Part shown: one piece after another, positions 1 through 64,000 of the stretch
Layout: every line of letters begins with the position of its first letter
Numbering within the stretch: the stretch's first letter is position 1
Source: Macrostomum hystrix
Taxonomy: Eukaryota; Animalia; Platyhelminthes
Direction: 5' to 3'
Length of the DNA stretch: 64,000 bases
Assembly: GCA_950097015.1 (NCBI GenBank)
Contig: CATNEN010000018.1
Location: 157,967 to 221,966, forward strand
Program-made: the position numbers and the translations under genes
The notes under the pieces: generated by a model
What the model was told of the DNA's origin: nothing
Databases searched by the model: none
What the model saw: the letters and a program-made list of their open reading frames with translations, nothing else

Positions 1-200
1 ATTGGACACCCTGACACCCTGTCTTAGCCATACACATGAAACCATCTGTGATTGGACACCCTGTCTTAGCCATACACATGAAACCATCTGTGATTGGACA
101 CCCTGTCTTAGCCATAGAATGAAACCATCTGTGATTGGACACCCTGTCTTAGCCATACACATGAAACCATCTGTGATTGGACACCCTGTCTTAGCCATAG
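1..200. repeat. 42-bp minisatellite (ATTGGACACCCTGTCTTAGCCATACACATGAAACCATCTGTG), cut by the window start
   Basis: Tandem units read directly; 14-aa periodicity in the ORF track (IGHPVLAIHMKPSV). Paralogous array at 54274-54496. Confidence 0.95.
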
Positions 201-1345
201 ACATGAAACAGTGGACACATTGGACACCCTGCCGAGTGATATATAGTACAAAATAGGCTTACAGAAGGACAGCTTGCATACTCTGTCCGACCTGGAGTAT
301 TGTAGCATGTCGCATAATCTGAGTAGGAAGGCTCAACCAGACTCAAAGATTTCAGATCGATAAGGCTGAGAAGAAAGAAATTTGATCTACAAAAGGCGGA
401 TGAAACGAAAGTAGACAGCAGAGCACAGAGCAAATAGTGATTGATCTTCAATAAAGTGCAACAAGTTAAAAATGGGAAACAGCTTGGGCCGCGGTTCGTT
501 AGCTGCCTGTGCAAAAGTACTAAAATAACCTTGCTTTTCGGTCAGTGAGTTGAGACTGCTCTGGTTGGACTCGAGCCTAGCCCTGTCTCATTAGGACCCG
601 CCGTGAGCATGAGAGGAAGCAATACGTGAGTTGGGGTGCGTGAATTCGCCTGTGTGAGTTTTTGCGCCCAGTGCGATTCGTCAGTAGAGCACATTTGATT
701 TGAGCAGTGGTGCTCAACTATAACTAGCCAGCTGGTGTGAGACATTGCCGCGTGTTTTCTTTAACGAAGGAATTTTGATTCGCCTGCCCTGGGGACTGCC
801 CGCAGGCAAGACACAAATGTACTTTTGTGAATCACAATCTGCGCTTCAGTCAGCAGTAAATTGGCTCCTCGTAGGTTAAAGCTTATAGGACTTCAGCCTG
901 AGAGTCCTGACGATCAGATTTCACTGCTGGTGCTCAACAACTGTCTTATTTTCTCTTCAATTCGTGGCGGCAGACCGAAAATTATTAAAGGTCATGACGA
1001 CGGTTACGATTTTTTCTGTCGATTGATTATTTACTAATTAATTTCTTTTCAATGGTCAGTCTGCGTCTTTTGACGGGGGTGCATCAGTTTCTCGGGATGT
1101 TTTGTGTCTCACTGCAATGCCCAGCAAATCGATGGACTCTGGGCCTGACCTAAATTTGAGTCGCCTGTCGCGCTCAGCTCAGCTATCGACTGGCGTAATC
1201 ACATGGTTGCCATGGTAACACTGCGCTTACCTGTTGATAGAAATGTTAGATGCTCACCATCGATTCAGGCCGAGTTATTTTGCATTCGATCTAGAAAGAC
1301 TCACCTGGAGATTGAACAGCCAAAAACTCATGAACATCTACAATT

Positions 1346-2273
1346 TATCTCTACCAAGCAGTCTCTATACCAATGTGTGTACACTAGCTCATCTGCATTC
1401 TATCCCTACCAAGCAGTCTCTATACCAATGTGTGTACAATAGATCATCTGCATTCTATCCCTACCAAGCAGTCTCTATACCAATGTGTGTACAATAGATC
1501 ATCTGCATTCTATCCCTACCAAGCAGTCTCTATACCAATGTGTGTACACTAGCTCATCTGCATTCTATCTCTACCAAGCAGTCTCTATACCAATGTGTGT
1601 ACACTAGCTCATCTGCATTCTATCTCTACCAAGCAGTCTCTATACCAATGTGTGTACACTAGCTCATCTGCATTCTATCTCTACCAAGCAGACTCTATAC
1701 CAATGTGTGTACACTAGCTCATCTGCATTCTATCTCTACCAAGCAGACTCTATACCAATGTGTGTACACTAGCTCATCTGCATTCTATCCCTACCAAGCA
1801 GTCTCTATACCAATGTGTGTACACTAGCTCATCTGCATTCTATCCCTACCAAGCAGTCTCTATACCAATGTGTGTACACTAGCTCATCTGCATTCTATCC
1901 CTACCAAGCAGTCTCTATACCAATGTGTGTACACTAGCTCATCTGCATTCTATCCCTACCAAGCAGTCTCTATACCAATGTGTGTACACTAGCTCATCTG
2001 CATTCTATCCCTACCAAGCAGTCTCTATACCAATGTGTGTACACTAGCTCATCTGCATTCTATCTCTACCAAGCAGTCTCTATGCCAATGTGTGTACACT
2101 AGCTCACCTGCATTCTATCCCTACCAAGCAGTCTCTATACCAATGTGTGTACACTAGCTCATCTGCATTCTATCTCTACCAAGCAGACTCTATACCAATG
2201 TGTGTACACTAGCTCATCTGCATTCTATCCCTACCAAGCAGACTCTATACCAATGTGTGTACACTAGCTCATC
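1346..2273. repeat. 55-bp minisatellite (CTACCAAGCAGTCTCTATACCAATGTGTGTACACTAGCTCATCTGCATTCTATCC), ~17 copies
   Basis: Unit recurs at 1501, 1556, 1611 etc. Confidence 0.97.
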
Positions 2274-2480
2274 AATATTCTATTTAGCAAGCGGGTAAAG
2301 GTAGAAAGTTTGCTTGATCTTTTAGAAGCAGTGCAAGAGCAGCAGGCATTGTTGACACAGCAGCGTTTCTGGAGTCCCTTGCCATCTCGCCATGTAATGC
2401 GACTTGGAGTTCTTTAGGGCGAAGGAAAGCTAAATTAGTCTAGGATTGTGGCTGAGACTGGGCCGTTGCGGCGAGACCTC

Positions 2481-3653
2481 ATGACAGCTGAGGCTTGCAC
2501 TGAGTCAACAAGGCAGGACTCGGGTCTGTTTTTTCAGCAGTATAAGAGTAAATATCTACCGAATGCACGAACCTTCGGTCGAGTTACGCGCTGTTTCTCG
2601 CTGCCTGAGTTATGTTTAAACATGGCCGAGATGTACGTACGACAGAAATTGAACCAGGCGCAGGTCGGTGAGACGCAGGTCGGTGAGACGCAGGTCGGTG
2701 AGGCGCAGTTCGGTGAGACGCAGGTCGGTGAGACGCAGGTCGGTGAGACGAAGGTCGGTGAGACGAAGGTCGGTGAGACGAAGGTTGGTAAGACGCAGGT
2801 CGGTGAGACGCAGGACGGTGAGATGAAGGTCGGTGAGATGAAGGTCGGTGAGGCGCAGGTCGGTGAGACGAAGGTCGGTGAGGCGCAGGTCGGTGAGGCG
2901 CAGGTCGGTGAGACGAAGGTCGGTGAGGCGCAGGTCGGTGAGACGAAGGTCGGTGAGGCGCAGGTCGGTGAGGCGCAGGTCGGTGAGGCGCAGGTCGGTG
3001 AGACGCAGGTCGATGAGACGAAGGTCGGTGAGACGAAGGTCGATGAGACGCAGGTCGGTGAGACGCAGGTCGGTGAGGCGCAGGTCGGTGAGGCGCAGGT
3101 CCGTGAGGCGCAGGTCGATGAGACGAAGGTCGGTGAGGCGCAGGTCCGTGAGGCGCAGGTCCGTGAGGCGCCAATGGTTCGCAGAATTCGCCATTCGACC
3201 AGCAGCAACTGTGTCGCACAGCAGTCACAAGCAATGGAGCAGCCACGCAGGCACAGCACTATCTTTCCGCAGCAACAACATCTTGTACTTCAGCGTCCTA
3301 GGCGAGGTAGAATGTTCAGTCTATTTCATTGGGAAAGCGCCGCTGAAGCTCTGCGATGGCAACAGCCAGCTGGTACAAAGTAAGATTACGGAAATGAAAG
3401 TTAACAACTTTGCGTACCATAGCTTTCAATTAGTAGAACATTTTATGACCATATTCAATGATTGGGATTTGAGTAAACATGAATTCAAGTAAGTTGAAAT
3501 TTTATTGAATCGGGATTTCAGTGAAACAATATTTCAAAAAACTGGGATTTGAAAGAATCGGGATTTAATTTTGATTTTGATTTGAGTTATTTGGGATTTC
3601 AGTGAATTGTGTTTGAGAAAGAAAGCTTGACTTTGTTGTTAATTTTCAGCCGT

Positions 3654-3691
<38 letters not shown>

Positions 3692-4085
3692 TCCCAGCTG
3701 CCCTACGCGCCGCTTTCAATCAGCGGACAACTATTATCCTATAGCCTACGTGCTGCGGGAAGAGGACTTGCAGTCCGCGGACACTCACCCGGTCTCCGAG
3801 CGGACTCGCACCGTGGAGCTGCTGCCCCAGGCTGACGGCCGGGACGCCACCGTTCGCATTGTTGCTGAAGCCCGGCTAGCGCCGACGCAGCCACCGGAGC
3901 GGCCGCCGCATCTGCCGGCGTCGCCCTACGCCTACGTGCCGGGGCGACGGCTGGCACCGAGCCGCTCAACAGAAGCTGCTCCGTCAGAAACGAGGCGCAG
4001 GCCAGCCTCTTCAACTGTGGCAGCAGTCGGAGCGAGTGAGTCAAGCAGAGTCAGGCAGTTGGTGGCAAGGTTTCAAGATGGGTAG
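2481..4085 (+). CDS. Low-complexity protein with ~34 VGE[TA][QK] pentapeptide repeats and poly-Q; join(2481..3379,3650..4085), ~444 aa; start uncertain
   Basis: Open frame through a 15-bp repeat. Donor AA|GTAAG at 3379/3380 and acceptor TTTTCAG|C at 3649/3650 join in phase (AAC=Asn, then RQ12) and continue to TAG 4083-4085. No recognisable domain; alternative ATG at 2622 or an upstream exon is possible. Confidence 0.6.
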
Positions 4086-4138
4086 CTGTCTACTCAAGAC
4101 CCTGGCTTATCTATGGTAGAAACTGCTCGTCAAGTTGA

Positions 4139-4346
4139 TAACCTGTTCGTCAAGCTCATACCTGTTCGTCAAGCTCATACCTGTTCGTCAAGCTCATACC
4201 TGTTCGTCAAGCTCATACCTGTTCGTCAAGCTCATACCTGTTCGTCAAGCTCATACCTGTTCGTCAAGCTCATACCTGTTCGTCAAGCTCATACCTGTTC
4301 GTCAAGCTCATACCTGTTCGTCAAGCTCATACCTGTTCGTCAAGTT
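4139..4346. repeat. 19-bp minisatellite (ACCTGTTCGTCAAGCTCAT), ~11 copies
   Basis: Direct tandem units just downstream of the stop at 4085. Confidence 0.97.
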
Positions 4347-5027
4347 ATTACCTCCTATCCTTAAAAGTAATTGTTAAAAATGTTTTCTCATGTATGTTTG
4401 TCAAAATGGTTTAAATTTGAGGCCAAAAGTTAAAAACCTAAATTTGCAATTATCAGAGATTTGAATAAACGTTAATGTTAAAAAATATCAGTTGAAAGCT
4501 TTGGCAAATGCGTGACACTTTGATAAGTGCATGCGCATTGACATGGAAAACAGCATGGTGTTATCGTATCGAATGCGCAATAAATATTGACCCTTAACCA
4601 AAAACATCCTGCATCGAAACGATAAGGCTATAAAAAGTTAAAAGGACATGGCATCGTCTTCTACCTTTTTAGATTTTTGTGTCAGAAATTAACTAATATG
4701 TTGCACAAATTAATCAAAGATCAAGACATCCTTGTTAAAATCTATCTGTTGATTTTCAGATATCAATTTTTACGTTAATCTACTTACCTCTAGAAATCGA
4801 ACCGCGAGGGTGGCTTCAAGTGTGTCACAAAATTAGTTCTTTCTTATCGTTTTATCTTATTTGTCAATTTTTTATAACTGCTACCTAATGCAGAGCTACC
4901 TAATACATTGCATTTAATTCAAGCCGTGAGCACTTAATTGCGATATTGAGGTACTGCTCAAATACACAAGTACATGATTGGGACTGCGAGCAGTTACGGG
5001 ATTGCAGACAAGTCTCATAATTGAAAA

Positions 5028-5933
5028 CTCTTCTCTTCTCTTCTCTTCTTCTCTTCTCTTCTCTTCTCTTCTTCTCTTCTCTTCTCTTCTCTTATTCTCC
5101 TCTCTTCTTCTCTTCTCTTTTCCTCTTCTCTTCTTCTCTTCTCTTCTCTTCTCTTCTCCTCTCCTCTTCTCTTCTCTTCTTCTCTTCTCCTCTCTTCTCT
5201 TCTCTTCTTCTCTTCTCTTCTTCTCTTCTTCTTTCCCCTTCTCTTCTCTTCTCTCTTTTCTTCTCTCCTCTTCTCTTCTCTTCTCTTCTTCTCTTCTCTC
5301 CTCTCCTCTTCTCTTCTCTTCTCTCTTTTCTTCTCTTCTCTTCTCTTCTCTTCTCTCCTCTTCTCTTCTCTTCTCCTCTCCTCTTCTCTTCTCTTCTCTT
5401 CTCCTCTCCTCTTCTCTTCTCTTCTTCTCTTCTCCTCTTCGCTTCTTCTCTTCTCTTCTCTTCTCTTCTCTCCTCTTCTCTCCTCTTCTTTTCTCTTCTC
5501 TTCTCTTCTCTCCTCTTCTCTCCTCTTCTTTTCTCTTCTTCTCTTCTCTTCTCTTCTCTTCTTCTCTTCTCTTCTCTTCTCCTCTCCTCTCCTCTCCTCT
5601 CCTCTTCTCTCCTCTTCTCTTCTTCTCTTCTCCTCTTCTCCTCTCTTCTCTTCTCTCCTCTTCTCTCCTCTTCTCTTCTCTTCTCTTCTCTTCTCTTCTC
5701 TTCTCTTCTTCTCTTCTCCTCTCTTCTCTTCTCTCCTCTTCTCTCCTCTTCTCTTCTCTTCTCTTCTCTTCTCTTCTCTTCTCTTCTTCTCTTCTCCTCT
5801 TCTCTTCTTCTCTTCTCCTCTCTTCTCTTCTCTCCTCTTCTCTCCTCTTCTCTCCTCTTCTCTCCTCTCCTCTCCTCTTCTCTTCTCTTCTCTTCTCTTC
5901 TTCTCTTCTCCTCTTCTTTTCTTCTCTTCTCCT
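5028..5933. repeat. Degenerate (CTCTT)n polypyrimidine tract 1 (~0.9 kb)
   Basis: Almost exclusively C/T on the + strand; pentamer-based. Confidence 0.98.
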
Positions 5934-6656
5934 GATGTAAAAAAACGAATCCGGCGGACACTGATTCGTCAGGCTCCATCTGATATGGTTAGGTATAAAG
6001 TGATCTGAGTCCGCCGGATTCAGATTTCATGCCCACAGCGGATCTGAATAGGACTGTCATTTTAATGCTTATTATTTTACTACTATAAGTAAGCAGTTGA
6101 GCTTTTAAGCAATAAATCTTTTGAACCTTCGAATCGTATTTTGATTTGACTGTGTTATATTTTCAAAATGATGATAAAACACATGGAAATTGCGGTTGCA
6201 TACATCATGAATAATATAGAGCATAAGCTCATTTTTATTGGTACGAGAACGAGTATATAATTGTAATATGGAACTTTACGAATTACAATTCGCAATTTGA
6301 ATTACACTTCACGTGTAGTGGCGGATCCAGGATTTTAAAAGTCCATGTAGGGTGTAGTGGAGGACATGTGAGTACAGAAGCTAGAAGCAAAGTATTTGCG
6401 TGTATGTACTGCATGTATGCGCAAGACAAGATCTTGAGAATATAATACTCTTACAGTGCTTGCATATAATTTAGAACATGGAGCAGCGCAAATGAAACTA
6501 ATTTTAATGGGTGTGGAATTAAAAAAGTGGCTTAACTTGAATGTGATGCCAGTGAAAACCCGTAACAACAGCTAGAGTTCGTGCAATTCTTTTATGCAGT
6601 TCATTAATTTAATGCACTGAGCCTCAGAGGAGTCTAAACCCCAAATGGAGTCAAAC

Positions 6657-6737
6657 CGCAATTATTAGGTGCTTAAAAATTTGAAAAATTATGCTGGCTC
6701 ACATTCCCACTCGATTCCCGCAGCACACTCCACATCA
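6657..6737 (-). mobile_element. ~80-bp fragment matching the 5' terminus of the LTR at 44254/50431
   Basis: Reverse complement reads TGATGTGGAGTGTGCTGCGGGAATCGAGTGGGAATGTGAGCC (42 nt identical to 44254 and 50431), then AGCATAATTTTTCAAATTTTTAAG identical to the 50431 copy. Confidence 0.85.
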
Positions 6738-6908
6738 GTGGAATATTCAAATATTCAATTTCATACTGTCTACTATGAGTAAAACGCCAAGTAGAATAGC
6801 AGATGTTTCCCACCGACTTCATTTTCATTCTTTATTTTTGCCTTTTCGTCTGTAATACGCTTGTTTTCCAAAATTCCATTTAATTTTTTTGCATTTGAGT
6901 AAGAATGG

Positions 6909-7864
6909 TCAGAACGAGAATGGATCTGGACAATATATGAAAGAGTAGAATGCCCATAGTCTCTTACCTATGAAAACCTGTTTGGCATTCTCAAAGGCAA
7001 GTTGGTGCTCTATCAGCATGCAGTCCAGTACTTCCGTCCGGCATTTTTCGAGCATGCCTCGGCCACTCCAGTTCACAACGACCTGCATTCGTGGAGCCAG
7101 GCACTTGTTCATCATCCGGCGGACTGTTTCCGGCAGTGTAGCGCACCGGCAACCCAACAGATGAGGCCCCTGAGATTTTTTTCTCAAAATTAGATGTCTT
7201 CAAATCAAATATATATAAAAAGGAACATAGCACTGCTTACAAGGCTAGACTGCAACTGCCTTGATGAGATGAACTTGATGTACTCCGCCCAGGAGTCTAT
7301 AGCCTCGAACTGCGGACGGTGTTGCTGAGGGTTGGAGCGACCAGCAAACGAAGCTGCGATGCCTTCTAGGAGTGGCAGCACCCGATCCTCTAGCTGCTTG
7401 ATGCGACGAACTGCGTCGCAACTGCGGCGAGCAGCCAGCATGGTTAGATGCGCCACCCCACTTGCCGACTCTGCCTCTTTTCCGACACTGGACAGGTACT
7501 GACGAATGTGAAGCACTGCAGCTGGATGGAGCCTGTCGATGCCGCAGTCTCCATCGAAGCCGTCACCATCGACGCTACCTGATGTGTACGTAAGCTTCGG
7601 AGTCACTGAAGCAGCGTACGGTTTCTGCGTAGGCGCTGTTGTGGGCGTCAGCTTAGGCGGTACCGACGGCGTCACCACCATAGATCTTGGCGTCCCCACC
7701 TCATTTGTTGCACCAAGCCTTGCTGGTAGCAGCGCGGTGTTGATCGCTGGAAGAGCCACTAGTTCCGCATTGAGCGACGTTGAGGCGGTTGAGCGCCTCG
7801 GCTTCTGAGGCCGCCGGTCGGTGTTGTTGCCTCCTTCGTCGCCTGACGTGACGACGGACTGCAT
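6909..7864 (-). CDS. DUF4806-like domain protein; join(7864..7241,7169..), 3' end uncertain (donor at 6967 or read-through to 6909)
   Basis: Phase-0 71-bp intron (CTT|GTAAG at 7241/7240; CTCAG|GGG at 7170/7169) joins PQFEAIDSWAEYIKF...SSL to GPHLLGCRCATLPETVRRMMNKCLAPRMQVVVNWSGRG. This resembles the DUF4806 pattern (VRRxxxKxx...NWxGxG) as recalled; no HMM was run. Confidence 0.6.
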
Positions 7865-8089
7865 GGGTTGGAGTTGTATGCTTTATTATTACAATTAGTA
7901 CAGTAATAAAATTATAAATATTCATGCGTTTTACTGCCCTTTAGTAATTTTTATATGCGCCTTTTTTATTTACAAATGTTTAATGATTTTGAGTTTCTTA
8001 ACTGAATAATTGTCAAACAATTTCGTTCACAAAGGTGACATTAACTTACCTTCATACTGGCGAAGCGATTCCTTCCACCCTTGTTCACC

Positions 8090-11000
8090 CTCTTCTTTTC
8101 TTCTCTTCTTTTCTTCTCTTCTCTTCTTCTTTCCCTTCCCTTCTTCTTTCCCCTTCTCTTCCCTTCTCTTCTCTCCTCTCTTCTCTTCTTTTTTCTTCTC
8201 TTCTCTTCTTTTTTCTTCTTTTTTCTTCTCTTCTCTCTTCTCCTCTTCTCTTCTCTTCTTCCCTTCTTCTTTTTTCTTCTCTTCTCTTCTCTCTTCTCCT
8301 CTTCTCTTCTCTTCTTCCCTTCTTCTTTTTTCTTCTCTTCTCTTCTCTCTTCTCCTCTTCTCTTCTCTTCTTCCCTTCTTCTCTTCTTCTCCTCTTTTCT
8401 TCTCTTCTCTTCTCTTCTCTTCTCTTCTTCTCTTCTCCTCTCTTTTCTTCTCTTCTCTTCTCTTCTCTTCTCTTCTTCTCTTCTCCTCTCTTTTCTTCTC
8501 TTCTCTTCTCTTCTTTTTTCTTCTCTTCTCTTCTCTTCTTTTTTCTTCTCTTCTCTTCTCCTCTCTTTTCTTCTCTTCTCTTCTCTTCTCTTCTCTTCTC
8601 TTCTCTCTTCTTCTCTTCTTCTCCTCTCTTCTCTTCTCTTCTCTTCTCTTCTTCTCTTCTTCTCTCTTTTCTTCTCTTCTCTTCTCTTCTCTTCTTCTCT
8701 TCTCCTCTCTTTTCTTCTCTTCTCTTCTCTTCTCTTCTCTTCTTCTCTTTTTCTCTTCTCTTCTTCTCTTCTCTTCTTTTCTCTTCTTTTCTTCTCTTCT
8801 TTTCTTCTCTTCTCTTCTCTTCTCTTCTTCCCTTCTCCTCTTCTTCTCCTCCTCTTCTCTTCTCTTCTCTTCTCTTCTTCTCTCCTCTTCTCTTCCCTTC
8901 TCTTCTCTTCTCTTCTCTTCTCTTCTTTTCTCTTCTTTTCTTCTCTTCTTTTCTTCTCTTCTCTTCTCTTCTCTTCTTCCCTTCTCCTCTTCTTCTCCTC
9001 CTCTTCTCTTCTCTCTTCTTCTCTTCTTCTCTCCTCTTCTCTTCTCTTCTCTCCTCTTCTCTTCCCTTCTCTCCTCTTCTCTTCTCTTCTTCTCTTCTCT
9101 TCTCTTCTCCTCTTCTCTTCTCTTCTCCTCTTCTCTTCTCTTCTTCTCTTCTTCTTTCCCTTCCATTCTTCTTTCCCCTTCTCTTCTCTTCTCTTCTCTT
9201 CTTCCCTTCTCCTCTTCTTCTCCTCCTCTTCTCTTCTCTCTTCTTCTCTTCTTCTCTCCTCTTCTCTTCTCTTCTCTCCTCTTCTCTTCCCTTCTCTCCT
9301 CTTCTCTTCTCTTCTTCTCTTCTCTTCTCTTCTCCTCTTCTCTTCTCTTCTCCTCTTCTCTTCTCTTCTCTCTTCTTCTCTTCTCTTCTCTTCTCTTCTC
9401 TTCTTCTCTTTTTCTCTTCTCTTGTTCTCTTCTCTTCTTTTCTCTTCTTTTCTTCTCTTCTTTTCTTCTATTCTCTTCTCTTCTCTTCTTCCCTTCTCCT
9501 CTTCTTCTCCTCCTCTTCTCTTCTCTCTTCTTCTCTTCTTCTCTCCTCTTCTCTTCTCTTCTCTCCTCTTCTCTTCCCTCTCTTCTCTTCTCTTCTTCTC
9601 TTCTCTTCTCTTCTCCTCTTATCTTCTCTTCTCCTCTTCTCTTCTCTTCTTCTCTTCTTCTTTCCCTTCCCTTCTTCTTTCCCCTTCTCTTCTCTCCTCT
9701 TCTCTTCTCTTCTTTTCTTCTCTTCTCTTCTCTTCTTTTCTTCTCTTCTTTTCTCTTCTTTTCTTCTCTTCTTTTCTTCTCTTCTCTTCTCTTCTCTTCT
9801 TCCCTTCTCCTCTTCTTCTCCTCCTCTTCTCTTCTCTTCTCTTCTCTTCTTCTCTTTTTCTCTTCTCTTCTTCTCTTCTCTTCTTTTCTCTTCTCTTCTT
9901 CCCTTCTCCTCTTCTTCTCCTCCTATTCTCTTCTCTCTTCTTCTCTTCTTCACTCCTCTTCTCTTCTCTTCTCTCCTCTTCTCTTCCCTTCTCTCCTCTT
10001 CTCTTCCCTTCTCTTCTCTTCTCTTCTCTTCTCTTCTTTTCTCTTCTTTTCTTCTCTTCTTTTCTTCTCTTCTCTTCTCTTCTCTTCTTCCCTTCTCCTC
10101 TTCTTCTCCTCCTCTTCTCTTCTCTCTTCTTCTCTTCTTCTCTCCTCTTCTCTTCTCTTCTCTCCTCTTCTCTTCCCTTCTCTCCTCTTCTCTTCTCTTC
10201 TTCTCTTCTCTTCTCTTCTCCTCTTCTCTTCTCTTCTCCTCTTCTCTTCTCTTCTTCTCTTCTTCTTTCCCTTCCATTCTTCTTTCCCCTTCTCTTCTCT
10301 TCTCTTCTCTTCTTCCCTTCTCCTCTTCTTCTCCTCCTCTTCTCTTCTCTCTTCTTCTCTTCTTCTCTCCTCTTCTCTTCTCTTCTCTCCTCTTCTCTTC
10401 CCTTCTCTCCTCTTCTCTTCTCTTCTTCTCTTCTCTTCTCTTCTCCTCTTCTCTTCTCTTCTCCTCTTCTCTTCTCTTCTCTCTTCTTCTCTTCTCTTCT
10501 CTTCTCTTCTCTTCTTCTCTTTTTCTCTTCTCTTGTTCTCTTCTCTTCTTTTCTCTTCTTTTCTTCTCTTCTTTTCTTCTATTCTCTTCTCTTCTCTTCT
10601 TCCCTTCTCCTCTTCTTCTCCTCCTCTTCTCTTCTCTCTTCTTCTCTTCTTCTCTCCTCTTCTCTTCTCTTCTCTCCTCTTCTCTTCCCTCTCTTCTCTT
10701 CTCTTCTTCTCTTCTCTTCTCTTCTCCTCTTATCTTCTCTTCTCCTCTTCTCTTCTCTTCTTCTCTTCTTCTTTCCCTTCCCTTCTTCTTTCCCCTTCTC
10801 TTCTCTCCTCTTCTCTTCTCTTCTTTTCTTCTCTTCTCTTCTCTTCTTTTCTTCTCTTCTTTTCTCTTCTTTTCTTCTCTTCTTTTCTTCTCTTCTCTTC
10901 TCTTCTCTTCTTCCCTTCTCCTCTTCTTCTCCTCCTCTTCTCTTCTCTTCTCTTCTCTTCTTCTCTTTTTCTCTTCTCTTCTTCTCTTCTCTTCTTTTCT

Positions 11001-13093
11001 CTTCTCTTCTTCCCTTCTCCTCTTCTTCTCCTCCTATTCTCTTCTCTCTTCTTCTCTTCTTCACTCCTCTTCTCTTCTCTTCTCTCCTCTTCTCTTCCCT
11101 TCTCTCCTCTTCTCTTCTCTTCTTCTCTTCTTTCCCCTTCTCTTCTCTCCTCTTCTCTTCTCTTCTCTTCTCTTCTTTTCTTCTCTTCTTTTCTTCTCTT
11201 CTCTTCTCTTCTCTTCTTTTCTTCTCTTCTTTTCTTCTCTTCTCTTCTCTTCTTCTCTTCTCTTCTCTTCTCTTCTTTTTTCTTCTCTTCTTCTCTTCTC
11301 TTCTCTTCTCTTCTCTTCTCTTCTCCTCTTCTCTTCTCTTCTTCTCTTCTTCTTTCCCTTCCCTTCTTCTTTCCCCTTCTCTTCTCTCGTCTTCTCTTCT
11401 CTTCTTTTCTTCTCTTCTCTTCTCTTCTTCTCTTCTCTTCTTTTCTTTTTCTCTTCTTTTCTCTTCTCTTCTCTTCTTTTCTTTTCTCTTCTCCTCTTCT
11501 CTTCTCTTCTTTTTTCTTCTCTTCTCTTCTCTTCTCTTCTCTTCTCTTCTCTCCTCTTCTCTTCTCTTCTCTCCTCTTCTCTTCCCTTCTCTTCTCTTCT
11601 CTTCTCTTCTTCTCTTTTTCTCTTCTCTTCTTCTCTTCTCTTCTTTTCTCTTCTTTTCTTCTCTTCTTTTCTTCTCTTCTCTTCTCTTCTCTTCTTCCCT
11701 TCTCCTCTTCTTCTCCTCCTCTTCTCTTCTCTCTTTTTCTCTTCTTCTCTCCTCTTCTCTTCTCTTCTCTCCTCTTCTCTTCCCTTCTCTCCTCTTCTCT
11801 TCCCTTCTCTTCTCTTCTCTTCTCTTCTTCTCTTCTCTTCTCTTCTCCTTTTCTCTTCTCTTCTCCTCTTCTCCTCTCTTCTTCTCTTCTTCTTTCCCTT
11901 CGCTTCTTCTTTCCCCTTCTCTTCTCTCCTCTTCTCTTCTCTTCTCTTCTCTTCTTTTCTTCTCTTCTCTTTTCTTCTCTTCTTTTCTCTTCTTCTCTTC
12001 TCTTCTTTTCTTCTTCTCTTCTTTTCTCTTCTCTTCTCTTCTTTTCTTTTCTCTTCTCCTCTACTCTTCTCTTCTTTTTTCTTCTCTTCTCTTCTCTTCT
12101 CTTCTCTTCTTCTCTTCTTCTCTCTTTTCTTCTCTTCTCTTCTCTTCTCTTCTCTTCTTCTCTTCTCTTCTTTTCTCTTCTTTTCTTCTCTTCTTTTCTT
12201 CTCTTCTCTTCTCTTCTCTGCTTCCCTTCTCCTCTTCTTCTCCTCCTCTTCTCTTCTCTCTTCTTCTCTTCTTCTCTCCTCTTCTCTTCTCTTCTTTTCT
12301 TCTCTTCTCTTCTCTTCTCTTCTTCTCTTCTCTTCTCTTCTCTTCTTTTTTCTTCTTTTCTTCTCTTCTCTTCTCTTCTCTTCTTTTTTCTTCTCGTCTT
12401 CTCTTCTCTTCTCTTCTCTTCTTTTTTCTTCTCTTCTTCTCTTCCCTTCTCTTCTCTTCTCTTCTCTTCTCTTCTCTTCTCTTCTTCTCTTCTCTTCTCT
12501 TCTCTTCTCTTCTCTTCTCTTCTCTTCTCCTCTTCTCTTCTTCTTTCCCTTCCCTTCTTCTTTCCCCTTCTCTTCTCTTCTTTTCTTCTCTTCTTTTCTT
12601 CTCTTCTCTTCTCTTCTCTTCTTCCCTTCTCCTCTTCTTCTCCTCCTCTTCTCTTCTCTCTTCTTCTCTTCTCTTCTCTTCTCTTCTTTTCTTCTCTTCT
12701 CTTCTCTTCTTCTCTTCTCTTCTTTTCTTTTTCTCTTCTTTTCTCTTCTCTTCTCTTCTTTTCTTTTCTCTTCTCCTCTTCTCTTCTCTTCTTTTTTCTT
12801 CTCTTCTCTTCTCTTCTCTTCTCTTCTCTTCTCTCCTCTTCTCTTCTCTTCTCTCCTCTTCTCTTCCCTCTCTTCTCTTCTCTTCTTCTCTTCTCTTCTC
12901 TTCTCCTCTTATCTTCTCTTCTTTTCTTCTCTTCTCTTCTCTTCTTCTCTTCTCTTCTTTTCTTTTTCTCTTCTTTTCTCTTCTCTTCTTTTTTCTTCTC
13001 CTCTTCTCTTCTCTTCTCTTCCCTTCTCTTCTCTTCTCTTCTCTTCTCTTCTCTTCTCTCCTCTTCTCTTCTCTTCTCTCCTCTTCTCTTCCC
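8090..13093. repeat. Degenerate (CTCTT)n tract 2 (~5 kb) with an internal 1111-bp duplication
   Basis: Rare variants recur at 1111-bp spacing (CTTATCTT 9618/10729; TTGTTCTC 9422/10533; CCTATTCT 9922/11033). Confidence 0.98.
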
Positions 13094-13098
13094 TGTAG

Positions 13099-13490
13099 TG
13101 CAGAACAAATGGCCAAACGATGCTAATGAGACACAGCAGGCACTGATCGAGGCAGTTCAACGCAACATTGAACAGGCGGAAGGTCGAGGCGAAAGCACTG
13201 AAGTGCTAGAAGAGATACTTGAGGTGCTTAAAAATGACCCGCATGCGCTAAAGCGGTTCGCAAAGCTTACAGTCTACAGCCACTCCACGATGGGTAGCAT
13301 TGTGCGCGAGAACTGGGCCTACCTGGCCCGCAATCTGGCATCCGACATCGGCGGCATCCTTGGTCTCTGGCTAGGCGTGTCAATTATTAGCACCTTCGAG
13401 TTCTTCGAGCTATTTATCAGGCTTTTCAGTGTCAGACGAAAGCAAAACCATCAGCAACAAGCAGCCGCCGCCGATGCCGAGCTGACTTAG
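13099..13490 (+). CDS. Terminal exon of a DEG/ENaC (ASIC/degenerin-family) channel subunit; upstream exons not found in the window
   Basis: Acceptor CCCTGTAG|TG at 13098/13099. Translation ...KWP...KRFAKLTVYSH...ENWAYLARNLASDIGGILGLWLGVSIISTFEFFELFIRL contains the family's pre-TM2 WP and KLxVY motifs and the TM2 DIGGxLGLWLGxS signature with the GxS selectivity filter. Confidence 0.9.
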
Positions 13491-14262
13491 GCCTAGACCG
13501 AAGTCAATACACAGTTTGAGGTTGTCGCCTTACATATTTTCTATATTCTTTGAGACATCAGGCTATTGACTATTAGCTTACTATTAGCTAGAAATTGTTT
13601 TAGACAACGCCTTTTAGACTATTTAGGAACACAAAAAATAATGAATTACCAAAATAGGAAGGTGTTGTCTTTAAGGAATACTAATGAGCAAAATATAAAG
13701 GAAATTTTATTTTTCAATGATTTCCTATTACTAAGCTGGTGTAACCAATGCGATGGACCTTGCGATGAGCTGAATCCCCCGAGTTTACTGGGACTTTAAC
13801 TTAAACAACCGCAATGTACGCGATAGAAGCGTGTGCTGTCTCTCAATGCCTGTTTTACAGTACACAAATCAATTTTATTTTGCTAGTCTAATTTGTACGA
13901 GACAAGTGCGCCTGTCATCGAATCTTATTAGCAGAGTCAGTTTACTGCTACTACCACACTGTATGCTATAGAATGGTCTGCTGCGTTTCTCTACCTGTAA
14001 CTCATAAAATATATTGTCTACTTCGCTTTTGCTAGTGATTGTAACTACGCCTGCCACTTCATTCATGCGATTCCCTATACCTGTACTCCTCGAAATGCTG
14101 GTAGCTGTCAGAGACTAAATGGAACTCAGCGCCACCTATAATCTGTCAATCGATAAAGCTAATCAGTGATAAGATTACTTTGCGTGCAGATATGCCCATG
14201 AAGTACTCATTTACATGAAGTTAAGCAAATTCTCTGATTTCAGAAATTTACTTTCGAGGAAG

Positions 14263-16120
14263 AACAGCAAGCATTCAAACTAAACATGCCACAATTAGAC
14301 ACTCATGAGTAAAAACAGCAAGCATTCAAACTAAACATGCCACAATTAGACACTCATGAGTAAAAACAGCAAGCATTCAAACTAAATATGGCACAATTAG
14401 ACACTCATGAGTAAAAACAGCAAGCATTCAAACTAAACATGCCACAATTAGACACCCATGAGTAAAAACAGCAAGCATTCAAAATAAACATGCCACAATT
14501 AGACACTCATGAGTAAAAACAGCAAGCATTCAAACTAAACATGCCACAATTAGACACTCATGAGTAAAAACAGCAAGCATTCAAACTAAATATGGCACAA
14601 TTAGACACTCATGAGTAAAAACAGCAAGCATTCAAACTAAACATGCCACAATTAGACACTCATGAGTAAAAACAGCAAGCATTCAAACTAAACATGCCAC
14701 AATTAGACACTCATGAGTAAAAACAGCAAGCATTCAAACTAAATATGCCACAATTAGACACTCATGAGTAAAAACAGCAAGCATTCAAACTAAATATGCC
14801 ACAATTAGACACCCATGAGTAAAAACAGCAAGCATTCAAACTAAACATGCCACAATTAGACACTCATGAGTAAAAACAGCAAGCATTCAAACTAAATATG
14901 GCACAATTAGACACTCATGAGTAAAAACAGCAAGCATTCAAACTAAATATGGCACAATTAGACACTCATGAGTAAAAACAGCAAGCATTCAAACTAAACA
15001 TGCCACAATTAGACACTCATGAGTAAAAACAGCAAGCATTCAAACTAAATATGCCACAATTAGACACTCATGAGTAAAAACAGCAAGCATTCAAACTAAA
15101 CATGCCACAATTAGACACTCATGAGTAAAAACAGCAAGCATTCAAACTAAATATGGCACAATTAGACACTCATGAGTAAAAACAGCAAGCATTCAAACTA
15201 AATATGGCACAATTAGACACTCATGAGTAAAAACAGCAAGCATTCAAACTAAATATGCCACAATTAGACACCCATGAGTAAAAACAGCAAGCATTCAAAC
15301 TAAATATGGCACAATTAGACACCCATGAGTAAAAACAGCAAGCATTCAAACTAAATATGGCACAATTAGACACCCATGAGTAAAAACAGCAAGCATTCAA
15401 ACTAAATATGCCACAATTAGACACCCATGAGTAAAAACAGCAAGCATTCAAACTAAATATGGCACAATTAGACACCCATGAGTAAAAACAGCAAGCATTC
15501 AAACTAAATATGCCACAATTAGACACCCATGAGTAAAAACAGCAAGCATTCAAACTAAATATGCCACAATTAGACAATCATGAGTAAAAACAGCAAGCAT
15601 TCAAACTAAATATGCCACAATTAGACACTCATGAGTAAAAACAGCAAGCATTCAAACTAAATATGGCACAATTAGACACCCATGAGTAAAAACAGCAAGC
15701 ATTCAAACTAAATATGCCACAATTAGACACCCATGAGTAAAAACAGCAAGCATTCAAACTAAACATGCCACAATTAGACACTCATGAGTAAAAACAGCAA
15801 GCATTCAAACTAAATATGCCACAATTAGACACTCATGAGTAAAAACAGCAAGCATTCAAACTAAATATGCCACAATTAGACACCCATGAGTAAAAACAGC
15901 AAGCATTCAAACTAAATATGCCACAATTAGACACTCATGAGTAAAAACAGCAAGCATTCAAACTAAATATGCCACAATTAGACACCCATGAGTAAAAACA
16001 GCAAGCATTCAAACTAAACATGCCACAATTAGACACTCATGAGTAAAAACAGCAAGCATTCAAACTAAACATGCCACAATTAGACACTCATGAGTAAAAA
16101 CAGCAAGCATTCAAACTAAA
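14263..16120. repeat. 51-bp satellite (AAAAACAGCAAGCATTCAAACTAAAYATGSCACAATTAGACACYCATGAGT), ~36 copies
   Basis: Direct tandem units; 17-aa periodicity in the ORF track. Confidence 0.98.
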
Positions 16121-17543
16121 TGCTGAACGGCTGTTCAGTCCATGGACTGGGGGGATGCCACACACACCACAGGGCTAATATACAGCTAATACAAATATCT
16201 GAATAGTATAATACGTTATACTATATTCTATTAGATTGCTAACATATGGCAGACCAGTTCCTCCCATCATGCTTACGAACGCCTCGCTCAAGAAATAGCA
16301 CTAACCTAGCAACCTACGTGCTTGGCGCAACGCATAACAAACAACACAAAGGTGCACAAATAGTCAAAAGTGGTAAGAATTGATATTGCAGTTTGAGCAC
16401 TTTATTTTCGATTACCGCATGAGCACAGAACAGATAGCCTTGAAACCGTGATAAACCATACGTATGGCGGCGTAGATTACGCCAGTTGACTGGTAGGCAA
16501 TATTCAGATCGCATTTCATTCTTTATTTTTTTAACGGACACTCGCATCGAACTACTGTGAGTAGTTCAAAATCTTGAGTAAAACGCGTAGACTTGTCGCA
16601 TTGGGATACCGTCTTTGGGTCAATAAAGACAAAGTCCTCAGTCCTCAGTCCTCAGTCCCCCTGAGGACTCTGTGGCCCTGCCAGACTCCCAGGATGACCA
16701 GCAGCAGAGCGCTCCCAGGTAGCTGGGCGAGCATCCAAGTACTCAAACCGCCTGTCTCAAGACAACAAGCTGGAGTCCTGACATGAGGAATATAGAGCGT
16801 TCAAGAAGATACTAGCCATAAGCTTGAATAGCCCCATATTGCAGCTTTGCATGGCGAGCTGGAATAAGTGGGATTACTTCAGTACAATGTGATAAAAACA
16901 TAAGTTTAATTATGATTTTAAAGAAACATTAAAAGCCAATAATTACCCATACTTCACAGCAAAAAACTGGACATGGCAGAATGGCAGATAAGCCTCTCTC
17001 ACAGAAAAATTATCAAAATATTATCAATTTAAGTATCTGAAATTGTTTAAAAGTATTCTCACAATAAACTTGTACTTTTGTGGTGAACATTGTGAGTAGC
17101 TGCTTTTTTTAATAATTTGTTTATCTTGGTTCTGAATTTTTTATTATTAACTATGCTTTGACATGCACAGCTGATTTCCAGAGACAAAAAATGTTACTTG
17201 TAAGCAAATCCTGATTGATTCCAGTGTTAATAAAAAATATGGTGGAATAATACATAAAAAATATGTTTCTTTAAAAATAAAATGGTAAGAAATATGCCAA
17301 TAGATTACATCTCCAAGTTAAATAAGCTATCCTAATTGTAAAAATATATGATTGGGGAGTTGAAGAAGCAACTGTGTTTTAGGTAACTTAAACTACTTTT
17401 GAATTTCACCACAAAAGTAGTTGATTCACATTTTAATTTCTAACCTCACTGTGGCATATGATATGCAATTCTAACTGTGTTCTGTGAAAAAAAAATTTAT
17501 TGAAATGTGTTTTTTAATCGTTTTATGGCTACAACTGTCTCAG

Positions 17544-17956
17544 TATGGGCGGATAGCTCAAATGGGTGGATAGCTCAGTCAGTAAGGTGTCGGACTCTGG
17601 ATCAGATGGTCCTGGGTTCGACTCCCGACCTAGTCTAGAACTATTCGTGCAGCCTTTGGCAAGCTGCTTTGCCCTGATGTGCACACAGTCTACTCAGCTG
17701 CAAATGAGTACTGACATTTCGTCGGGTAATAATAATTCTGGCTGGTGTGGAATAAAGCAGTTCTGTGCAGCAATTCTGTGGGGTTTGGATGCTGCCGAAA
17801 TGTTTGGAAAAATAAATTCCATTGCTGACACGCAGCTGTCAACCAGTGTCCGAGAGAGCCGGGGAGTACAATAGGTGTGCAGTACCCACCTGCTAGTGTG
17901 CTTGACACACAACACCTGCACTGGCCCTTGGGTCTAGTGTCAATTATTATTATTAT
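17544..17956 (+). mobile_element. tRNA-derived SINE with (ATT)n tail and 11-bp target-site duplication
   Basis: A-box-like TAGCTCAGTCAGTAAGG at 17571, B-box GGTTCGACTCC at 17615-17625, 3' (ATT)n tail, and flanking direct repeat AACTGTCTCAG at 17533-17543 and 17957-17967. Confidence 0.9.
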
Positions 17957-17982
17957 AACTGTCTCAGGGCAACTTTTCTCAG

Positions 17983-18232
17983 CATACATGTGCAACCTCC
18001 CAAATCTTAGCCGGCTGTGCGACTTAGTTTTTTCTCTATTTATGACTTAGTTTGCTCTCATTTGCTCTATTTTTCTCTCCCCTTTTTCCTCTTCTTCACG
18101 CCTTCCTTTTTTGTCCCTTGGTCCCCCCTGTGATTTTTTGTGCTTGGTTGATTGGTCTTTGCGACTTACCTTGCTTGGCCCTCGTTTCACCCGGCCGGTT
18201 CGGCTGGGTCGGCCGGGTGTTGCGCATGTATG
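17983..18232 (+). mobile_element. hAT-type MITE, copy 1 (250 bp)
   Basis: TIRs CATACATGTGCAAC...GTTGCGCATGTATG; 8-bp TSD TTTCTCAG at 17975-17982 and 18233-18240 (an 8-bp TSD is typical of hAT). Confidence 0.9.
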
Positions 18233-18408
18233 TTTCTCAGATTATAGATATCTCTTTAATATACTTTGCAAGAGCTTCTATTATATATGACAGTTAGAGC
18301 ACTTTACTTTCAAATATCACATGAGCACAGAACACAAATATCTCACTTTCTGCCATTCATATTGTGCCATTAAGTAGTTTCACTTATCTAGGTTTGATTT
18401 ATCTCTGT

Positions 18409-18688
18409 CATACATGCGCAACACCCGGCCGACCTGGCCGAACCGGCCGGGTAAAACGAGGGCCAAGCAAGGTAAGTCGCAAAAACCAATGGACCAAGCG
18501 CAAAAAATCAAAGGGGAGACCAAGGGACAAAAAAGGAAGGCGTGAAGAAAAGGAAAAAGGGGAGAGAAAAAGAGAGCAAATGAGAGCAAACTAAGTCGTA
18601 AATAGAGCAATGAAACGAACTAAGTCGCAAATGAGAGCAAAAACTAAGTCGCATGGCTGGCTAAGATTTGGGAGGTTGCTCATGTATG
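18409..18688 (-). mobile_element. hAT-type MITE, copy 2 (280 bp), same family, opposite orientation
   Basis: TIRs CATACATGCGCAAC...GTTGCTCATGTATG; own 8-bp TSD ATCTCTGT at 18401-18408 and 18689-18696; interior is a diverged reverse complement of copy 1. Confidence 0.9.
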
Positions 18689-18810
18689 ATCTCTGTTTTC
18701 TGGCAACAAAATTTGCTTTGTGTGTTATAATTGCTTTTACAGAACTACTTCCAATGCAGTTTAGCATAACTTCACTGCTAATTTTGGCCTTGATTCCAAC
18801 ATTGCTTAAT

Positions 18811-21800
18811 CTCTTCTTCTTCTCTTCTCTCTCTTCTTTTCTTCTCTTCTCTTCTTTTCTTCTCTTCTTTTCTTCTCTTCTCTTCTCTTCTTCTCTTCTC
18901 TTCTCTTCTCTTCTTTTTTCTTCTCTTCTTCTCTTCTCTTCTCTTCTCTTCTCTTCTCTTCTCTTCTCCTCTTCTCTTCTCTTCTTCTCTTCTTCTTTCC
19001 CTTCCCTTCTTCTTTCCCCTTCTCTTCTCTCCTCTTCTCTTCTCTTCTTTTCTTCTCTTCTCTTCTCTTCTTCTCTTCTCTTCTTTTCTTTTTCTCTTCT
19101 TTTCTCTTCTCTTCTCTTCTTTTCTTTTCTCTTCTCCTCTTCTCTTCTCTTCTTTTTTCTTCTCTTCTCTTCTCTTCTCTTCTCTTCTCTTCTCTCCTCT
19201 TCTCTTCTCTTCTCTCCTCTTCTCTTCCCTTCTCTTCTCTTCTCTTCTCTTCTTCTCTTTTTCTCTTCTCTTCTTCTCTTCTCTTCTTTTCTCTTCTTTT
19301 CTTCTCTTCTTTTCTTCTCTTCTCTTCTCTTCTCTTCTTCCCTTCTCCTCTTCTTCTCCTCCTCTTCTCTTCTCTCTTCTTCTCTTCTTCTCTCCTCTTC
19401 TCTTCTCTTCTCTCCTCTTCTCTTCCCTTCTCTCCTCTTCTCTTCCCTTCTCTTCTCTTCTCTTCTCTTCTTCTCTTCTCTTCTCTTCTCCTTTTCTCTT
19501 CTCTTCTCCTCTTCTCCTCTCTTCTTCTCTTCTTCTTTCCCTTCCCTTCTTCTTTCCCCTTCTCTTCTCTCCTCTTCTCTTCTCTTCTCTTCTCTTCTTT
19601 TCTTCTCTTCTCTTTTCTTCTCTTCTTTTCTCTTCTTCTCTTCTCTTCTTTTCTTCTTCTCTTCTTTTCTCTTCTCTTCTCTTCTTTTCTTTTCTCTTCT
19701 CCTCTTCTCTTCTCTTCTTTTTTCTTCTCTTCTCTTCTCTTCTCTTCTCTTCTTCTCTTCTTCTCTCTTTTCTTCTCTTCTCTTCTCTTCTCTTCTCTTC
19801 TTCTCTTCTCTTCTTTTCTCTTCTTTTCTTCTCTTCTTTTCTTCTCTTCTCTTCTCTTCTCTGCTTCCCTTCTCCTCTTCTTCTCCTCCTCTTCTCTTCT
19901 CTCTTCTTCTCTTCTTCTCTCCTCTTCTCTTCTCTTCTTTTCTTCTCTTCTCTTCTCTTCTCTTCTTCTCTTCTCTTCTCTTCTCTTCTTTTTTCTTCTT
20001 TTCTTCTCTTCTCTTCTCTTCTCTTCTTTTTTCTTCTCTTCTTCTCTTCTCTTCTCTTCTCTTCTTTTTTCTTCTCTTCTTCTCTTCCCTTCTCTTCTCT
20101 TCTCTTCTCTTCTCTTCTCTTCTCTTCTTCTCTTCTCTTCTCTTCTCTTCTCTTCTCTTCTCTTCTCTTCTTCTCTTCTCTTCTTCTTTCCCTTCCCTTC
20201 TTCTTTCCCCTTCTCTTCTCTTCTTTTCTTCTCTTCTTTTCTTCTCTTCTCTTCTCTTCTCTTCTTCCCTTCTCCTCTTCTTCTCCTCCTCTTCTCTTCT
20301 CTCTTCTTCTCTTCTCTTCTCTTCTCTTCTCTTCTTCTCTTTTTCTCTTCTCTTCTTCTCTTCTCTTCTTTTCTCTTCTTTTCTTCTCTTCTTTTCTTCT
20401 CTTCTCTTCTCTTCTCTTCTTCCCTTCTCCTCTTCTTCTCCTCCTCTTCTCTTCTCTCTTCTTCTCTTCTTCTCTCCTCTTCTCTTCTCTTCTCTCCTCT
20501 TCTCTTCCCTCTCTTCTCTTCTCTTCTTCTCTTCTCTTCTCTTCTCCTCTTATCTTCTCTTCTTTTCTTCTCTTCTCTTCTCTTCTTCTCTTCTCTTCTT
20601 TTCTTTTTCTCTTCTTTTCTCTTCTCTTCTCTTCTTTTCTTTTCTCTTCTCCTCTTCTCTTCTCTTCTTTTTTCTTCTCTTCTCTTCTCTTCTCTTCTCT
20701 TCTCTTCTCTCCTCTTCTCTTCTCTTCTCTCCTCTTCTCTTCCCTTCTCTTCTCTTCTCTTCTCTTCTTCTCTTTTTCTCTTCTCTTCTTCTCTTCTCTT
20801 CTTTTCTCTTCTTTTCTTCTCTTCTTTTCTTCTCTTCTCTTCTCTTCTCTTCTTCCCTTCTCCTCTTCTTCTCCTCCTCTTCTCTTCTCTCTTCTTCTCT
20901 TCTTCTCTCCTCTTCTCTTCTCTTCTCTCCTCTTCTCTTCCCTTCTCTCCTCTTCTCTTCCCTTCTCTTCTCTTCTCTTCTCTTCTTCTCTTCTCTTCTC
21001 TTCTCCTTTTCTCTTCTCTTCTCCTCTTCTCCTCTCTTCTTCTCTTCTTCTTTCCCTTCCCTTCTTCTTTCCCCTTCTCTTCTCTCATCTTCTCTTCTCT
21101 TCTCTTCTTTTCTTCTCTTCTCTTTTCTTCTCTTCTTTTCTCTTCTTCTCTTCTCTTCTTTTCTTCTTCTCTTCTTTTCTCTTCTCTTCTCTTCTTTTCT
21201 TTTCTCTTCTCCTCTTCTCTTCTCTTCTTTTTTCTTCTCTTCTCTTCTCTTCTCTTCTCTTCTTCTCTTCTTCTCTCTTTTCTTCTCTTCTCTTCTCTTC
21301 TCTTCTCTTCTTCTCTTCTCTTCTTTTCTCTTCTTTTCTTCTCTTCTTTTCTTCTCTTCTCTTCTCTTCTCTGCTTCCCTTCTCCTCTTCTTCTCCTCCT
21401 CTTCTCTTCTCTCTTCTTCTCGTCTTCTCTCCTCTTCTCTTCTCTTCTTTTCTTCTCTTCTCTTCTCTTCTCTTCTTCTCTTCTCTTCTCTTCTCTTCTT
21501 TTTTCTTCTTTTCTTCTCTTCTCTTCTCTTCTCTTCTTTTTTCTTCTCTTCTTCTCTTCTCTTCTCTTCTCTTCTTTTTTCTTCTCTTCTTCTCTTCCCT
21601 TCTCTTCTCTTCTCTTCTCTTCTCTTCTCTTCTCTTCTTCTCTTCTCTTCTCTTCTCTTCTCTTCTCTTCTCTTCTCTTCTCCTCTTCTCTTCTTCTTTC
21701 CCTTCCCTTCTTCTTTCCCCTTCTCTTCTCTTCTTTTCTTCTCTTCTTTTCTTCTCTTCTCTTCTCTTCTCTTCTTCCCTTCTCCTCTTCTTCTCCTCCT

Positions 21801-23800
21801 CTTCTCTTCTCTCTTCTTCTCTTCTCTTCTCTTCTCTTCTCTTCTTCTCTTTTTCTCTTCTCTTGTTCTCTTCTCTTCTTTTCTCTTCTTTTCTTCTCTT
21901 CTTTTCTTCTCTTCTCTTCTCTTCTCTTCTTCCCTTCTCCTCTTCTTCTCCTCCTCTTCTCTTCTCTCTTCTTCTCTTCTTCTCTCCTCTTCTCTTCTCT
22001 TCTCTCCTCTTCTCTTCCCTCTCTTCTCTTCTCTTCTTCTCTTCTCTTCTCTTCTCCTCTTATCTTCTCTTCTCCTCTTCTCTTCTCTTCTTCTCTTCTT
22101 CTTTCCCTTCCCTTCTTCTTTCCCCTTCTCTTCTCTCCTCTTCTCTTCTCTTCTTTTCTTCTCTTCTCTTCTCTTCTTTTCTTCTCTTCTTTTCTCTTCT
22201 TTTCTTCTCTTCTTTTCTTCTCTTCTCTTCTCTTCTCTTCTTCCCTTCTCCTCTTCTTCTCCTCCTCTTCTCTTCTCTTCTCTTCTCTTCTTCTCTTTTT
22301 CTCTTCTCTTCTTCTCTTCTCTTCTTTTCTCTTCTCTTCTTCCCTTCTCCTCTTCTTCTCCTCCTATTCTCTTCTCTCTTCTTCTCTTCTTCTCTCCTCT
22401 TCTCTTCTCTTCTCTCCTCTTCTCTTCCCTTCTCTCCTCTTCTCTTCTCTTCTTCTCTTCTTTCCCCTTCTCTTCTCTCCTCTTCTCTTCTCTTCTCTTC
22501 TCTTCTTTTCTTCTCTTCTCTTCTTTTCTTCTCTTCTTTTCTTCTCTTCTCTTCTCTTCTTCTCTTCTCTTCTCTTCTCTTCTTTTTTCTTCTCTTCTTC
22601 TCTTCTCTTCTCTTCTCTTCTCTTCTCTTCTCTTCTCCTCTTCTCTTCTCTTCTTCTCTTCTTCTTTCCCTTCCCTTCTTCTTTCCCCTTCTCTTCTCTC
22701 CTCTTCTCTTCTCTTCTTTTCTTCTCTTCTCTTCTCTTCTTCTCTTCTCTTCTTTTCTTTTTCTCTTCTTTTCTCTTCTCTTCTCTTCTTTTCTTTTCTC
22801 TTCTTTTCTTCTCTTCTCTTCTCTTCTTCTCTTCTCTTCTCTTCTCTTCTTTTTTCTTCTCTTCTCCTCTTCTCTTCTCTTCTTCTCTTCTTCTTTCCCT
22901 TCCCTTCTTCTTTCCCCTTCTCTTCTCTCCTCTTCTCTTCTCTTCTTTTCTTCTCTTCTCTTCTCTTCTTCTCTTCTCTTCTTTTCTTTTTCTCTTCTTT
23001 TCTCTTCTCTTCTCTTCTTTTCTTTTCTCTTCTCCTCTTCTCTTCTCTTCTTTTTTCTTCTCTTCTCTTCTCTTCTCTTCTCTTCTCTTCTCTCCTCTTC
23101 TCTTCTCTTCTCTCCTCTTCTCTTCCCTTCTCTTCTCTTCTCTTCTCTTCTTCTCTTTTTCTCTTCTCTTCTTCTCTTCTCTTCTTTTCTCTTCTTTTCT
23201 TCTCTTCTTTTCTTCTCTTCTCTTCTCTTCTCTTCTTCCCTTCTCCTCTTCTTCTCCTCCTCTTCTCTTCTCTCTTCTTCTCTTCTTCTCTCCTCTTCTC
23301 TTCTCTTCTCTCCTCTTCTCTTCCCTCCTCTTCTCTTCTCTCTTCTTCTCTTCTTCTCTCCTCTTCTCTTCTCTTCTCTCCTCTTCTCTTCCCTTCTCTC
23401 CTCTTCTCTTCCCTTCTCTTCTCTTCTCTTCTCTTCTTCTCCTCTCTTCTCTTCTCCTTTTCTCTTCTCTTCTCCTCTTCTCCTCTCTTCTTCTCTTCTT
23501 CTTTCCCTTCCCTTCTTCTTTCCCCTTCTCTTCTCTCCTCTTCTCTTCTCTTCTCTTCTCTTCTTTTCTTCTCTTCTCTTTTCTTCTCTTCTTTTCTCTT
23601 CTTCTCTTCTCTTCTTTTCTTCTTCTCTTCTTTTCTCTTCTCTTCTCTTCTTTTCTTTTCTCTTCTCCTCTTCTCTTCTCTTCTTTTTTCTTCTCTTCTC
23701 TTCTCTTCTCTTCTCTTCTTCTCTTCTTCTCTCTTTTCTTCTCCTCTCTACTCTTCTCTTCTCTTCTTCTCTTCTCTTCTTCTCTTCTCTTCTTCTCTTC
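18811..23800. repeat. Degenerate (CTCTT)n tract 3 (~5 kb), paralogous to tract 2, with an internal 1510-bp duplication
   Basis: CTGCTTCCC at 19861/21371 and CTTATCTT at 20549/22059 (1510-bp spacing); shares diagnostic variants with tract 2. Confidence 0.98.
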
Positions 23801-23947
23801 AGCTCAGCAGCCAATGAGACTCCTGCAGCTATGAACGATTTTGGTTGGCTGCTGCGGACTGCAAAAGCATAGTCCTAAACCAAACACTGAGCTGCCCTAC
23901 TCGACCTAATTTATCACTTTCCCAAACCACAAGCAGACACCTGCAAA

Positions 23948-26900
23948 ATGTTTCCCTTACTCACAATACTCACCGCTGTCCTCCTGTACCTCATGAACTC
24001 ACTTCATTCCTCACACCACCGAGAAGACGCACAAGAACTCACCGACCAGGACCTCCTCGCAGCCATCAGAGACGACCGAGTGGAACCCGTTCAGCGATTC
24101 ATTAACAGCGGCGGGAGCCTCGACACCTTCATCGCCTATGCTGACTCATTCTTTACTCCAGCAATGCTCGCTTGCCGATTCGGAAGACATGAAATTCTCG
24201 TGAGACTCATCCGAGCCATTGCAGATGTAGATAAGCAGAACTGGAGAGGAACGACGGCATTGTATATTGCATCACTATATGGACACCACCGACTGGTGAA
24301 ATCACTCATCAAAGCACGAGCCGACGTCAATCTTCAAGATAATACTGGCGCCTCACCTCTCCACATAGCATCCTGCAATGGCCATAACGACGTCGTCCAC
24401 TCACTCATCAAAGCACGAGCCGACGTCAATCTTCAAACAAATACTGGCTACTCACCTCTCTACATTGCATCACAAAATGGCCATAACGACGTCGTCCACT
24501 CACTCATCAAAGCACGAGCCGACGTCAATCTTCAAACAATTACTGGCGCCTCACCTCTCTACATTGCATCATATCAAGGCCATAACGACGTCGTCCACTC
24601 ACTCATCAATGCACGAGCCGACGTCAATCTTCAAGAAAATACTGGCTACTCACCTCTCCACATTGCATCACAAAATGGCCATAACGACGTCGTCCACTCA
24701 CTCATCAAAGCACGAGCCGACGTCAATCTTCAAACAATTACTGGCGCCTCACCTCTCTACATTGCATCATATCAAGGCCATAACGACGTCGTCCACTCAC
24801 TCATCAAAGCACGAGCCGACGTCAATCTTCAAGAAAATACTGGCGCCTCACCTGTCTACATTGCATCACAAAATGGCCATAACGACGTCGTCCACTCACT
24901 CATCAAAGCACGAGCCGACGTCAATCTTCAAGATAATACTGGCGCCTCACCTCTCTACATTGCATCACGAAATGGCCATAACGACGTCGTCCACTCACTC
25001 ATCAAAGCACGAGCCGACGTCAATCTTCAAAAAAATACTGGCGCCTCACCTCTCTACATTGCATCTCGCAATGGCCACCTCAGTGTTGTCGAGTCACTCA
25101 TGAAGGTCGTTCATAGCCCCGACTTGCTGACAGCTGCTCTGCGAATCGCCACGGAAATCGGCCATGACCAAGTGGTTGACCTGCTGAGCCGTGGATCCTC
25201 CGCGCCATTGCCTGAGAAGCAAAACAGGTAGGAGCTCCTGTTTCTTGTAAAAGTCACCTGAACAATCATAGATACTTCGGATTCTCTGAGTATTCAGACT
25301 CCAAATCTGATAGCTGAACTTCGGAACTGATTGCTATTGTGTTAATGTGGTATCGTCAGTTATTGTACATATAAAATATGGTAGCCTGTGTAGAACCCTT
25401 GTGAGCACAAAAAGGTTCTCTCGAATACCTGCTGCTTTTACTTCGCATTGTTAAGAGCTGGCGAATTTATAGCGAAAAGCCTCGAATTCCCAACAATGAC
25501 CACTAGGAGTAAAATAACGGAAAACTACGATAATAGGAAATAGTTATTACATATGTCTGCTTGCGCCGAAGATTATACCACAAGGATAGGAAATTGTTAG
25601 TGGCGCTGGTGTGCCGCCGGCCCTAGTTAGCAGTGGCGCCCTCAGAAGGCGAAAGACAGAACTTCCTAGTAGTTCTTATTGTCAATGCCTGTTTAGCCAC
25701 AGACAGCAGACTCCACTTCAAAATTCTCAGTTTATTCTCAGTTTATGAATGCCGCCTCCTCTCACCCTTCAGAGCCTCCCAGCCTCACTGAACCTCAGCA
25801 CTGCCGCCTCCTCTCACCCTTCAGAGCCTCCCAGACTCACTGTAACTCAGCACTGCCGCCTCCTCTCACCCTTCAGAGCCTCCCAGCCTCACTGAAACTC
25901 AGCACTGCCGCCTCCTCTCACCCTTCAGAGCCGCACCCAGCGACGCAGAGCTGAGCCAGCAGCTGCACTCCAAGCTCTCTCAGTCGGGATTCGTGGACTC
26001 CAGAGCCGCCTTGCAGATCGCTGTGGCTGACGTCTTGCAGGATGTTCTCAGGAAGAGAATGAACGATGACGACTGGTTCGCTGTGGGCAGCTTCTCTGAG
26101 GCCTGGGGCAACAGCCTGGTCTCTCTGGATGGCAGAACTGACATCGACTCTGACATCGATGTTATTCAGCTGATTCCAGGAAGGCCGATTCACCCGAGAG
26201 ATGTGTGCGAGTGCGACCGAGTGGAGGCTGCTCAGACAGTGGAGCTCAGCAATGGCCACATCCTGAGCTCCGGATTCGGTGAGAATTTCCTGTCAGAGAC
26301 TGTCGGGATGGCTGGGACAAGAATTGAACATGAGTTTGGCTTGCTCATCTTCTTTGGCTTTCTAAAGCAAACAACAAACAAGGAAAGCAAACAAATGTTC
26401 AGTCCAGGTTTGAAATGCAGAGATATTGAAAATAATATTGAAAATAATCGTGAACGTGCTCCCCTTCTCTTTGTTTCTTAGGCTCGCAATACTTTCACAG
26501 TCACAGGTGTGCAAAATTACAGTTTTTGAGGTGACCGCCCCAGTCCATGGACTGAACCGTTGTACACAGCTTTTGGAAGCGTCGTACAAACGCTACGGCT
26601 GGGCCATTGCAAATTTCGGTTATTTCTATTATATTATATTCTGTTGCCGCTTTTACAGAATTCGTTTTCTGTGATTCTGAAATTATGCCAATCAATGTCC
26701 ATTGATTGTCAACAATATTCCGAACAGCCGATTCTTACTAGCCATATAGTAGCTAGTTATCCAGTAGACAGGAAAATTATCCTAATTTATGTGGGCGGGA
26801 AAACCCCCGCCGCAGGAAAATCCCATCGAATTTCCAGTCCAGATTTGAATCTCGGCCTGAGGGAACGATGCTTGTCCAAGAGCTGGAATCATAACCTCGT

Positions 26901-28761
26901 ATTTATTCAGCTCAGCCAGCTGAAGGTTACAGTAGAAATTTGAGGGGGCTGGTGACTCCCCAGTACAAAGACTGAAGAGCTGTATACAGTACTCACAAAA
27001 TACTCATAAGAAACTAAAGAAGCAAGGAAGAATTGAAAATAATCGTGCACGTGCTGCCCTCCGTAGGGGGCAAAAGTTTCTAGTCTGCACTAAATTTTCA
27101 TATAAATCGCAGCTACAAACCATCTTTGCACAATTTTTTTATATTATCGAGAAATAGTTCTGTGTCTATTAACTTGAAATCTGATGGCATTTTACATATT
27201 TCTTGCATTTCCGTTTTCTCCAGCTTCCAACCCAGCCTACACTGAAAATGGCTCAGCCCTGAGACCGTCTGTGGACCGAGTCACCGCCCGCCGCCTCTGC
27301 CGCTACCCTCCCATCGCGCCGCTGCAGCCACCAAGAGTCTCCAACTCCAACATCCCCCAGTCCGTGCTGCAGTCGCTCCAGCGAGACATCACCTCTGCCT
27401 CATGGCCCTGTCACGTGGTGCACGCAGCTCCTCCCGGAATGGGGGGCCAGCAGCTCCGAGTGAGCAGCAGCTTCCTGGAGAGGCGACTGCTGCGAAGTCT
27501 CAGCACTCTGCAAGGCCAGCTGTTCATCATACTCAAGTGGCTGCTGAAGAAGAAAATCTCAAACGTCGGCTTCAAGTCCTATCACGCAAAGACCGTCACG
27601 TTCCGAATGCTGGAGGAGACACCTGCTGAGCAGTGGAAGCCGGAGAATCTCGTGAGTCTCACGACACGCTCGCTGCAGATTTTGCTTGACGGTGTGGAGA
27701 GCGGCTGCAGATCAGACACACCTGACGGTCGGATCCTGGAGCACTTCTTCCTGAGCGATGCCGCTGTGTACCTGAAGGGCTTGAAGTCAGCTGAGAGAGT
27801 GAGCGAAGCGTTGAATCGGGCAGCCGGCGCATTGAGAGACGCCATGGCTGAGCTGCCTCAGCTGCTGCTGCAGTTCGAGGACAGTCTGCGACCCGTCACC
27901 GACTCGGGCCGATTCCACTTCCAACCGTTCCTCATCCTGCCTCTACTCAATGACCGACCCGTGTCAGAAGCCAAGACATGCGAGTTCCACGAGATCTACG
28001 ACATCGTGAGAGAGTCCGTGCTTCGTCTGTCCGATGGAGACCGCAGCCCGCAGTCCCGAGAGAGTCTCGCAGAGCTGATCAACAAACTGCCAGACTGCGC
28101 CCGATCAGCGCGAGAGTCTCTCAGAGCGCTGGCCTGCCTGAAGTTCGGCGACAGACGCACAGCTGAAAAAGTTGTGAGCGACTGCGGGCCGTTCAGTGCG
28201 AGCAGAGGCATCGATTGGGGAGCTGAGAGGTCAGCGAGAGAGGCCACGGACTTTGTGTGGCAGCACCTGAAGAGCCGAGACTCCGCCTGGAAATTCTGCT
28301 TGGAGTTTGACGAGCGACCGAAGCTGCCGATTCAGCACGAAGTCTTTGCCGACTGCTTTCCGCTGCAGATGATGAACTACAGCACATTATTCTACCTGAA
28401 CTTTGACGCTCTGCTGCGGGCTCTTTGCAATGAGTTGACAGTAGCAGGAGACCGGAGCGATCAGGACTGGATCCAGGATGTGGCTCAGAGGGAGGATGCG
28501 GATGAGCAGGAGCTGCTGGTGGCTGCGGCGATCTGCGGAGATCTGGAGCTGCTGCGGCAGCTGCGCAGAAGAATCACTCACGAGCTGTGCCGGCTGCCGG
28601 CGTGGCTGCAGCAGAAGATTGAGAGGCTGAGCAGTCAAGGTGAAGATCGCCAAGACCAAGGTGAATATGCATTTGAGCATTCGAGTCGGAGTCAACTTGC
28701 ATACCAAGAAAGAAAAACCAGTTGTGGATCCAAATGCTGCCGGTGCTGTGTGTGTTTGTGA
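23948..28761 (+). CDS. Ankyrin-repeat cGAS-like receptor (cGLR / Mab-21-family nucleotidyltransferase); join(23948..25227,25929..26278,27224..28761), ~1055 aa
   Basis: Both introns are phase-consistent (AG|GTAG phase 2 to CTTCAG|A; G|GTGAG phase 1 to CTCCAG|CT); 3168 nt is a whole number of codons. Exon 1 has ~10 ankyrin repeats. Exon 2 has GSFSE (26086) and SDID (D at 26152, 26158). Exon 3 has VDRV (D at 27274), [20 protein letters not shown] (cf. cGAS SYHVKT) and LEHFF. Start could be ATG 23948 or 23993. Confidence 0.9.
24314..25080 (+). repeat. Eight near-identical 99-bp coding repeats (33-aa ankyrin units)
   Basis: Unit GCACGAGCCGACGTCAATCTTCAA...CACTCACTCATCAAA; [33 protein letters not shown]. 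Confidence 0.97.
25751..25930 (+). repeat. Intronic 52-bp minisatellite, each unit containing a copy of the exon-2 3' splice site
   Basis: CTCTCACCCTTCAG|AG with the AG at 25771, 25823, 25875 and 25927. Confidence 0.92.
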
Positions 28762-28925
28762 CCCTAAAGTGGATGCCAAGAAGACGATTCAACCAGAAAA
28801 TCAGAAAACACATTTTAACAGTAATTCTATGATCGACTGCAAAGCCATGATAAATGTGGATATGAAAACGAGCCTCAAATCCTGCAGCTCCGACGCCGCC
28901 CTCCGCCATTTCCGCAAAATTAATA

Positions 28926-31900
28926 TAGAAATTCAGGCCAGTGACCACTAAACTTCAGGCCATTGACCATTAAACTTCAGGCCAGAGACCATCGAAATTC
29001 AGGCCAGAGACCATCGAAATTCAGGCCATTGACCATCGAAATTCAGGCCAGAGACCATCGAAATTCAGGCCATTGACCATTAAACTTCAGGCCAGAGACC
29101 ATAGAAATTCAGGCCAGTGACCATTAAACTTCAGGCCAGAGACCATCGAAATTCAGGCCAGAGACCATCGAAATTCAGGCCATTGACCATTAAACTTCAG
29201 GCCAGAGACCATTGAAATTCAGGCCAGTGACCATTAAACTTCAGGCCAGAGACCATCGAAATTCAGGCCAGAGACCATCGAAATTCAGGCCAGTGAATAT
29301 CGAACTTCAGGCCTGTGGCTATCGAACTTAAGGCCAGTGACCATCGAACTTCAGGCCAGTGACCATTGAACTTCAGCCTCGTGCTTTCTGAGTGAGTCCT
29401 ACCTCCTTAGGCCAGTGACCAAATAACTTCCGGCCAGTGACTATCAAACTTCAGGCCAGTGACCATTGAACTTCAGCCTCGTGCTTTCTGAGAGAGTCCT
29501 ACCTCCTTAGGGCAGTGACCAAATAACTTCCGGCCAGTGACCATCGAACTTCAGTCTCGTGCTTTGTGAGAGTCCTACCTCCTTAGGCCAGTGACCTAAT
29601 AACTTCAGGCCAGTGACTATCAAACTTCAGGCCAGTGACTATCAAACTTCAGGCCAGAGACCATCGAACCTCAGGCCAGTGAATATCGAACTTCAGGCCT
29701 GTGGCTATCGAACTTAAGGCCAGTGACCATCGAACTTCAGGCCAGTGACCATTGAACTTCAGCCTCGTGCTTTCTGAGAGAGTCCTACCTCCTTAGGCCA
29801 GTGACCAAATAACTTCCGGCCAGTGACTATCGAACTTCAGGCCAGTGACCATTGAACTTCAGCCTCGTGCTTTCTGAGAGAGTCCTACCTCCTTAGGCCA
29901 GTGACCAAATAACTTCCGGCCAGTGACCATCGAACTTCAGTCTCGTGCTTTGTGAGTGAGTCCTACCTCCTTAGGCCAGTGACCTAATAACTTCAGGCCA
30001 GTGACTATCAAACTTCAGGCCAGTGACTATCAAACTTCAGGCCAGAGACCATCGAACTTCAGGCCAGCGACCATCGAACATCAGGCTCGTGCTCTTTTAG
30101 TGAGTCCTACCTCCTCAGGCCAGTGACCATCGAACTTCAGGCTCGTGCTTTCTGAGTGAGTCTTGCCTTCTCAGGCCAGTGACTTTCAAACTTCAGGCCA
30201 GTGACCATCTAACTTCAGGCCAGTGCCCATCGAACTTCAGCCTCGTGCTTTCTGAGTGAGTCCTACCTCCTTAGGCCAGTGACCAAATAACTTCCGGCCA
30301 GTGACCATCGAACTTCAGTCTCGTGCTTTGTGAGTGAGTCCTACCTCCTTAGGCCAGTGACCAAATAACTTCCGGCCAGTGACCATCGAACTTCAGTCTC
30401 GTGCTTTGTGAGTGAGTCCTACCTCCTTAGGCCAGTGACCTAATAACTTCAGGCCAGTGACTATCAAACTTCAGGCCAGTGACTATCAAACTTCAGGCCA
30501 GAGACCATCGAACTTCAGGCCAGCGACCATCGAACATCAGGCTCGTGCTCTTTTAGTGAGTCCTACCTCCTCAGGCCAGTGACCATCGAACTTCAGGCTC
30601 GTGCTTTCTGAGTGAGTCATGCCTCCTCAGGCCAGTGACCTACCAACTTATGGGCCAGTGACCATCGAACTTCAGGCCAGTGAATATCGAACTTCAGGCC
30701 AGTGACCATTGAACTTCAGCCTCGTGCTTTCTGAGTGAGTCCTACCTCCTTAGGCCAGTGACCTAATAACTTCAGGCCAGTGACTATCGAACTTCAGGCC
30801 AGAGACCATCGAACTTCAGGCCAGTGACTATCGAACTTCAGGCCAGAGACCATCGAACTTCAGGCCAGTGACCATCGAACTTCAGGCTCCTGCTTTGTGA
30901 GTGAGTCCTACCGCCTCAGGCAAGTGACCATCGAACTTCAGGCTAGTGCTTTGTGAGTGAGTCATGCCTCCTCATGCCAGTGACTTTCAAACTTCAGGCC
31001 AGTGACTATCGAACTTCAGGCAAGTGACCATCGAACTTCAGGACAGTGACCATCGAACTTCAGGCTCGTGCTTTGTGAGTGAGTCCTACCTCCTCAGGCC
31101 AGTGACTGTCGTACTTCAGGCCAGAGACCATCGAACTTCAGGCTCCTGCTTTGTGAGTGAGTCCTACCGCCTCAGGCAAGTGACCATCGAACTTCAGGCT
31201 CGTGCTTTGTGAGTGAGTCTTACCTGCTCAGGCCAGTGACTCTTGAACTTCAGGCCAGAGACAATCGAACTTCAGGCAAGTGACCATCGAACTTCAGGCC
31301 AGTGACCATCGAACATCAGGCTCGTGCTCTTTTAGTGAGTCCTACCTCCTTAGGCCAGTGACCATTGAACTTCAGCCTCGTGCTTTCTGAGTGAGTCCTA
31401 CCTCCTTAGGCCAGTGACCTAATAACTTCAGGCCAGTGACTATCGAACTTCAGGCAAGTGACCATCGAACTTCAGGACAGTGACCATCGAACTTCAGGCT
31501 CGTGCTTTGTGAGTGAGTCCTACCTCCTCAGCCCAGTGACTGTCGTACTTCAGGCCAGAGACCATCGAACTTCAGGCTCCTGCTTTGTGAGTGAGTCCTA
31601 CCGCCTCAGGCAAGTGACCATCGAACTTCAGGCTCGTGCTTTGTGAGTGAGTCTTACCTGCTCAGGCCAGTGACTCTTGAACTTCAGGCCAGAGACAATC
31701 GAACTTCAGGCAAGTGACCATCGAACTTCAGGCCAGTGACCATCGAACATCAGGCTCGTGCTCTTTTAGTGAGTCCTACCTCCTTAGTCCAGTGACCATT
31801 GAACTTCAGCCTCGTGCTTTCTGAGTGAGTCCTACCTCCTTAGGCCAGTGACCTAATAACTTCAGGCCAGTGACTATCGAACTTCAGGCCAGAGACCATC

Positions 31901-33956
31901 GAACTTCAGGCCAGTGACTATCGAACTTCAGGCCAGTGACTATCGAACTTCAGGCCAGTGACTATCGAACTTCAGGCTCGTGCTTTGTGAGTGAGTCATG
32001 CCTCCTCATGCCAGTGACTTTCAAACTTCAGGCCAGTGACTATCGAACTTTAGGACAGAAAACATCGAACTTCAGGCCAGTGACCATCGAACTTCAGGCC
32101 AGTGACCATCGAACTTCAGGCTCGTGCTCTTTTAGTGAGTCCTACCTCCTCAGGACAGTGACCATCGAACTTCAGGCTCGTGCTTTGTGAGTGAGTCATG
32201 CCTTCTCAGGCCAGTGACTTTCAAACTTCAGGCCAGTGACTATCGAACTTCAGGCCAGAGACCGTCGAACTTCAGGCCAGTGACAATCGAACTTCAGTCT
32301 CGTGCTTTGTGAATGAGTCCTACCTCCTCAGCCCAGTGACTGTCGTACTTCAGGCCAGTGACCATCGAACTTCAGGCAAGTGACCATCGAACTTCAGGCC
32401 AGTGACCATCGAACATCAGGCTCGTGCTCTTTTAGTGAGTCCTACCTCCTTAGGCCAGTGACCATTGAACTTCAGCCTCGTGCTTTCTGAGTGAGTCCTA
32501 CCTCCTTAGGCCAGTGACCTAATAACTTCAGGCCAGTGACTATCGAACTTCAGGCAAGTGACCATCGAACTTCAGGACAGTGACCATCGAACTTCAGGCT
32601 CGTGCTTTGTGAGTGAGTCCTACCTCCTCAGCCCAGTGACTGTCGTACTTCAGGCCAGAGACCATCGAACTTCAGGCTCCTGCTTTGTGAGTGAGTCCTA
32701 CCGCCTCAGGCAAGTGACCATCGAACTTCAGGCTCGTGCTTTGTGAGTGAGTCTTACCTGCTCAGGCCAGTGACTCTTGAACTTCAGGCCAGAGACAATC
32801 GAACTTCAGGCAAGTGACCATCGAACTTCAGGCCAGTGACCATCGAACATCAGGCTCGTGCTCTTTTAGTGAGTCCTACCTCCTTAGGCCAGTGACCATT
32901 GAACTTCAGCCTCGTGCTTTCTGAGTGAGTCCTACCTCCTTAGGCCAGTGACCTAATAACTTCAGGCCAGTGACTATCGAACTTCAGGCAAGTGACCATC
33001 GAACTTCAGGACAGTGACCATCGAACTTCAGGCTCGTGCTTTGTGAGTGAGTCCTACCTCCTCAGCCCAGTGACTGTCGTACTTCAGGCCAGAGACCATC
33101 GAACTTCAGGCTCCTGCTTTGTGAGTGAGTCCTACCGCCTCAGGCAAGTGACCATCGAACTTCAGGCTCGTGCTTTGTGAGTGAGTCTTACCTGCTCAGG
33201 CCAGTGACTCTTGAACTTCAGGCCAGAGACAATCGAACTTCAGGCAAGTGACCATCGAACTTCAGGCCAGTGACCATCGAACATCAGGCTCGTGCTCTTT
33301 TAGTGAGTCCTACCTCCTTAGTCCAGTGACCATTGAACTTCAGCCTCGTGCTTTCTGAGTGAGTCCTACCTCCTTAGGCCAGTGACCTAATAACTTCAGG
33401 CCAGTGACTATCGAACTTCAGGCCAGAGACCATCGAACTTCAGGCCAGTGACTATCGAACTTCAGGCCAGTGACTATCGAACTTCAGGCCAGTGACTATC
33501 GAACTTCAGGCTCGTGCTTTGTGAGTGAGTCATGCCTCCTCATGCCAGTGACTTTCAAACTTCAGGCCAGTGACTATCGAACTTTAGGACAGAAAACATC
33601 GAACTTCAGGCCAGTGACCATCGAACTTCAGGCCAGTGACCATCGAACTTCAGGCTCGTGCTCTTTTAGTGAGTCCTACCTCCTCAGGACAGTGACCATC
33701 GAACTTCAGGCTCGTGCTTTGTGAGTGAGTCATGCCTTCTCAGGCCAGTGACTTTCAAACTTCAGGCCAGTGACTATCGAACTTCAGGCCAGAGACCGTC
33801 GAACTTCAGGCCAGTGACAATCGAACTTCAGTCTCGTGCTTTGTGAATGAGTCCTACCTCCTCAGGCCAGTGACCATCGAACTTCAGGCCAGTGACCATC
33901 GAACTTCAGGCCACTGACCATCGAACTTCAGGCCACTGACCATTGAACTTCAGGCA
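28926..33956. repeat. Hierarchical satellite: 22-bp monomer (GACCATCGAACTTCAGGCCAGT) plus a 56-bp variant, with 434-bp and 1534-bp higher-order units
   Basis: Identical small ORFs recur at 31024/31458 and 32558/32992 (434 bp) and at 31024/32558, 31458/32992, 31936/33470 (1534 bp). Confidence 0.95.
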
Positions 33957-34274
33957 AAGCCAGTGCTAAGTGAATTTGTTTTTGCTGTTAATCACAATGC
34001 CAAGAGCAAACCATGTGATCCTAAGCACTCAAGCGGCTTTCCTTATCAGATCCTATACCTGGATGCCGAGTCTCATCTCGAATACCAAAATCTTTTCCTA
34101 AATCTTTCCTCTAGTCCTAAATATTAGGATGCAAATATTTCCTAAAATCCAGACCTCAAACTCAAACATCTTGGATCACCCTTTCTCTGGCTCCGTTTCC
34201 ATAGAAACAAGCAAAACAGCCCTACAAATGTCATGATAAACAATCGTCATGTATAAGAATAGATGAATGTTTGA

Positions 34275-35080
34275 GTTAGACTGTGTCTGTGTTAGACTGT
34301 GTCTGTGTTAGACTGTGTCTGTGTTAGACTGTGTCTGTGTTAGACTGTGTCTGTGTTAGACTGTGTCTGTGTTAGACTGTGTCTGTGTTAGACTGTGTCT
34401 GTGTTAGACTGTGTCTGTGTTAGACTGTGTCTGTGTTAGACTGTGTCTGTGTTAGACTGTGTCTGTGTTAGACTGTGTCTGTGTTAGACTGTGTCTGTGT
34501 TAGACTGTGTCTGTGTTAGACTGTCTGTGTTAGACTGTGTCTGTGCTAGACTGTCTGTGATAGACTGTGTCTGTGTTAGACTGTGTCTGTGCTAGACTGT
34601 GTCTGTGTTAGACTGTGTCTGTGCTAGACTGTCTGTGTTAGACTGTGTTAGACTGTGTCTGTGTTAGACTGTGTCTGTGTTAGACTGTCTGTGTTAGACT
34701 GTGTCTGTGTTAGACTGTGTCTGTGTTAGACTGTGTCTGTGCTAGACTGTGTTAGACTGTGTCTGTGTTAGACTGTGTCTGTGTTAGACTGTCTGTGTTA
34801 GACTGTGTCTGTGTTAGACTGTGTCTGTGTTAGACTGTGTCTGTGTTAGACTGCGTCTGTGTTAGACTGTGTCTGTGTTAGACTGTGTCTGTGTTAGACT
34901 GTCTGTGTTAGACTGTGTCTGTGTTAGACTGTGTCTGTGTTAGACTGTGTCTGTGTTAGACTGCGTCTGTGTTAGACTGTGTCTGTGTTAGACTGTGTCT
35001 GTGTTAGACTGTCTGTGTTAGACTGTGTCTGTGTTAGACTGTGTCTGTGTTAGACTGTGTCTGTGTTAGACTGTGTTAGA
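34275..35080. repeat. 16-bp minisatellite (GTTAGACTGTGTCTGT) with 14- and 10-bp deletion variants
   Basis: Direct tandem units. Confidence 0.97.
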
Positions 35081-35448
35081 GTTCCCCAGCCCAGATCCCT
35101 AACCCTGTTCCCAAACACTGATTCCCAACCCTAATCACCAACTCTGATCTCTAAAAAAATCCCGGCCACCAAAGGCTGAAAATCTGATCCCGAAACGATA
35201 ATAAAGTTCCCTACCCAAATCCGGATTATCGAAGCGTCATCCCGAAACCTGATCCTGGCCCTCGATCCCAAATCCCCATGCAGCCTTTGAATATGTGATC
35301 AATCGAGTAGCCTATCAAACCTGATCCATCATTTTTGAGTCAGTTGCCATAGCAACAAGCACTCCAGACCCACAGAGTCCATTGGTAGCCGGGGAATCTT
35401 CAGTTGAGCACTCATATCAGGCAGAGGCTTTGAGCAAATCAGGCGGCC

Positions 35449-37180
35449 AATGGGAGATGGAGACAGAGAGAATGGCAGATGGAGACAGAGAGAATGGCAG
35501 ATGGAGACAGAGAGAATGGCAGATGGAGACAGAGAGAATGGCAGATGGAGACAGAGAGAATGGCAGATGGAGACAGAGAATGGCAGATGGAGACAGAGAG
35601 AATGGCAGATGGAGACAGAGAATGGCAGATGGAGACAGAGAATGGCAGATGGAGACAGAGAATGGCAGATGGAGACAGAGAGAATGGCAGATGGAGACAG
35701 AGAATGGCAGATGGAGACAGAGAGAATGGCAGATGGAGACAGAGAGAATGGCAGATGGAGACAGAGAGAATGGCAGATGGAGACAGAGAGAATGGCAGAT
35801 GGAGACAGAGAATGGCAGATGGAGACAGAGAGAATGGCAGATGGAGACAGAGAATGGCAGATGGAGACAGAGAATGGCAGATGGAGACAGAGAATGGCAG
35901 ATGGAGACAGAGAGAATGGCAGATGGAGACAGAGAGAATGGCAGATGGAGACAGAGAATGGCAGATGGAGACAGAGAGAATGGCAGATGGAGACAGAGAA
36001 TGGCAGATGGAGACAGAGAATGGCAGATGGAGACAGAGAATGGCAGATGGAGACAGAGAGAATGGCAGATGGAGACAGAGAATGGCAGATGGAGACAGAG
36101 AGAATGGCAGATGGAGACAGAGAGAATGGCAGATGGAGACAGAGAGAATGGCAGATGGAGACAGAGAGAATGGCAGATGGAGACAGAGAGAATGGCAGAT
36201 GGAGACAGAGAGAATGGCAGATGGAGACAGAGAATGGCAGATGGAGACAGAGAGAATGGCAGATGGAGACAGAGAGAATGGCAGATGGAGACAGAGAGAA
36301 TGGCAGATGGAGACAGAGAGAATGGCAGATGGAGACAGAGAGAATGGGAGATGGAGACAGAGAGAATGGCAGATGGAGACAGAGAGAATGGGAGATGCAG
36401 ACAGAGAATGGGAGATGGAGACAGAGAATGGGAGATGCAGACAGAGAATGGGAGATGCAGACAGAGAATGGCAGATGGAGACAGAATGGCAGATGGAGAC
36501 AGAGAGAATGGCAGATGGAGACAGAGAGAATGGCAGATGGAGACAGAGAGAATGGGAGATGCAGACAGAGAATGGGAGATGGAGACAGAGAGAATGGCAG
36601 ATGGAGACAGAGAGAATGGCAGATGGAGACAGAGAGAATGGCAGATGCAGACAGAGAATGGGAGATGCAGACAGAGAATGGCAGATGGAGACAGAGAATG
36701 GCAGATGGAGACAGAGAGAATGGCAGATGGAGACAGAGAGAATGGCAGATGGAGACAGAGAGAATGGCAGATGGAGACAGAGAGAATGGCAGATGGAGAC
36801 AGAGAATGGCAGATGGAGACAGAGAGAATGGCAGATGGAGACAGAGAATGGCAGATGGAGACAGAGAATGGCAGATGGAGACAGAGAATGGCAGATGGAG
36901 ACAGAGAGAATGGCAGATGGAGACAGAGAGAATGGCAGATGGAGACAGAGAGAATGGCAGATGGAGACAGAGAATGGGAGATGCAGACAGAGAATGGGAG
37001 ATGCAGACAGAGAATGGCAGATGGAGACAGAATGGCAGATGGAGACAGAGAGAATGGCAGATGGAGACAGAGAATGGGAGATGCAGACAGAGAATGGCAG
37101 ATGGAGACAGAATGGCAGATGGAGACAGGGAGAATGGCAGATGGAGACAGGGAGAATGGCAGATGCAGACAGAGAATGGG
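35449..37180. repeat. Purine-rich 20/22-bp minisatellite (GAATGGCAGATGGAGACAGA[GA]), array 1
   Basis: Direct tandem units; source of the MADGDRE/ENGRWRQ artefact ORFs. Confidence 0.97.
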
Positions 37181-37199
37181 AGGGCACAACAGCAGCTGA

Positions 37200-37807
37200 G
37201 CACAATGCCAGTTAATTAAGGAGGCCGTGGGTGCGGCAAAAGCCAGTTCAAACTGCAGGGCCAAGCTGAGCTGCCGTACTTACATCCCTCCCTCCCTCCG
37301 CCCTCCGCTCTGAGCAGGGCTCGCGATTTCTGTACAATCCGCAGCCTCTCCTGATGGCCCCTCCGAGCACCGAGGCGAAGGCAAAGGCATCTCGGGCCCG
37401 CCTTCTCCGACACAATGGGCCTGTGGGACTCACCCACCTCCCTCCGCTCCGATGAGGCTGAACCGCAGTCTCTCCGCTTCTGTCCTCTCCTCTCCTCTTT
37501 ATTCCCTGCTGTGAGTGCTCGACTTTAAGGACTGGAGGGGGTCACCGCCCGATGTGAAGCAGTCCAGATTCTGCTCAGCATCGAGTTGAGCACGGTACTG
37601 TCTGAACACAATTATCCAGAGAGGCTGTAACTAAGGGGCAGCCACCCCACTCCCAGACAGAGGCATTGTGCTGAGGGGTTTATCTGAGCACAGTGAGCCT
37701 TCACAGCTTCTCAAACTGCGGCCTTAGCAGTGGACAGGCAGGCTGAGATGGGTTGAGAAGTATGGATGGGCCGCTGCTGAGTTCATGATTTTATGAGTTT
37801 GAGAACG
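37200..37807. repeat. Diverged dispersed module (paralogous blocks also at 40452-41116 and 43404-43740)
   Basis: 37307-37460 resembles 40921-41116; 37567-37807 resembles 40452-40669; 40698-40738 resembles 43404-43445; 37200-37266 resembles 43502-43566. Confidence 0.8.
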
Positions 37808-37904
37808 GTCGGAGACTGCCTGCCTGTGCCAAAGCTTGTTAAGTGCTGTAGAATGCTGTGTGTGCTGATGATGAGGGGAACAATCTTCAATAAATTTTAC
37901 AACC

Positions 37905-38225
37905 CCGAATCCACAGCCCTGAATCCACAGCCCTGAATCCACAACCCTGAATCCACAGCCCTGACTCCACAGCCCTGAATCCACAACCCTGAATCCACAA
38001 CCCTGAATTCACAACCCTGAATCCACAACCCTGAATCCACAGCCCTGACTCCACAGCCCTGAATCCACAACCCTGAATCCACAACCCTGAATCCACAGCC
38101 CTGAATCCACAGCCCTGAATCCACAACCCTGAATCCACAGCCCTGAATCCACAACCCTGAATACAGAACCCTGAATCCACAGCCCTGAATCCACAACCCT
38201 GAATCCTCAACCCTGAATACAGAAT
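37905..38225. repeat. 14-bp minisatellite (CCCTGAATCCACAR)
   Basis: Direct tandem units. Confidence 0.95.
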
Positions 38226-38994
38226 CTAAATAAACATACAAAACCTAGAAATTAAAATCTTTTATTTTAATCCCTTATCCCAGATCCCGAATCCTGAAGT
38301 CTGAATACTCAACAGCTTTCTTATTCCTTACCAAATATGCTCAAATGCTCAACCATTCAACTGAAGCCTGTTCCTGAATCAAAAAAGATCCCAAACCTCG
38401 TGACCCATCTCGAATGGGATTTGTTTAACAGGTTTATTCGCAGATTTATCAGAAAATGGCTTTCAGCAGCTGTTATCACCTGACCAAATAGCACTGGCTT
38501 ATTTGCAATGTATTTTTATGTCTATGGCTAAACCTATCTAAGCAGTGTGATTTTCTCTTCACTGTCCGTCCATGCTTCAGCTCATGCGGCTGCTTAAATG
38601 TTAATTAAACTGGCTGCTAACATTTGAGCAGTGTTGCTTTTTCATTTCAAGCAGTCTTTTCAGAAGTTGCTGATCTTTACAAAGCCAATGATTTTAGTTT
38701 TGTTTTGTCATTGGCACAGCAGCTGCTATTGTTCAGTGAGCACCGCTACACTTGTCTCAAAGGGCAATTCTGAGCACACTGTGAGCAGTCTCAGCTGCAG
38801 CCACCCCAGCCTCCTCAGATGCGGTTCAGGAGAGCCTTTGAATTGCCACCCGAAAAAGCATTCTCAAGCAGACAATGAGTTGAGCACAGCCTAAATATAT
38901 TCAGTTGTTAATGTATCAAGTTGTTAATAAAATATATAATTATATCAATTTGAATACTGTTGTTATCTAATTTAAATGCCATATTCACCATGAG

Positions 38995-39059
38995 GCTCAA
39001 GTATGCTCAAGTATGCTCAAGTATGCTCAAGTATGCTCAAGTATGCTCAAGTATGCTCA
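38995..39059. repeat. 10-bp tandem repeat (GCTCAAGTAT) x~6.5
   Basis: Direct tandem units. Confidence 0.95.
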
Positions 39060-39721
39060 CTTCTTAACAATGTTACAGTAAGAATTTTCTTTGTGTTTTT
39101 TATTTGAATTCAAACGATTAACTTTGATATGGTGAATTTATCTTGCATGCTTTCATTCTACGCTTGTAATATGTAAGTCTGCTGTTTCTGTGTGAGTATT
39201 CTCATCAGCAGGGTGGGCTGCAGTTTTGTTGTTGTGCATAAGTGGCAGGTTGGCATGCAAGACAAGCTCAAAGACTGCAGGTTTGGGTGAGCATTGCTTG
39301 CGTTAGATCGCTTTGGACAGACTGGAGTCTATTCTCAATCCAGCCTCTTCCTTCCCCTACTCTCGTCTCCGCGCAGTCCATTCCAGTCCCCGTGTTGGTC
39401 TCGGTTGCCAAGGGCCGCATATCGACCTCCTCCCTCCAGCAGGTTTGAGCAGTTTTGCACTCGGCCTGGAGCTCTCAGCGTGGCCCGCCTGACTGGCGCC
39501 CTTTGGCTGCGTTTTTACCTGCGGGAGGGTCTCATTGCTGTGCTGGGTTGGCGCCCAGATACTGAGTGTGCTCAAGTTAATTACAGCCTCAATTTCTGCT
39601 CACAGCTGGTTAATTTTTATGTCTCTCTTCAGCTACTGTTTTGAGCTCCTTTTTGAGGCCTGACTCAACATTCTCTCTGCTGTGCTGATGCTTTAGGATT
39701 GCAAAATTGAATTCTGGGATG

Positions 39722-40310
39722 TGAGGGGAGAAACAGACAGAGGTGAGGGGAGAAACAGACAGAGGTGAGGGGAGAAACAGACAGAGGTGAGGGGAGAAAC
39801 AGACAGAGGTGAGGGGAGAAACAGACAGAGATGAGGGGAGAAACAGACAGAGGTGAGGGGAGAAACAGACAGAGGTGAGGGGAGAAACAGACAGAGGTGA
39901 GGGGAGAAACAGACAGAGGCGAGCGGAGAAACAGACAGAGGTGAACGGAGAAACAGACAGAGGTGAGGGGAGAAACAGACAGAGATAAGGGGAGAAACAG
40001 ACAGAGATGAGGGGAGAAACAGACAGAGATAAGGGGAGAAACAGACAGAGATGAGGGGAGAAACAGACAGAGGTGAGGGGAGAAACAGACAGAGATGAGG
40101 GGAGAAACAGACAGAGATGAGGGGAGAAACAGACAGAGGTGAGGGGGAGAAACAGACAGAGGTGAGGGGGGAGAAGCAGACAGAGGTGAGGGGGGAGAAG
40201 CAGACAGAGGTGAGGGGGGAGAAACAGACAGAGGTGAGGGGGGAGAAGCAGACAGAGGTGAGGGGGAGAAACAGACAGAGGTGAGGGGGAGAAACAGACA
40301 GACGTGAGGA
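39722..40310. repeat. 22-24-bp purine-rich minisatellite (GAGGTGAGGGGAGAAACAGACA)
   Basis: Direct tandem units. Confidence 0.95.
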
Positions 40311-41208
40311 CAGAAGCAGACAGAAAGCAGTCAGCAAAAAAGCGGGAAAAGGTGAGAAAAAGCCATTAGTTTTGTTTGAGCACTCGATATTTTTTTGACT
40401 TGCAGCCTCAGAAATTATGGGGGAGGCAGGTCACCACCAAAAAGCAGACTGGATTCTGCTCACATCGAGTTGAGTATGGCCCTGTCTGAGCACAATTCGT
40501 CAGAGAGGCTGTAACTAATGGGTCAGCCACCCCACTCCCATCCAGAGGCATTGTGCTGAGGGTTTTCCGAGCACAATGAGCAGTCACAGCTTCTAAAACT
40601 GCGGCCTGGGCAAGAGACACTAACTGAGTTGGGCTGAGAATGAGTAATGTATTTTATGAGTTTGAGAACATTCAAAGCTATTGTTTAGAGAGCCGCCGCT
40701 TCCTACCAGAGACCCTGTGCTCAAGGGGCTTCTGAGCAGACTCAGTGCATTCTGTGGCATAGAAGCCGTGTTGCAAGCCGAGAAAAAGCGGCAGAATTTT
40801 ATTAGCAGACACCGAGTTGAGCACAGTTGAGTCACTGAACTCACTGAATTAAAGGGCCTTAGCAACACAATGAAGCTGAGACAGAGGTAAACTGGCTACC
40901 TCATTGTATGGGGTGCACTGGCTCTGAGCATGGTCCGCAGTTTCTGTACAATTCGCAGCCTCTCCTGACGGCCCTCCCCGCTCGGAGGCGAAGGCGCTGA
41001 GCCCGTGGCAGCAGCGGCCGCTCGCACGTTGCCTCGCAAACTCCAGCTCGGGCCTGCCTTCTTCGACACAATGGGCCTGTGCGACTCACCCACCTCCCTC
41101 CGCTGTGATGAGGCTGCAGCTGCAGCTGTTCACAGACTCCACTCCTCTGCTCTCTATTCTCTGCTTTGACTGCTCGATTTGAGAATGGTCTCACATTGGA
41201 TAAGCTGT

Positions 41209-41802
41209 GAATGGCAGATGGAGACAGAGAGAATGGCAGATGGAGACAGAGAATGGCAGATGGAGACTGAGAGAATGGCAGATGGAGACAGAGAATGGCA
41301 GATGGAGACAGAGAATGGCAGATGTAGACAGAGAGAATGGCAGATGGAGACAGAGAATGGCAGATGGAGACAGAGAATGGCAGATGTAGACAGAGAGAAT
41401 GGCAGATGGAGACAGAGAATGGCAGATGGAGACAGAGAGAATGGCAGATGGAGACAGAGAGAATGGCAGATGGAGACAGGGAGAATGGCAGATGTAGACA
41501 GAGAATGGCAGATGGAGACAGAGAGAATGGCAGATGGAGACAGGGAGAATGGCAGATGTAGACAGAGAATGGCAGATGGAGACAGAGAATGGCAGATGGA
41601 GACAGAGAGAATGGCAGATGGAGACAGGGAGAATGGCAGATGTAGACAGAGAATGGCAGATGGAGACAGAGAGAATGGCAGATGGAGACAGGGAGAATGG
41701 CAGATGTAGACAGAGAATGGCAGATGGAGACAGAGAGAATGGCAGATGGAGACACCGAGAATGGCAGATGGAGACACCGAGAATGGCAGATGGAGACAGA
41801 GA
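41209..41802. repeat. 20/22-bp minisatellite, array 2 (same unit as 35449-37180, with private GATGTAGAC variants)
   Basis: Direct tandem units. Confidence 0.95.
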
Positions 41803-42110
41803 TAATGTCATACAAAGAAAACTAAGTGGGGTCGCTGCTCAGACAATATTTGAGATTACTTTGAGAACAGTCGGATACTGCGATTGGAAACGACCCCTCC
41901 AAAGCCATTGACTAATGTGGCTGGTTTGTGCGGTAATTAATTAGAAATCGCAGCTCTAACCGTGGGACTAAAACCTCCTGAGTCTAGATGATTAGGCTGG
42001 AAATTAGAGCAAATTCCTGATCCTGAACTCGATTCCTCTGATCTAACAATGTTGATCCTGAGTCTGGACACTAAAATACGAGTTCAATACCTTCATTTTA
42101 CACTGATATA

Positions 42111-43160
42111 AACCCTGTCCTAGACCCTGCCCTATGCCTCAAGCCTGCCTTGAACCCTGTCTATACCTAAACCCTGTCATAAATCCTGCCCTAAACCCTA
42201 ATCCCTGCCCTAATCCCTGCCCTAATCCCTGCCCTAATCCCTGCCCTAATCCCTGCCCTAAACCCTGCCCTAATCCCTGCCCTAATCCCTGCCCTAATCC
42301 CTGCCCTAATCCCTGCCCTAATCCCTGCCCTAAACCCTGCCCTAAACCCTGCCCTAAACCCTGTCCTAAACCCTGTCCTAAACCCTAATCCCTGCCCTAA
42401 TCCCTGTCCTAAACCCTGCCCTGTGCCTCAAGCCTGCCTTGAACCCTGTCTATACCTAAACCCTGTCATAAATCCTGCCCTAAACCCTACCCTGCCCTTA
42501 TCCCTGCCCTAATCCCTGCCCTAATCCCTGCCCTAAACCCTGCCCTAATCCCTGTCCTAAACCCTGTCCTAAATCCTGCCCTAATCCCTGCCCTAATCCC
42601 TGCCCTAATCCCTGCCCTTATCCCTGCCCTAATCCCTGCCCTAAACCCTGCCCTAATCCCTGCCCTAATCCCTGCCCTAATCCCTGCCCTAATCCCTGCC
42701 CTAATCCCTGCCCTAAACCATGCCCTAAACCCTGTACTAAACCCTGTCCTAAACCCTAATCCCTGCCCTAATCCCTGTCCTAAACCCTGCCCTAAACCCT
42801 GCCCTAAATCCTGCCCTAAACCCTAATCCCTGCCCTTATCCCTGCCCTAATCCCTGCCCTAATCCCTGCCCTAATCCCTGCCCTAAACCCTGCCCTAATC
42901 CCTGTCCTAAACCCTGTCCTAAATCCTGCCCTAAACCCTGCCCTCAATCCTGCCCTAAACCCTAATCCCTGCCCTTATCCCTGCCCTAATCCCTGCCCTA
43001 ATCCCTGCCCTAATCCCTGCCCTAAACCCTAATCCCTGCCCTAATCCCTGCCCTAATCCCTGCCCTAAACCCTGCCCTAAACCCTGTCCTAAACCCTGTC
43101 CTAAATCCTGCCCTAAACCCTGCCCTAAATCCTGCCCTAAAACCTGTCCTAAATCCTATT
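42111..43160. repeat. Telomere-like 12-bp satellite (CCCTAA-[T/A]CCCTG)n
   Basis: Every second hexamer is the telomeric CCCTAA; an interrupting block is duplicated at 42131 and 42421. Confidence 0.92.
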
Positions 43161-46100
43161 CTAAATTCTTGCCATCACCCCGACCCCGAGGCCAATCCTC
43201 AAGCAAAACCCGAAATCTTGTCTATTAAAGTATCGGATTCGATCACGTGAACAGGTGTGCTAATAAATAAATTAGCTAGCTAGAGCTGCAAAATGAGCTG
43301 CATATTGCTAATATTATGTTAAGTTTTTTCCTAGCTTAAAAATGATAAATTATTTGTGTCTGCCTAGTCCCTAACACAGGCAGCTATTGTCTTGAAAGCC
43401 ACTGCTTCCTACCAGAGACTCTGTGCTCAATGGGGCTTCTGAGCACACTTTAAGCATTCTTTGAAAGATATTGCCGAGCGATGAAAAGCTGTAGTGGATA
43501 AGCACAATGCGAATTAGTTTGACAGGCTGTGGGGTGTGGTTAGAGCCAGTTCAAACTGGCCAAGCCACAATGCGCAGCAGCTGACTGAGGCTTCGGCCCC
43601 ATTAAACCAGCAGGTTGAATGGAGGCGGCCCTCGCAGCTGCAGAAGAGAAGCCTGGTGGGGCTGCCGCACCCACCCCCCTCCCCCGCACGTGGCAGCGAC
43701 TCACCCAACCCCTCCTCCCCGCACAGAGGCGAAGGCGCCAAGCACGTGGCATCCACCTCCCTCCGCATTGACGAGACACTCGGGGACGGTCTGCCTCTCC
43801 CCGACACTCTGCCTCTATTCTCTTTGTTGGCATTGAGACGCCAACCTCCAATCTGTCCCAGCCTCGGGCCCCAGAAGCCCAGAAACTTTCTGCGAGGAAG
43901 AATGACAATGCAAAGAACAATATAAATCTAATAGAATTGGTTTCAATGCGCTAAATGCGTCTCCATTATCGCTTCCGTCCTTCAATAAACTCGAGAAAAG
44001 TAAGCCAATGGCAACCAAATTTTTCAAGCCATTTGCGAGACTGTCGATAATGCTTGTATTATTTATTATAATAACATGTAATGCTCATGTATCTGATGTA
44101 TATCTGCATTTAATTGTACTTTTACGCTTGATTAGGACAAAATAATGGAATTATACCTTTTACAGTCTTGTGTTAATGAAGATTTCATGCACTTTTAGTC
44201 TACTTTTAGTAGCTTAAAAAATATACTCCGTTTTGCCGAAACGATGAATGGATTGATGTGGAGTGTGCTGCGGGAATCGAGTGGGAATGTGAGCCTGCAG
44301 AATTTTTCAAATTTTTAGGCAGTCCATAATTGCGACCCACCTAGCAGCTGGCCACGAAACAAGATCATTAATCTTAGGACCGGGTTGGGGCGGCGGTGAA
44401 TTAAGTAGCCGTCGAATCCCCTCTCCCTGGATCTGTTTTAGCCCCCTGTAGGAATGACTGATCGCGGCCATAACTTTATTGTATGAGCTAGTTTAGGTCA
44501 TAATTCCCCTCCAAACCGCGATCAGATATTGGGAATCACTCGGGCATTATGAGTGATCTTTAATTCTTCATGTCCCCACTTCTTTACAGTATTCGAGCCC
44601 AGCTCGACTTTATGACCTTCTCCCCTTTAGATAAATGTAAATGTCACTGTAGGCAGGTCGGCGCCTGCGCTTCCCATTGTCCTGGCGGAGTAACAATTAT
44701 TAGCCGACTGCCGGCAGCTGCTCTCGAGGAGCATCTGTCGTTTCTCGCCGCCGGTTCATTGGGTAATCGGGGTGGCCATCGCCGCTTCGATTCCTCGATG
44801 ACAGGCTGGCGCGAATGTGGGTTATTTTGATGAATGTCGGGGTTGGCGTGCTGCAGGACTATTTAAGAAAGCGCGCTGCGCCGCTCCCTCTAGGACCTTC
44901 CCACCGACCTTCCACCTACCTCCTGGACCGCCCGGACCTCCTTTCCGACTCCGTTCGGACCCTCCGGACTCACCTTTACCACTTAGGGCTTAGACCCTCG
45001 AGCTCAAAGCTCAGCATAGCGCTCACAGGCCCATTGCCTGCGCCTGATTCCCTAACAGTGCAAGCCACCTCTTTAGGTGAGCCCTCAAATTGAGCCTCAG
45101 AGCTCCACTGGTGCGTTGGCCCCTGCCAGCTCATAATTAGCTTTTCCCTTCTCTGCCTTTGCTATTTTGCCCTGCCCTCCCTCGAGAACGACAGGCCTGC
45201 GGCACGCGACCGGCACTCAGATAAGTAACCCGCGTAGCGGTTTCTGATTGTTACCCCAAAGGGACTGTTCTTTTAGCTAGGCGGCACTTTAGTGGGAAAG
45301 GGCACTAGGACTTTTTGGCTTAATAAATTAGTACAACTTTAGCCAATCGTTTGATCATAGGCCAATCTTTAATAACAATTTAAATTCTTTCATTCTGCAT
45401 GTTATCTTCCATGTTTATTTTATCTCTCAGACAGCCCTCAGTTATGAGTGGCTAAACTCCTAGGGGGTGGGCTCTGGTGATGCCGAGCTGAAGGCTGCGG
45501 CAGGAAGGCAACTGTACGCGCGCATAAGAGTAATAGGGAGCTAGGGATTCGCGGGCAGATGCGGAGCGTAGCATGTGCACCTCCGCTGGGGTGTGGGGGA
45601 TTCCTTGGCGGGTTTTCCTCTCTTCCCAGCGGGTCAAAGGGTACGTGTCAAACTCCCTTGCCAATGGAGTTCCCCTTCTTTTCCCCCTCCTCTCGCGACT
45701 GCCGCCACAGGGGCGAGAGCGAGGATTAAATGACCTTTCGCTTGCGTAATCACTCAGTCCGTGTTCTGCCTAATCTCTCCAGCCTCTGATTTCCTCAACT
45801 CACACAGATTCGGTTTGTTAGTTACTTAATGTGTAGGCTGCAGTCTAATGTATAGAATGTGTCTGATGTCTCATGAGTAGGATTCTGGCTATGGATTTTT
45901 CATTCGAGTTCTTAGTACCACCTTTCTAGACCCCTGTAGCGCAAATTCAGGAATCCCCTTTTTGAGGCGTGCCTCGATCCATTCTGGGGCTCTCACCCCA
46001 GGCTAAAACGGAAGTTGCAGAATGCCCTATTTTTCGGCTCGTCTAGATCTGCGTGATAAAGTAGGAGCTGTGTACTCCGGGGACCCAAGTTCCCAAATGC

Positions 46101-46465
46101 CTGCGGTGGCGACGTAGGCGCATTGGGTGGTGGCGCTACCCTAGATCATTTTCCGCTTTGCCGATAGCCTTTCCGCAGTTCTGTGACAAGAGCCTGGGCC
46201 GATTCGACCACCGCTACCAAGGTTAGGAGTCAGTTATTTACATGCTACTGACGACAGTAGGCTGTCTGGCCCTGTCCTGTCCGATTCCGGGCAGTCCGAC
46301 ACCCCTCTTCTTAGACTTTTAGCCGGTTTCGAGCATTGCTTGGGGTAGGCACGGCGACATCTCGCGAGTTGCTAGGCGGGTATCTAATCGACTATGTCGC
46401 CCGCCTCTGGTGATCATCTCTCATGAAGGCAGGTCAGCGGTTGCAAAACACCCACCCATTTCAAA

Positions 46466-46485
46466 TGGTGGCACCAGGGTGGGAT
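46466..46485 (+). promoter_or_regulatory. Primer-binding site, tRNA-Leu-like
   Basis: TGGTGGCACCAGGGTGGGAT versus the tRNA-Leu complement TGGTGGCAGCGGTGGGAT: 8+8 nt match with a central bulge. Confidence 0.65.
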
Positions 46486-49400
46486 CTAGAAAGGGCGCAA
46501 AACGAACTTGAAAAATTCAATTGTTAGTTTAGCGCTGCAGATTTCTGTGGTAGCTAGCCGAAAGGGCTCCTTCTAGATTTCATTTTCCGTATGCCGAAAT
46601 CTTATCTCTAAAGAGTGAATCTCAGCTCTAGTGACTGTCATTCAAAGTTCGAACTGTCGCAATCTGATTTCAATTTAATTTAGCTTTTGTTAGAATTTCC
46701 AAAATTCTGATTAGTGACTTTCTACTATGAGTAGGCTGTGTGAGCGGACTTCATGCTAGAGTGTCTTCGGGTTATGTGGCTACTGCAGGAGTTGGGGACT
46801 GTCTGCGGGGTTTTTCCTGCGTGACTGTTCTGGGCGGGGGTGGTCCAAATGCAGTAACCGGGCTTTAGCCACGGACTCCTATCCGAGCGAGATCCCGGGT
46901 GTATTCACCCTGGGCTTCCCAGTCTCGTCAATCGCGGGGGTGAGCCCCCGGCAACCCAACCGGGAAGGGCCCTCTGAGCGAATTCGGGGATTATCCTTGC
47001 CTTGGGCGTCACGGATGGCCTGCTTGCATGTACCTGATTCTGAAGGTGCCACGTAGCTTTGACTAAGTCTAACTTAGGTGGGGAGCAGTTAGGGGAGTGG
47101 GACTTTGAGGGGGTCTAACGACACCCATGCCCGCTTCCCGAAGCTGCCGACCTTAAGGATAGGCTAGAATCCGGTCGGCACGGTTTTCTAGGAGATTCTT
47201 TGAGGGATGGTCTAAATGCAGTAACCGGGCTTTGCCCCTACGGACTCCTATCCGAGCGAGGTTCCAGGCACATGAATCCTGGGTTTCACGGTCTCGTATA
47301 TCGCGAGGGGAGCCCCCGGCAATGCAGCCGGGAATCGATGACTCCCTGAACGAGTCGGGGATTATCTTTTCTCTGAGTATCTTATTGAGTCGTGTGCTTT
47401 CCAAGGTAGGGTGGCAGGCTGCTGCAGGCGCAGGCTTGTGGTGGTGCTGGCCCCGCCGTACCTATAGTGTAAAAGTCCGCTATAGGGTTGCAGAATGAGC
47501 GCTAAGTTAAAACCTAGACTTCTATGTCCCAAATTCGAGTGCGCGCAAGCAGTTGTCGGAAGCCATGGCTGGAAGCAAGAGCTAGCCAGGGCCCTAGGCC
47601 CTTTTTCTCTCCCTTCATTTTACCTCTTTGGTTCTTTATCGGCCACTGCATCGCAGTGAATAAGTGCTAGGGCCGGGAACTCTCCTTGAACTTTTTGCCA
47701 GGCGACGTAAGTCAGCCGGGTTTTCTCTTTTTTTCACTTCCCACGGCCCCTGGTCGTGCGCAGAGCACTGCTCAACCCCCACCCTTCTCTCCCCCATTGT
47801 TGCAGTAGCGACAAACCCCCCATTTTTCAAAGCAAAATCCTCATACCTCTTTTGGCCGAAAATGTCCGACCAGGAGGGTGAGGTCGTCGAGACAATTGGC
47901 GCCCCCCGTCCGATTGGAGGTAGGGCTGTCTCCGCGGAGAGGGGCCGGGAAAGGCGGCCTCTGCCCGAAACTGCGACCTCGGGAAGGCATCAGACCTCCC
48001 GAGCGCTGGGGCTATGCCAGAAGGATTCGTTTCCGCGAATCCGAGATCGGCTCCGAGCCCTGGGCAACATCGAGTGACGCTGACCCAGACTGAGGGTAGG
48101 CAGCGCACAGCCGCGCGGGCCCAGACGCACCCACACGGTCGCGCTAGGGGACCAAGCCCTCCTCCGAATCATTTTGCTTAGCGAGCTACATCTTCTCACT
48201 ATCTGTTTTTCTTTTTCGATCAAAAGCCATCTTGGCGCCAAAACTCTGCTTAAAAATCAATATAAACTAGCCAAAACCACAAAAACACACTTAGTGGGGT
48301 GAAATTCCCCTTGTAAAGTTTTCGCATGAGATTTTTCGATAACTGTAGCACATTAGGGTTCGCACCTTCTTTTTCTAAACATTTAGTTCTAATTGCACCG
48401 TTTATGTGAATGGCACCTTTTGCAGTGGCGTTTTTGCCTGGGTTGTCGGGAGTTTAGTTCATGTCGGCTTCTATCTTAGGAGGGATACCTACCAACCCGC
48501 CAAAGTGAGCGGGGTGGTATGCATGTGCGATTTCAATGTTTGATTGAGAGTAGGCGGTTGTCAATCAAGAGGCCGACAGGGTCATATGGTTAATTCTGTG
48601 GGAGACAATCTGTTTTTCCACGAACCGCAGATTTCGAACGATTTGGGTTTCTTTTTCCTCTGGGAATAAAAAGCACATATCAGGGAAGCAGTTTTTTTGC
48701 TTGCTTTGTTCAAATGGTGAGCACCTGAGCAGGGATTTTGCAATAAATCGTTCGAATGGGTAGGTCCAGATTTTCAAATATATATATATCCCAGCGGTTA
48801 GAATCGAGTTTTCCGTGGTCGCTAGGCGGTCGAAAAATTAGAGCAGCGTAAATTAGCCAAAGAACAGAACAAAGACGGAGTACGGGAATCAGTAGCGCGC
48901 ATGCCGCGGCCATCAGGCCGGCCGCCACCGCCACGCCAATCGGGCCCCCCATCAGGCGCCTAGGCAGCCTCCTGCCCGGGTGGCAAATCAATGTCTGCAA
49001 AGTAAAAGTATTGGAGCGTATTAAGGAGTTATAGATGGGCAGCAATAGGTAGGCCTAAGGATTTCAAATGGTGGCTTATTGAGGGTAGGGCTAGGAATCA
49101 GGTCGCGTCAACTTACGAATGCTGAAAGTCACCCTCATTGAAGGCTGCGGCAGAGGATCTCTGAAAGTTAGGTGGGCGGGAAACTTGTGAGTTATTGATA
49201 GCGACGACTGCCAGCGCAGGTATTTAGCTTTGAAGTTAAAAATTCATTCTAACTCTAATTAAAACGTCTAACAGGGTTTCTTTAGTTTAACAGTGGGCGA
49301 GGGCATCTGGGCCCGGGTAGAAATCAATTACAGACACGAACAAGCTGGGTGTGCCAGGGGTCAGGATTAATGTCTATTCTAATAATTATGCAATAACTCT

Positions 49401-50408
49401 CGCAAAACCCCTTAATAACCGGCCCTGGGAGGCCGAGTAGAAGCAACAATAACTCACCTTTCTTCACCAGGCAGCTGGGCCACATTCAGGTTGTCAAACA
49501 ACGGCAGCGCCGGATCGCGGGTCATGAGCATTTTCTTTTACAGATTGTCACTGTGTTTAGAAATCAAATACTAGAATTGCAAGAGATAGCAGGCTTGAAG
49601 TTAATGGGGCGTCAAGTGTTTGTTTTTATAGCACCTAAGTTTAGGGGTAAAGTGGCGGGAGCGCCAGCCAATGGGAAGACAGTGGGGAATTTGGGAAATT
49701 CCAGCATAGGGGGACCCTAGTAACAGTTTAGTTGTTGGGGCCCTGACCTTTACGGTGAGGAGACACCGCGGCCGGCAACAGCATCGCAATGCCTGAGGCC
49801 TGAGCAGCGGTCTCTCCAGCTGCAACCAGCTGCAGCGCCGAATGGACCGCGCGTAACGGCTAGGCAACCGGCCCGGCGAGCATTCTCGGGCACGGCCAGC
49901 CGGAAACACCTGGGCGCGCGGCAAATCAGAGGCTACCAATGCCCGGCAACGGAATTGGCGAGGGCGCAAACGGACCAACCAACCTGGAACCACCTGGGGA
50001 GAGCACGGCCGGACCCCTCGGACTCAAGGAAAGACGGCCGGAGCCCCCCAGGATTGCGCAACCGAGACCAAGCCGGGCAGGGAAGACTGGGACAGCTGCA
50101 ACCACCTGGAGAAGATGGCGAGCCGGGACAAGGCACACCCCTGGGCATTGAGGAACTTTCTTCGCCGCGACCGGAATGCGCACCCACCCCCCATAGGACG
50201 CTATACCGTAATCACTAGGGGCGACGACCATTCTATACTCATGCACCGATCTAGTTATAGTATCCGTACGTACGTACGCATTAGGATTTCTTCTCTAGCG
50301 GAATTCTTCTTAGGGTTCTGTACAGTATGATGTAGGTAATTATTTTTTTTTCCCCACGATTCTCGAGACACCCCGCTACTACTGTCAGTAGGCACGTAAG
50401 TGTCTTAC

Positions 50409-50430
50409 GAGAAAGTGAGCGAAGGTGGAG
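50409..50430 (+). promoter_or_regulatory. Polypurine tract of the LTR element
   Basis: GAGAAAGTGAGCGAAGGTGGAG immediately precedes TGATGTGG at 50431. Confidence 0.6.
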
Positions 50431-50506
50431 TGATGTGGAGTGTGCTGCGGGAATCGAGTGGGAATGTGAGCCAGCATAATTTTTCAAATTTTTAAGTATC
50501 TAATAA

Positions 50507-50644
50507 TATGGTACCTGAGTTATGGTACCTGAGTTATGGTACCTGAGTTATGGTACCTGAGTTATGGTACCTGAGTTATGGTACCTGAGTTATGGTACCT
50601 GAGTTATGGTACCTGAGTTATGGTACCTGAGTTATGGTACCTGA
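50507..50644. repeat. 14-bp minisatellite (TATGGTACCTGAGT) x~10 at the 3' LTR truncation point
   Basis: Direct tandem units. Confidence 0.95.
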
Positions 50645-50654
50645 ACAGACCGGG

Positions 50655-50710
50655 GTGAGTGGCAGAGCGGTTTAGCGCGTCTCGCATCAAGGTCCCAGAA
50701 CTCGACTCCA
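50655..50710 (+). mobile_element. Degenerate tRNA-derived (SINE-head-like) fragment
   Basis: A-box-like TGGCAGAGCGG at 50660 and decayed B-box-like AACTCGACTCC near 50699-50709; no tail seen. Confidence 0.3.
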
Positions 50711-50745
50711 CGGCGAGGCCACATTCATTTGTCTGATTGCCTCAC

Positions 50746-51128
50746 CTGTAGACGGTGGTGAAGTGCCGGTCTCCGTAGCCGTCCGGACACAGCCGACCGT
50801 CGGACAGTCCGGGCAAGCGTCGCACGAAGGCCCAGCCGAACTCGCTGCAGTTCTCGGCGTTGGCCCGATGGACGCAGCGGTCGAACTCGAACGTGCGGCA
50901 GTGGCCGGAGCCGGGGGTCAGGCGGAAGGCTCGGCAGCGGGCCGAGGAGCTGCAGGCTCTGGCGCAGTCCATCAAGCTGCCTAGCGCCACGTCTGCCTGG
51001 TCATGGACGAACTGAACCTTCAGGCACAGACGGATGAAGGACCGGCTGAATAGATCCATGGAACCGTCAGCGCTGAGTGAGCTTGTCCTTATGAAGAGTA
51101 ACAGTTGCAACAGCAGTGATGGGGACAT
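50746..51128 (-). CDS. First coding exon of a secreted PAN/Apple-domain protein
   Basis: MSPSLLLQLLLFIRTSSLSA is a signal-peptide-like N-terminus; SLMDCARACSSSARCRAFRL...HC fits the PAN Cx3Cx5C pattern. Ends at donor CAG|GTGAG (50746/50745); downstream exons not identified. Confidence 0.7.
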
Positions 51129-52026
51129 GATTCGTTTTCTAGTTGCTTGAATCAGATTCTTCTGCCTGCAGTCCAGTTCTGGCATGTGTTGTTCGCTCCG
51201 TGATTTTTGACAAGCATTTTAAGTTTTCGTGTTAAATGCATATTTTTGACAAATCTGATGATTCAACAACTCTGAGAGATGACTAAATTGGTTTTTTCAA
51301 CAGCCCAGGCAAGTGAAGAGAATCCATTTTAGTGATCTACTCCTAAGTTCAAGCACCAACCCACAGAATACACCAGAATGCTCAATCAGCTTCCAAATCT
51401 AAAGCCGAAATATAAAGCCATAGACACTACTCCTGAGGTGAAGAAGAGTTAAGTAGTACTAAAATTTGAGAAGTAGTCACCCTTTTGTATGTCTATTCAA
51501 GTTGCAACTTTTTATGGACAGAGAGGCCCGATTGTATATTTGCAGCTGTAGCGACATAAAAATGCAGATATTATTTCTGAGCATTCAACGCAAACTAGAA
51601 CAGTTAAGAAACAGCAGAATGAGCAGCAGTTTAAGCAATGGGGTACGTGATATAGCTGTACATAAAAATTGAACATGAGATTTGCAAACTAGAACAGTTA
51701 AGAAACAGCAACATGAGCATCAAACAACAGGCATCCTATACTTTAGCGGATAACAGGCGCCCCAGCTTTCGTTGTTCTGCTGAAGCTGTACTCGTACTCG
51801 GAGCTCCGCGCTTCCTGGCAGCTCGAAGTACTCGTAATGCCTGTTGAGCTTTGCACCAGTGATGTAACCGCAGGCGTGTGTACGAATGTGAGAGAGATGA
51901 AAGCCATTCATTTGTGTGCTCACTGTTGTGTAGATGAAGCTCAGTTGCAGCAGCTGCTTGTGCTGCAGGCTGGACTCTGGCACTGATACTGATTCCCTTC
52001 TGAATCATAATTCTGATGTCACGTAC

Positions 52027-52136
52027 CTTTCAGGACTCTTGATTGGAAACTTATGAAAACGAACTCCAGGTTGATTTCTATACGCATAGGATTTACAGCC
52101 GTATGATGCGCACTGCCGACGTGAGACTGTTGGCAT
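52027..52136 (-). CDS. N-terminal half of a THAP zinc-finger domain (exon)
   Basis: MPTVSRRQCASYGCKS...GVRFHKFP fits THAP C-x4-C...FHxFP; ends at donor AAG|GTACGT. A second half with CxxHF was not found. Confidence 0.6.
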
Positions 52137-52507
52137 GGCACCACAGAGGCGTAAATCACTGGGCAGAATAAAGTAGCCGTCAGTCAAGTGCGATGCAGCA
52201 ATACTGTATTCTGTGATTTATTCTAAGGAACGCAGGCAACTAAGCTGAGTTATTATACACTGGGCATCAAATAGATAGGATAGATGGAAGGAAAGACAAG
52301 CGAGAAACATAGTCTATGGCAAAATCGATCTCAATACACTCGGGTTGATAAAAAAGCCAGCACTACTCGCAAATCACTTTGCCGTGTCTACTCTCTCAGT
52401 ATAGAGGTAAGTCGGCCCGAATCTCCTCATGATTCGAGTTCCTTTCACTCGGCAGTCGGGAAGGCATGAAAGACGCAGCTCATGCAGGTGCTGAATTAGT
52501 GCGCCAG

Positions 52508-53503
52508 TCAGCAGGTCTCCGACTCCAGACCGCTTCCTCGGCCGTCCACCTGCGGCTCCTTGGCATTCTCCCTGCGCTGCTTTTTACGCTTTTTCCGGCC
52601 CTCTTTTCGTTTAGCAGGTCGCTCGTCTGACGCAAACGTCGAGGACGTCGCCGCTGCATCAACCGTCCGCAACCGTCGGAGCAGCTCATCGGCGCTGATC
52701 TGCATCTGCTCCACACTCACCTCCGCCACGGGGGCCGCCGCTGTCGGAGCTTCGCCCGAAGTCAAGCTGCCATCAGCCTCGATGATGAACACGGAGTCGT
52801 TGTCGCCGCTGGCCTCAGTTGACGGCCTTCGTGAAGTCTGCGTGTCGCCAGTGGGAGAAGTGTCGTCCGAATCGCTAAAGCGGACGTGATTCCTCTGGTG
52901 CTGATGGTGCTGATGCTTGTGCTGCGCTATGTCTCCCGAGCATCCAGACAGTGGCGACTCACTGCCGGCCGTGGACACCTTGAGCGAGGATTTTCGCGGG
53001 CGGGACAGATGCAGCCGCAGAATGGCCGCCTCGATGCTCTGGTCGAGCCGCTCCTCGGACCGGCTGCGCGTCACCATGATCCTCACCCGGCCGCCGCCGT
53101 TGCGGCTTCGATCACCGTCGCCGGCGATGCCGTTCTCGGCCAAGTCGCCGACTCGCACGGTTGACTTTCTTAGAAACAGTCTCCGCAGGCAGCAGCCGCC
53201 GTTGTCATCGCCGCTGGTGTCTCCGAGACGCTGACGACTCCGGCACCGAGTGCTGATCAGCAAGCTCGCCGCAGTGCCGCCCATCAGGCAGCCGGCGGTT
53301 GTCAGGGCGACGCCGACGCCGATCTCGGGCGTTGAACACCGCGAAGATCCGAGGACCCACAGAGAGGCGCCAGCAGCTGCGGCTAGCAGAGACGCGGCAA
53401 GCAGGGCTGCCAGGCAAGCATCTCGATTCCCTCGGCTGCTGACATTCTCGTCGGCTTCAGGACAGCAACAGCAGCAGCAGCTTGCCGATGCCGGCAACGA
53501 CAT
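52508..53503 (-). CDS. Single-exon two-transmembrane protein with an N-terminal poly-Cys run and a long disordered C-tail (~331 aa)
   Basis: GC-rich open frame from ATG 53503; hydrophobic segments CLAALLAASLLAAAAGASLWVL and IGVGVALTTAGCLMGGTAASLLI. No family recognised. Confidence 0.65.
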   Translation of the reverse strand: MSLPASASCCCCCCPEADENVSSRGNRDACLAALLAASLLAAAAGASLWVLGSSRCSTPEIGVGVALTTAGCLMGGTAASLLISTRCRSRQRLGDTSGDDNGGCCLRRLFLRKSTVRVGDLAENGIAGDGDRSRNGGGRVRIMVTRSRSEERLDQSIEAAILRLHLSRPRKSSLKVSTAGSESPLSGCSGDIAQHKHQHHQHQRNHVRFSDSDDTSPTGDTQTSRRPSTEASGDNDSVFIIEADGSLTSGEAPTAAAPVAEVSVEQMQISADELLRRLRTVDAAATSSTFASDERPAKRKEGRKKRKKQRRENAKEPQVDGRGSGLESETC

Positions 53504-55645
53504 GCAATTTGGCTGACAAGCGGGCAGCCAGGCAGTTTTTGTGCTCAATAACTTAGTTCTGAGCTGGCAGAAGTATTCCACTGGGCCGTGCAGGAGATGG
53601 GAGGCATTTATACGGATTCGCTGCACATGCAACGCCCCGTGTCTCTAGTTGTGCTGCCTCTCCGTCTGCCCGCATTCTGATTGGCCAGCAAGGCATTCTA
53701 ATCAGTTGGAGGGGGGCGTGGCAGCTGAGCATGAGTGCGAGCCGCACAGCAACTCGAGGTCGCTCAATTTGGCCAGGGGACGCATCGGACTGATTTGGGG
53801 TGGGTGACTGGTGGTCGCAATCCCCTCAGGGGAGGCTGCAGGGAGCCTTTGGGAAGAGGGGAGAGAGGAGGAAAGCTAAAAATATCCCAATCATGTGAGC
53901 TGGCACAGGAGAGACAGTAATATATGTAAAAGTGAGTTTGAGTTGCTTCTGTAGCTGAGAAGCTGAGAATTGTTGTTGACCGTTTTTCAGCTCGGCTTTT
54001 CCTGGCTTTAATTGCTCTCAATTGTGACAGGATGAGGCAGGAAAGTCCTGCTTGTGCCGCTTTGCCCAGGAAATCCGCTATTCAGAAACTGCCGCTTCCT
54101 TTTACTTCTTTTACTCGATGCAACCAATGGGATTGTCGCTTGGCGGCTTGTGCACTAAATAATTGGGATATTGTTGGGGAAAACCCTGTGCCCTGAGTAT
54201 CTCCGCCCCTTTTATTGCTCATTTTCTTAGATTTATTTTCTAATTAATCGATAAACCCATCAAAGAACGTCTATGTCTTAGCCATACACATGAAACCATC
54301 TGTGATTGGACACCCTGTCTTAGCCATACACATGAAACATCTGTGATTGGACACCCTGTCTTAGCCATACACATGAAACCATCTGTGATTGGACACCCTG
54401 TCTTAGCCATACACATGAAACCATCTGTGATTGGACACCCTGTCTTAGCCATACACATGAAACCATCTGTGATTGGACACCCTGTCTTAGCCATAGACAT
54501 GAAACAGTGGACACATTGGACACCCTGCCGAGTGATATATAGTACAAAATAGGCTTACAGAAGGACAGCTTGCATACTCTGTCCGAGTTGGAGTATTGTA
54601 GCATGTCGCATAATCTGAGTAGGAAGGCTCAACCAGACTCAAAGATTTCAGATCGATAAGGCTGAGAAGAAAGAAATTTGATCTACAAAAGGCGGATGAA
54701 ACGAAAGTAGACAGCAGAGCACAGAGCAAATAGTGAGTGATCTTCAATAAAGTGCAACAAGTTAAAAATGGGAAACAGCTTGGGCCGCGGTTCGTTAGCT
54801 GCCTGTGCAAAAGTACTAAAATAACCTTGCTTTTCGGTCAGTGAGTTGAGACTGCTCTGGTTGGACTCGAGCCTAGCCCTGTCTCATTAGGACCCGCCGT
54901 GAGCATGAGAGGAAGCAATACGTGAGTTGGGGTGCGTGAATTCGCCTGTGTGAGTTTTTGCGCCCAGTGCGATTCGTCAGTAGAGCACATTTGATTTGAG
55001 CAGTGGTGCTCAACTATGATTAGCCAGCTGGTGTGAGACATTGCCGCGTGTTTTCTTTAACGAAGGAATTTTGATTCGCCTGCCCTGGGGACTGCCCGCA
55101 GGCAAGACACAAATGTACTTTTGTGAATCACAATCTGCGCTTCAGTCAGCAGTAAATTGGCTCCTCGTAGGTTAAAGCTTATAGGACTTCAGCCTGAGAG
55201 TCCTGACGATCAGATTTCACTGCTGGTGCTCAACAACTGTCTTATTTTCTCTTCAATTCGTGGCGGCAGACCGAAAATTATTAAAGGTCATGACGACGGT
55301 TACGATTTTTTCTGTCGATTGATTATTTACTAATTAATTTGTTTCTTTTCAATGGTCAGTCTGCATCTTTTGACGGGGGTGCATCAGTTTCTCGGGATGT
55401 TTTGTGTCTCACTGCAATGCCCAGCAAATCGATGGACTCTGGGCCTGACCTAAATTTGAGTCGCCTGTGGCGCTCAGCTCAGCTATCGACTGGCGTAATC
55501 ACATGGTTGCCATGGTAACACTGCGCTTAACTGTTGATAGAAATGTTAGACGCTCACCATCGATTCAGGCCGAGTTATTTTGCCTTCGATCTAGAAAGAC
55601 TCACCTGGAGATTGAACAGCCAAAAACTCATGAACATCTACAATT

Positions 55646-56793
55646 TATCCCTACCAAGCAGTCTCTATACCAATGTGTTTACACTAGCTCATCTGCATTC
55701 TATCCCTACCAAGCAGTCTCTATACCAATGTGTGTACACTAGCTCACCTGCATTCTATCCCTACCAAGCAGTCTCTATACCAATGTGTGTACACTAGCCC
55801 ATCAATATTCTATCCCTACCAAGCAGTCTCTATACCAATGTGTGTACACTAGCTCATCTGCATTCTATCTCTACCAAGCAGTCTCTATACCAATGTGTGT
55901 ACACTAGCTCATCTGCATTCTATCTCTACCAAGCAGTCTCTATACCAATGTGTGTACACTAGCTCACCTGCATTCTATCTCTACCAAGCAGTCTCTATAC
56001 CAATGTGTGTACACTAGCCCATCAATATTCTATCCCTACCAAGCAGTCTCTATACCAATGTGTGTACACTAGCCCATCAATATTCTATCCCTACCAAGCA
56101 GTCTCTATACCAATGTGTGTACACTAGCTCATCTGCATTCTATCCCTACCAAGCAGTCTCTATACCAATGTGTGTACACTAGCTCATCTGCATTCTATCC
56201 CTACCAAGCAGTCTCTATACCAATGTGTGTACACTAGCTCATCTGCATTCTATCTCTACCAAGCAGTCTCTATACCAATGTGTGTACACTAGCTCATCTG
56301 CATTCTATCTCTACCAAGCAGTCTCTATACCAATGTGTGTACACTAGCTCATCTGCATTCTATCCCTACCAAGCAGTCTCTATACCAATGTGTGTACACT
56401 AGCTCATCTGCATTCTATCTCTACCAAGCAGACTCTATACCAATGTGTGTACACTAGCTCATCTGCATTCTATCCCTACCAGGCAGTCTCTATACCAATG
56501 TGTGTACACTAGCTCATCTGCATTCTATCCCTACCAAGCAGTCTCTATACCAATGTGTGTACACTAGCTCATCTGCATTCTATCCCTACCAGGCAGTCTC
56601 TATACCAATGTGTGTACACTAGCTCATCTGCATTCTATCCCTACCAAGCAGTCTCTATACCAATGTGTGTACACTAGCTCATCTGCATTCTATCCCTACC
56701 AGGCAGTCTCTATACCAATGTGTGTACACTAGCTCATCTGCATTCTATCCCTACCAAGCAGTCTCTATACCAATGTGTGTACACTAGATCATC
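55646..56793. repeat. 55-bp minisatellite, copy 2 (~21 units)
   Basis: The offset between copies grows by 220 bp (4 x 55) across the array. Confidence 0.97.
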
Positions 56794-57000
56794 AATATTC
56801 TATTTAGCAAGCGGGTAAAGGTAGAAAGTTTGCTTGATCTTTTAGAAGCAGTGCAAGAGCAGCAGGCATTGTTGACACAGCAGCGTTTCTGGAGTCCCTT
56901 GCCATCTCGCCATGTAATGCGACTTGGAGTTCTTTAGGGCGAAGGAAAGCTAAATTAGTCTAGGATTGTGGCTGAGACTGGGCCGTTGCGGCGAGACCTC

Positions 57001-58038
57001 ATGACAGCTGAGGCTTGCACTGAGTCAACAAGGCAGGACTCGGGCCTGTTTTTTCGGCAGTATAAGAGTAAATATCTACCGAATGCACGAACCTTCGGTC
57101 GAGTTACGCGCTGATTCTCGCTGCCTGAGTTATGTTTAAACATGGCCGAGATGTACGTACGACAGAAATTGAACCAGGCGCCGGTCGGTGAGACGCAGGT
57201 CGGTGAGACGCAGGTCGGTGAGACGCAGGACGGTGAGACGAAGGTCGGTGAGGCGCAGGTCGGTGAGGCGCAGGTCGGTGAGACGAAGGTCGGTGAGACG
57301 CAGGTCGGTGAGACGCAGGTCGGTGAGACGCAGGACGGTGAGACGAAGGTCGGTGAGGCGCAGGTCGGTGAGGCGCAGGTCGGTGAGACGCAGGTCGGTG
57401 AGACGAAGGTCGGTGAGGCGCAGGTCGGTGAGACGCAGGTCGGTGAGACGAAGGTCGGTGAGACGAAGGTCGGTGAGACGAAGGTCGGTGAGGCGCAGGT
57501 CCGTGAGACGAAGGTCGGTGAGACGAAGGTCGGTGAGGCGCAGGTCCGTGAGGCGCCAATGGTTCGCAGAATTCGCCATTCGACCAGCAGCAACTGTGTC
57601 GCACAGCAGTCACAAGCAATGGAGCAGCCACGCAGGCACAGCACTATCTTTCCGCAGCAGCAACATCTTGTACTTCAGCGTCCTAGGCGAGGTAGAATGT
57701 TCAGTCTATTTCATTGGGAAAGCGCCGCTGAAGCTCTGCGATGGCAACAGCCAGCTGGTACAAAGTAAGATTACGGAAATGAAAGTTAACAACTTTGCGT
57801 ACCATAGCTTTCAATTAGTAGAACATTTTATGACCATATTCAATGATTGGGATTTAAGTAAACATGAATTCAAGTAAGTTGAAATTTTATTGAATAGGGA
57901 TTTCAGTGAAACAAGATGTCAAAAAACTGGGATTTGAAAGAATCGGGATTTAATATTGATTTTGATTTGAGTTATTTGGGATTTCAGTGAATTGTGTTTG
58001 AGAAAGAAAGCTTGACTTTGTTGTTAATTTTCAGCCGT

Positions 58039-58079
<41 letters not shown>

Positions 58080-58473
58080 TCCCAGCTGCCCTACGCGCCG
58101 CTTTCAATCAGCGGACAACTATTATCCTATAGCCTACGTGCTGCGGGAAGAGGACTTGCAGTCCGCGGACACTCACCCGGTCTCCGAGCGGACTCGCACC
58201 GTGGAGCTGCTGCCCCAGGCTGACGGCCGGGACGCCACCGTTCGCATTGTTGCTGAAGCCCGGCTAGCGCCGACGCAGCCACCGGAGCGGCCGCCGCATC
58301 TGCCGGCGTCGCCCTACGCCTACGTGCCGGGGCGACGGCTGGCACCGAGCCGCTCAACAGAAGCTGCTCCGTCAGAAACGAGGCGCAGGCCAGCCTCTTC
58401 AACTGTGGCAGCAGTCGGAGCGAGTGAGTCAAGCAGAGTCAGGCAGTTGGTGGCAAGGTTTCAAGATGGGTAG
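57001..58473 (+). pseudogene. Paralog of the VGE-repeat/polyQ gene with an in-frame TGA at 57112-57114 (may still be translated from ATG 57142); exons ..57764 and 58035..58473
   Basis: TGT (2592-2594, Cys) in copy 1 is TGA here; nine fewer pentapeptide units; Q13 instead of Q12; splice sites intact. Confidence 0.5.
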
Positions 58474-58526
58474 CTGTCTACTCAAGACCCTGGCTTATCT
58501 ATGGTAGAAACTGCTCGTCAAGTTGA

Positions 58527-58962
58527 TAACCTGTTCGTCAAGCTCATACCTGTTCGTCAAGCTCATACCTGTTCGTCAAGCTCATACCTGTTCGTCAAGC
58601 TCATACCTGTTCGTCAAGCTCATACCTGTTCGTCAAGCTCATACCTGTTCGTCAAGCTCATACCTGTTCGTCAAGCTCATACCTGTTCGTCAAGCTCATA
58701 CCTGTTCGTCAAGCCCATACCTGTTCGTCAAGCTCATACCTGTTCGTCAAGCTCATACCTGTTCGTCAAGCTCATACCTGTTCGTCAAGCTCATACCTGT
58801 TCGTCAAGCTCATACCTGTTCGTCAAGCTCATACCTGTTCGTCAAGCTCATACCTGTTCGTCAAGCTCATACCTGTTCGTCAAGCTCATACCTGTTCGTC
58901 AAGCTCATACCTGTTCGTCAAGCTCATACCTGTTCGTCAAGCTCATACCTGTTCGTCAAGTT
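58527..58962. repeat. 19-bp minisatellite, copy 2 (~23 units)
   Basis: 228 bp (12 units) longer than copy 1. Confidence 0.97.
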
Positions 58963-59664
58963 ATTACCTCCTATCCTTAAAAGTAATTGTTAAAAATGTT
59001 TTCTCATGTATGTTTGTCAAAATGGTTTAAATTTGAGGCCAAAAGTTTAAAACCTAAATTTGCAATTATCAGAGATTTGAATAAACGTTAATGTTAAAAA
59101 ATATCAGTTGAAAGCTTTGGCAAATGCGTGACACTTTGATAAGTGCATGCGCATTGACATGGAAAACAGCATGGTGTTAATGCAAGCTCGTATCGAATGC
59201 GCAATAAATATTGATATAAATATAAATATTGACCCTTAACCAAAAACATCCTGCATCTAAACGATAAGGCTATAAAAAGTTAAAAGGACATGGCATCGTC
59301 TTCTACCTTTTTAGATTTTTGTGTCAGAAATTAACTAATATGTTGCACAAATTAATCAAAAATCAAGACATCCTTGTTAAAATCTATCTGTTGATTTTCT
59401 GATATCAATTTTTACGTTAATCTACTTACCTCTAGAAATCGAACCGCGAGGGTGGCTTCAAGTGTATCACAAAATTAGTTCTTTCTTATCGTTTTATCTT
59501 ATTTGTCAATTTTTTATAACTGCTACCTAATGCAGAGCTACCTAATACATTGCATTTAATTCAAGCCGTGAGCACTTTAATGCGATATTGAGGTACTGCT
59601 CAAATACACAAGTACATGATTGGGACTGCGAGCAGTTACGGGATTGCAGTCTCATAATTGAAAA

Positions 59665-62600
59665 CTCTTCTCTTTTCTTCTCTTCTTCTCTTCTCTTCTC
59701 TTCTCTTCTTCTCTTCTCTTCTCTTCTCTTCTCTCCTCTTCTCTTCTCTTCTTCTCTTCTTCTCTCCTCTCTTCTTCTCTTCTCTTTTCCTCCTCTCTTC
59801 TTCTCTTCTCTTTTCCTCCTCTCTTCTTCTCTTCTCTTTTCCTCCTCTCTTCTTCTCTTCTCTTTTCCTCCTCTCTTCTTCTCTTCTCTTTTCCTCCTCT
59901 CTTCTTCTCTTCTCTTTTCCTCCTCTCTTCTTCTCTTCTCTTTTCCTCCTCTCTTCTTCTCTTCTCTTTTCCTCCTCTCTTCTTCTCTTCTCTTTTCCTC
60001 TTCTCTTCTTCTCTTCTCTTCTCTTCTCTTCTCTCCTCTTCTCTTCTCTCTTCTTCTCTTCTCTTCTCTTCTTCTCTTCTCCTCTCTTCTCTTCTCTTCT
60101 TCTCTTCTCTTCTATTCTCTTCTCTTCTTCTCTTCTCTTTTCCTCTTCTCTTCTTCTCTTCTCTTCTCTTCTCTTCTCTCCTCTTCTCTTCTCTTCTCTC
60201 CTCTTCTCTTCTCTTCTTCTCTTCTCCTCTCTTCTCTTCTCTTCTTCTCTTCTCTTCTATTCTCTTCTCTTCTTTTCTTCCCTTCTCTTCTTCTCTTCTC
60301 TTCACTTCTCTTCTTCTCTTCTTCTCTTCTTCTCTTCTCTTCTCTTCTTCTCTTCTTCTTTTCTCTTCTCTTCTCTTCTCTTCTCATCTCATCTCTTCTT
60401 CTCTTCTCTTCTTCTCTTCTCTTCTTCTCTTCTCTTCTTCTCTTCTTCTCTTCTTCTCTTCTCTTCTTCTCTTCTCTTTTCTTCTCTTCTTCTCTCCTCT
60501 CTTCTTCTCTTCTCTTTTCCTCCTCTCTTCTTCTCTTCTCTTTTCCTCTTCTCTTCTTCTCTTCTCTTCTCTTCTCTTCTCTCCTCTTCTCTTCTCTCTT
60601 CTTCTCTTCTCTTCTCTTCTTCTCTTCTCCTCTCTTCTCTTCTCTTCTTCTCTTCTATTCTCTTCTCTTCTTCTCTTCTCTTTTCCTCTTCTCTTCTTCT
60701 CTTCTCTTCTCTTCTCTTTTCCTCTTCTCTTCTTCTCTTCTCTTCTCTTCTCTTCTCTCCTCTTCTCTTCTCTTCTCTTCTTCTCTTCTCTTCTATTCTC
60801 TTCTCTTCTTTTCTTCCCTTCTCTTCTTCTCTTCTCTTCACTTCTCTTCTTCTCTTCTTCTCTTCTTCTCTTCTCTTCTCTTCTTCTCTTCTTCTTTTCT
60901 CTTCTCTTCTCTTCTCTTCTCATCTCATCTCTTCTTCTCTTCTCTTCTTCTCTTCTCTTCTTCTCTTCTCTTCTTCTCTTCTCTTCTTCTCTTCTTCTCT
61001 TCTCTTCTTCTCTTCTCTTTTCTTCTCTTCTTCTCTTCTCTTCTTCTCTTCTTCTCTTCTCTTCTCTTCTTCTCTTCTTCTTTTCTCTTCTCTTCTTCTC
61101 TTCTCTTTTCCTCTTCTCTTCTTCTCTTCTCTTCTTCTCTTCTCTTTTCCTCTTCTCTTCTTCTCTTCTCTTCTCTTCTCTTCTCTCCTCTTCTCTTCTC
61201 TTCTCTCCTCTTCTCTTCTCTTCTTCTCTTCTCCTCTCTTCTCTTCTCTTCTTCTCTTCTCTTCTATTCTCTTCTCTTCTTTTCTTCCCTTCTCTTCTTC
61301 TCTTCTCTTCACTTCTCTTCTTCTCTTCTCTTCTCTTCTTCTCTTCTTCTTTTCTCTTCTCTTCTCTTCTCTTCTCATCTCATCTCTTCTTCTCTTCTCT
61401 TCTTCTCTTCTCTTCTTCTCTTCTCTTCTTCTCTTCTTCTCTTCTCTTCTCTTCTTCTCTTCTTCTTTTCTCTTCTCTTCTTCTCTTCTCTTTTCCTCTT
61501 CTCTTCTTCTCTTCTCTTCTTCTCTTCTCTTTTCCTCTTCTCTTCTTCTCTTCTCTTCTCTTCTCTTCTCTCCTCTTCTCTTCTCTTCTCTCCTCTTCTC
61601 TTCTCTTCTTCTCTTCTCCTCTCTTCTCTTCTCTTCTTCTCTTCTCTTCTATTCTCTTCTCTTCTTTTCTTCCCTTCTCTTCTTCTCTTCTCTTCACTTC
61701 TCTTCTTCTCTTCTCTTCTCTTCTTCTCTTCTTCTTTCTCTTCTCTTCTCTTCTCTTCTCATCTCATCTCTTCTTCTCTTCTCTTCTTCTCTTCTCTTCT
61801 TCTCTTCTCTTCTTCTCTTCTTCTCTTCTCTTCTCTTCTTCTCTTCTTCTTTTCTCTTCTCTTCTTCTCTTCTCTTTTCCTCTTCTCTTCTTCTCTTCTC
61901 TTCTTCTCTTCTCTTTTCCTCTTCTCTTCTTCTCTTCTCTTCTCTTCTCTTCTCTCCTCTTCTCTTCTCTTCTCTCCTCTTCTCTTCTCTTCTTCTCTTC
62001 TCCTCTCTTCTCTTCTCTTCTTCTCTTCTCTTCTATTCTCTTCTCTTCTTTTCTTCCCTTCTCTTCTTCTCTTCTCTTCACTTCTCTTCTTCTCTTCTTC
62101 TCTTCTTCTCTTCTCTTCTCTTCTTCTCTTCTTCTTTTCTCTTCTCTTCTCTTCTCTTCTCATCTCATCTCTTCTTCTCTTCTCTTCTTCTCTTCTCTTC
62201 TTCTCTTCTCTTCTTCTCTTCTTCTCTTCTCTTCTCTTCTTCTCTTCTTCTTTTCTCTTCTCTTCTCTTCTCTTCTCATCTCATCTCTTCTTCTCTTCTC
62301 TTCTTCTCTTCTCTTCTTCTCTTCTCTTCTTCTCTTCTTCTCTTCTTCTCTTCTCTTCTTCTCTTCTCTTTTCTTCTCTTCTTCTCTCCTCTCTTCTTCT
62401 CTTCTCTTTTCCTCCTCTCTTCTTCTCTTCTCTTTTCCTCCTCTCTTCTTCTCTTCTCTTTTCCTCTTCTCTTCTTCTCTTCTCTTCTCTTCTCTTCTCT
62501 CCTCTTCTCTTCTCTCTTCTTCTCTTCTCTTCTCTTCTTCTCTTCTCCTCTCTTCTCTTCTCTTCTTCTCTTCTCTTCTATTCTCTTCTCTTCTTCTCTT

Positions 62601-64000
62601 CTCTTTTCCTCTTCTCTTCTTCTCTTCTCTTCTCTTCTCTTCTCTCCTCTTCTCTTCTCTTCTCTCCTCTTCTCTTCTCTTCTTCTCTTCTTCTCTCTTC
62701 TCTTCTCTTCTTCTCTTCTCTTCTATTCTCTTCTCTTCTTTTCTTCCCTTCTCTTCTTCTCTTCTCTTCACTTCTCTTCTTCTCTTCTTCTCTTCTTCTC
62801 TTCTCTTCTCTTCTTCTCCTCTTCTTTTCTCTTCTCTTCTCTTCTCTTCTCATCTCATCTCTTCTTCTCTTCTCTTCTTCTCTTCTCTTCTTCTCTTCTC
62901 TTCTTCTCTTCTTCTCTTCTTCTCTTCTCTTCTTCTCTTCTCTTTTCTTCTCTTCTTCTCTCCTCTCTTCTTCTCTTCTCTTTTCCTCCTCTCTTCTTCT
63001 CTTCTCTTTTCCTCTTCTCTTCTTCTCTTCTCTTCTCTTCTCTTCTCTCCTCTTCTCTTCTCTCTTCTTCTCTTCTCTTCTCTTCTTCTCTTCTCCTCTC
63101 TTCTCTTCTCTTCTTCTCTTCTCTTCTATTCTCTTCTCTTCTTCTCTTCTCTTTTCCTCTTCTCTTCTTCTCTTCTCTTCTCTTCTCTTTTCCTCTTCTC
63201 TTCTTCTCTTCTCTTCTCTTCTCTTCTCTCCTCTTCTCTTCTCTTCTCTTCTTCTCTTCTCTTCTATTCTCTTCTCTTCCTTTCTTCCCTTCTCTTCTTC
63301 TCTTCTCTTCACTTCTCTTCTTCTCTTCTTCTCTTCTTCTCTTCTCTTCTCTTCTTCTCTTCTTCTTTTCTCTTCTCTTCTCTTCTCTTCTCATCTCATC
63401 TCTTCTTCTCTTCTCTTCTTCTCTTCTCTTCTTCTCTTCTCTTCTTCTCTTCTCTTCTTCTCTTCTTCTCTTCTCTTCTTCTCTTCTCTTTTCTTCTCTT
63501 CTTCTCTCCTCTCTTCTTCTCTTCTCTTTTCCTCTTCTCTTCTTCTCTTCTCTTCTTCTCTTCTCTTTTCCTCTTCTCTTCTTCTCTTCTCTTCTCTTCT
63601 CTTCTCTCCTCTTCTCTTCTCTTCTCTCCTCTTCTCTTCTCTTCTTCTCTTCTCCTCTCTTCTCTTCTCTTCTTCTCTTCTCTTCTATTCTCTTCTCTTC
63701 TTTTCTTCCCTTCTCTTCTTCTCTTCTCTTCACTTCTCTTCTTCTCTTCTTCTCTTCTTCTCTTCTCTTCTCTTCTTCTCTTCTTCTTTTCTCTTCTCTT
63801 CTCTTCTCTTCTCATCTCATCTCTTCTTCTCTTCTCTTCTTCTCTTCTCTTCTTCTCTTCTCTTCTTCTCTTCTTCTCTTCTTCTCTTCTCTTCTTCTCT
63901 TCTCTTTTCTTCTCTTCTTCTCTCCTCTCTTCTTCTCTTCTCTTTTCCTCCTCTCTTCTTCTCTTCTCTTTTCCTCTTCTCTTCTTCTCTTCTCTTCTCT
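59665..64000. repeat. Degenerate (CTCTT)n tract 4 (>4.3 kb, runs off the window) with ~380-570-bp higher-order units
   Basis: Private marker CATCTCATCT recurs at 60385, 60921, 61376, 61760, 62161, 62277, 62851, 63392 and 63813. Confidence 0.98.

What the first reader, a model, noticed from the sequence alone, without database searches (positions are those of the whole stretch)
23948..28761. Ankyrin-array cGAS-like receptor with an apparently intact catalytic triad
Seen: three phase-consistent exons join ~10 ankyrin repeats to a Mab-21/cGAS-type NTase (GSFSE, SDID, VDRV, SYHAKT), followed by ~300 aa of unrecognised sequence. Established: cGAS/cGLRs make cyclic dinucleotide second messengers using a GS loop plus three acidic residues. 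Inference: an NLR-like modular receptor in which a protein-binding repeat array, rather than nucleic acid, gates cyclic-dinucleotide synthesis. The ORF track splits it into three unrelated-looking pieces, so it is easy to miss.
Basis: partly seen in the sequence, partly recalled or inferred. Interest (0 to 1): 0.88.

Follow-up and report, generated by a model that had tools for sequence, protein, structure and literature searches.

The report
Flatworm ankyrin-fused cGAS-like receptor gene
This is a real, expressed three-exon flatworm gene that joins an ankyrin-repeat array to a cGAS-like enzyme with its catalytic residues in place, but ankyrin-cGAS-like fusions from a related flatworm are already in a published catalogue and nobody yet knows what switches them on.

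Summary
Three phase-consistent exons (23948-25227, 25929-26278, 27224-28761) give a 1055-aa protein. It has a short hydrophobic N-terminus, about 11 ankyrin repeats, a cGAS/Mab-21-type nucleotidyltransferase, a 293-aa helical extension and a Cys-rich ...CVCL end.

- **Splicing:** transcript contigs join the exons at the predicted GT..AG sites, but they come from this gene or a very close copy.
- **Fold:** a confident AlphaFold model of a 67%-identical paralogue matches human cGAS over the whole catalytic domain (Z 19.2).
- **Catalytic residues:** G480/S481, D502, D504 and D561 align with the catalytic columns of Pfam-positive mollusc Mab-21 proteins. They are intact in 97 of 110 family members.
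- **C-terminal extension:** it is TPR-like and resembles the tails of bivalve cGLRs.

Nothing shows that the ankyrin array gates catalysis, and there is no NLR-type domain.

The architecture is not new. Li et al. 2023 list ankyrin-cGLR fusions, including Macrostomum lignano proteins, and cloned five M. lignano cores. No flatworm is among their 15 named active enzymes.

This scan has also flagged several similar genes elsewhere in the same genome.

Verdict: a new member of a known kind, of moderate interest.

The parts
23948..25227 (+). Exon 1: start codon, hydrophobic N-terminal helix (residues 1-20), and an ankyrin array of about 11 repeats (residues ~27-422). It ends in phase 2 at a GT donor.
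   Evidence: ORF list. Pfam Ank 10 stretches, E 6e-71. Repeat register. Donor sequence. Transcript contigs start at 23929.
24302..25077 (+). 99-nt tandem array (7.8 copies, 91% matches) encoding the near-identical internal ankyrin repeats. Amino-acid differences cluster at six positions per repeat, on or next to the canonical binding surface.
   Evidence: Tandem Repeats Finder. Per-codon comparison: 20 nonsynonymous against 6 synonymous minority codons, with multi-base changes at repeat positions 6, 7, 10, 14, 18 and 19.
25228..25928 (+). Intron 1 (GT..AG). It contains a 52-bp tandem array (25750-25932) that repeats the acceptor cccttcag four times. Only the last copy keeps the frame.
   Evidence: Sequence. 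TRF. Joint 25224->25926 (cut +3) in three runs. Upstream acceptors give stops 6-43 codons after exon 1.
25929..26278 (+). Exon 2: N-terminal spine helices, strand 1, the GS loop (G480 S481 at 26086-26091) and strand 2 with D502 and D504 (26152-26160).
   Evidence: Splice sites. Alignment to paralogues. Secondary-structure order in the model. hhalign against Pfam-positive Mab-21 proteins. Conservation 106-108 of 110.
26279..27223 (+). Intron 2 (GT..AG). Its first ~300 nt still show contig depth in the transcript runs.
   Evidence: Sequence. Joint from 26278 in two runs, and depth table. Read-through would stop at residue 611.
27224..27879 (+). Exon 3, first part: the rest of the nucleotidyltransferase, with the third catalytic Asp D561 (27274-27276) and the C-terminal helix bundle including SYHAKT (27577-27594).
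   Evidence: Pfam Mab-21_C 19.1 bits, below the cut-off. cGAS by phmmer and by profile, E 0.02 and 2e-5. VIA-align Z 19.2 to human cGAS 162-521 over model residues 9-334. D561 conserved in 100 of 110.
27880..28758 (+). Exon 3, second part: a 293-aa C-terminal extension, predicted as a TPR-like alpha-solenoid with two small beta hairpins, then a long helix and a disordered tail.
   Evidence: AlphaFold model pLDDT 86, pTM 0.82. No significant PDB match, best Z 8.0, all TPR or solenoid proteins. AlphaFold DB cluster matches are family members, then tails of bivalve proteins, two of them named Mab-21-like.
28717..28761 (+). Cys-rich C-terminal end ...[10 protein letters not shown] plus the stop codon. 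It is a CaaX-like motif (CVCL, 28747-28758) with upstream cysteines.
   Evidence: Translation. Transcript depth is continuous through the stop. No CaaX-like end in any listed paralogue; several of them end in polybasic tails instead.

Best explanation
This is an expressed three-exon gene of a Macrostomum-type flatworm. It belongs to a large lineage-specific family of cGAS-like receptors (cGLRs).

The protein has three modules:
- an N-terminal ankyrin array of about 11 repeats, whose binding-surface positions vary between otherwise near-identical repeats;
- a complete cGAS/Mab-21 nucleotidyltransferase with GS loop and Asp-x-Asp...Asp triad;
- a TPR-like C-terminal extension of the kind seen in bivalve cGLRs.

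Most likely mechanism (inferred, not shown): the enzyme rests inactive. A non-nucleic-acid ligand, probably a protein or peptide, binds one of the two repeat modules. This releases or reorders the catalytic cage, which then makes a nucleotide second messenger from NTPs. The hydrophobic N-terminus and the Cys-rich CaaX-like end would place this at a membrane.

Shown here: gene structure, splicing, fold, conservation of the catalytic residues, family membership.

Inferred: enzymatic activity, the kind of ligand, gating by the repeats, the product, membrane targeting.
For: - Gene model and phases.
- Spliced transcript contigs at both junctions.
- Paralogues are colinear across the junctions.
- More than 100 related M. 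lignano proteins, most with Ank domains.
- Model of paralogue core: pLDDT 90, pTM 0.90.
- The top 50 Foldseek PDB hits are all cGAS.
- VIA-align: Z 19.2 to human cGAS, 19.1 to MB21D2, 18.2 to Cv-cGLR1.
- AlphaFold DB Swiss-Prot top hits are Sp-cGLR2 and Cv-cGLR2, aligned over the extension as well.
- hhalign against Pfam Mab-21-positive proteins (the one with a source name is a bivalve's): probability 100, E 4e-51, with the GS, SDxD and third-Asp columns coinciding.
- GS+D+D+D intact in 97 of 110 family members.
- Enzyme pI 6.5 and extension pI 5.3, against pI above 8.5 for nucleic-acid-sensing cGLRs (PMC9980059).
- Ankyrin differences concentrate at binding-surface codons.
Against: - No biochemical evidence of activity exists for any member.
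- Li et al. cloned five M. lignano cGLR cores, and no flatworm is among their 15 named active enzymes.
- The strict published motif h[QT]GS is not met: Val precedes GS, and Arg follows the third Asp.
- Pfam Mab-21 does not reach its threshold on the window's own pieces.
- The structure was modelled on a 67%-identical paralogue, not the window's protein, and I could not measure carboxylate distances.
- An intact triad is not sufficient. Li et al. count Mab21L1/2 among human proteins with complete putative active sites, yet they have a developmental, non-immune role and are not known to synthesize a nucleotide signal.
- A STING-type receptor in this genome was not looked for.
- The transcript contigs are not locus-specific.
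Confidence: 0.55

Rival explanations
1. It is an active cGLR, but the ankyrin array is not the sensor. The array serves only for localisation or for recruiting downstream partners. Activation happens at the enzyme's own ligand groove or at the TPR-like C-terminal extension.
For: The TPR-like extension is the module shared with bivalve cGLRs and with Sp-cGLR2 and Cv-cGLR2. The whole core plus extension models as one rigid unit, pTM 0.90. Some family members appear to lack ankyrin repeats. Weak structural matches of the extension include ligand-sensing TPR domains such as MalT, PlcR, Rgg and Rap.
Against: The ankyrin repeats vary precisely at binding-surface positions while the rest of each repeat is kept nearly identical, and array length differs widely between paralogues. 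That pattern fits recognition of changing targets better than a fixed scaffold. Several ankyrin-less entries are partial gene models. The matches of the extension are below Z 8 and may reflect only a common helical arrangement.
Confidence: 0.25
2. It is a non-catalytic signalling or scaffolding protein with a cGAS-like fold, like MAB21L1 or MiD49/51, or like crustacean Mab21 proteins reported to act through IKK-epsilon. It may bind a nucleotide only as a cofactor.
For: No flatworm enzyme is among the named actives in the published screen. The strict [QT]GS motif is not met. A 2026 paper reports Mab21 proteins signalling outside the canonical enzymatic paradigm (PMC12928593, abstract seen). Thirteen of 110 family members have lost part of the motif.
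Against: Near-universal retention of GS and all three Asp across paralogues that are only 35-67% identical to the window's core is hard to explain without selection on catalysis. The published screen used cores without their repeat modules and only dsDNA and poly I:C as ligands.
Confidence: 0.15
3. The gene at this exact locus is a silent or decaying copy, and the transcript evidence comes from a neighbouring paralogue.
For: The contigs that bridge the junctions differ from the window by up to 7-14 letters per 100-165 nt in exon 1, and by 22-23 letters at the start of exon 3. Earlier notes report several similar genes nearby on the same piece.
Against: The 3168-nt reading frame is intact, with canonical splice sites and all conserved residues. 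In each of the three organism-C runs, about a third of the laid contigs (47-51 of 152-161) are at least 99% alike, with zero mismatches over exon 2.
Confidence: 0.05

Closest known systems
Macrostomum lignano ANK-Mab-21 proteins (e.g. BOX15_Mlig022307g1, Mlig030155g1, Mlig002394g1), included in the cGLR census of Li et al. 2023
   Same: The order of modules is the same: hydrophobic N-terminus, ankyrin array, cGAS-like core with GSFSEGWGN...SDIDV...VD, and the C-terminal extension. Identity is 60-67% and the proteins are colinear across both exon junctions.
   Different: No database protein exceeds about 67% identity over the whole length (71% over a partial core match), so this is a different species or an unannotated paralogue. 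The Cys-rich CaaX-like end is not seen in any listed paralogue. Repeat number differs.
Human/mouse cGAS and human MB21D2 (solved structures)
   Same: The bilobed nucleotidyltransferase cage is complete: Z 19.2 and 19.1, with about 265-287 residues aligned over cGAS 162-521. The GS loop, Asp/Glu pair on strand 2, third acidic residue and SYHxKT motif are all present.
   Different: Identity is only 10-20%. There is no basic DNA-binding surface by pI (6.5). The loop between GS and the first Asp is longer, at 20 residues. Ankyrin and TPR-like modules are added.
Bivalve and coral cGLRs with C-terminal helical/TPR extensions (Cv-cGLR2, Sp-cGLR2, Sinanodonta KAL3855470.1)
   Same: These are the nearest relatives outside flatworms by profile search (E about 1e-13 to 1e-14) and by hhalign (E 4e-51). 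The core is followed by a 250-300-aa helical extension.
   Different: In the Pfam scan of seven of these distant proteins no Ank domain was found. Two of them have recognisable TPR motifs by Pfam, and the window's extension has none. Pfam Mab-21 (PF03281) scores above threshold in them but not here.
[quoted passage not shown] 2023)
   Same: The concept is the same: a cGLR core fused to a protein-interaction repeat module.
   Different: They come from a different phylum and no sequence comparison was made here. Their function is equally unknown.
OAS1 p46 (prenylated nucleotidyltransferase sensor)
   Same: It is a related NTase-fold sensor that ends in a CaaX box directing it to membranes.
   Different: It belongs to a different subfamily (OAS, not Mab-21). 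Prenylation of CVCL here is only a motif match.

Membership tests
cGLR (criteria of Li et al. 2023, PMC9980059) | Relaxed active-site rule from their Methods: G[S/G] activation loop and [E/D]h[E/D] X50-90 [E/D] triad | tested here: met
   G480 S481; D502 I503 D504; 56 residues; D561. The rule is quoted.
cGLR (criteria of Li et al. 2023, PMC9980059) | Strict motif h[QT]GS X8-20 [DE]h[DE]h X50-90 h[DE]h | tested here: not met
   The regex finds no match. Val479 stands in place of Q/T, and Arg562 in place of the last hydrophobic residue. The spacings (20 and 54) fit. The M. lignano sequence #89 that they cloned (VMGS) also lacks Q/T, so the strict form was evidently not applied rigidly.
cGLR (criteria of Li et al. 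2023, PMC9980059) | [quoted passage not shown] | tested here: met
   hhalign of the family profile against Pfam-positive Mab-21 proteins covers both lobes, E 4e-51. The family profile hits cGAS in the C-lobe, E 2e-5.
cGLR (criteria of Li et al. 2023, PMC9980059) | Predicted structural homology to known cGLR/CD-NTase enzymes | tested here: met
   AlphaFold model pLDDT 90. cGAS Z 19.2, Cv-cGLR1 Z 18.2. The top 50 Foldseek hits are all cGAS. The model is of a 67%-identical paralogue, not the window's own protein.
cGLR (functional definition) | Ligand-dependent synthesis of a nucleotide second messenger | not testable with these tools
   This needs biochemistry. No flatworm is among the 15 named actives in the published screen.
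cGLR-STING pathway | A STING-type receptor encoded in the same genome | not tested
   No tool-supplied STING sequence was available to search with. The literature search gave nothing on Macrostomum STING.
Pfam Mab-21 (PF03281) / Mab-21_C (PF20266) | Score above the gathering threshold | tested here: not met
   Exon 2 piece: no hit. Exon 3 piece: Mab-21_C 19.1 bits against a cut-off of 24.1. The pieces had to be scanned apart, which lowers scores. Some paralogues pass Mab-21_C.
Ankyrin-repeat proteins | Tandem 33-residue Ank repeats | tested here: met
   Pfam Ank E 6e-71 with 10 stretches, Ank_2 E 3e-72. 33-residue register. 99-nt DNA period.
   No such Pfam domain in any of the three pieces. 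The central module is an NTase. The resemblance is in layout only.
TPR proteins (for the C-terminal extension) | Recognisable TPR motifs or a significant structural match | tested here: inconclusive
   No Pfam TPR. Foldseek PDB best E 0.1. VIA best Z 8.0, with nearly all top hits TPR or solenoid proteins. Bivalve relatives carry Pfam TPR in the same place.
CaaX-prenylated proteins | C-terminal Cys-aliphatic-aliphatic-X | tested here: inconclusive
   The protein ends in CVCL with four more Cys just upstream. The a2 position is Cys, not aliphatic. The motif is absent in the paralogues. Modification itself is not testable here.

The most novel reading that the evidence does not exclude
The ankyrin array, kept uniform by concerted evolution but diversified at its binding surface, directly recognises pathogen or symbiont proteins and thereby switches on cyclic-nucleotide synthesis at a membrane. 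This flatworm family would then be a protein-sensing branch of cGLR immunity: an expanded receptor repertoire functionally analogous to NLRs, in a phylum otherwise thought to have mostly lost cGLRs.
Probability: 0.25. Interest if true: 0.85.

Novelty: new member of a known kind. Interest (0 to 1): 0.45.

Why it matters
All cGLRs with a known trigger sense double-stranded nucleic acids. What the many 'orphan' cGLRs detect is an open question.

A family in which the enzyme is neutral to acidic and is flanked by two repeat modules is a natural place to look for a non-nucleic-acid ligand. One of those modules shows binding-surface diversification, and the family has expanded to over a hundred copies in one flatworm lineage.

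Macrostomum is a laboratory model with RNAi and transgenesis, so the idea can be tested.

The gene itself adds one more member, with an unusual lipidation-like tail, to a set that is already catalogued.

Tried and rejected
- **Pfam on the separate pieces:** only a sub-threshold Mab-21_C match.
- **phmmer of exon 2 against PDB:** nothing.
- **Looking for the window's own full-length protein in the databases:** not found. The best was about 67% identity. The structure therefore had to be modelled on a paralogue, and the spliced protein could not be handed to the structure or search tools by reference.
- **ESM Atlas feature search of the C-terminal extension:** only sub-0.9 chance-level hits.
- **Profile of the extension against PDB sequences:** nothing below E 0.06.
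- **Atlas shape search:** TM at most 0.42 by the query.
- **A simple regex for the third Asp across the family:** it gave false 'losses'. It was replaced by an alignment-based count.
- **Literature search for STING in Macrostomum:** unproductive.
- **Other long ORFs in the window:** low-complexity or without family matches. tblastn found no second paralogue inside the window.
- **Pseudogene reading:** considered and rejected because of the intact frame and the spliced transcripts.
- **True NLR/STAND membership:** considered and rejected because no ATPase module is present.
Full report
**1. Gene structure**

The ORF list shows three same-strand ORFs at 23948-25231, 25993-26481 and 27184-28761. 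Reading the sequence gives these splice sites:
- a GT donor after 25227 (AACAG|gtagga);
- an AG acceptor before 25929 (cccttcag|AGCC);
- a GT donor after 26278 (GGATTCG|gtgaga);
- an AG acceptor before 27224 (ttctccag|CTTCC).

Exon 1 ends with two bases of a codon and exon 2 supplies one. Exon 2 ends with one base and exon 3 supplies two. Joined in a script, the CDS is 3168 nt with a single terminal stop, 1055 aa.

**2. Independent support for the splicing**

Paralogous proteins from Macrostomum lignano run uninterrupted through both junctions. One example is ...NGHVLSPGYASRPA... across the exon 2/3 joint.

Contigs from three runs of one coded organism were laid on 23880-28900.
- They show a joint 25224->25926 with GT..AG ends (equivalent cut 25227|25929) in all three runs.
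- They show a joint leaving 26278 for the start of exon 3 in two runs.
- Depth is zero over most of both introns.

The bridging contigs are not identical to the window. They carry 7-14 differences in the last 100-165 nt of exon 1, none in exon 2, and 22-23 different letters at the first bases of exon 3. They also have in-frame 9-nt and 3-nt insertions further on. So they come from this gene or from a close allele or paralogue. The junction positions are confirmed for the gene type, but not strictly for this locus.

**3. Organism and family**

Every named homologue is from M. lignano. There were 23 hits with exon 3 alone and 54 with a paralogue's core as query. The exhaustive profile search gave 87 proteins below 1e-30, and the cluster look-up returned only M. 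lignano names for the close ones.

The best full-length identity to the window's protein is about 60-67%. The window's own protein is not in the collection. The window is therefore probably from another Macrostomum species or an unannotated copy (inference).

Earlier first-reader notes of this scan report similar ANK-cGLR genes 22, 48 and 138 kb upstream on the same piece and on other pieces. I did not check these. tblastn finds only this one copy inside the window.

**4. The enzyme module**

Sequence methods alone are weak on the window's pieces.
- Pfam Mab-21_C scores 19.1 bits, under its cut-off of 24.1.
- Nothing is found for exon 2.
- cGAS appears at E 0.02 around SYHAKT.
- A 32-sequence family profile improves this to E 2e-5.

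Structure settles the matter. An AlphaFold model of the paralogue core P0001:272-871 (67% identical to the window's core) has mean pLDDT 90.2 and pTM 0.90.
- Foldseek's top 50 PDB hits are all cGAS.
- VIA-align gives Z 19.2 to human cGAS (model 9-334 on cGAS 162-521), 19.1 to MB21D2 and 18.2 to the oyster Cv-cGLR1.

Both lobes of the cage are therefore present.

**5. The catalytic residues**

In the model the order of elements is the canonical NTase arrangement:
- long spine helices;
- strand 1 (48-51);
- GS followed by a short helix (53-56);
- a loop;
- strand 2 starting at the SDID motif (74-88);
- a later strand (131-140) carrying the third Asp at 133.

The next-nearest proteins outside the family are ~700-aa proteins that pass Pfam Mab-21 and Mab-21_C. 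One is from the mussel Sinanodonta, and two of them carry C-terminal TPR motifs. A local hhalign of the family alignment against 29 such proteins gives probability 100 and E 4e-51. It places GS on GS, SDIDV on SDxDxM, and PAvDxVxA on xxxDxVxA.

In an alignment of 110 family sequences the window's residues are conserved as follows:

| Residue | Conserved in |
|---|---|
| G480 | 108 of 110 |
| S481 | 108 of 110 |
| D502 | 107 of 110 |
| D504 | 106 of 110 |
| D561 | 100 of 110 |

All five are intact in 97 of the 110.

The relaxed published rule (G[S/G], [E/D]h[E/D] X50-90 [E/D]) is met with a spacing of 56. The strict h[QT]GS...h[DE]h form is not met, because of Val479 and Arg562. One of the M. 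lignano sequences cloned by Li et al. also has VMGS.

I could not obtain model coordinates. Convergence of the three carboxylates is therefore inferred from topology and alignment, not measured.

**6. The ~300 'unrecognised' residues**

The window's own residues 763-1055 (27880-28758) were modelled with a 50-sequence alignment, giving pLDDT 86 and pTM 0.82. The model is mostly paired helices with two small hairpins, then a 40-residue helix and a disordered tail.

- There is no significant PDB match by sequence or by Foldseek (best E 0.1).
- An exhaustive VIA-align pass gives at most Z 8.0. Nearly all top rows are TPR or other alpha-solenoid proteins, which the tool's own notes class as possibly just a common arrangement.
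- In AlphaFold DB clusters, the hits after family members are C-terminal parts of bivalve proteins, two of them named Mab-21-like.
- In Swiss-Prot models, Sp-cGLR2 and Cv-cGLR2 align over the whole 600 residues.

I read the extension as a divergent TPR-like module inherited with this spiralian branch of cGLRs. I hold that reading with moderate confidence.

**7. The ankyrin array**

A 33-residue register shows two degenerate N-terminal repeats, nine canonical ones and a C-terminal cap. The DNA has a 99-nt period with 7.8 copies at 91% matches.

Among the eight internal repeats compared, the recurrent differences fall at six codons, mostly as multi-base changes (for example GCC/TAC and CAA/TAT/TGC/CGA). 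Apart from the last, cap-like repeat, the rest of the unit is almost invariant. The count is 20 nonsynonymous against 6 synonymous minority codons.

By my alignment to the designed-ankyrin consensus (own knowledge), four of the six positions are ones randomised in DARPins. It does not show what is recognised.

**8. The ends of the protein**

The first ~20 residues are hydrophobic ([18 protein letters not shown]). Several full-length paralogues have a similar helix ending in LMQA.

The window's protein ends KCCRCCVCL. This is a CaaX-like box with extra cysteines, and no listed paralogue has it. Several paralogues end in polybasic tails instead. Both features hint at membrane association, but only as motif-level evidence.

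**9. Charge**

The enzyme part has pI 6.5 and the extension pI 5.3. Li et al. report pI above 8.5 for dsDNA- and dsRNA-sensing cGLRs, and they propose non-nucleic-acid ligands for acidic ones. This mildly favours a non-nucleic-acid trigger.

**10. What is already known**

Li et al. 2023 (PMC9980059) report the following.
- 87% of cGLRs are stand-alone enzymes, and some are fused to TPR or ankyrin modules.
- Their domain table lists PAA-prefixed accessions, the prefix their Table S3 gives for M. lignano proteins, with Ank_2 domains.
- They cloned five M. lignano cores, without the repeats, for their 140-enzyme screen.
- The 15 named active enzymes come from insects, anemones, molluscs, hydras and corals.

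The architecture and the family are therefore catalogued, and their function is not known.

**11. Verdict**

It is a modular cGLR with an apparently intact active site and a plausible non-nucleic-acid trigger. Gating by the ankyrin array, enzymatic activity and the product are all inferred. The NLR comparison is only an analogy.

It is a new member of a known kind, and interest is moderate.

Noticed in passing
window 25750-25932: A 52-bp unit containing the intron 1 acceptor (cccttcag) is repeated 3.5 times, giving four candidate acceptors. Only the last (exon start 25929) keeps the frame. The other three would end the protein 6-43 codons after the ankyrin array. Depth over the upstream copies is about 5, against 90-150 (14 in one run) in exon 2.
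   Followed up: partly
window 26279-26567: The first ~300 nt of intron 2 show contig depth similar to the exons in three transcript runs. This could be retention or read-through of the exon 2 donor, which would stop at residue 611 and give an ankyrin plus half-enzyme product. It could also be a repeated element expressed elsewhere.
   Followed up: partly
window 23948-24010 and paralogue N-termini: A ~20-residue hydrophobic N-terminal helix is shared with several full-length M. lignano paralogues, often ending in LMQA (LMNS here). Two paralogues start with MG and carry a CC pair, which suggests lipidation. It may be a membrane anchor or an intramolecular docking helix.
   Followed up: partly
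window 28717-28761: The Cys-rich CaaX-like end (KCCRCCVCL) was not found in any listed paralogue. Several of them end in polybasic tails such as KSKKVRMS, KAKKARLE and ERKSRKRK.
   Followed up: partly
window 8010-13490, 18610-23870, 60000-64000: There are kilobase-long C/T-only low-complexity tracts (GC skew and AT skew near -1). They create spurious ORFs of up to 1826 aa on both strands. One tract ends about 80 nt upstream of the gene's start codon.
   Followed up: no
window 27786 and 28246 (transcript contigs): The expressed copies carry in-frame insertions (9 nt after 27786, 3 nt after 28246) and many substitutions relative to the window. Several very similar alleles or paralogues are therefore transcribed.
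   Followed up: no
window 2448-3383: An ORF matches the Pfam GETHR pentapeptide repeat (E 3e-21). It is probably a low-complexity repeat rather than a gene.
   Followed up: no

What the first reader, a model, noticed from the sequence alone, without database searches (positions are those of the whole stretch)
24314..25080. Natural DARPin-like diversification: ankyrin repeats vary almost only at binding-surface residues
Seen: across eight 99-bp units the framework [19 protein letters not shown] is DNA-identical except one K-to-N change and the capping end of the last unit. Changes cluster in Q[D/T/E/K][N/I]TG[A/Y]SP[L/V][H/Y]IAS[C/Q/Y/R][N/Q]G and are mostly non-synonymous; units 3 and 5 are near copies. 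Established: the beta-hairpin and helix-1 positions form the ankyrin binding surface randomised in DARPins, and fungal NLR WD40/TPR/ANK arrays evolve by concerted evolution with positive selection at such sites. Inference: a recombination-shuffled specificity module for non-self recognition.
Basis: partly seen in the sequence, partly recalled or inferred. Interest (0 to 1): 0.8.

Follow-up and report, generated by a model that had tools for sequence, protein, structure and literature searches.

The report
Hypervariable ankyrin array on cGAS-like gene
The near-identical ankyrin repeats are real: they form the front of an expressed flatworm gene for a cGAS-like signalling enzyme and differ almost only at target-gripping residues, so they look like an inherited, fast-reshuffling sensor of the kind known from fungal immune receptors.

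Summary
Window 24344-25036 holds seven full 99-bp ankyrin units, with partial matches on both flanks. A 57-nt framework is identical in six units and has one change in the seventh. Only 16 nucleotide columns vary, and 14 of them lie in amino-acid-changing codons.

The array is the core of exon 1 of a three-exon gene (23948-28761, +). RNA-like contigs splice it to a cGAS-like nucleotidyltransferase. The genome is from a Macrostomum-type flatworm. It has at least 45 collinear ankyrin-then-cGAS-like loci, with 7 to 53 units per array.

Across 18 paralogous arrays (the window's gene left out), I counted single-base differences between nearest-neighbour units. At the positions randomised in DARPins there were 49 non-synonymous and 1 synonymous difference. 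Elsewhere there were 30 and 14. That gives omega of about 5 against 0.8.

Tandem paralogs differ by whole-unit insertions, deletions and shared unit cassettes. Their introns and enzyme exons stay 95-98.5% identical.

The closest known parallels are fungal NLR repeat arrays with high internal conservation, and the ankyrin-cGLR fusions catalogued in 2023. The ligand, any immune role, polymorphism between individuals and somatic change are all untested.

This scan has already reported the same phenomenon at other loci of this genome.

The parts
23948..25227 (+). Exon 1: start codon, hydrophobic N-terminus and the whole ankyrin domain (about 11 repeats). It ends in phase 2 at a GT donor that overlaps the apparent TAG stop.
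   Evidence: ORF. Ank/Ank_2 Pfam hits, E=1e-71 to 1e-72. Joint 25224->25926, GT..AG, cut +3, in runs X5 and X7.
23948..24004 (+). N-terminal hydrophobic stretch of about 19 residues. It may be a membrane anchor or a signal-like helix.
   Evidence: Sequence. It is conserved in paralogs. Its role was not tested.
24047..24343 (+). N-cap and diverged ankyrin units (-2 to 0). The tail of unit 0 already carries the array framework.
24344..25036 (+). Seven near-identical 99-bp ankyrin units. The hypervariable codons are 3, 7, 11, 12, 32 and 33 (DARPin numbering 5, 9, 13, 14, 1, 2).
   Evidence: Alignment to DARPin D12.
25037..25227 (+). Last unit, with a diverged second half, then the C-cap and a linker ending ...EKQN(R).
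   Evidence: The ending is conserved in paralogs.
25228..25928 (+). Intron 1 (701 nt, GT..AG). It contains a 52-bp tandem repeat at 25750-25932 that runs into the acceptor.
25929..26278 (+). Exon 2: start of the cGAS-like nucleotidyltransferase core, with the G-S motif and the D-I-D acidic pair.
   Evidence: Translation. X5 contigs start exactly at 25929 with no differences. Donor GT at 26279.
26279..27223 (+). Intron 2 (945 nt, GT..AG).
   Evidence: X7 joint from 26278, and an X5 loose end at 27223 that carries the end of exon 2. Acceptor AG at 27222-27223.
27224..28761 (+). Exon 3: the rest of the cGAS-like domain (V-D third acidic motif, Mab-21_C helix bundle), a long C-terminal extension and a Cys-rich tail, then the stop.
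   Evidence: ORF. Mab-21_C at 19 bits. Family profile against cGAS, E=2e-5. Fold of the 68%-identical M. lignano homolog matches cGAS and Sp-cGLR1.

Best explanation
SHOWN
- The 99-bp array is the central part of the ankyrin domain in exon 1 of an expressed three-exon gene. The other two exons encode a cGAS-like (Mab21-fold) nucleotidyltransferase. The whole protein is about 1,055 residues.
- The gene is one of at least 45 ankyrin-plus-cGAS-like loci in a Macrostomum-type flatworm genome.
- Arrays change by duplication, deletion and exchange of whole 33/34-residue units, and this keeps the scaffold nearly identical even at silent sites.
- The codons for the beta-hairpin and the start of helix 1, which form the concave ligand-binding face, gain or keep amino-acid differences about five times faster than silent sites change.

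INFERRED
- The array is the ligand-recognition module of a germline-encoded, rapidly diversifying receptor family.
- Binding of a ligand, probably a protein, to the ankyrin groove controls synthesis of a nucleotide second messenger by the fused enzyme. This would be analogous to the variable repeat domains of fungal NLRs.
For: Repeat anatomy.

Ankyrin identity and ungapped register with ankyrin-1 and DARPins: (E=1e-138 and 4e-113).

Splicing: RNA-like runs X5 and X7 have no depth in either intron. They carry a GT..AG joint from exon 1 to exon 2 and evidence for the exon 2 to exon 3 junction. The reading frames agree.

Family: more than 100 ankyrin matches and 86 cGAS-like matches in the own genome. 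At least 45 are collinear pairs on the same strand, mostly 0.5-6 kb apart.

cGAS-like domain:
- Family profile against PDB cGAS, E=2e-5.
- AF2 model of the M. lignano homolog, pLDDT 72. All top Foldseek hits are cGAS or cGLR, probability 1.0.
- M. lignano relatives were included in the published cGLR screen.

Selection:
- Pooled within-array pN at hypervariable codons is 0.34 against framework pS of 0.06.
- Nearest-unit single-base changes at the a priori DARPin positions, with the window gene excluded, are N=49 and S=1. Elsewhere they are N=30 and S=14. Omega is 5.2 against 0.8, Fisher P=9e-5.
- Nucleotide identity exceeds amino-acid identity in every array analysed, homogenised or not.
- There is no special mutation signature.

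Shuffling:
- Whole-unit indels between the tandem paralogs L021, L023 and L024, and a unit cassette shared between the window gene and the C20 gene.
- Downstream introns and exons are 95-98.5% identical while the ankyrin exon is 88-92% identical.

Homogenisation: framework distance is 1-6% within most arrays (up to 10%) and 4-26% between subfamilies. An M. lignano protein has its own homogenised array.
Against: - No ligand, enzyme activity or response to infection is known.
- The window's exon 3 scores below the Pfam Mab-21_C cut-off (19.2 against 24.1 bits).
- No STING was found above threshold, so the downstream pathway is open.
- NG86 pN/pS inside the hypervariable codons is only about 1.1-1.3 when multi-hit codons are included. 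Part of the diversity is therefore old variants being reassorted, not new mutations.
- Edges of a minimum spanning tree are not independent events, and gene conversion can mimic point change.
- Other ankyrin arrays in this genome, on ion channels, are reported by the scan to show a similar pattern. The pattern may not be specific to immunity.
- Polymorphism between individuals could not be read from the short-read contigs.
Confidence: 0.6

Rival explanations
1. The array is a young tandem amplification drifting neutrally. The scaffold is held by structural constraint, and surface positions are simply free to vary, with no selection for diversity.
For: Units 2/4 and 3/5 are 1-nt copies, so duplication is recent. 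pN/pS inside the hypervariable codons is near 1 when multi-hit codons are counted. Framework omega is about 0.5-0.8, which is ordinary.
Against: Neutral sites cannot change faster than silent sites, yet non-synonymous change at the surface codons is 4-5 times the silent rate. Changes at those codons among nearest units are N=49 to S=1. Many differences are 2-3 nt per codon beside identical silent sites in the flanking framework.
Confidence: 0.12
2. The variable ankyrin groove binds the animal's own proteins, such as partners, regulators or localisation factors. Paralogs diversify by subfunctionalisation. The family is not a non-self sensor.
For: Most ankyrin domains bind endogenous partners. 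The scan notes similar homogenised arrays on ion-channel genes in this genome (untested here). No STING was found above threshold. The cGAS-like exons show relaxed pN/pS of 0.5-1.2 between paralogs.
Against: Endogenous partners rarely drive omega to about 5 together with large swings in copy number (7 to 53 units). The fused domain belongs to a family described as pattern-recognition receptors. The pattern matches the fungal NLR arrays linked to non-self recognition.
Confidence: 0.2
3. Somatic diversification: the array is rearranged or converted in body cells, as in lamprey VLRs, to make individual-cell repertoires.
For: Only the general resemblance: repeat modules with variable surface residues, and many related arrays available as possible donors.
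Against: The germline gene is a complete open frame. RNA-like contigs match the genomic units exactly (records 18-21). There are no truncated donor units anywhere else in the 64-kb window, on either strand. There is no deaminase-like mutation signature.
Confidence: 0.03
4. Assembly artefact: a collapsed or chimeric repeat.
For: Repeats of 99 bp with a 57-nt identical core break short-read contigs.
Against: The array is only 0.8 kb inside a long contig of a 42-contig assembly. DNA and RNA-like contigs from public runs match unit-specific stretches exactly. About 20 paralogs show the same architecture with intact frames.
Confidence: 0.02

Closest known systems
Fungal NLR repeat domains with high internal conservation (ANK, TPR and WD40 arrays of Podospora and other fungi; Dyrka et al. 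2014, PMC4986451)
   Same: Near-identical ankyrin units. Variation in repeat number. Signs of recombination or concerted evolution. Hypervariable, positively selected residues in the inner helix and beta-hairpin of the concave face. The array is fused to a signalling domain of a putative innate-immune receptor family (one search compared).
   Different: The partner domain is a cGAS-like nucleotidyltransferase, not a NACHT or NB-ARC NTPase. The array is N-terminal, not C-terminal. The host is an animal, and that paper reports such arrays to be rare in Metazoa (0.8% of repeats). Allelic repeat-number polymorphism is shown in fungi and not yet here.
Animal cGAS-like receptors fused to ankyrin repeats (Li et al. 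2023, 10.1101/2023.02.22.529553)
   Same: The domain architecture of ANK plus cGLR is catalogued there, for example in the coral S. pistillata. Macrostomum lignano relatives of this enzyme domain were in their screen.
   Different: That work does not mention homogenised, hypervariable arrays or selection on them: a text search found no 'hypervariable' or 'positive selection'. It states that most platyhelminths lack cGLRs. Here one flatworm genome has at least 45 such loci.
DARPins (designed ankyrin repeat proteins)
   Same: A fixed consensus scaffold with diversity confined to hairpin and helix-1 positions. Five of the six randomised positions (2, 3, 5, 13, 14) are among the seven most variable codons of the family, and position 33 is the eighth.
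   Different: DARPins are synthetic libraries. Here positions 1 and 9 also vary, and the hairpin length varies between 33 and 34 residues. The randomised positions are quoted from my own knowledge of Binz et al. 2003, supported by the D12 alignment.
Lamprey variable lymphocyte receptors
   Same: Repeat-module receptors whose diversity sits on the concave surface.
   Different: VLRs are LRR proteins assembled somatically from flanking cassettes into an incomplete germline gene. Here the germline gene is complete and no cassettes flank it.

Membership tests
Ankyrin repeat proteins (Pfam Ank / Ank_2) | 33-residue helix-turn-helix-hairpin repeats that match the Pfam models above the curated cut-off | tested here: met
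   Ank_2 at 240 bits and Ank at 231 bits, against cut-offs of 27 and 21. Ungapped alignment to ankyrin-1 and DARPins.
cGAS-like receptors (cGLR / Mab21 nucleotidyltransferases) | cGAS/Mab21 bilobed nucleotidyltransferase fold | tested here: met
   This was tested on the 68%-identical M. lignano homolog, not on the window protein, because the exons were not joined. The AF2 model has pLDDT 72. All top Foldseek hits are cGAS or Sp-cGLR1, probability 1.0, TM about 0.5 by target. The family profile matches cGAS at E=2e-5.
cGAS-like receptors (cGLR / Mab21 nucleotidyltransferases) | Pfam Mab-21 models above the gathering score | tested here: inconclusive
   The window's exon 3 scores 19.2 bits on Mab-21_C against a cut-off of 24.1. 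Relative P0006 scores 25.0 bits. There is no hit for exon 2.
cGAS-like receptors (cGLR / Mab21 nucleotidyltransferases) | Catalytic G-S loop, the [DE]-x-[DE] pair and a third acidic residue | tested here: inconclusive
   The motifs are present by inspection: G-S and D-I-D in exon 2, and V-D in exon 3. They are nearly invariant in family alignment A1. No residue-level structural alignment to cGAS was available.
cGAS-like receptors (cGLR / Mab21 nucleotidyltransferases) | Ligand-activated synthesis of a cyclic di- or oligonucleotide that signals through STING or another receptor | not testable with these tools
   This needs biochemistry. The only STING_LBD hit is below the cut-off (25.6 against 27 bits), and hmmscan did not confirm it on the ORF.
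Repeat receptors with high internal conservation, fungal NLR type | Repeats more than 85% identical over at least 100 residues | tested here: met
   The seven units (231 residues) have a mean identity of 87.6% in amino acids and 92.8% in nucleotides.
Repeat receptors with high internal conservation, fungal NLR type | Repeat-number variation and recombination between repeats | tested here: met
   Met between paralogs: 7 to 53 units, whole-unit indels and shared cassettes. It was not tested between alleles or individuals.
Repeat receptors with high internal conservation, fungal NLR type | Diversifying selection at concave-face residues | tested here: met
   Omega is about 5 at the a priori DARPin positions and 0.8 elsewhere. 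Counts are N=49, S=1 against N=30, S=14. This is a counting method, not a codon model.
Repeat receptors with high internal conservation, fungal NLR type | Central NACHT or NB-ARC (NOD) NTPase domain | tested here: not met
   Pfam scans of all three exons find only Ank families and a weak Mab-21_C hit. The gene is therefore not an NLR. It only works like one.
VLR-like somatically assembled receptors | Incomplete germline gene flanked by donor cassettes | tested here: not met
   The germline frame is complete and spliced. No other framework copies were found in the window on either strand, allowing 10 mismatches or fewer, and no six-frame unit-HMM hits were found outside the gene.

The most novel reading that the evidence does not exclude
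Macrostomid flatworms belong to a phylum reported to have lost TLRs and, for the most part, cGLRs. They may nevertheless run an NLR-like, germline-encoded variable receptor system. In this reading, dozens of cGAS-like enzymes are each aimed by a recombining, DARPin-like ankyrin paratope at protein ligands such as pathogen effectors or allotypes, not at nucleic acids. That would make cGLR activation programmable by repeat shuffling.
Probability: 0.3. Interest if true: 0.85.

Novelty: new variant of a known kind. Interest (0 to 1): 0.7.

Why it matters
cGAS-like receptors are known as sensors of nucleic acids, or of ligands still unknown. Most of the active cGLRs without a ligand have no obvious sensor domain.

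A large animal family in which the enzyme is fused to a homogenised, hypervariable ankyrin surface would point to protein-ligand sensing. It would also be a mode of receptor diversification (unit shuffling plus selection at paratope codons) described so far mainly for fungal NLRs.

Macrostomum can be studied by RNAi and transgenesis, so the question of what the variable ankyrin groove binds becomes directly testable.

The arrays are also a natural counterpart of DARPin libraries. They show which scaffold positions evolution itself varies: positions 1 and 9 and the hairpin length, in addition to the designed set.

Tried and rejected
1. AF2 of exon 1 in single-sequence mode gave a low-confidence model (pLDDT 62) made of beta strands. 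This contradicts the E=1e-138 ankyrin homology and was discarded. Mapping to the concave face therefore rests on the ungapped alignment to ankyrin-1 and DARPin structures. No coordinates were available to measure exposure.

2. Pooled NG86 pN/pS inside the hypervariable codons is about 1.1-1.3. The value is confounded by multi-hit codons. I replaced it with single-base changes between nearest-neighbour units, using a position set fixed in advance from DARPins, with the window gene excluded.

3. The C-cap row was out of frame and is ignored.

4. STING search: one hit below threshold, not confirmed on the ORF. No conclusion can be drawn.

5. The DARPin paper I opened (PMC8683736) does not list the randomised positions. 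They are quoted from my own knowledge.

6. Polymorphism between individuals: the Logan contigs break inside the array, and paralogs cross-map. This was not resolvable.

7. Targeted hypermutation: the ratio of transitions to transversions is about 1:2 at both hypervariable and framework sites. Rejected.

8. The joined three-exon protein was not built or searched. Exons were searched separately, and a natural full-length M. lignano homolog stood in for the fold test.

9. Other ORFs in the window gave no Pfam families, apart from a low-complexity GETHR repeat match.
Full report
**1. The observation**

Tandem Repeats Finder reports a 99-bp period with 7.8 copies at 24302-25077, 91% matches and no indels. 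The array lies in a 427-codon open frame at 23948-25231 on the + strand.

I cut the frame in the register TGxSPLxIASxxGH...NLQxx, which puts unit starts at 24245+99k. This gives seven near-identical units (k=1-7, 24344-25036) flanked by diverged units 0 and 8.

- A 57-nt framework is exact in six units and has one substitution (K to N) in the seventh.
- Only 16 of the 99 columns vary. They lie in codons 3, 6, 7, 11, 12, 23, 32 and 33, plus two synonymous columns in unit 1.
- Several hypervariable codons differ by two or three bases, for example Ala/Tyr at codon 3 and Cys/Gln/Tyr/Arg at codon 11.
- Units 2/4 and 3/5 differ by a single base, which indicates a recent 198-bp duplication.
- Unit identity is higher in DNA (92.8%) than in protein (87.6%).

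**2. Where the variable residues sit**

The domain aligns without gaps to ankyrin-1 (E=1e-138) and to DARPin D12 constructs (E=4e-113). My unit position p therefore corresponds to DARPin position p+2, and positions 32 and 33 correspond to DARPin 1 and 2.

In DARPin numbering, the window's variable codons are 1, 2, 5, 8, 9, 13, 14 and 25. Four of them (2, 5, 13, 14) belong to the six randomised DARPin positions (2, 3, 5, 13, 14, 33). That position list comes from my own knowledge of Binz et al. 2003. The three internal repeats of D12 differ at those same positions.

For this array alone, 8 of the 16 variable columns fall in those 18 nucleotides (P=0.0014). An AF2 single-sequence model of exon 1 was unusable, so the mapping rests on homology.

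**3. What the array belongs to**

The apparent stop codon overlaps a splice donor.

- Public runs X5 and X7 have no depth in 25339-25851 or 26707-27219, so they behave as RNA.
- They carry a GT..AG joint that ends exon 1 at 25227 and starts exon 2 at 25929.
- They also support the junction from exon 2 (end 26278) to exon 3 (start 27224).
- X5 contigs match unit-specific and exon 2 sequence exactly (splice sites).
- The reading frames fit across both junctions.

Exon 2 carries a G-S loop and a D-I-D pair. Exon 3 carries a V-D motif and a weak Mab-21_C match.

Instead I used full-length Macrostomum lignano relatives (up to 68% identity).

- A 14-sequence profile of the enzyme part hits PDB cGAS at E=2e-5.
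- An AF2 model of that part (pLDDT 72) retrieves only cGAS and cGLR structures, including coral Sp-cGLR1, at probability 1.0.
- M. lignano relatives of this domain were in the published cGLR screen.

The gene is therefore an ankyrin-array cGAS-like receptor of about 1,055 residues. The genome is from a Macrostomum-type flatworm that is not M. lignano: all 34 relatives found are from M. lignano, apart from one unnamed entry.

**4. The family**

The own genome (220 Mb) gives more than 100 ankyrin matches and 86 matches to the enzyme exon. At least 45 of these form collinear, same-strand pairs with the array upstream, mostly 0.5-6 kb apart.

Contig C18, whose last 64 kb is the window, holds six or seven such genes in tandem. 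Twenty-odd loci were fetched.

- The close paralogs share the hydrophobic N-terminus, the caps and the exon-ending ...EKQN(R). The more distant ones do not.
- They carry between 7 and 53 units.
- Many units are 34 residues long, with one extra residue at the hairpin tip.
- More distant paralogs have ordinary diverged arrays, with 43-60% unit identity.

An M. lignano protein (P0026) has ten near-identical units built on a different framework. Homogenisation has therefore happened separately in each lineage.

**5. Homogenisation and shuffling**

Framework-only distance is 1-6% within most arrays (up to 10%) and 4-26% between subfamilies.

- The tandem paralogs L021, L023 and L024 have the same order of unit types but differ by whole-unit insertions and deletions.
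- The window gene and the C20 gene share a two-unit cassette set among otherwise different units.
- Between C18 and C20 paralogs, the 3' part of intron 1, exon 2, intron 2 and exon 3 are 95-98.5% identical. The ankyrin exon aligns at only 88-92% and in many shifted registers.
- Silent divergence of the caps and enzyme exons between these paralogs is only 0.01-0.08.

**6. Selection**

Pooled within-array NG86 values:

| Codons | pN | pS |
|---|---|---|
| 1, 3, 7, 11, 12, 32, 33 | 0.34 | 0.30 |
| Framework | 0.029 | 0.059 |

The high apparent pS inside the variable codons reflects multi-base codon replacements. I therefore counted only single-base differences along minimum-spanning-tree edges between units that differ by 2 nt or fewer. 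I used the DARPin position set fixed in advance and left the window gene out:

| Positions | N | S | Omega against pooled silent rate |
|---|---|---|---|
| DARPin set | 49 | 1 | 5.2 |
| Elsewhere | 30 | 14 | 0.8 |

Fisher's test gives P=9e-5. Edges of 3 nt or fewer, and of 8 nt or fewer, give the same picture.

The seven most variable codons within arrays include five of the six DARPin positions (P=5e-4), and the eighth is the sixth DARPin position. Transitions and transversions are equally distributed at variable and framework sites, so nothing points to targeted hypermutation.

Caveats:
- The tree edges are not independent events.
- Gene conversion can import variants.
- This is a counting method, not a codon model.

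The safest wording is that amino-acid diversity at the binding face is generated or retained several times faster than silent change, in the face of homogenisation.

**7. Mechanism and rivals**

Best reading (0.6): a germline-encoded, rapidly reshuffling recognition module that gates a cGAS-like enzyme. The anatomy, splicing, family structure and selection signal are shown. Ligand binding, gating and any immune role are inferred.

Rivals:
- Neutral relaxed constraint (0.12). This is contradicted by omega well above 1.
- Binding of endogenous partners with subfunctionalisation (0.2). This is not excluded. The scan also notes similar arrays on ion-channel genes in this genome.
- Somatic diversification (0.03). 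The germline gene is complete, there are no donor fragments in the window, and RNA-like contigs match the genomic units.
- Assembly artefact (0.02).

No STING was found above threshold.

**8. Comparison with what is known**

Fungal NLRs carry ANK, TPR and WD arrays with more than 85% internal identity, repeat-number polymorphism and positive selection on the concave face. The same paper found such arrays to be rare in Metazoa.

Li et al. 2023 catalogued ANK-cGLR fusions and stated that most platyhelminths lack cGLRs. Their text does not mention hypervariable or homogenised arrays.

Concerted evolution of metazoan repeats has been linked in general terms to host-parasite arms races.

This locus is therefore a new variant of known kinds: the fungal-NLR mode of repeat diversification on an animal cGLR. 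It fails the NLR membership test because it has no NOD domain.

**9. Earlier notes of this scan**

The scan has already reported the same phenomenon at other loci of this genome, including one on the same contig that I analysed as L039. Those notes agree with this report, but they are not independent evidence. They gave me the lead that the array and the downstream ORF form one gene, which I then tested with reads and frames.

Noticed in passing
window 18610-23817, 8010-13490, 60000-64000: There are multi-kilobase (TCTTC)n-type microsatellite tracts; one of them reaches 5.2 kb just upstream of the gene. They give extreme GC and AT skew and spurious long ORFs in several frames.
   Followed up: no
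window 28928-30000: A 22-bp satellite with 44-, 66- and 386-bp higher-order periods begins about 170 bp after the gene's stop codon.
   Followed up: no
window 25750-25932: A 52-bp tandem repeat (3.5 copies, 96% matches) in intron 1 runs into the acceptor site of exon 2.
   Followed up: no
window 23948-24004 and 28717-28761: The protein starts with a hydrophobic stretch of about 19 residues that is conserved in close paralogs. It ends in a Cys-rich tail. Both ends could tether it to membranes, and an earlier scan note discusses the tail as a prenylation signal.
   Followed up: no
L021-L035 (own-genome paralogs): About half of all units are 34 residues long rather than 33. The extra residue (mostly V, A or K) sits at the hairpin tip, usually in the pattern Q-E-K-V followed by a non-Thr first residue. 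Hairpin length is therefore itself a variable character.
   Followed up: partly
window 27226-28758 against the C18/C20 paralogs: The cGAS-like exon 3 has pN/pS of about 0.5-1.2 between young tandem paralogs. That is relaxed for an enzyme. Several paralogous enzyme exons carry in-frame stops, which suggests birth-and-death turnover.
   Followed up: partly
L041 (G000:C2:9104529-9104996, minus strand): This is the only STING ligand-binding-domain candidate in the genome. It scores 25.6 bits, just under the Pfam cut-off, and hmmscan of the ORF did not confirm it.
   Followed up: partly
window 27388, 27495, 27526, 27530, 27624: Most or all of the four public runs laid on the window carry the same alternative base at full depth at these exon 3 sites. 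Either the sequenced lines differ from the assembled individual or a near-identical paralog is being read.
   Followed up: no
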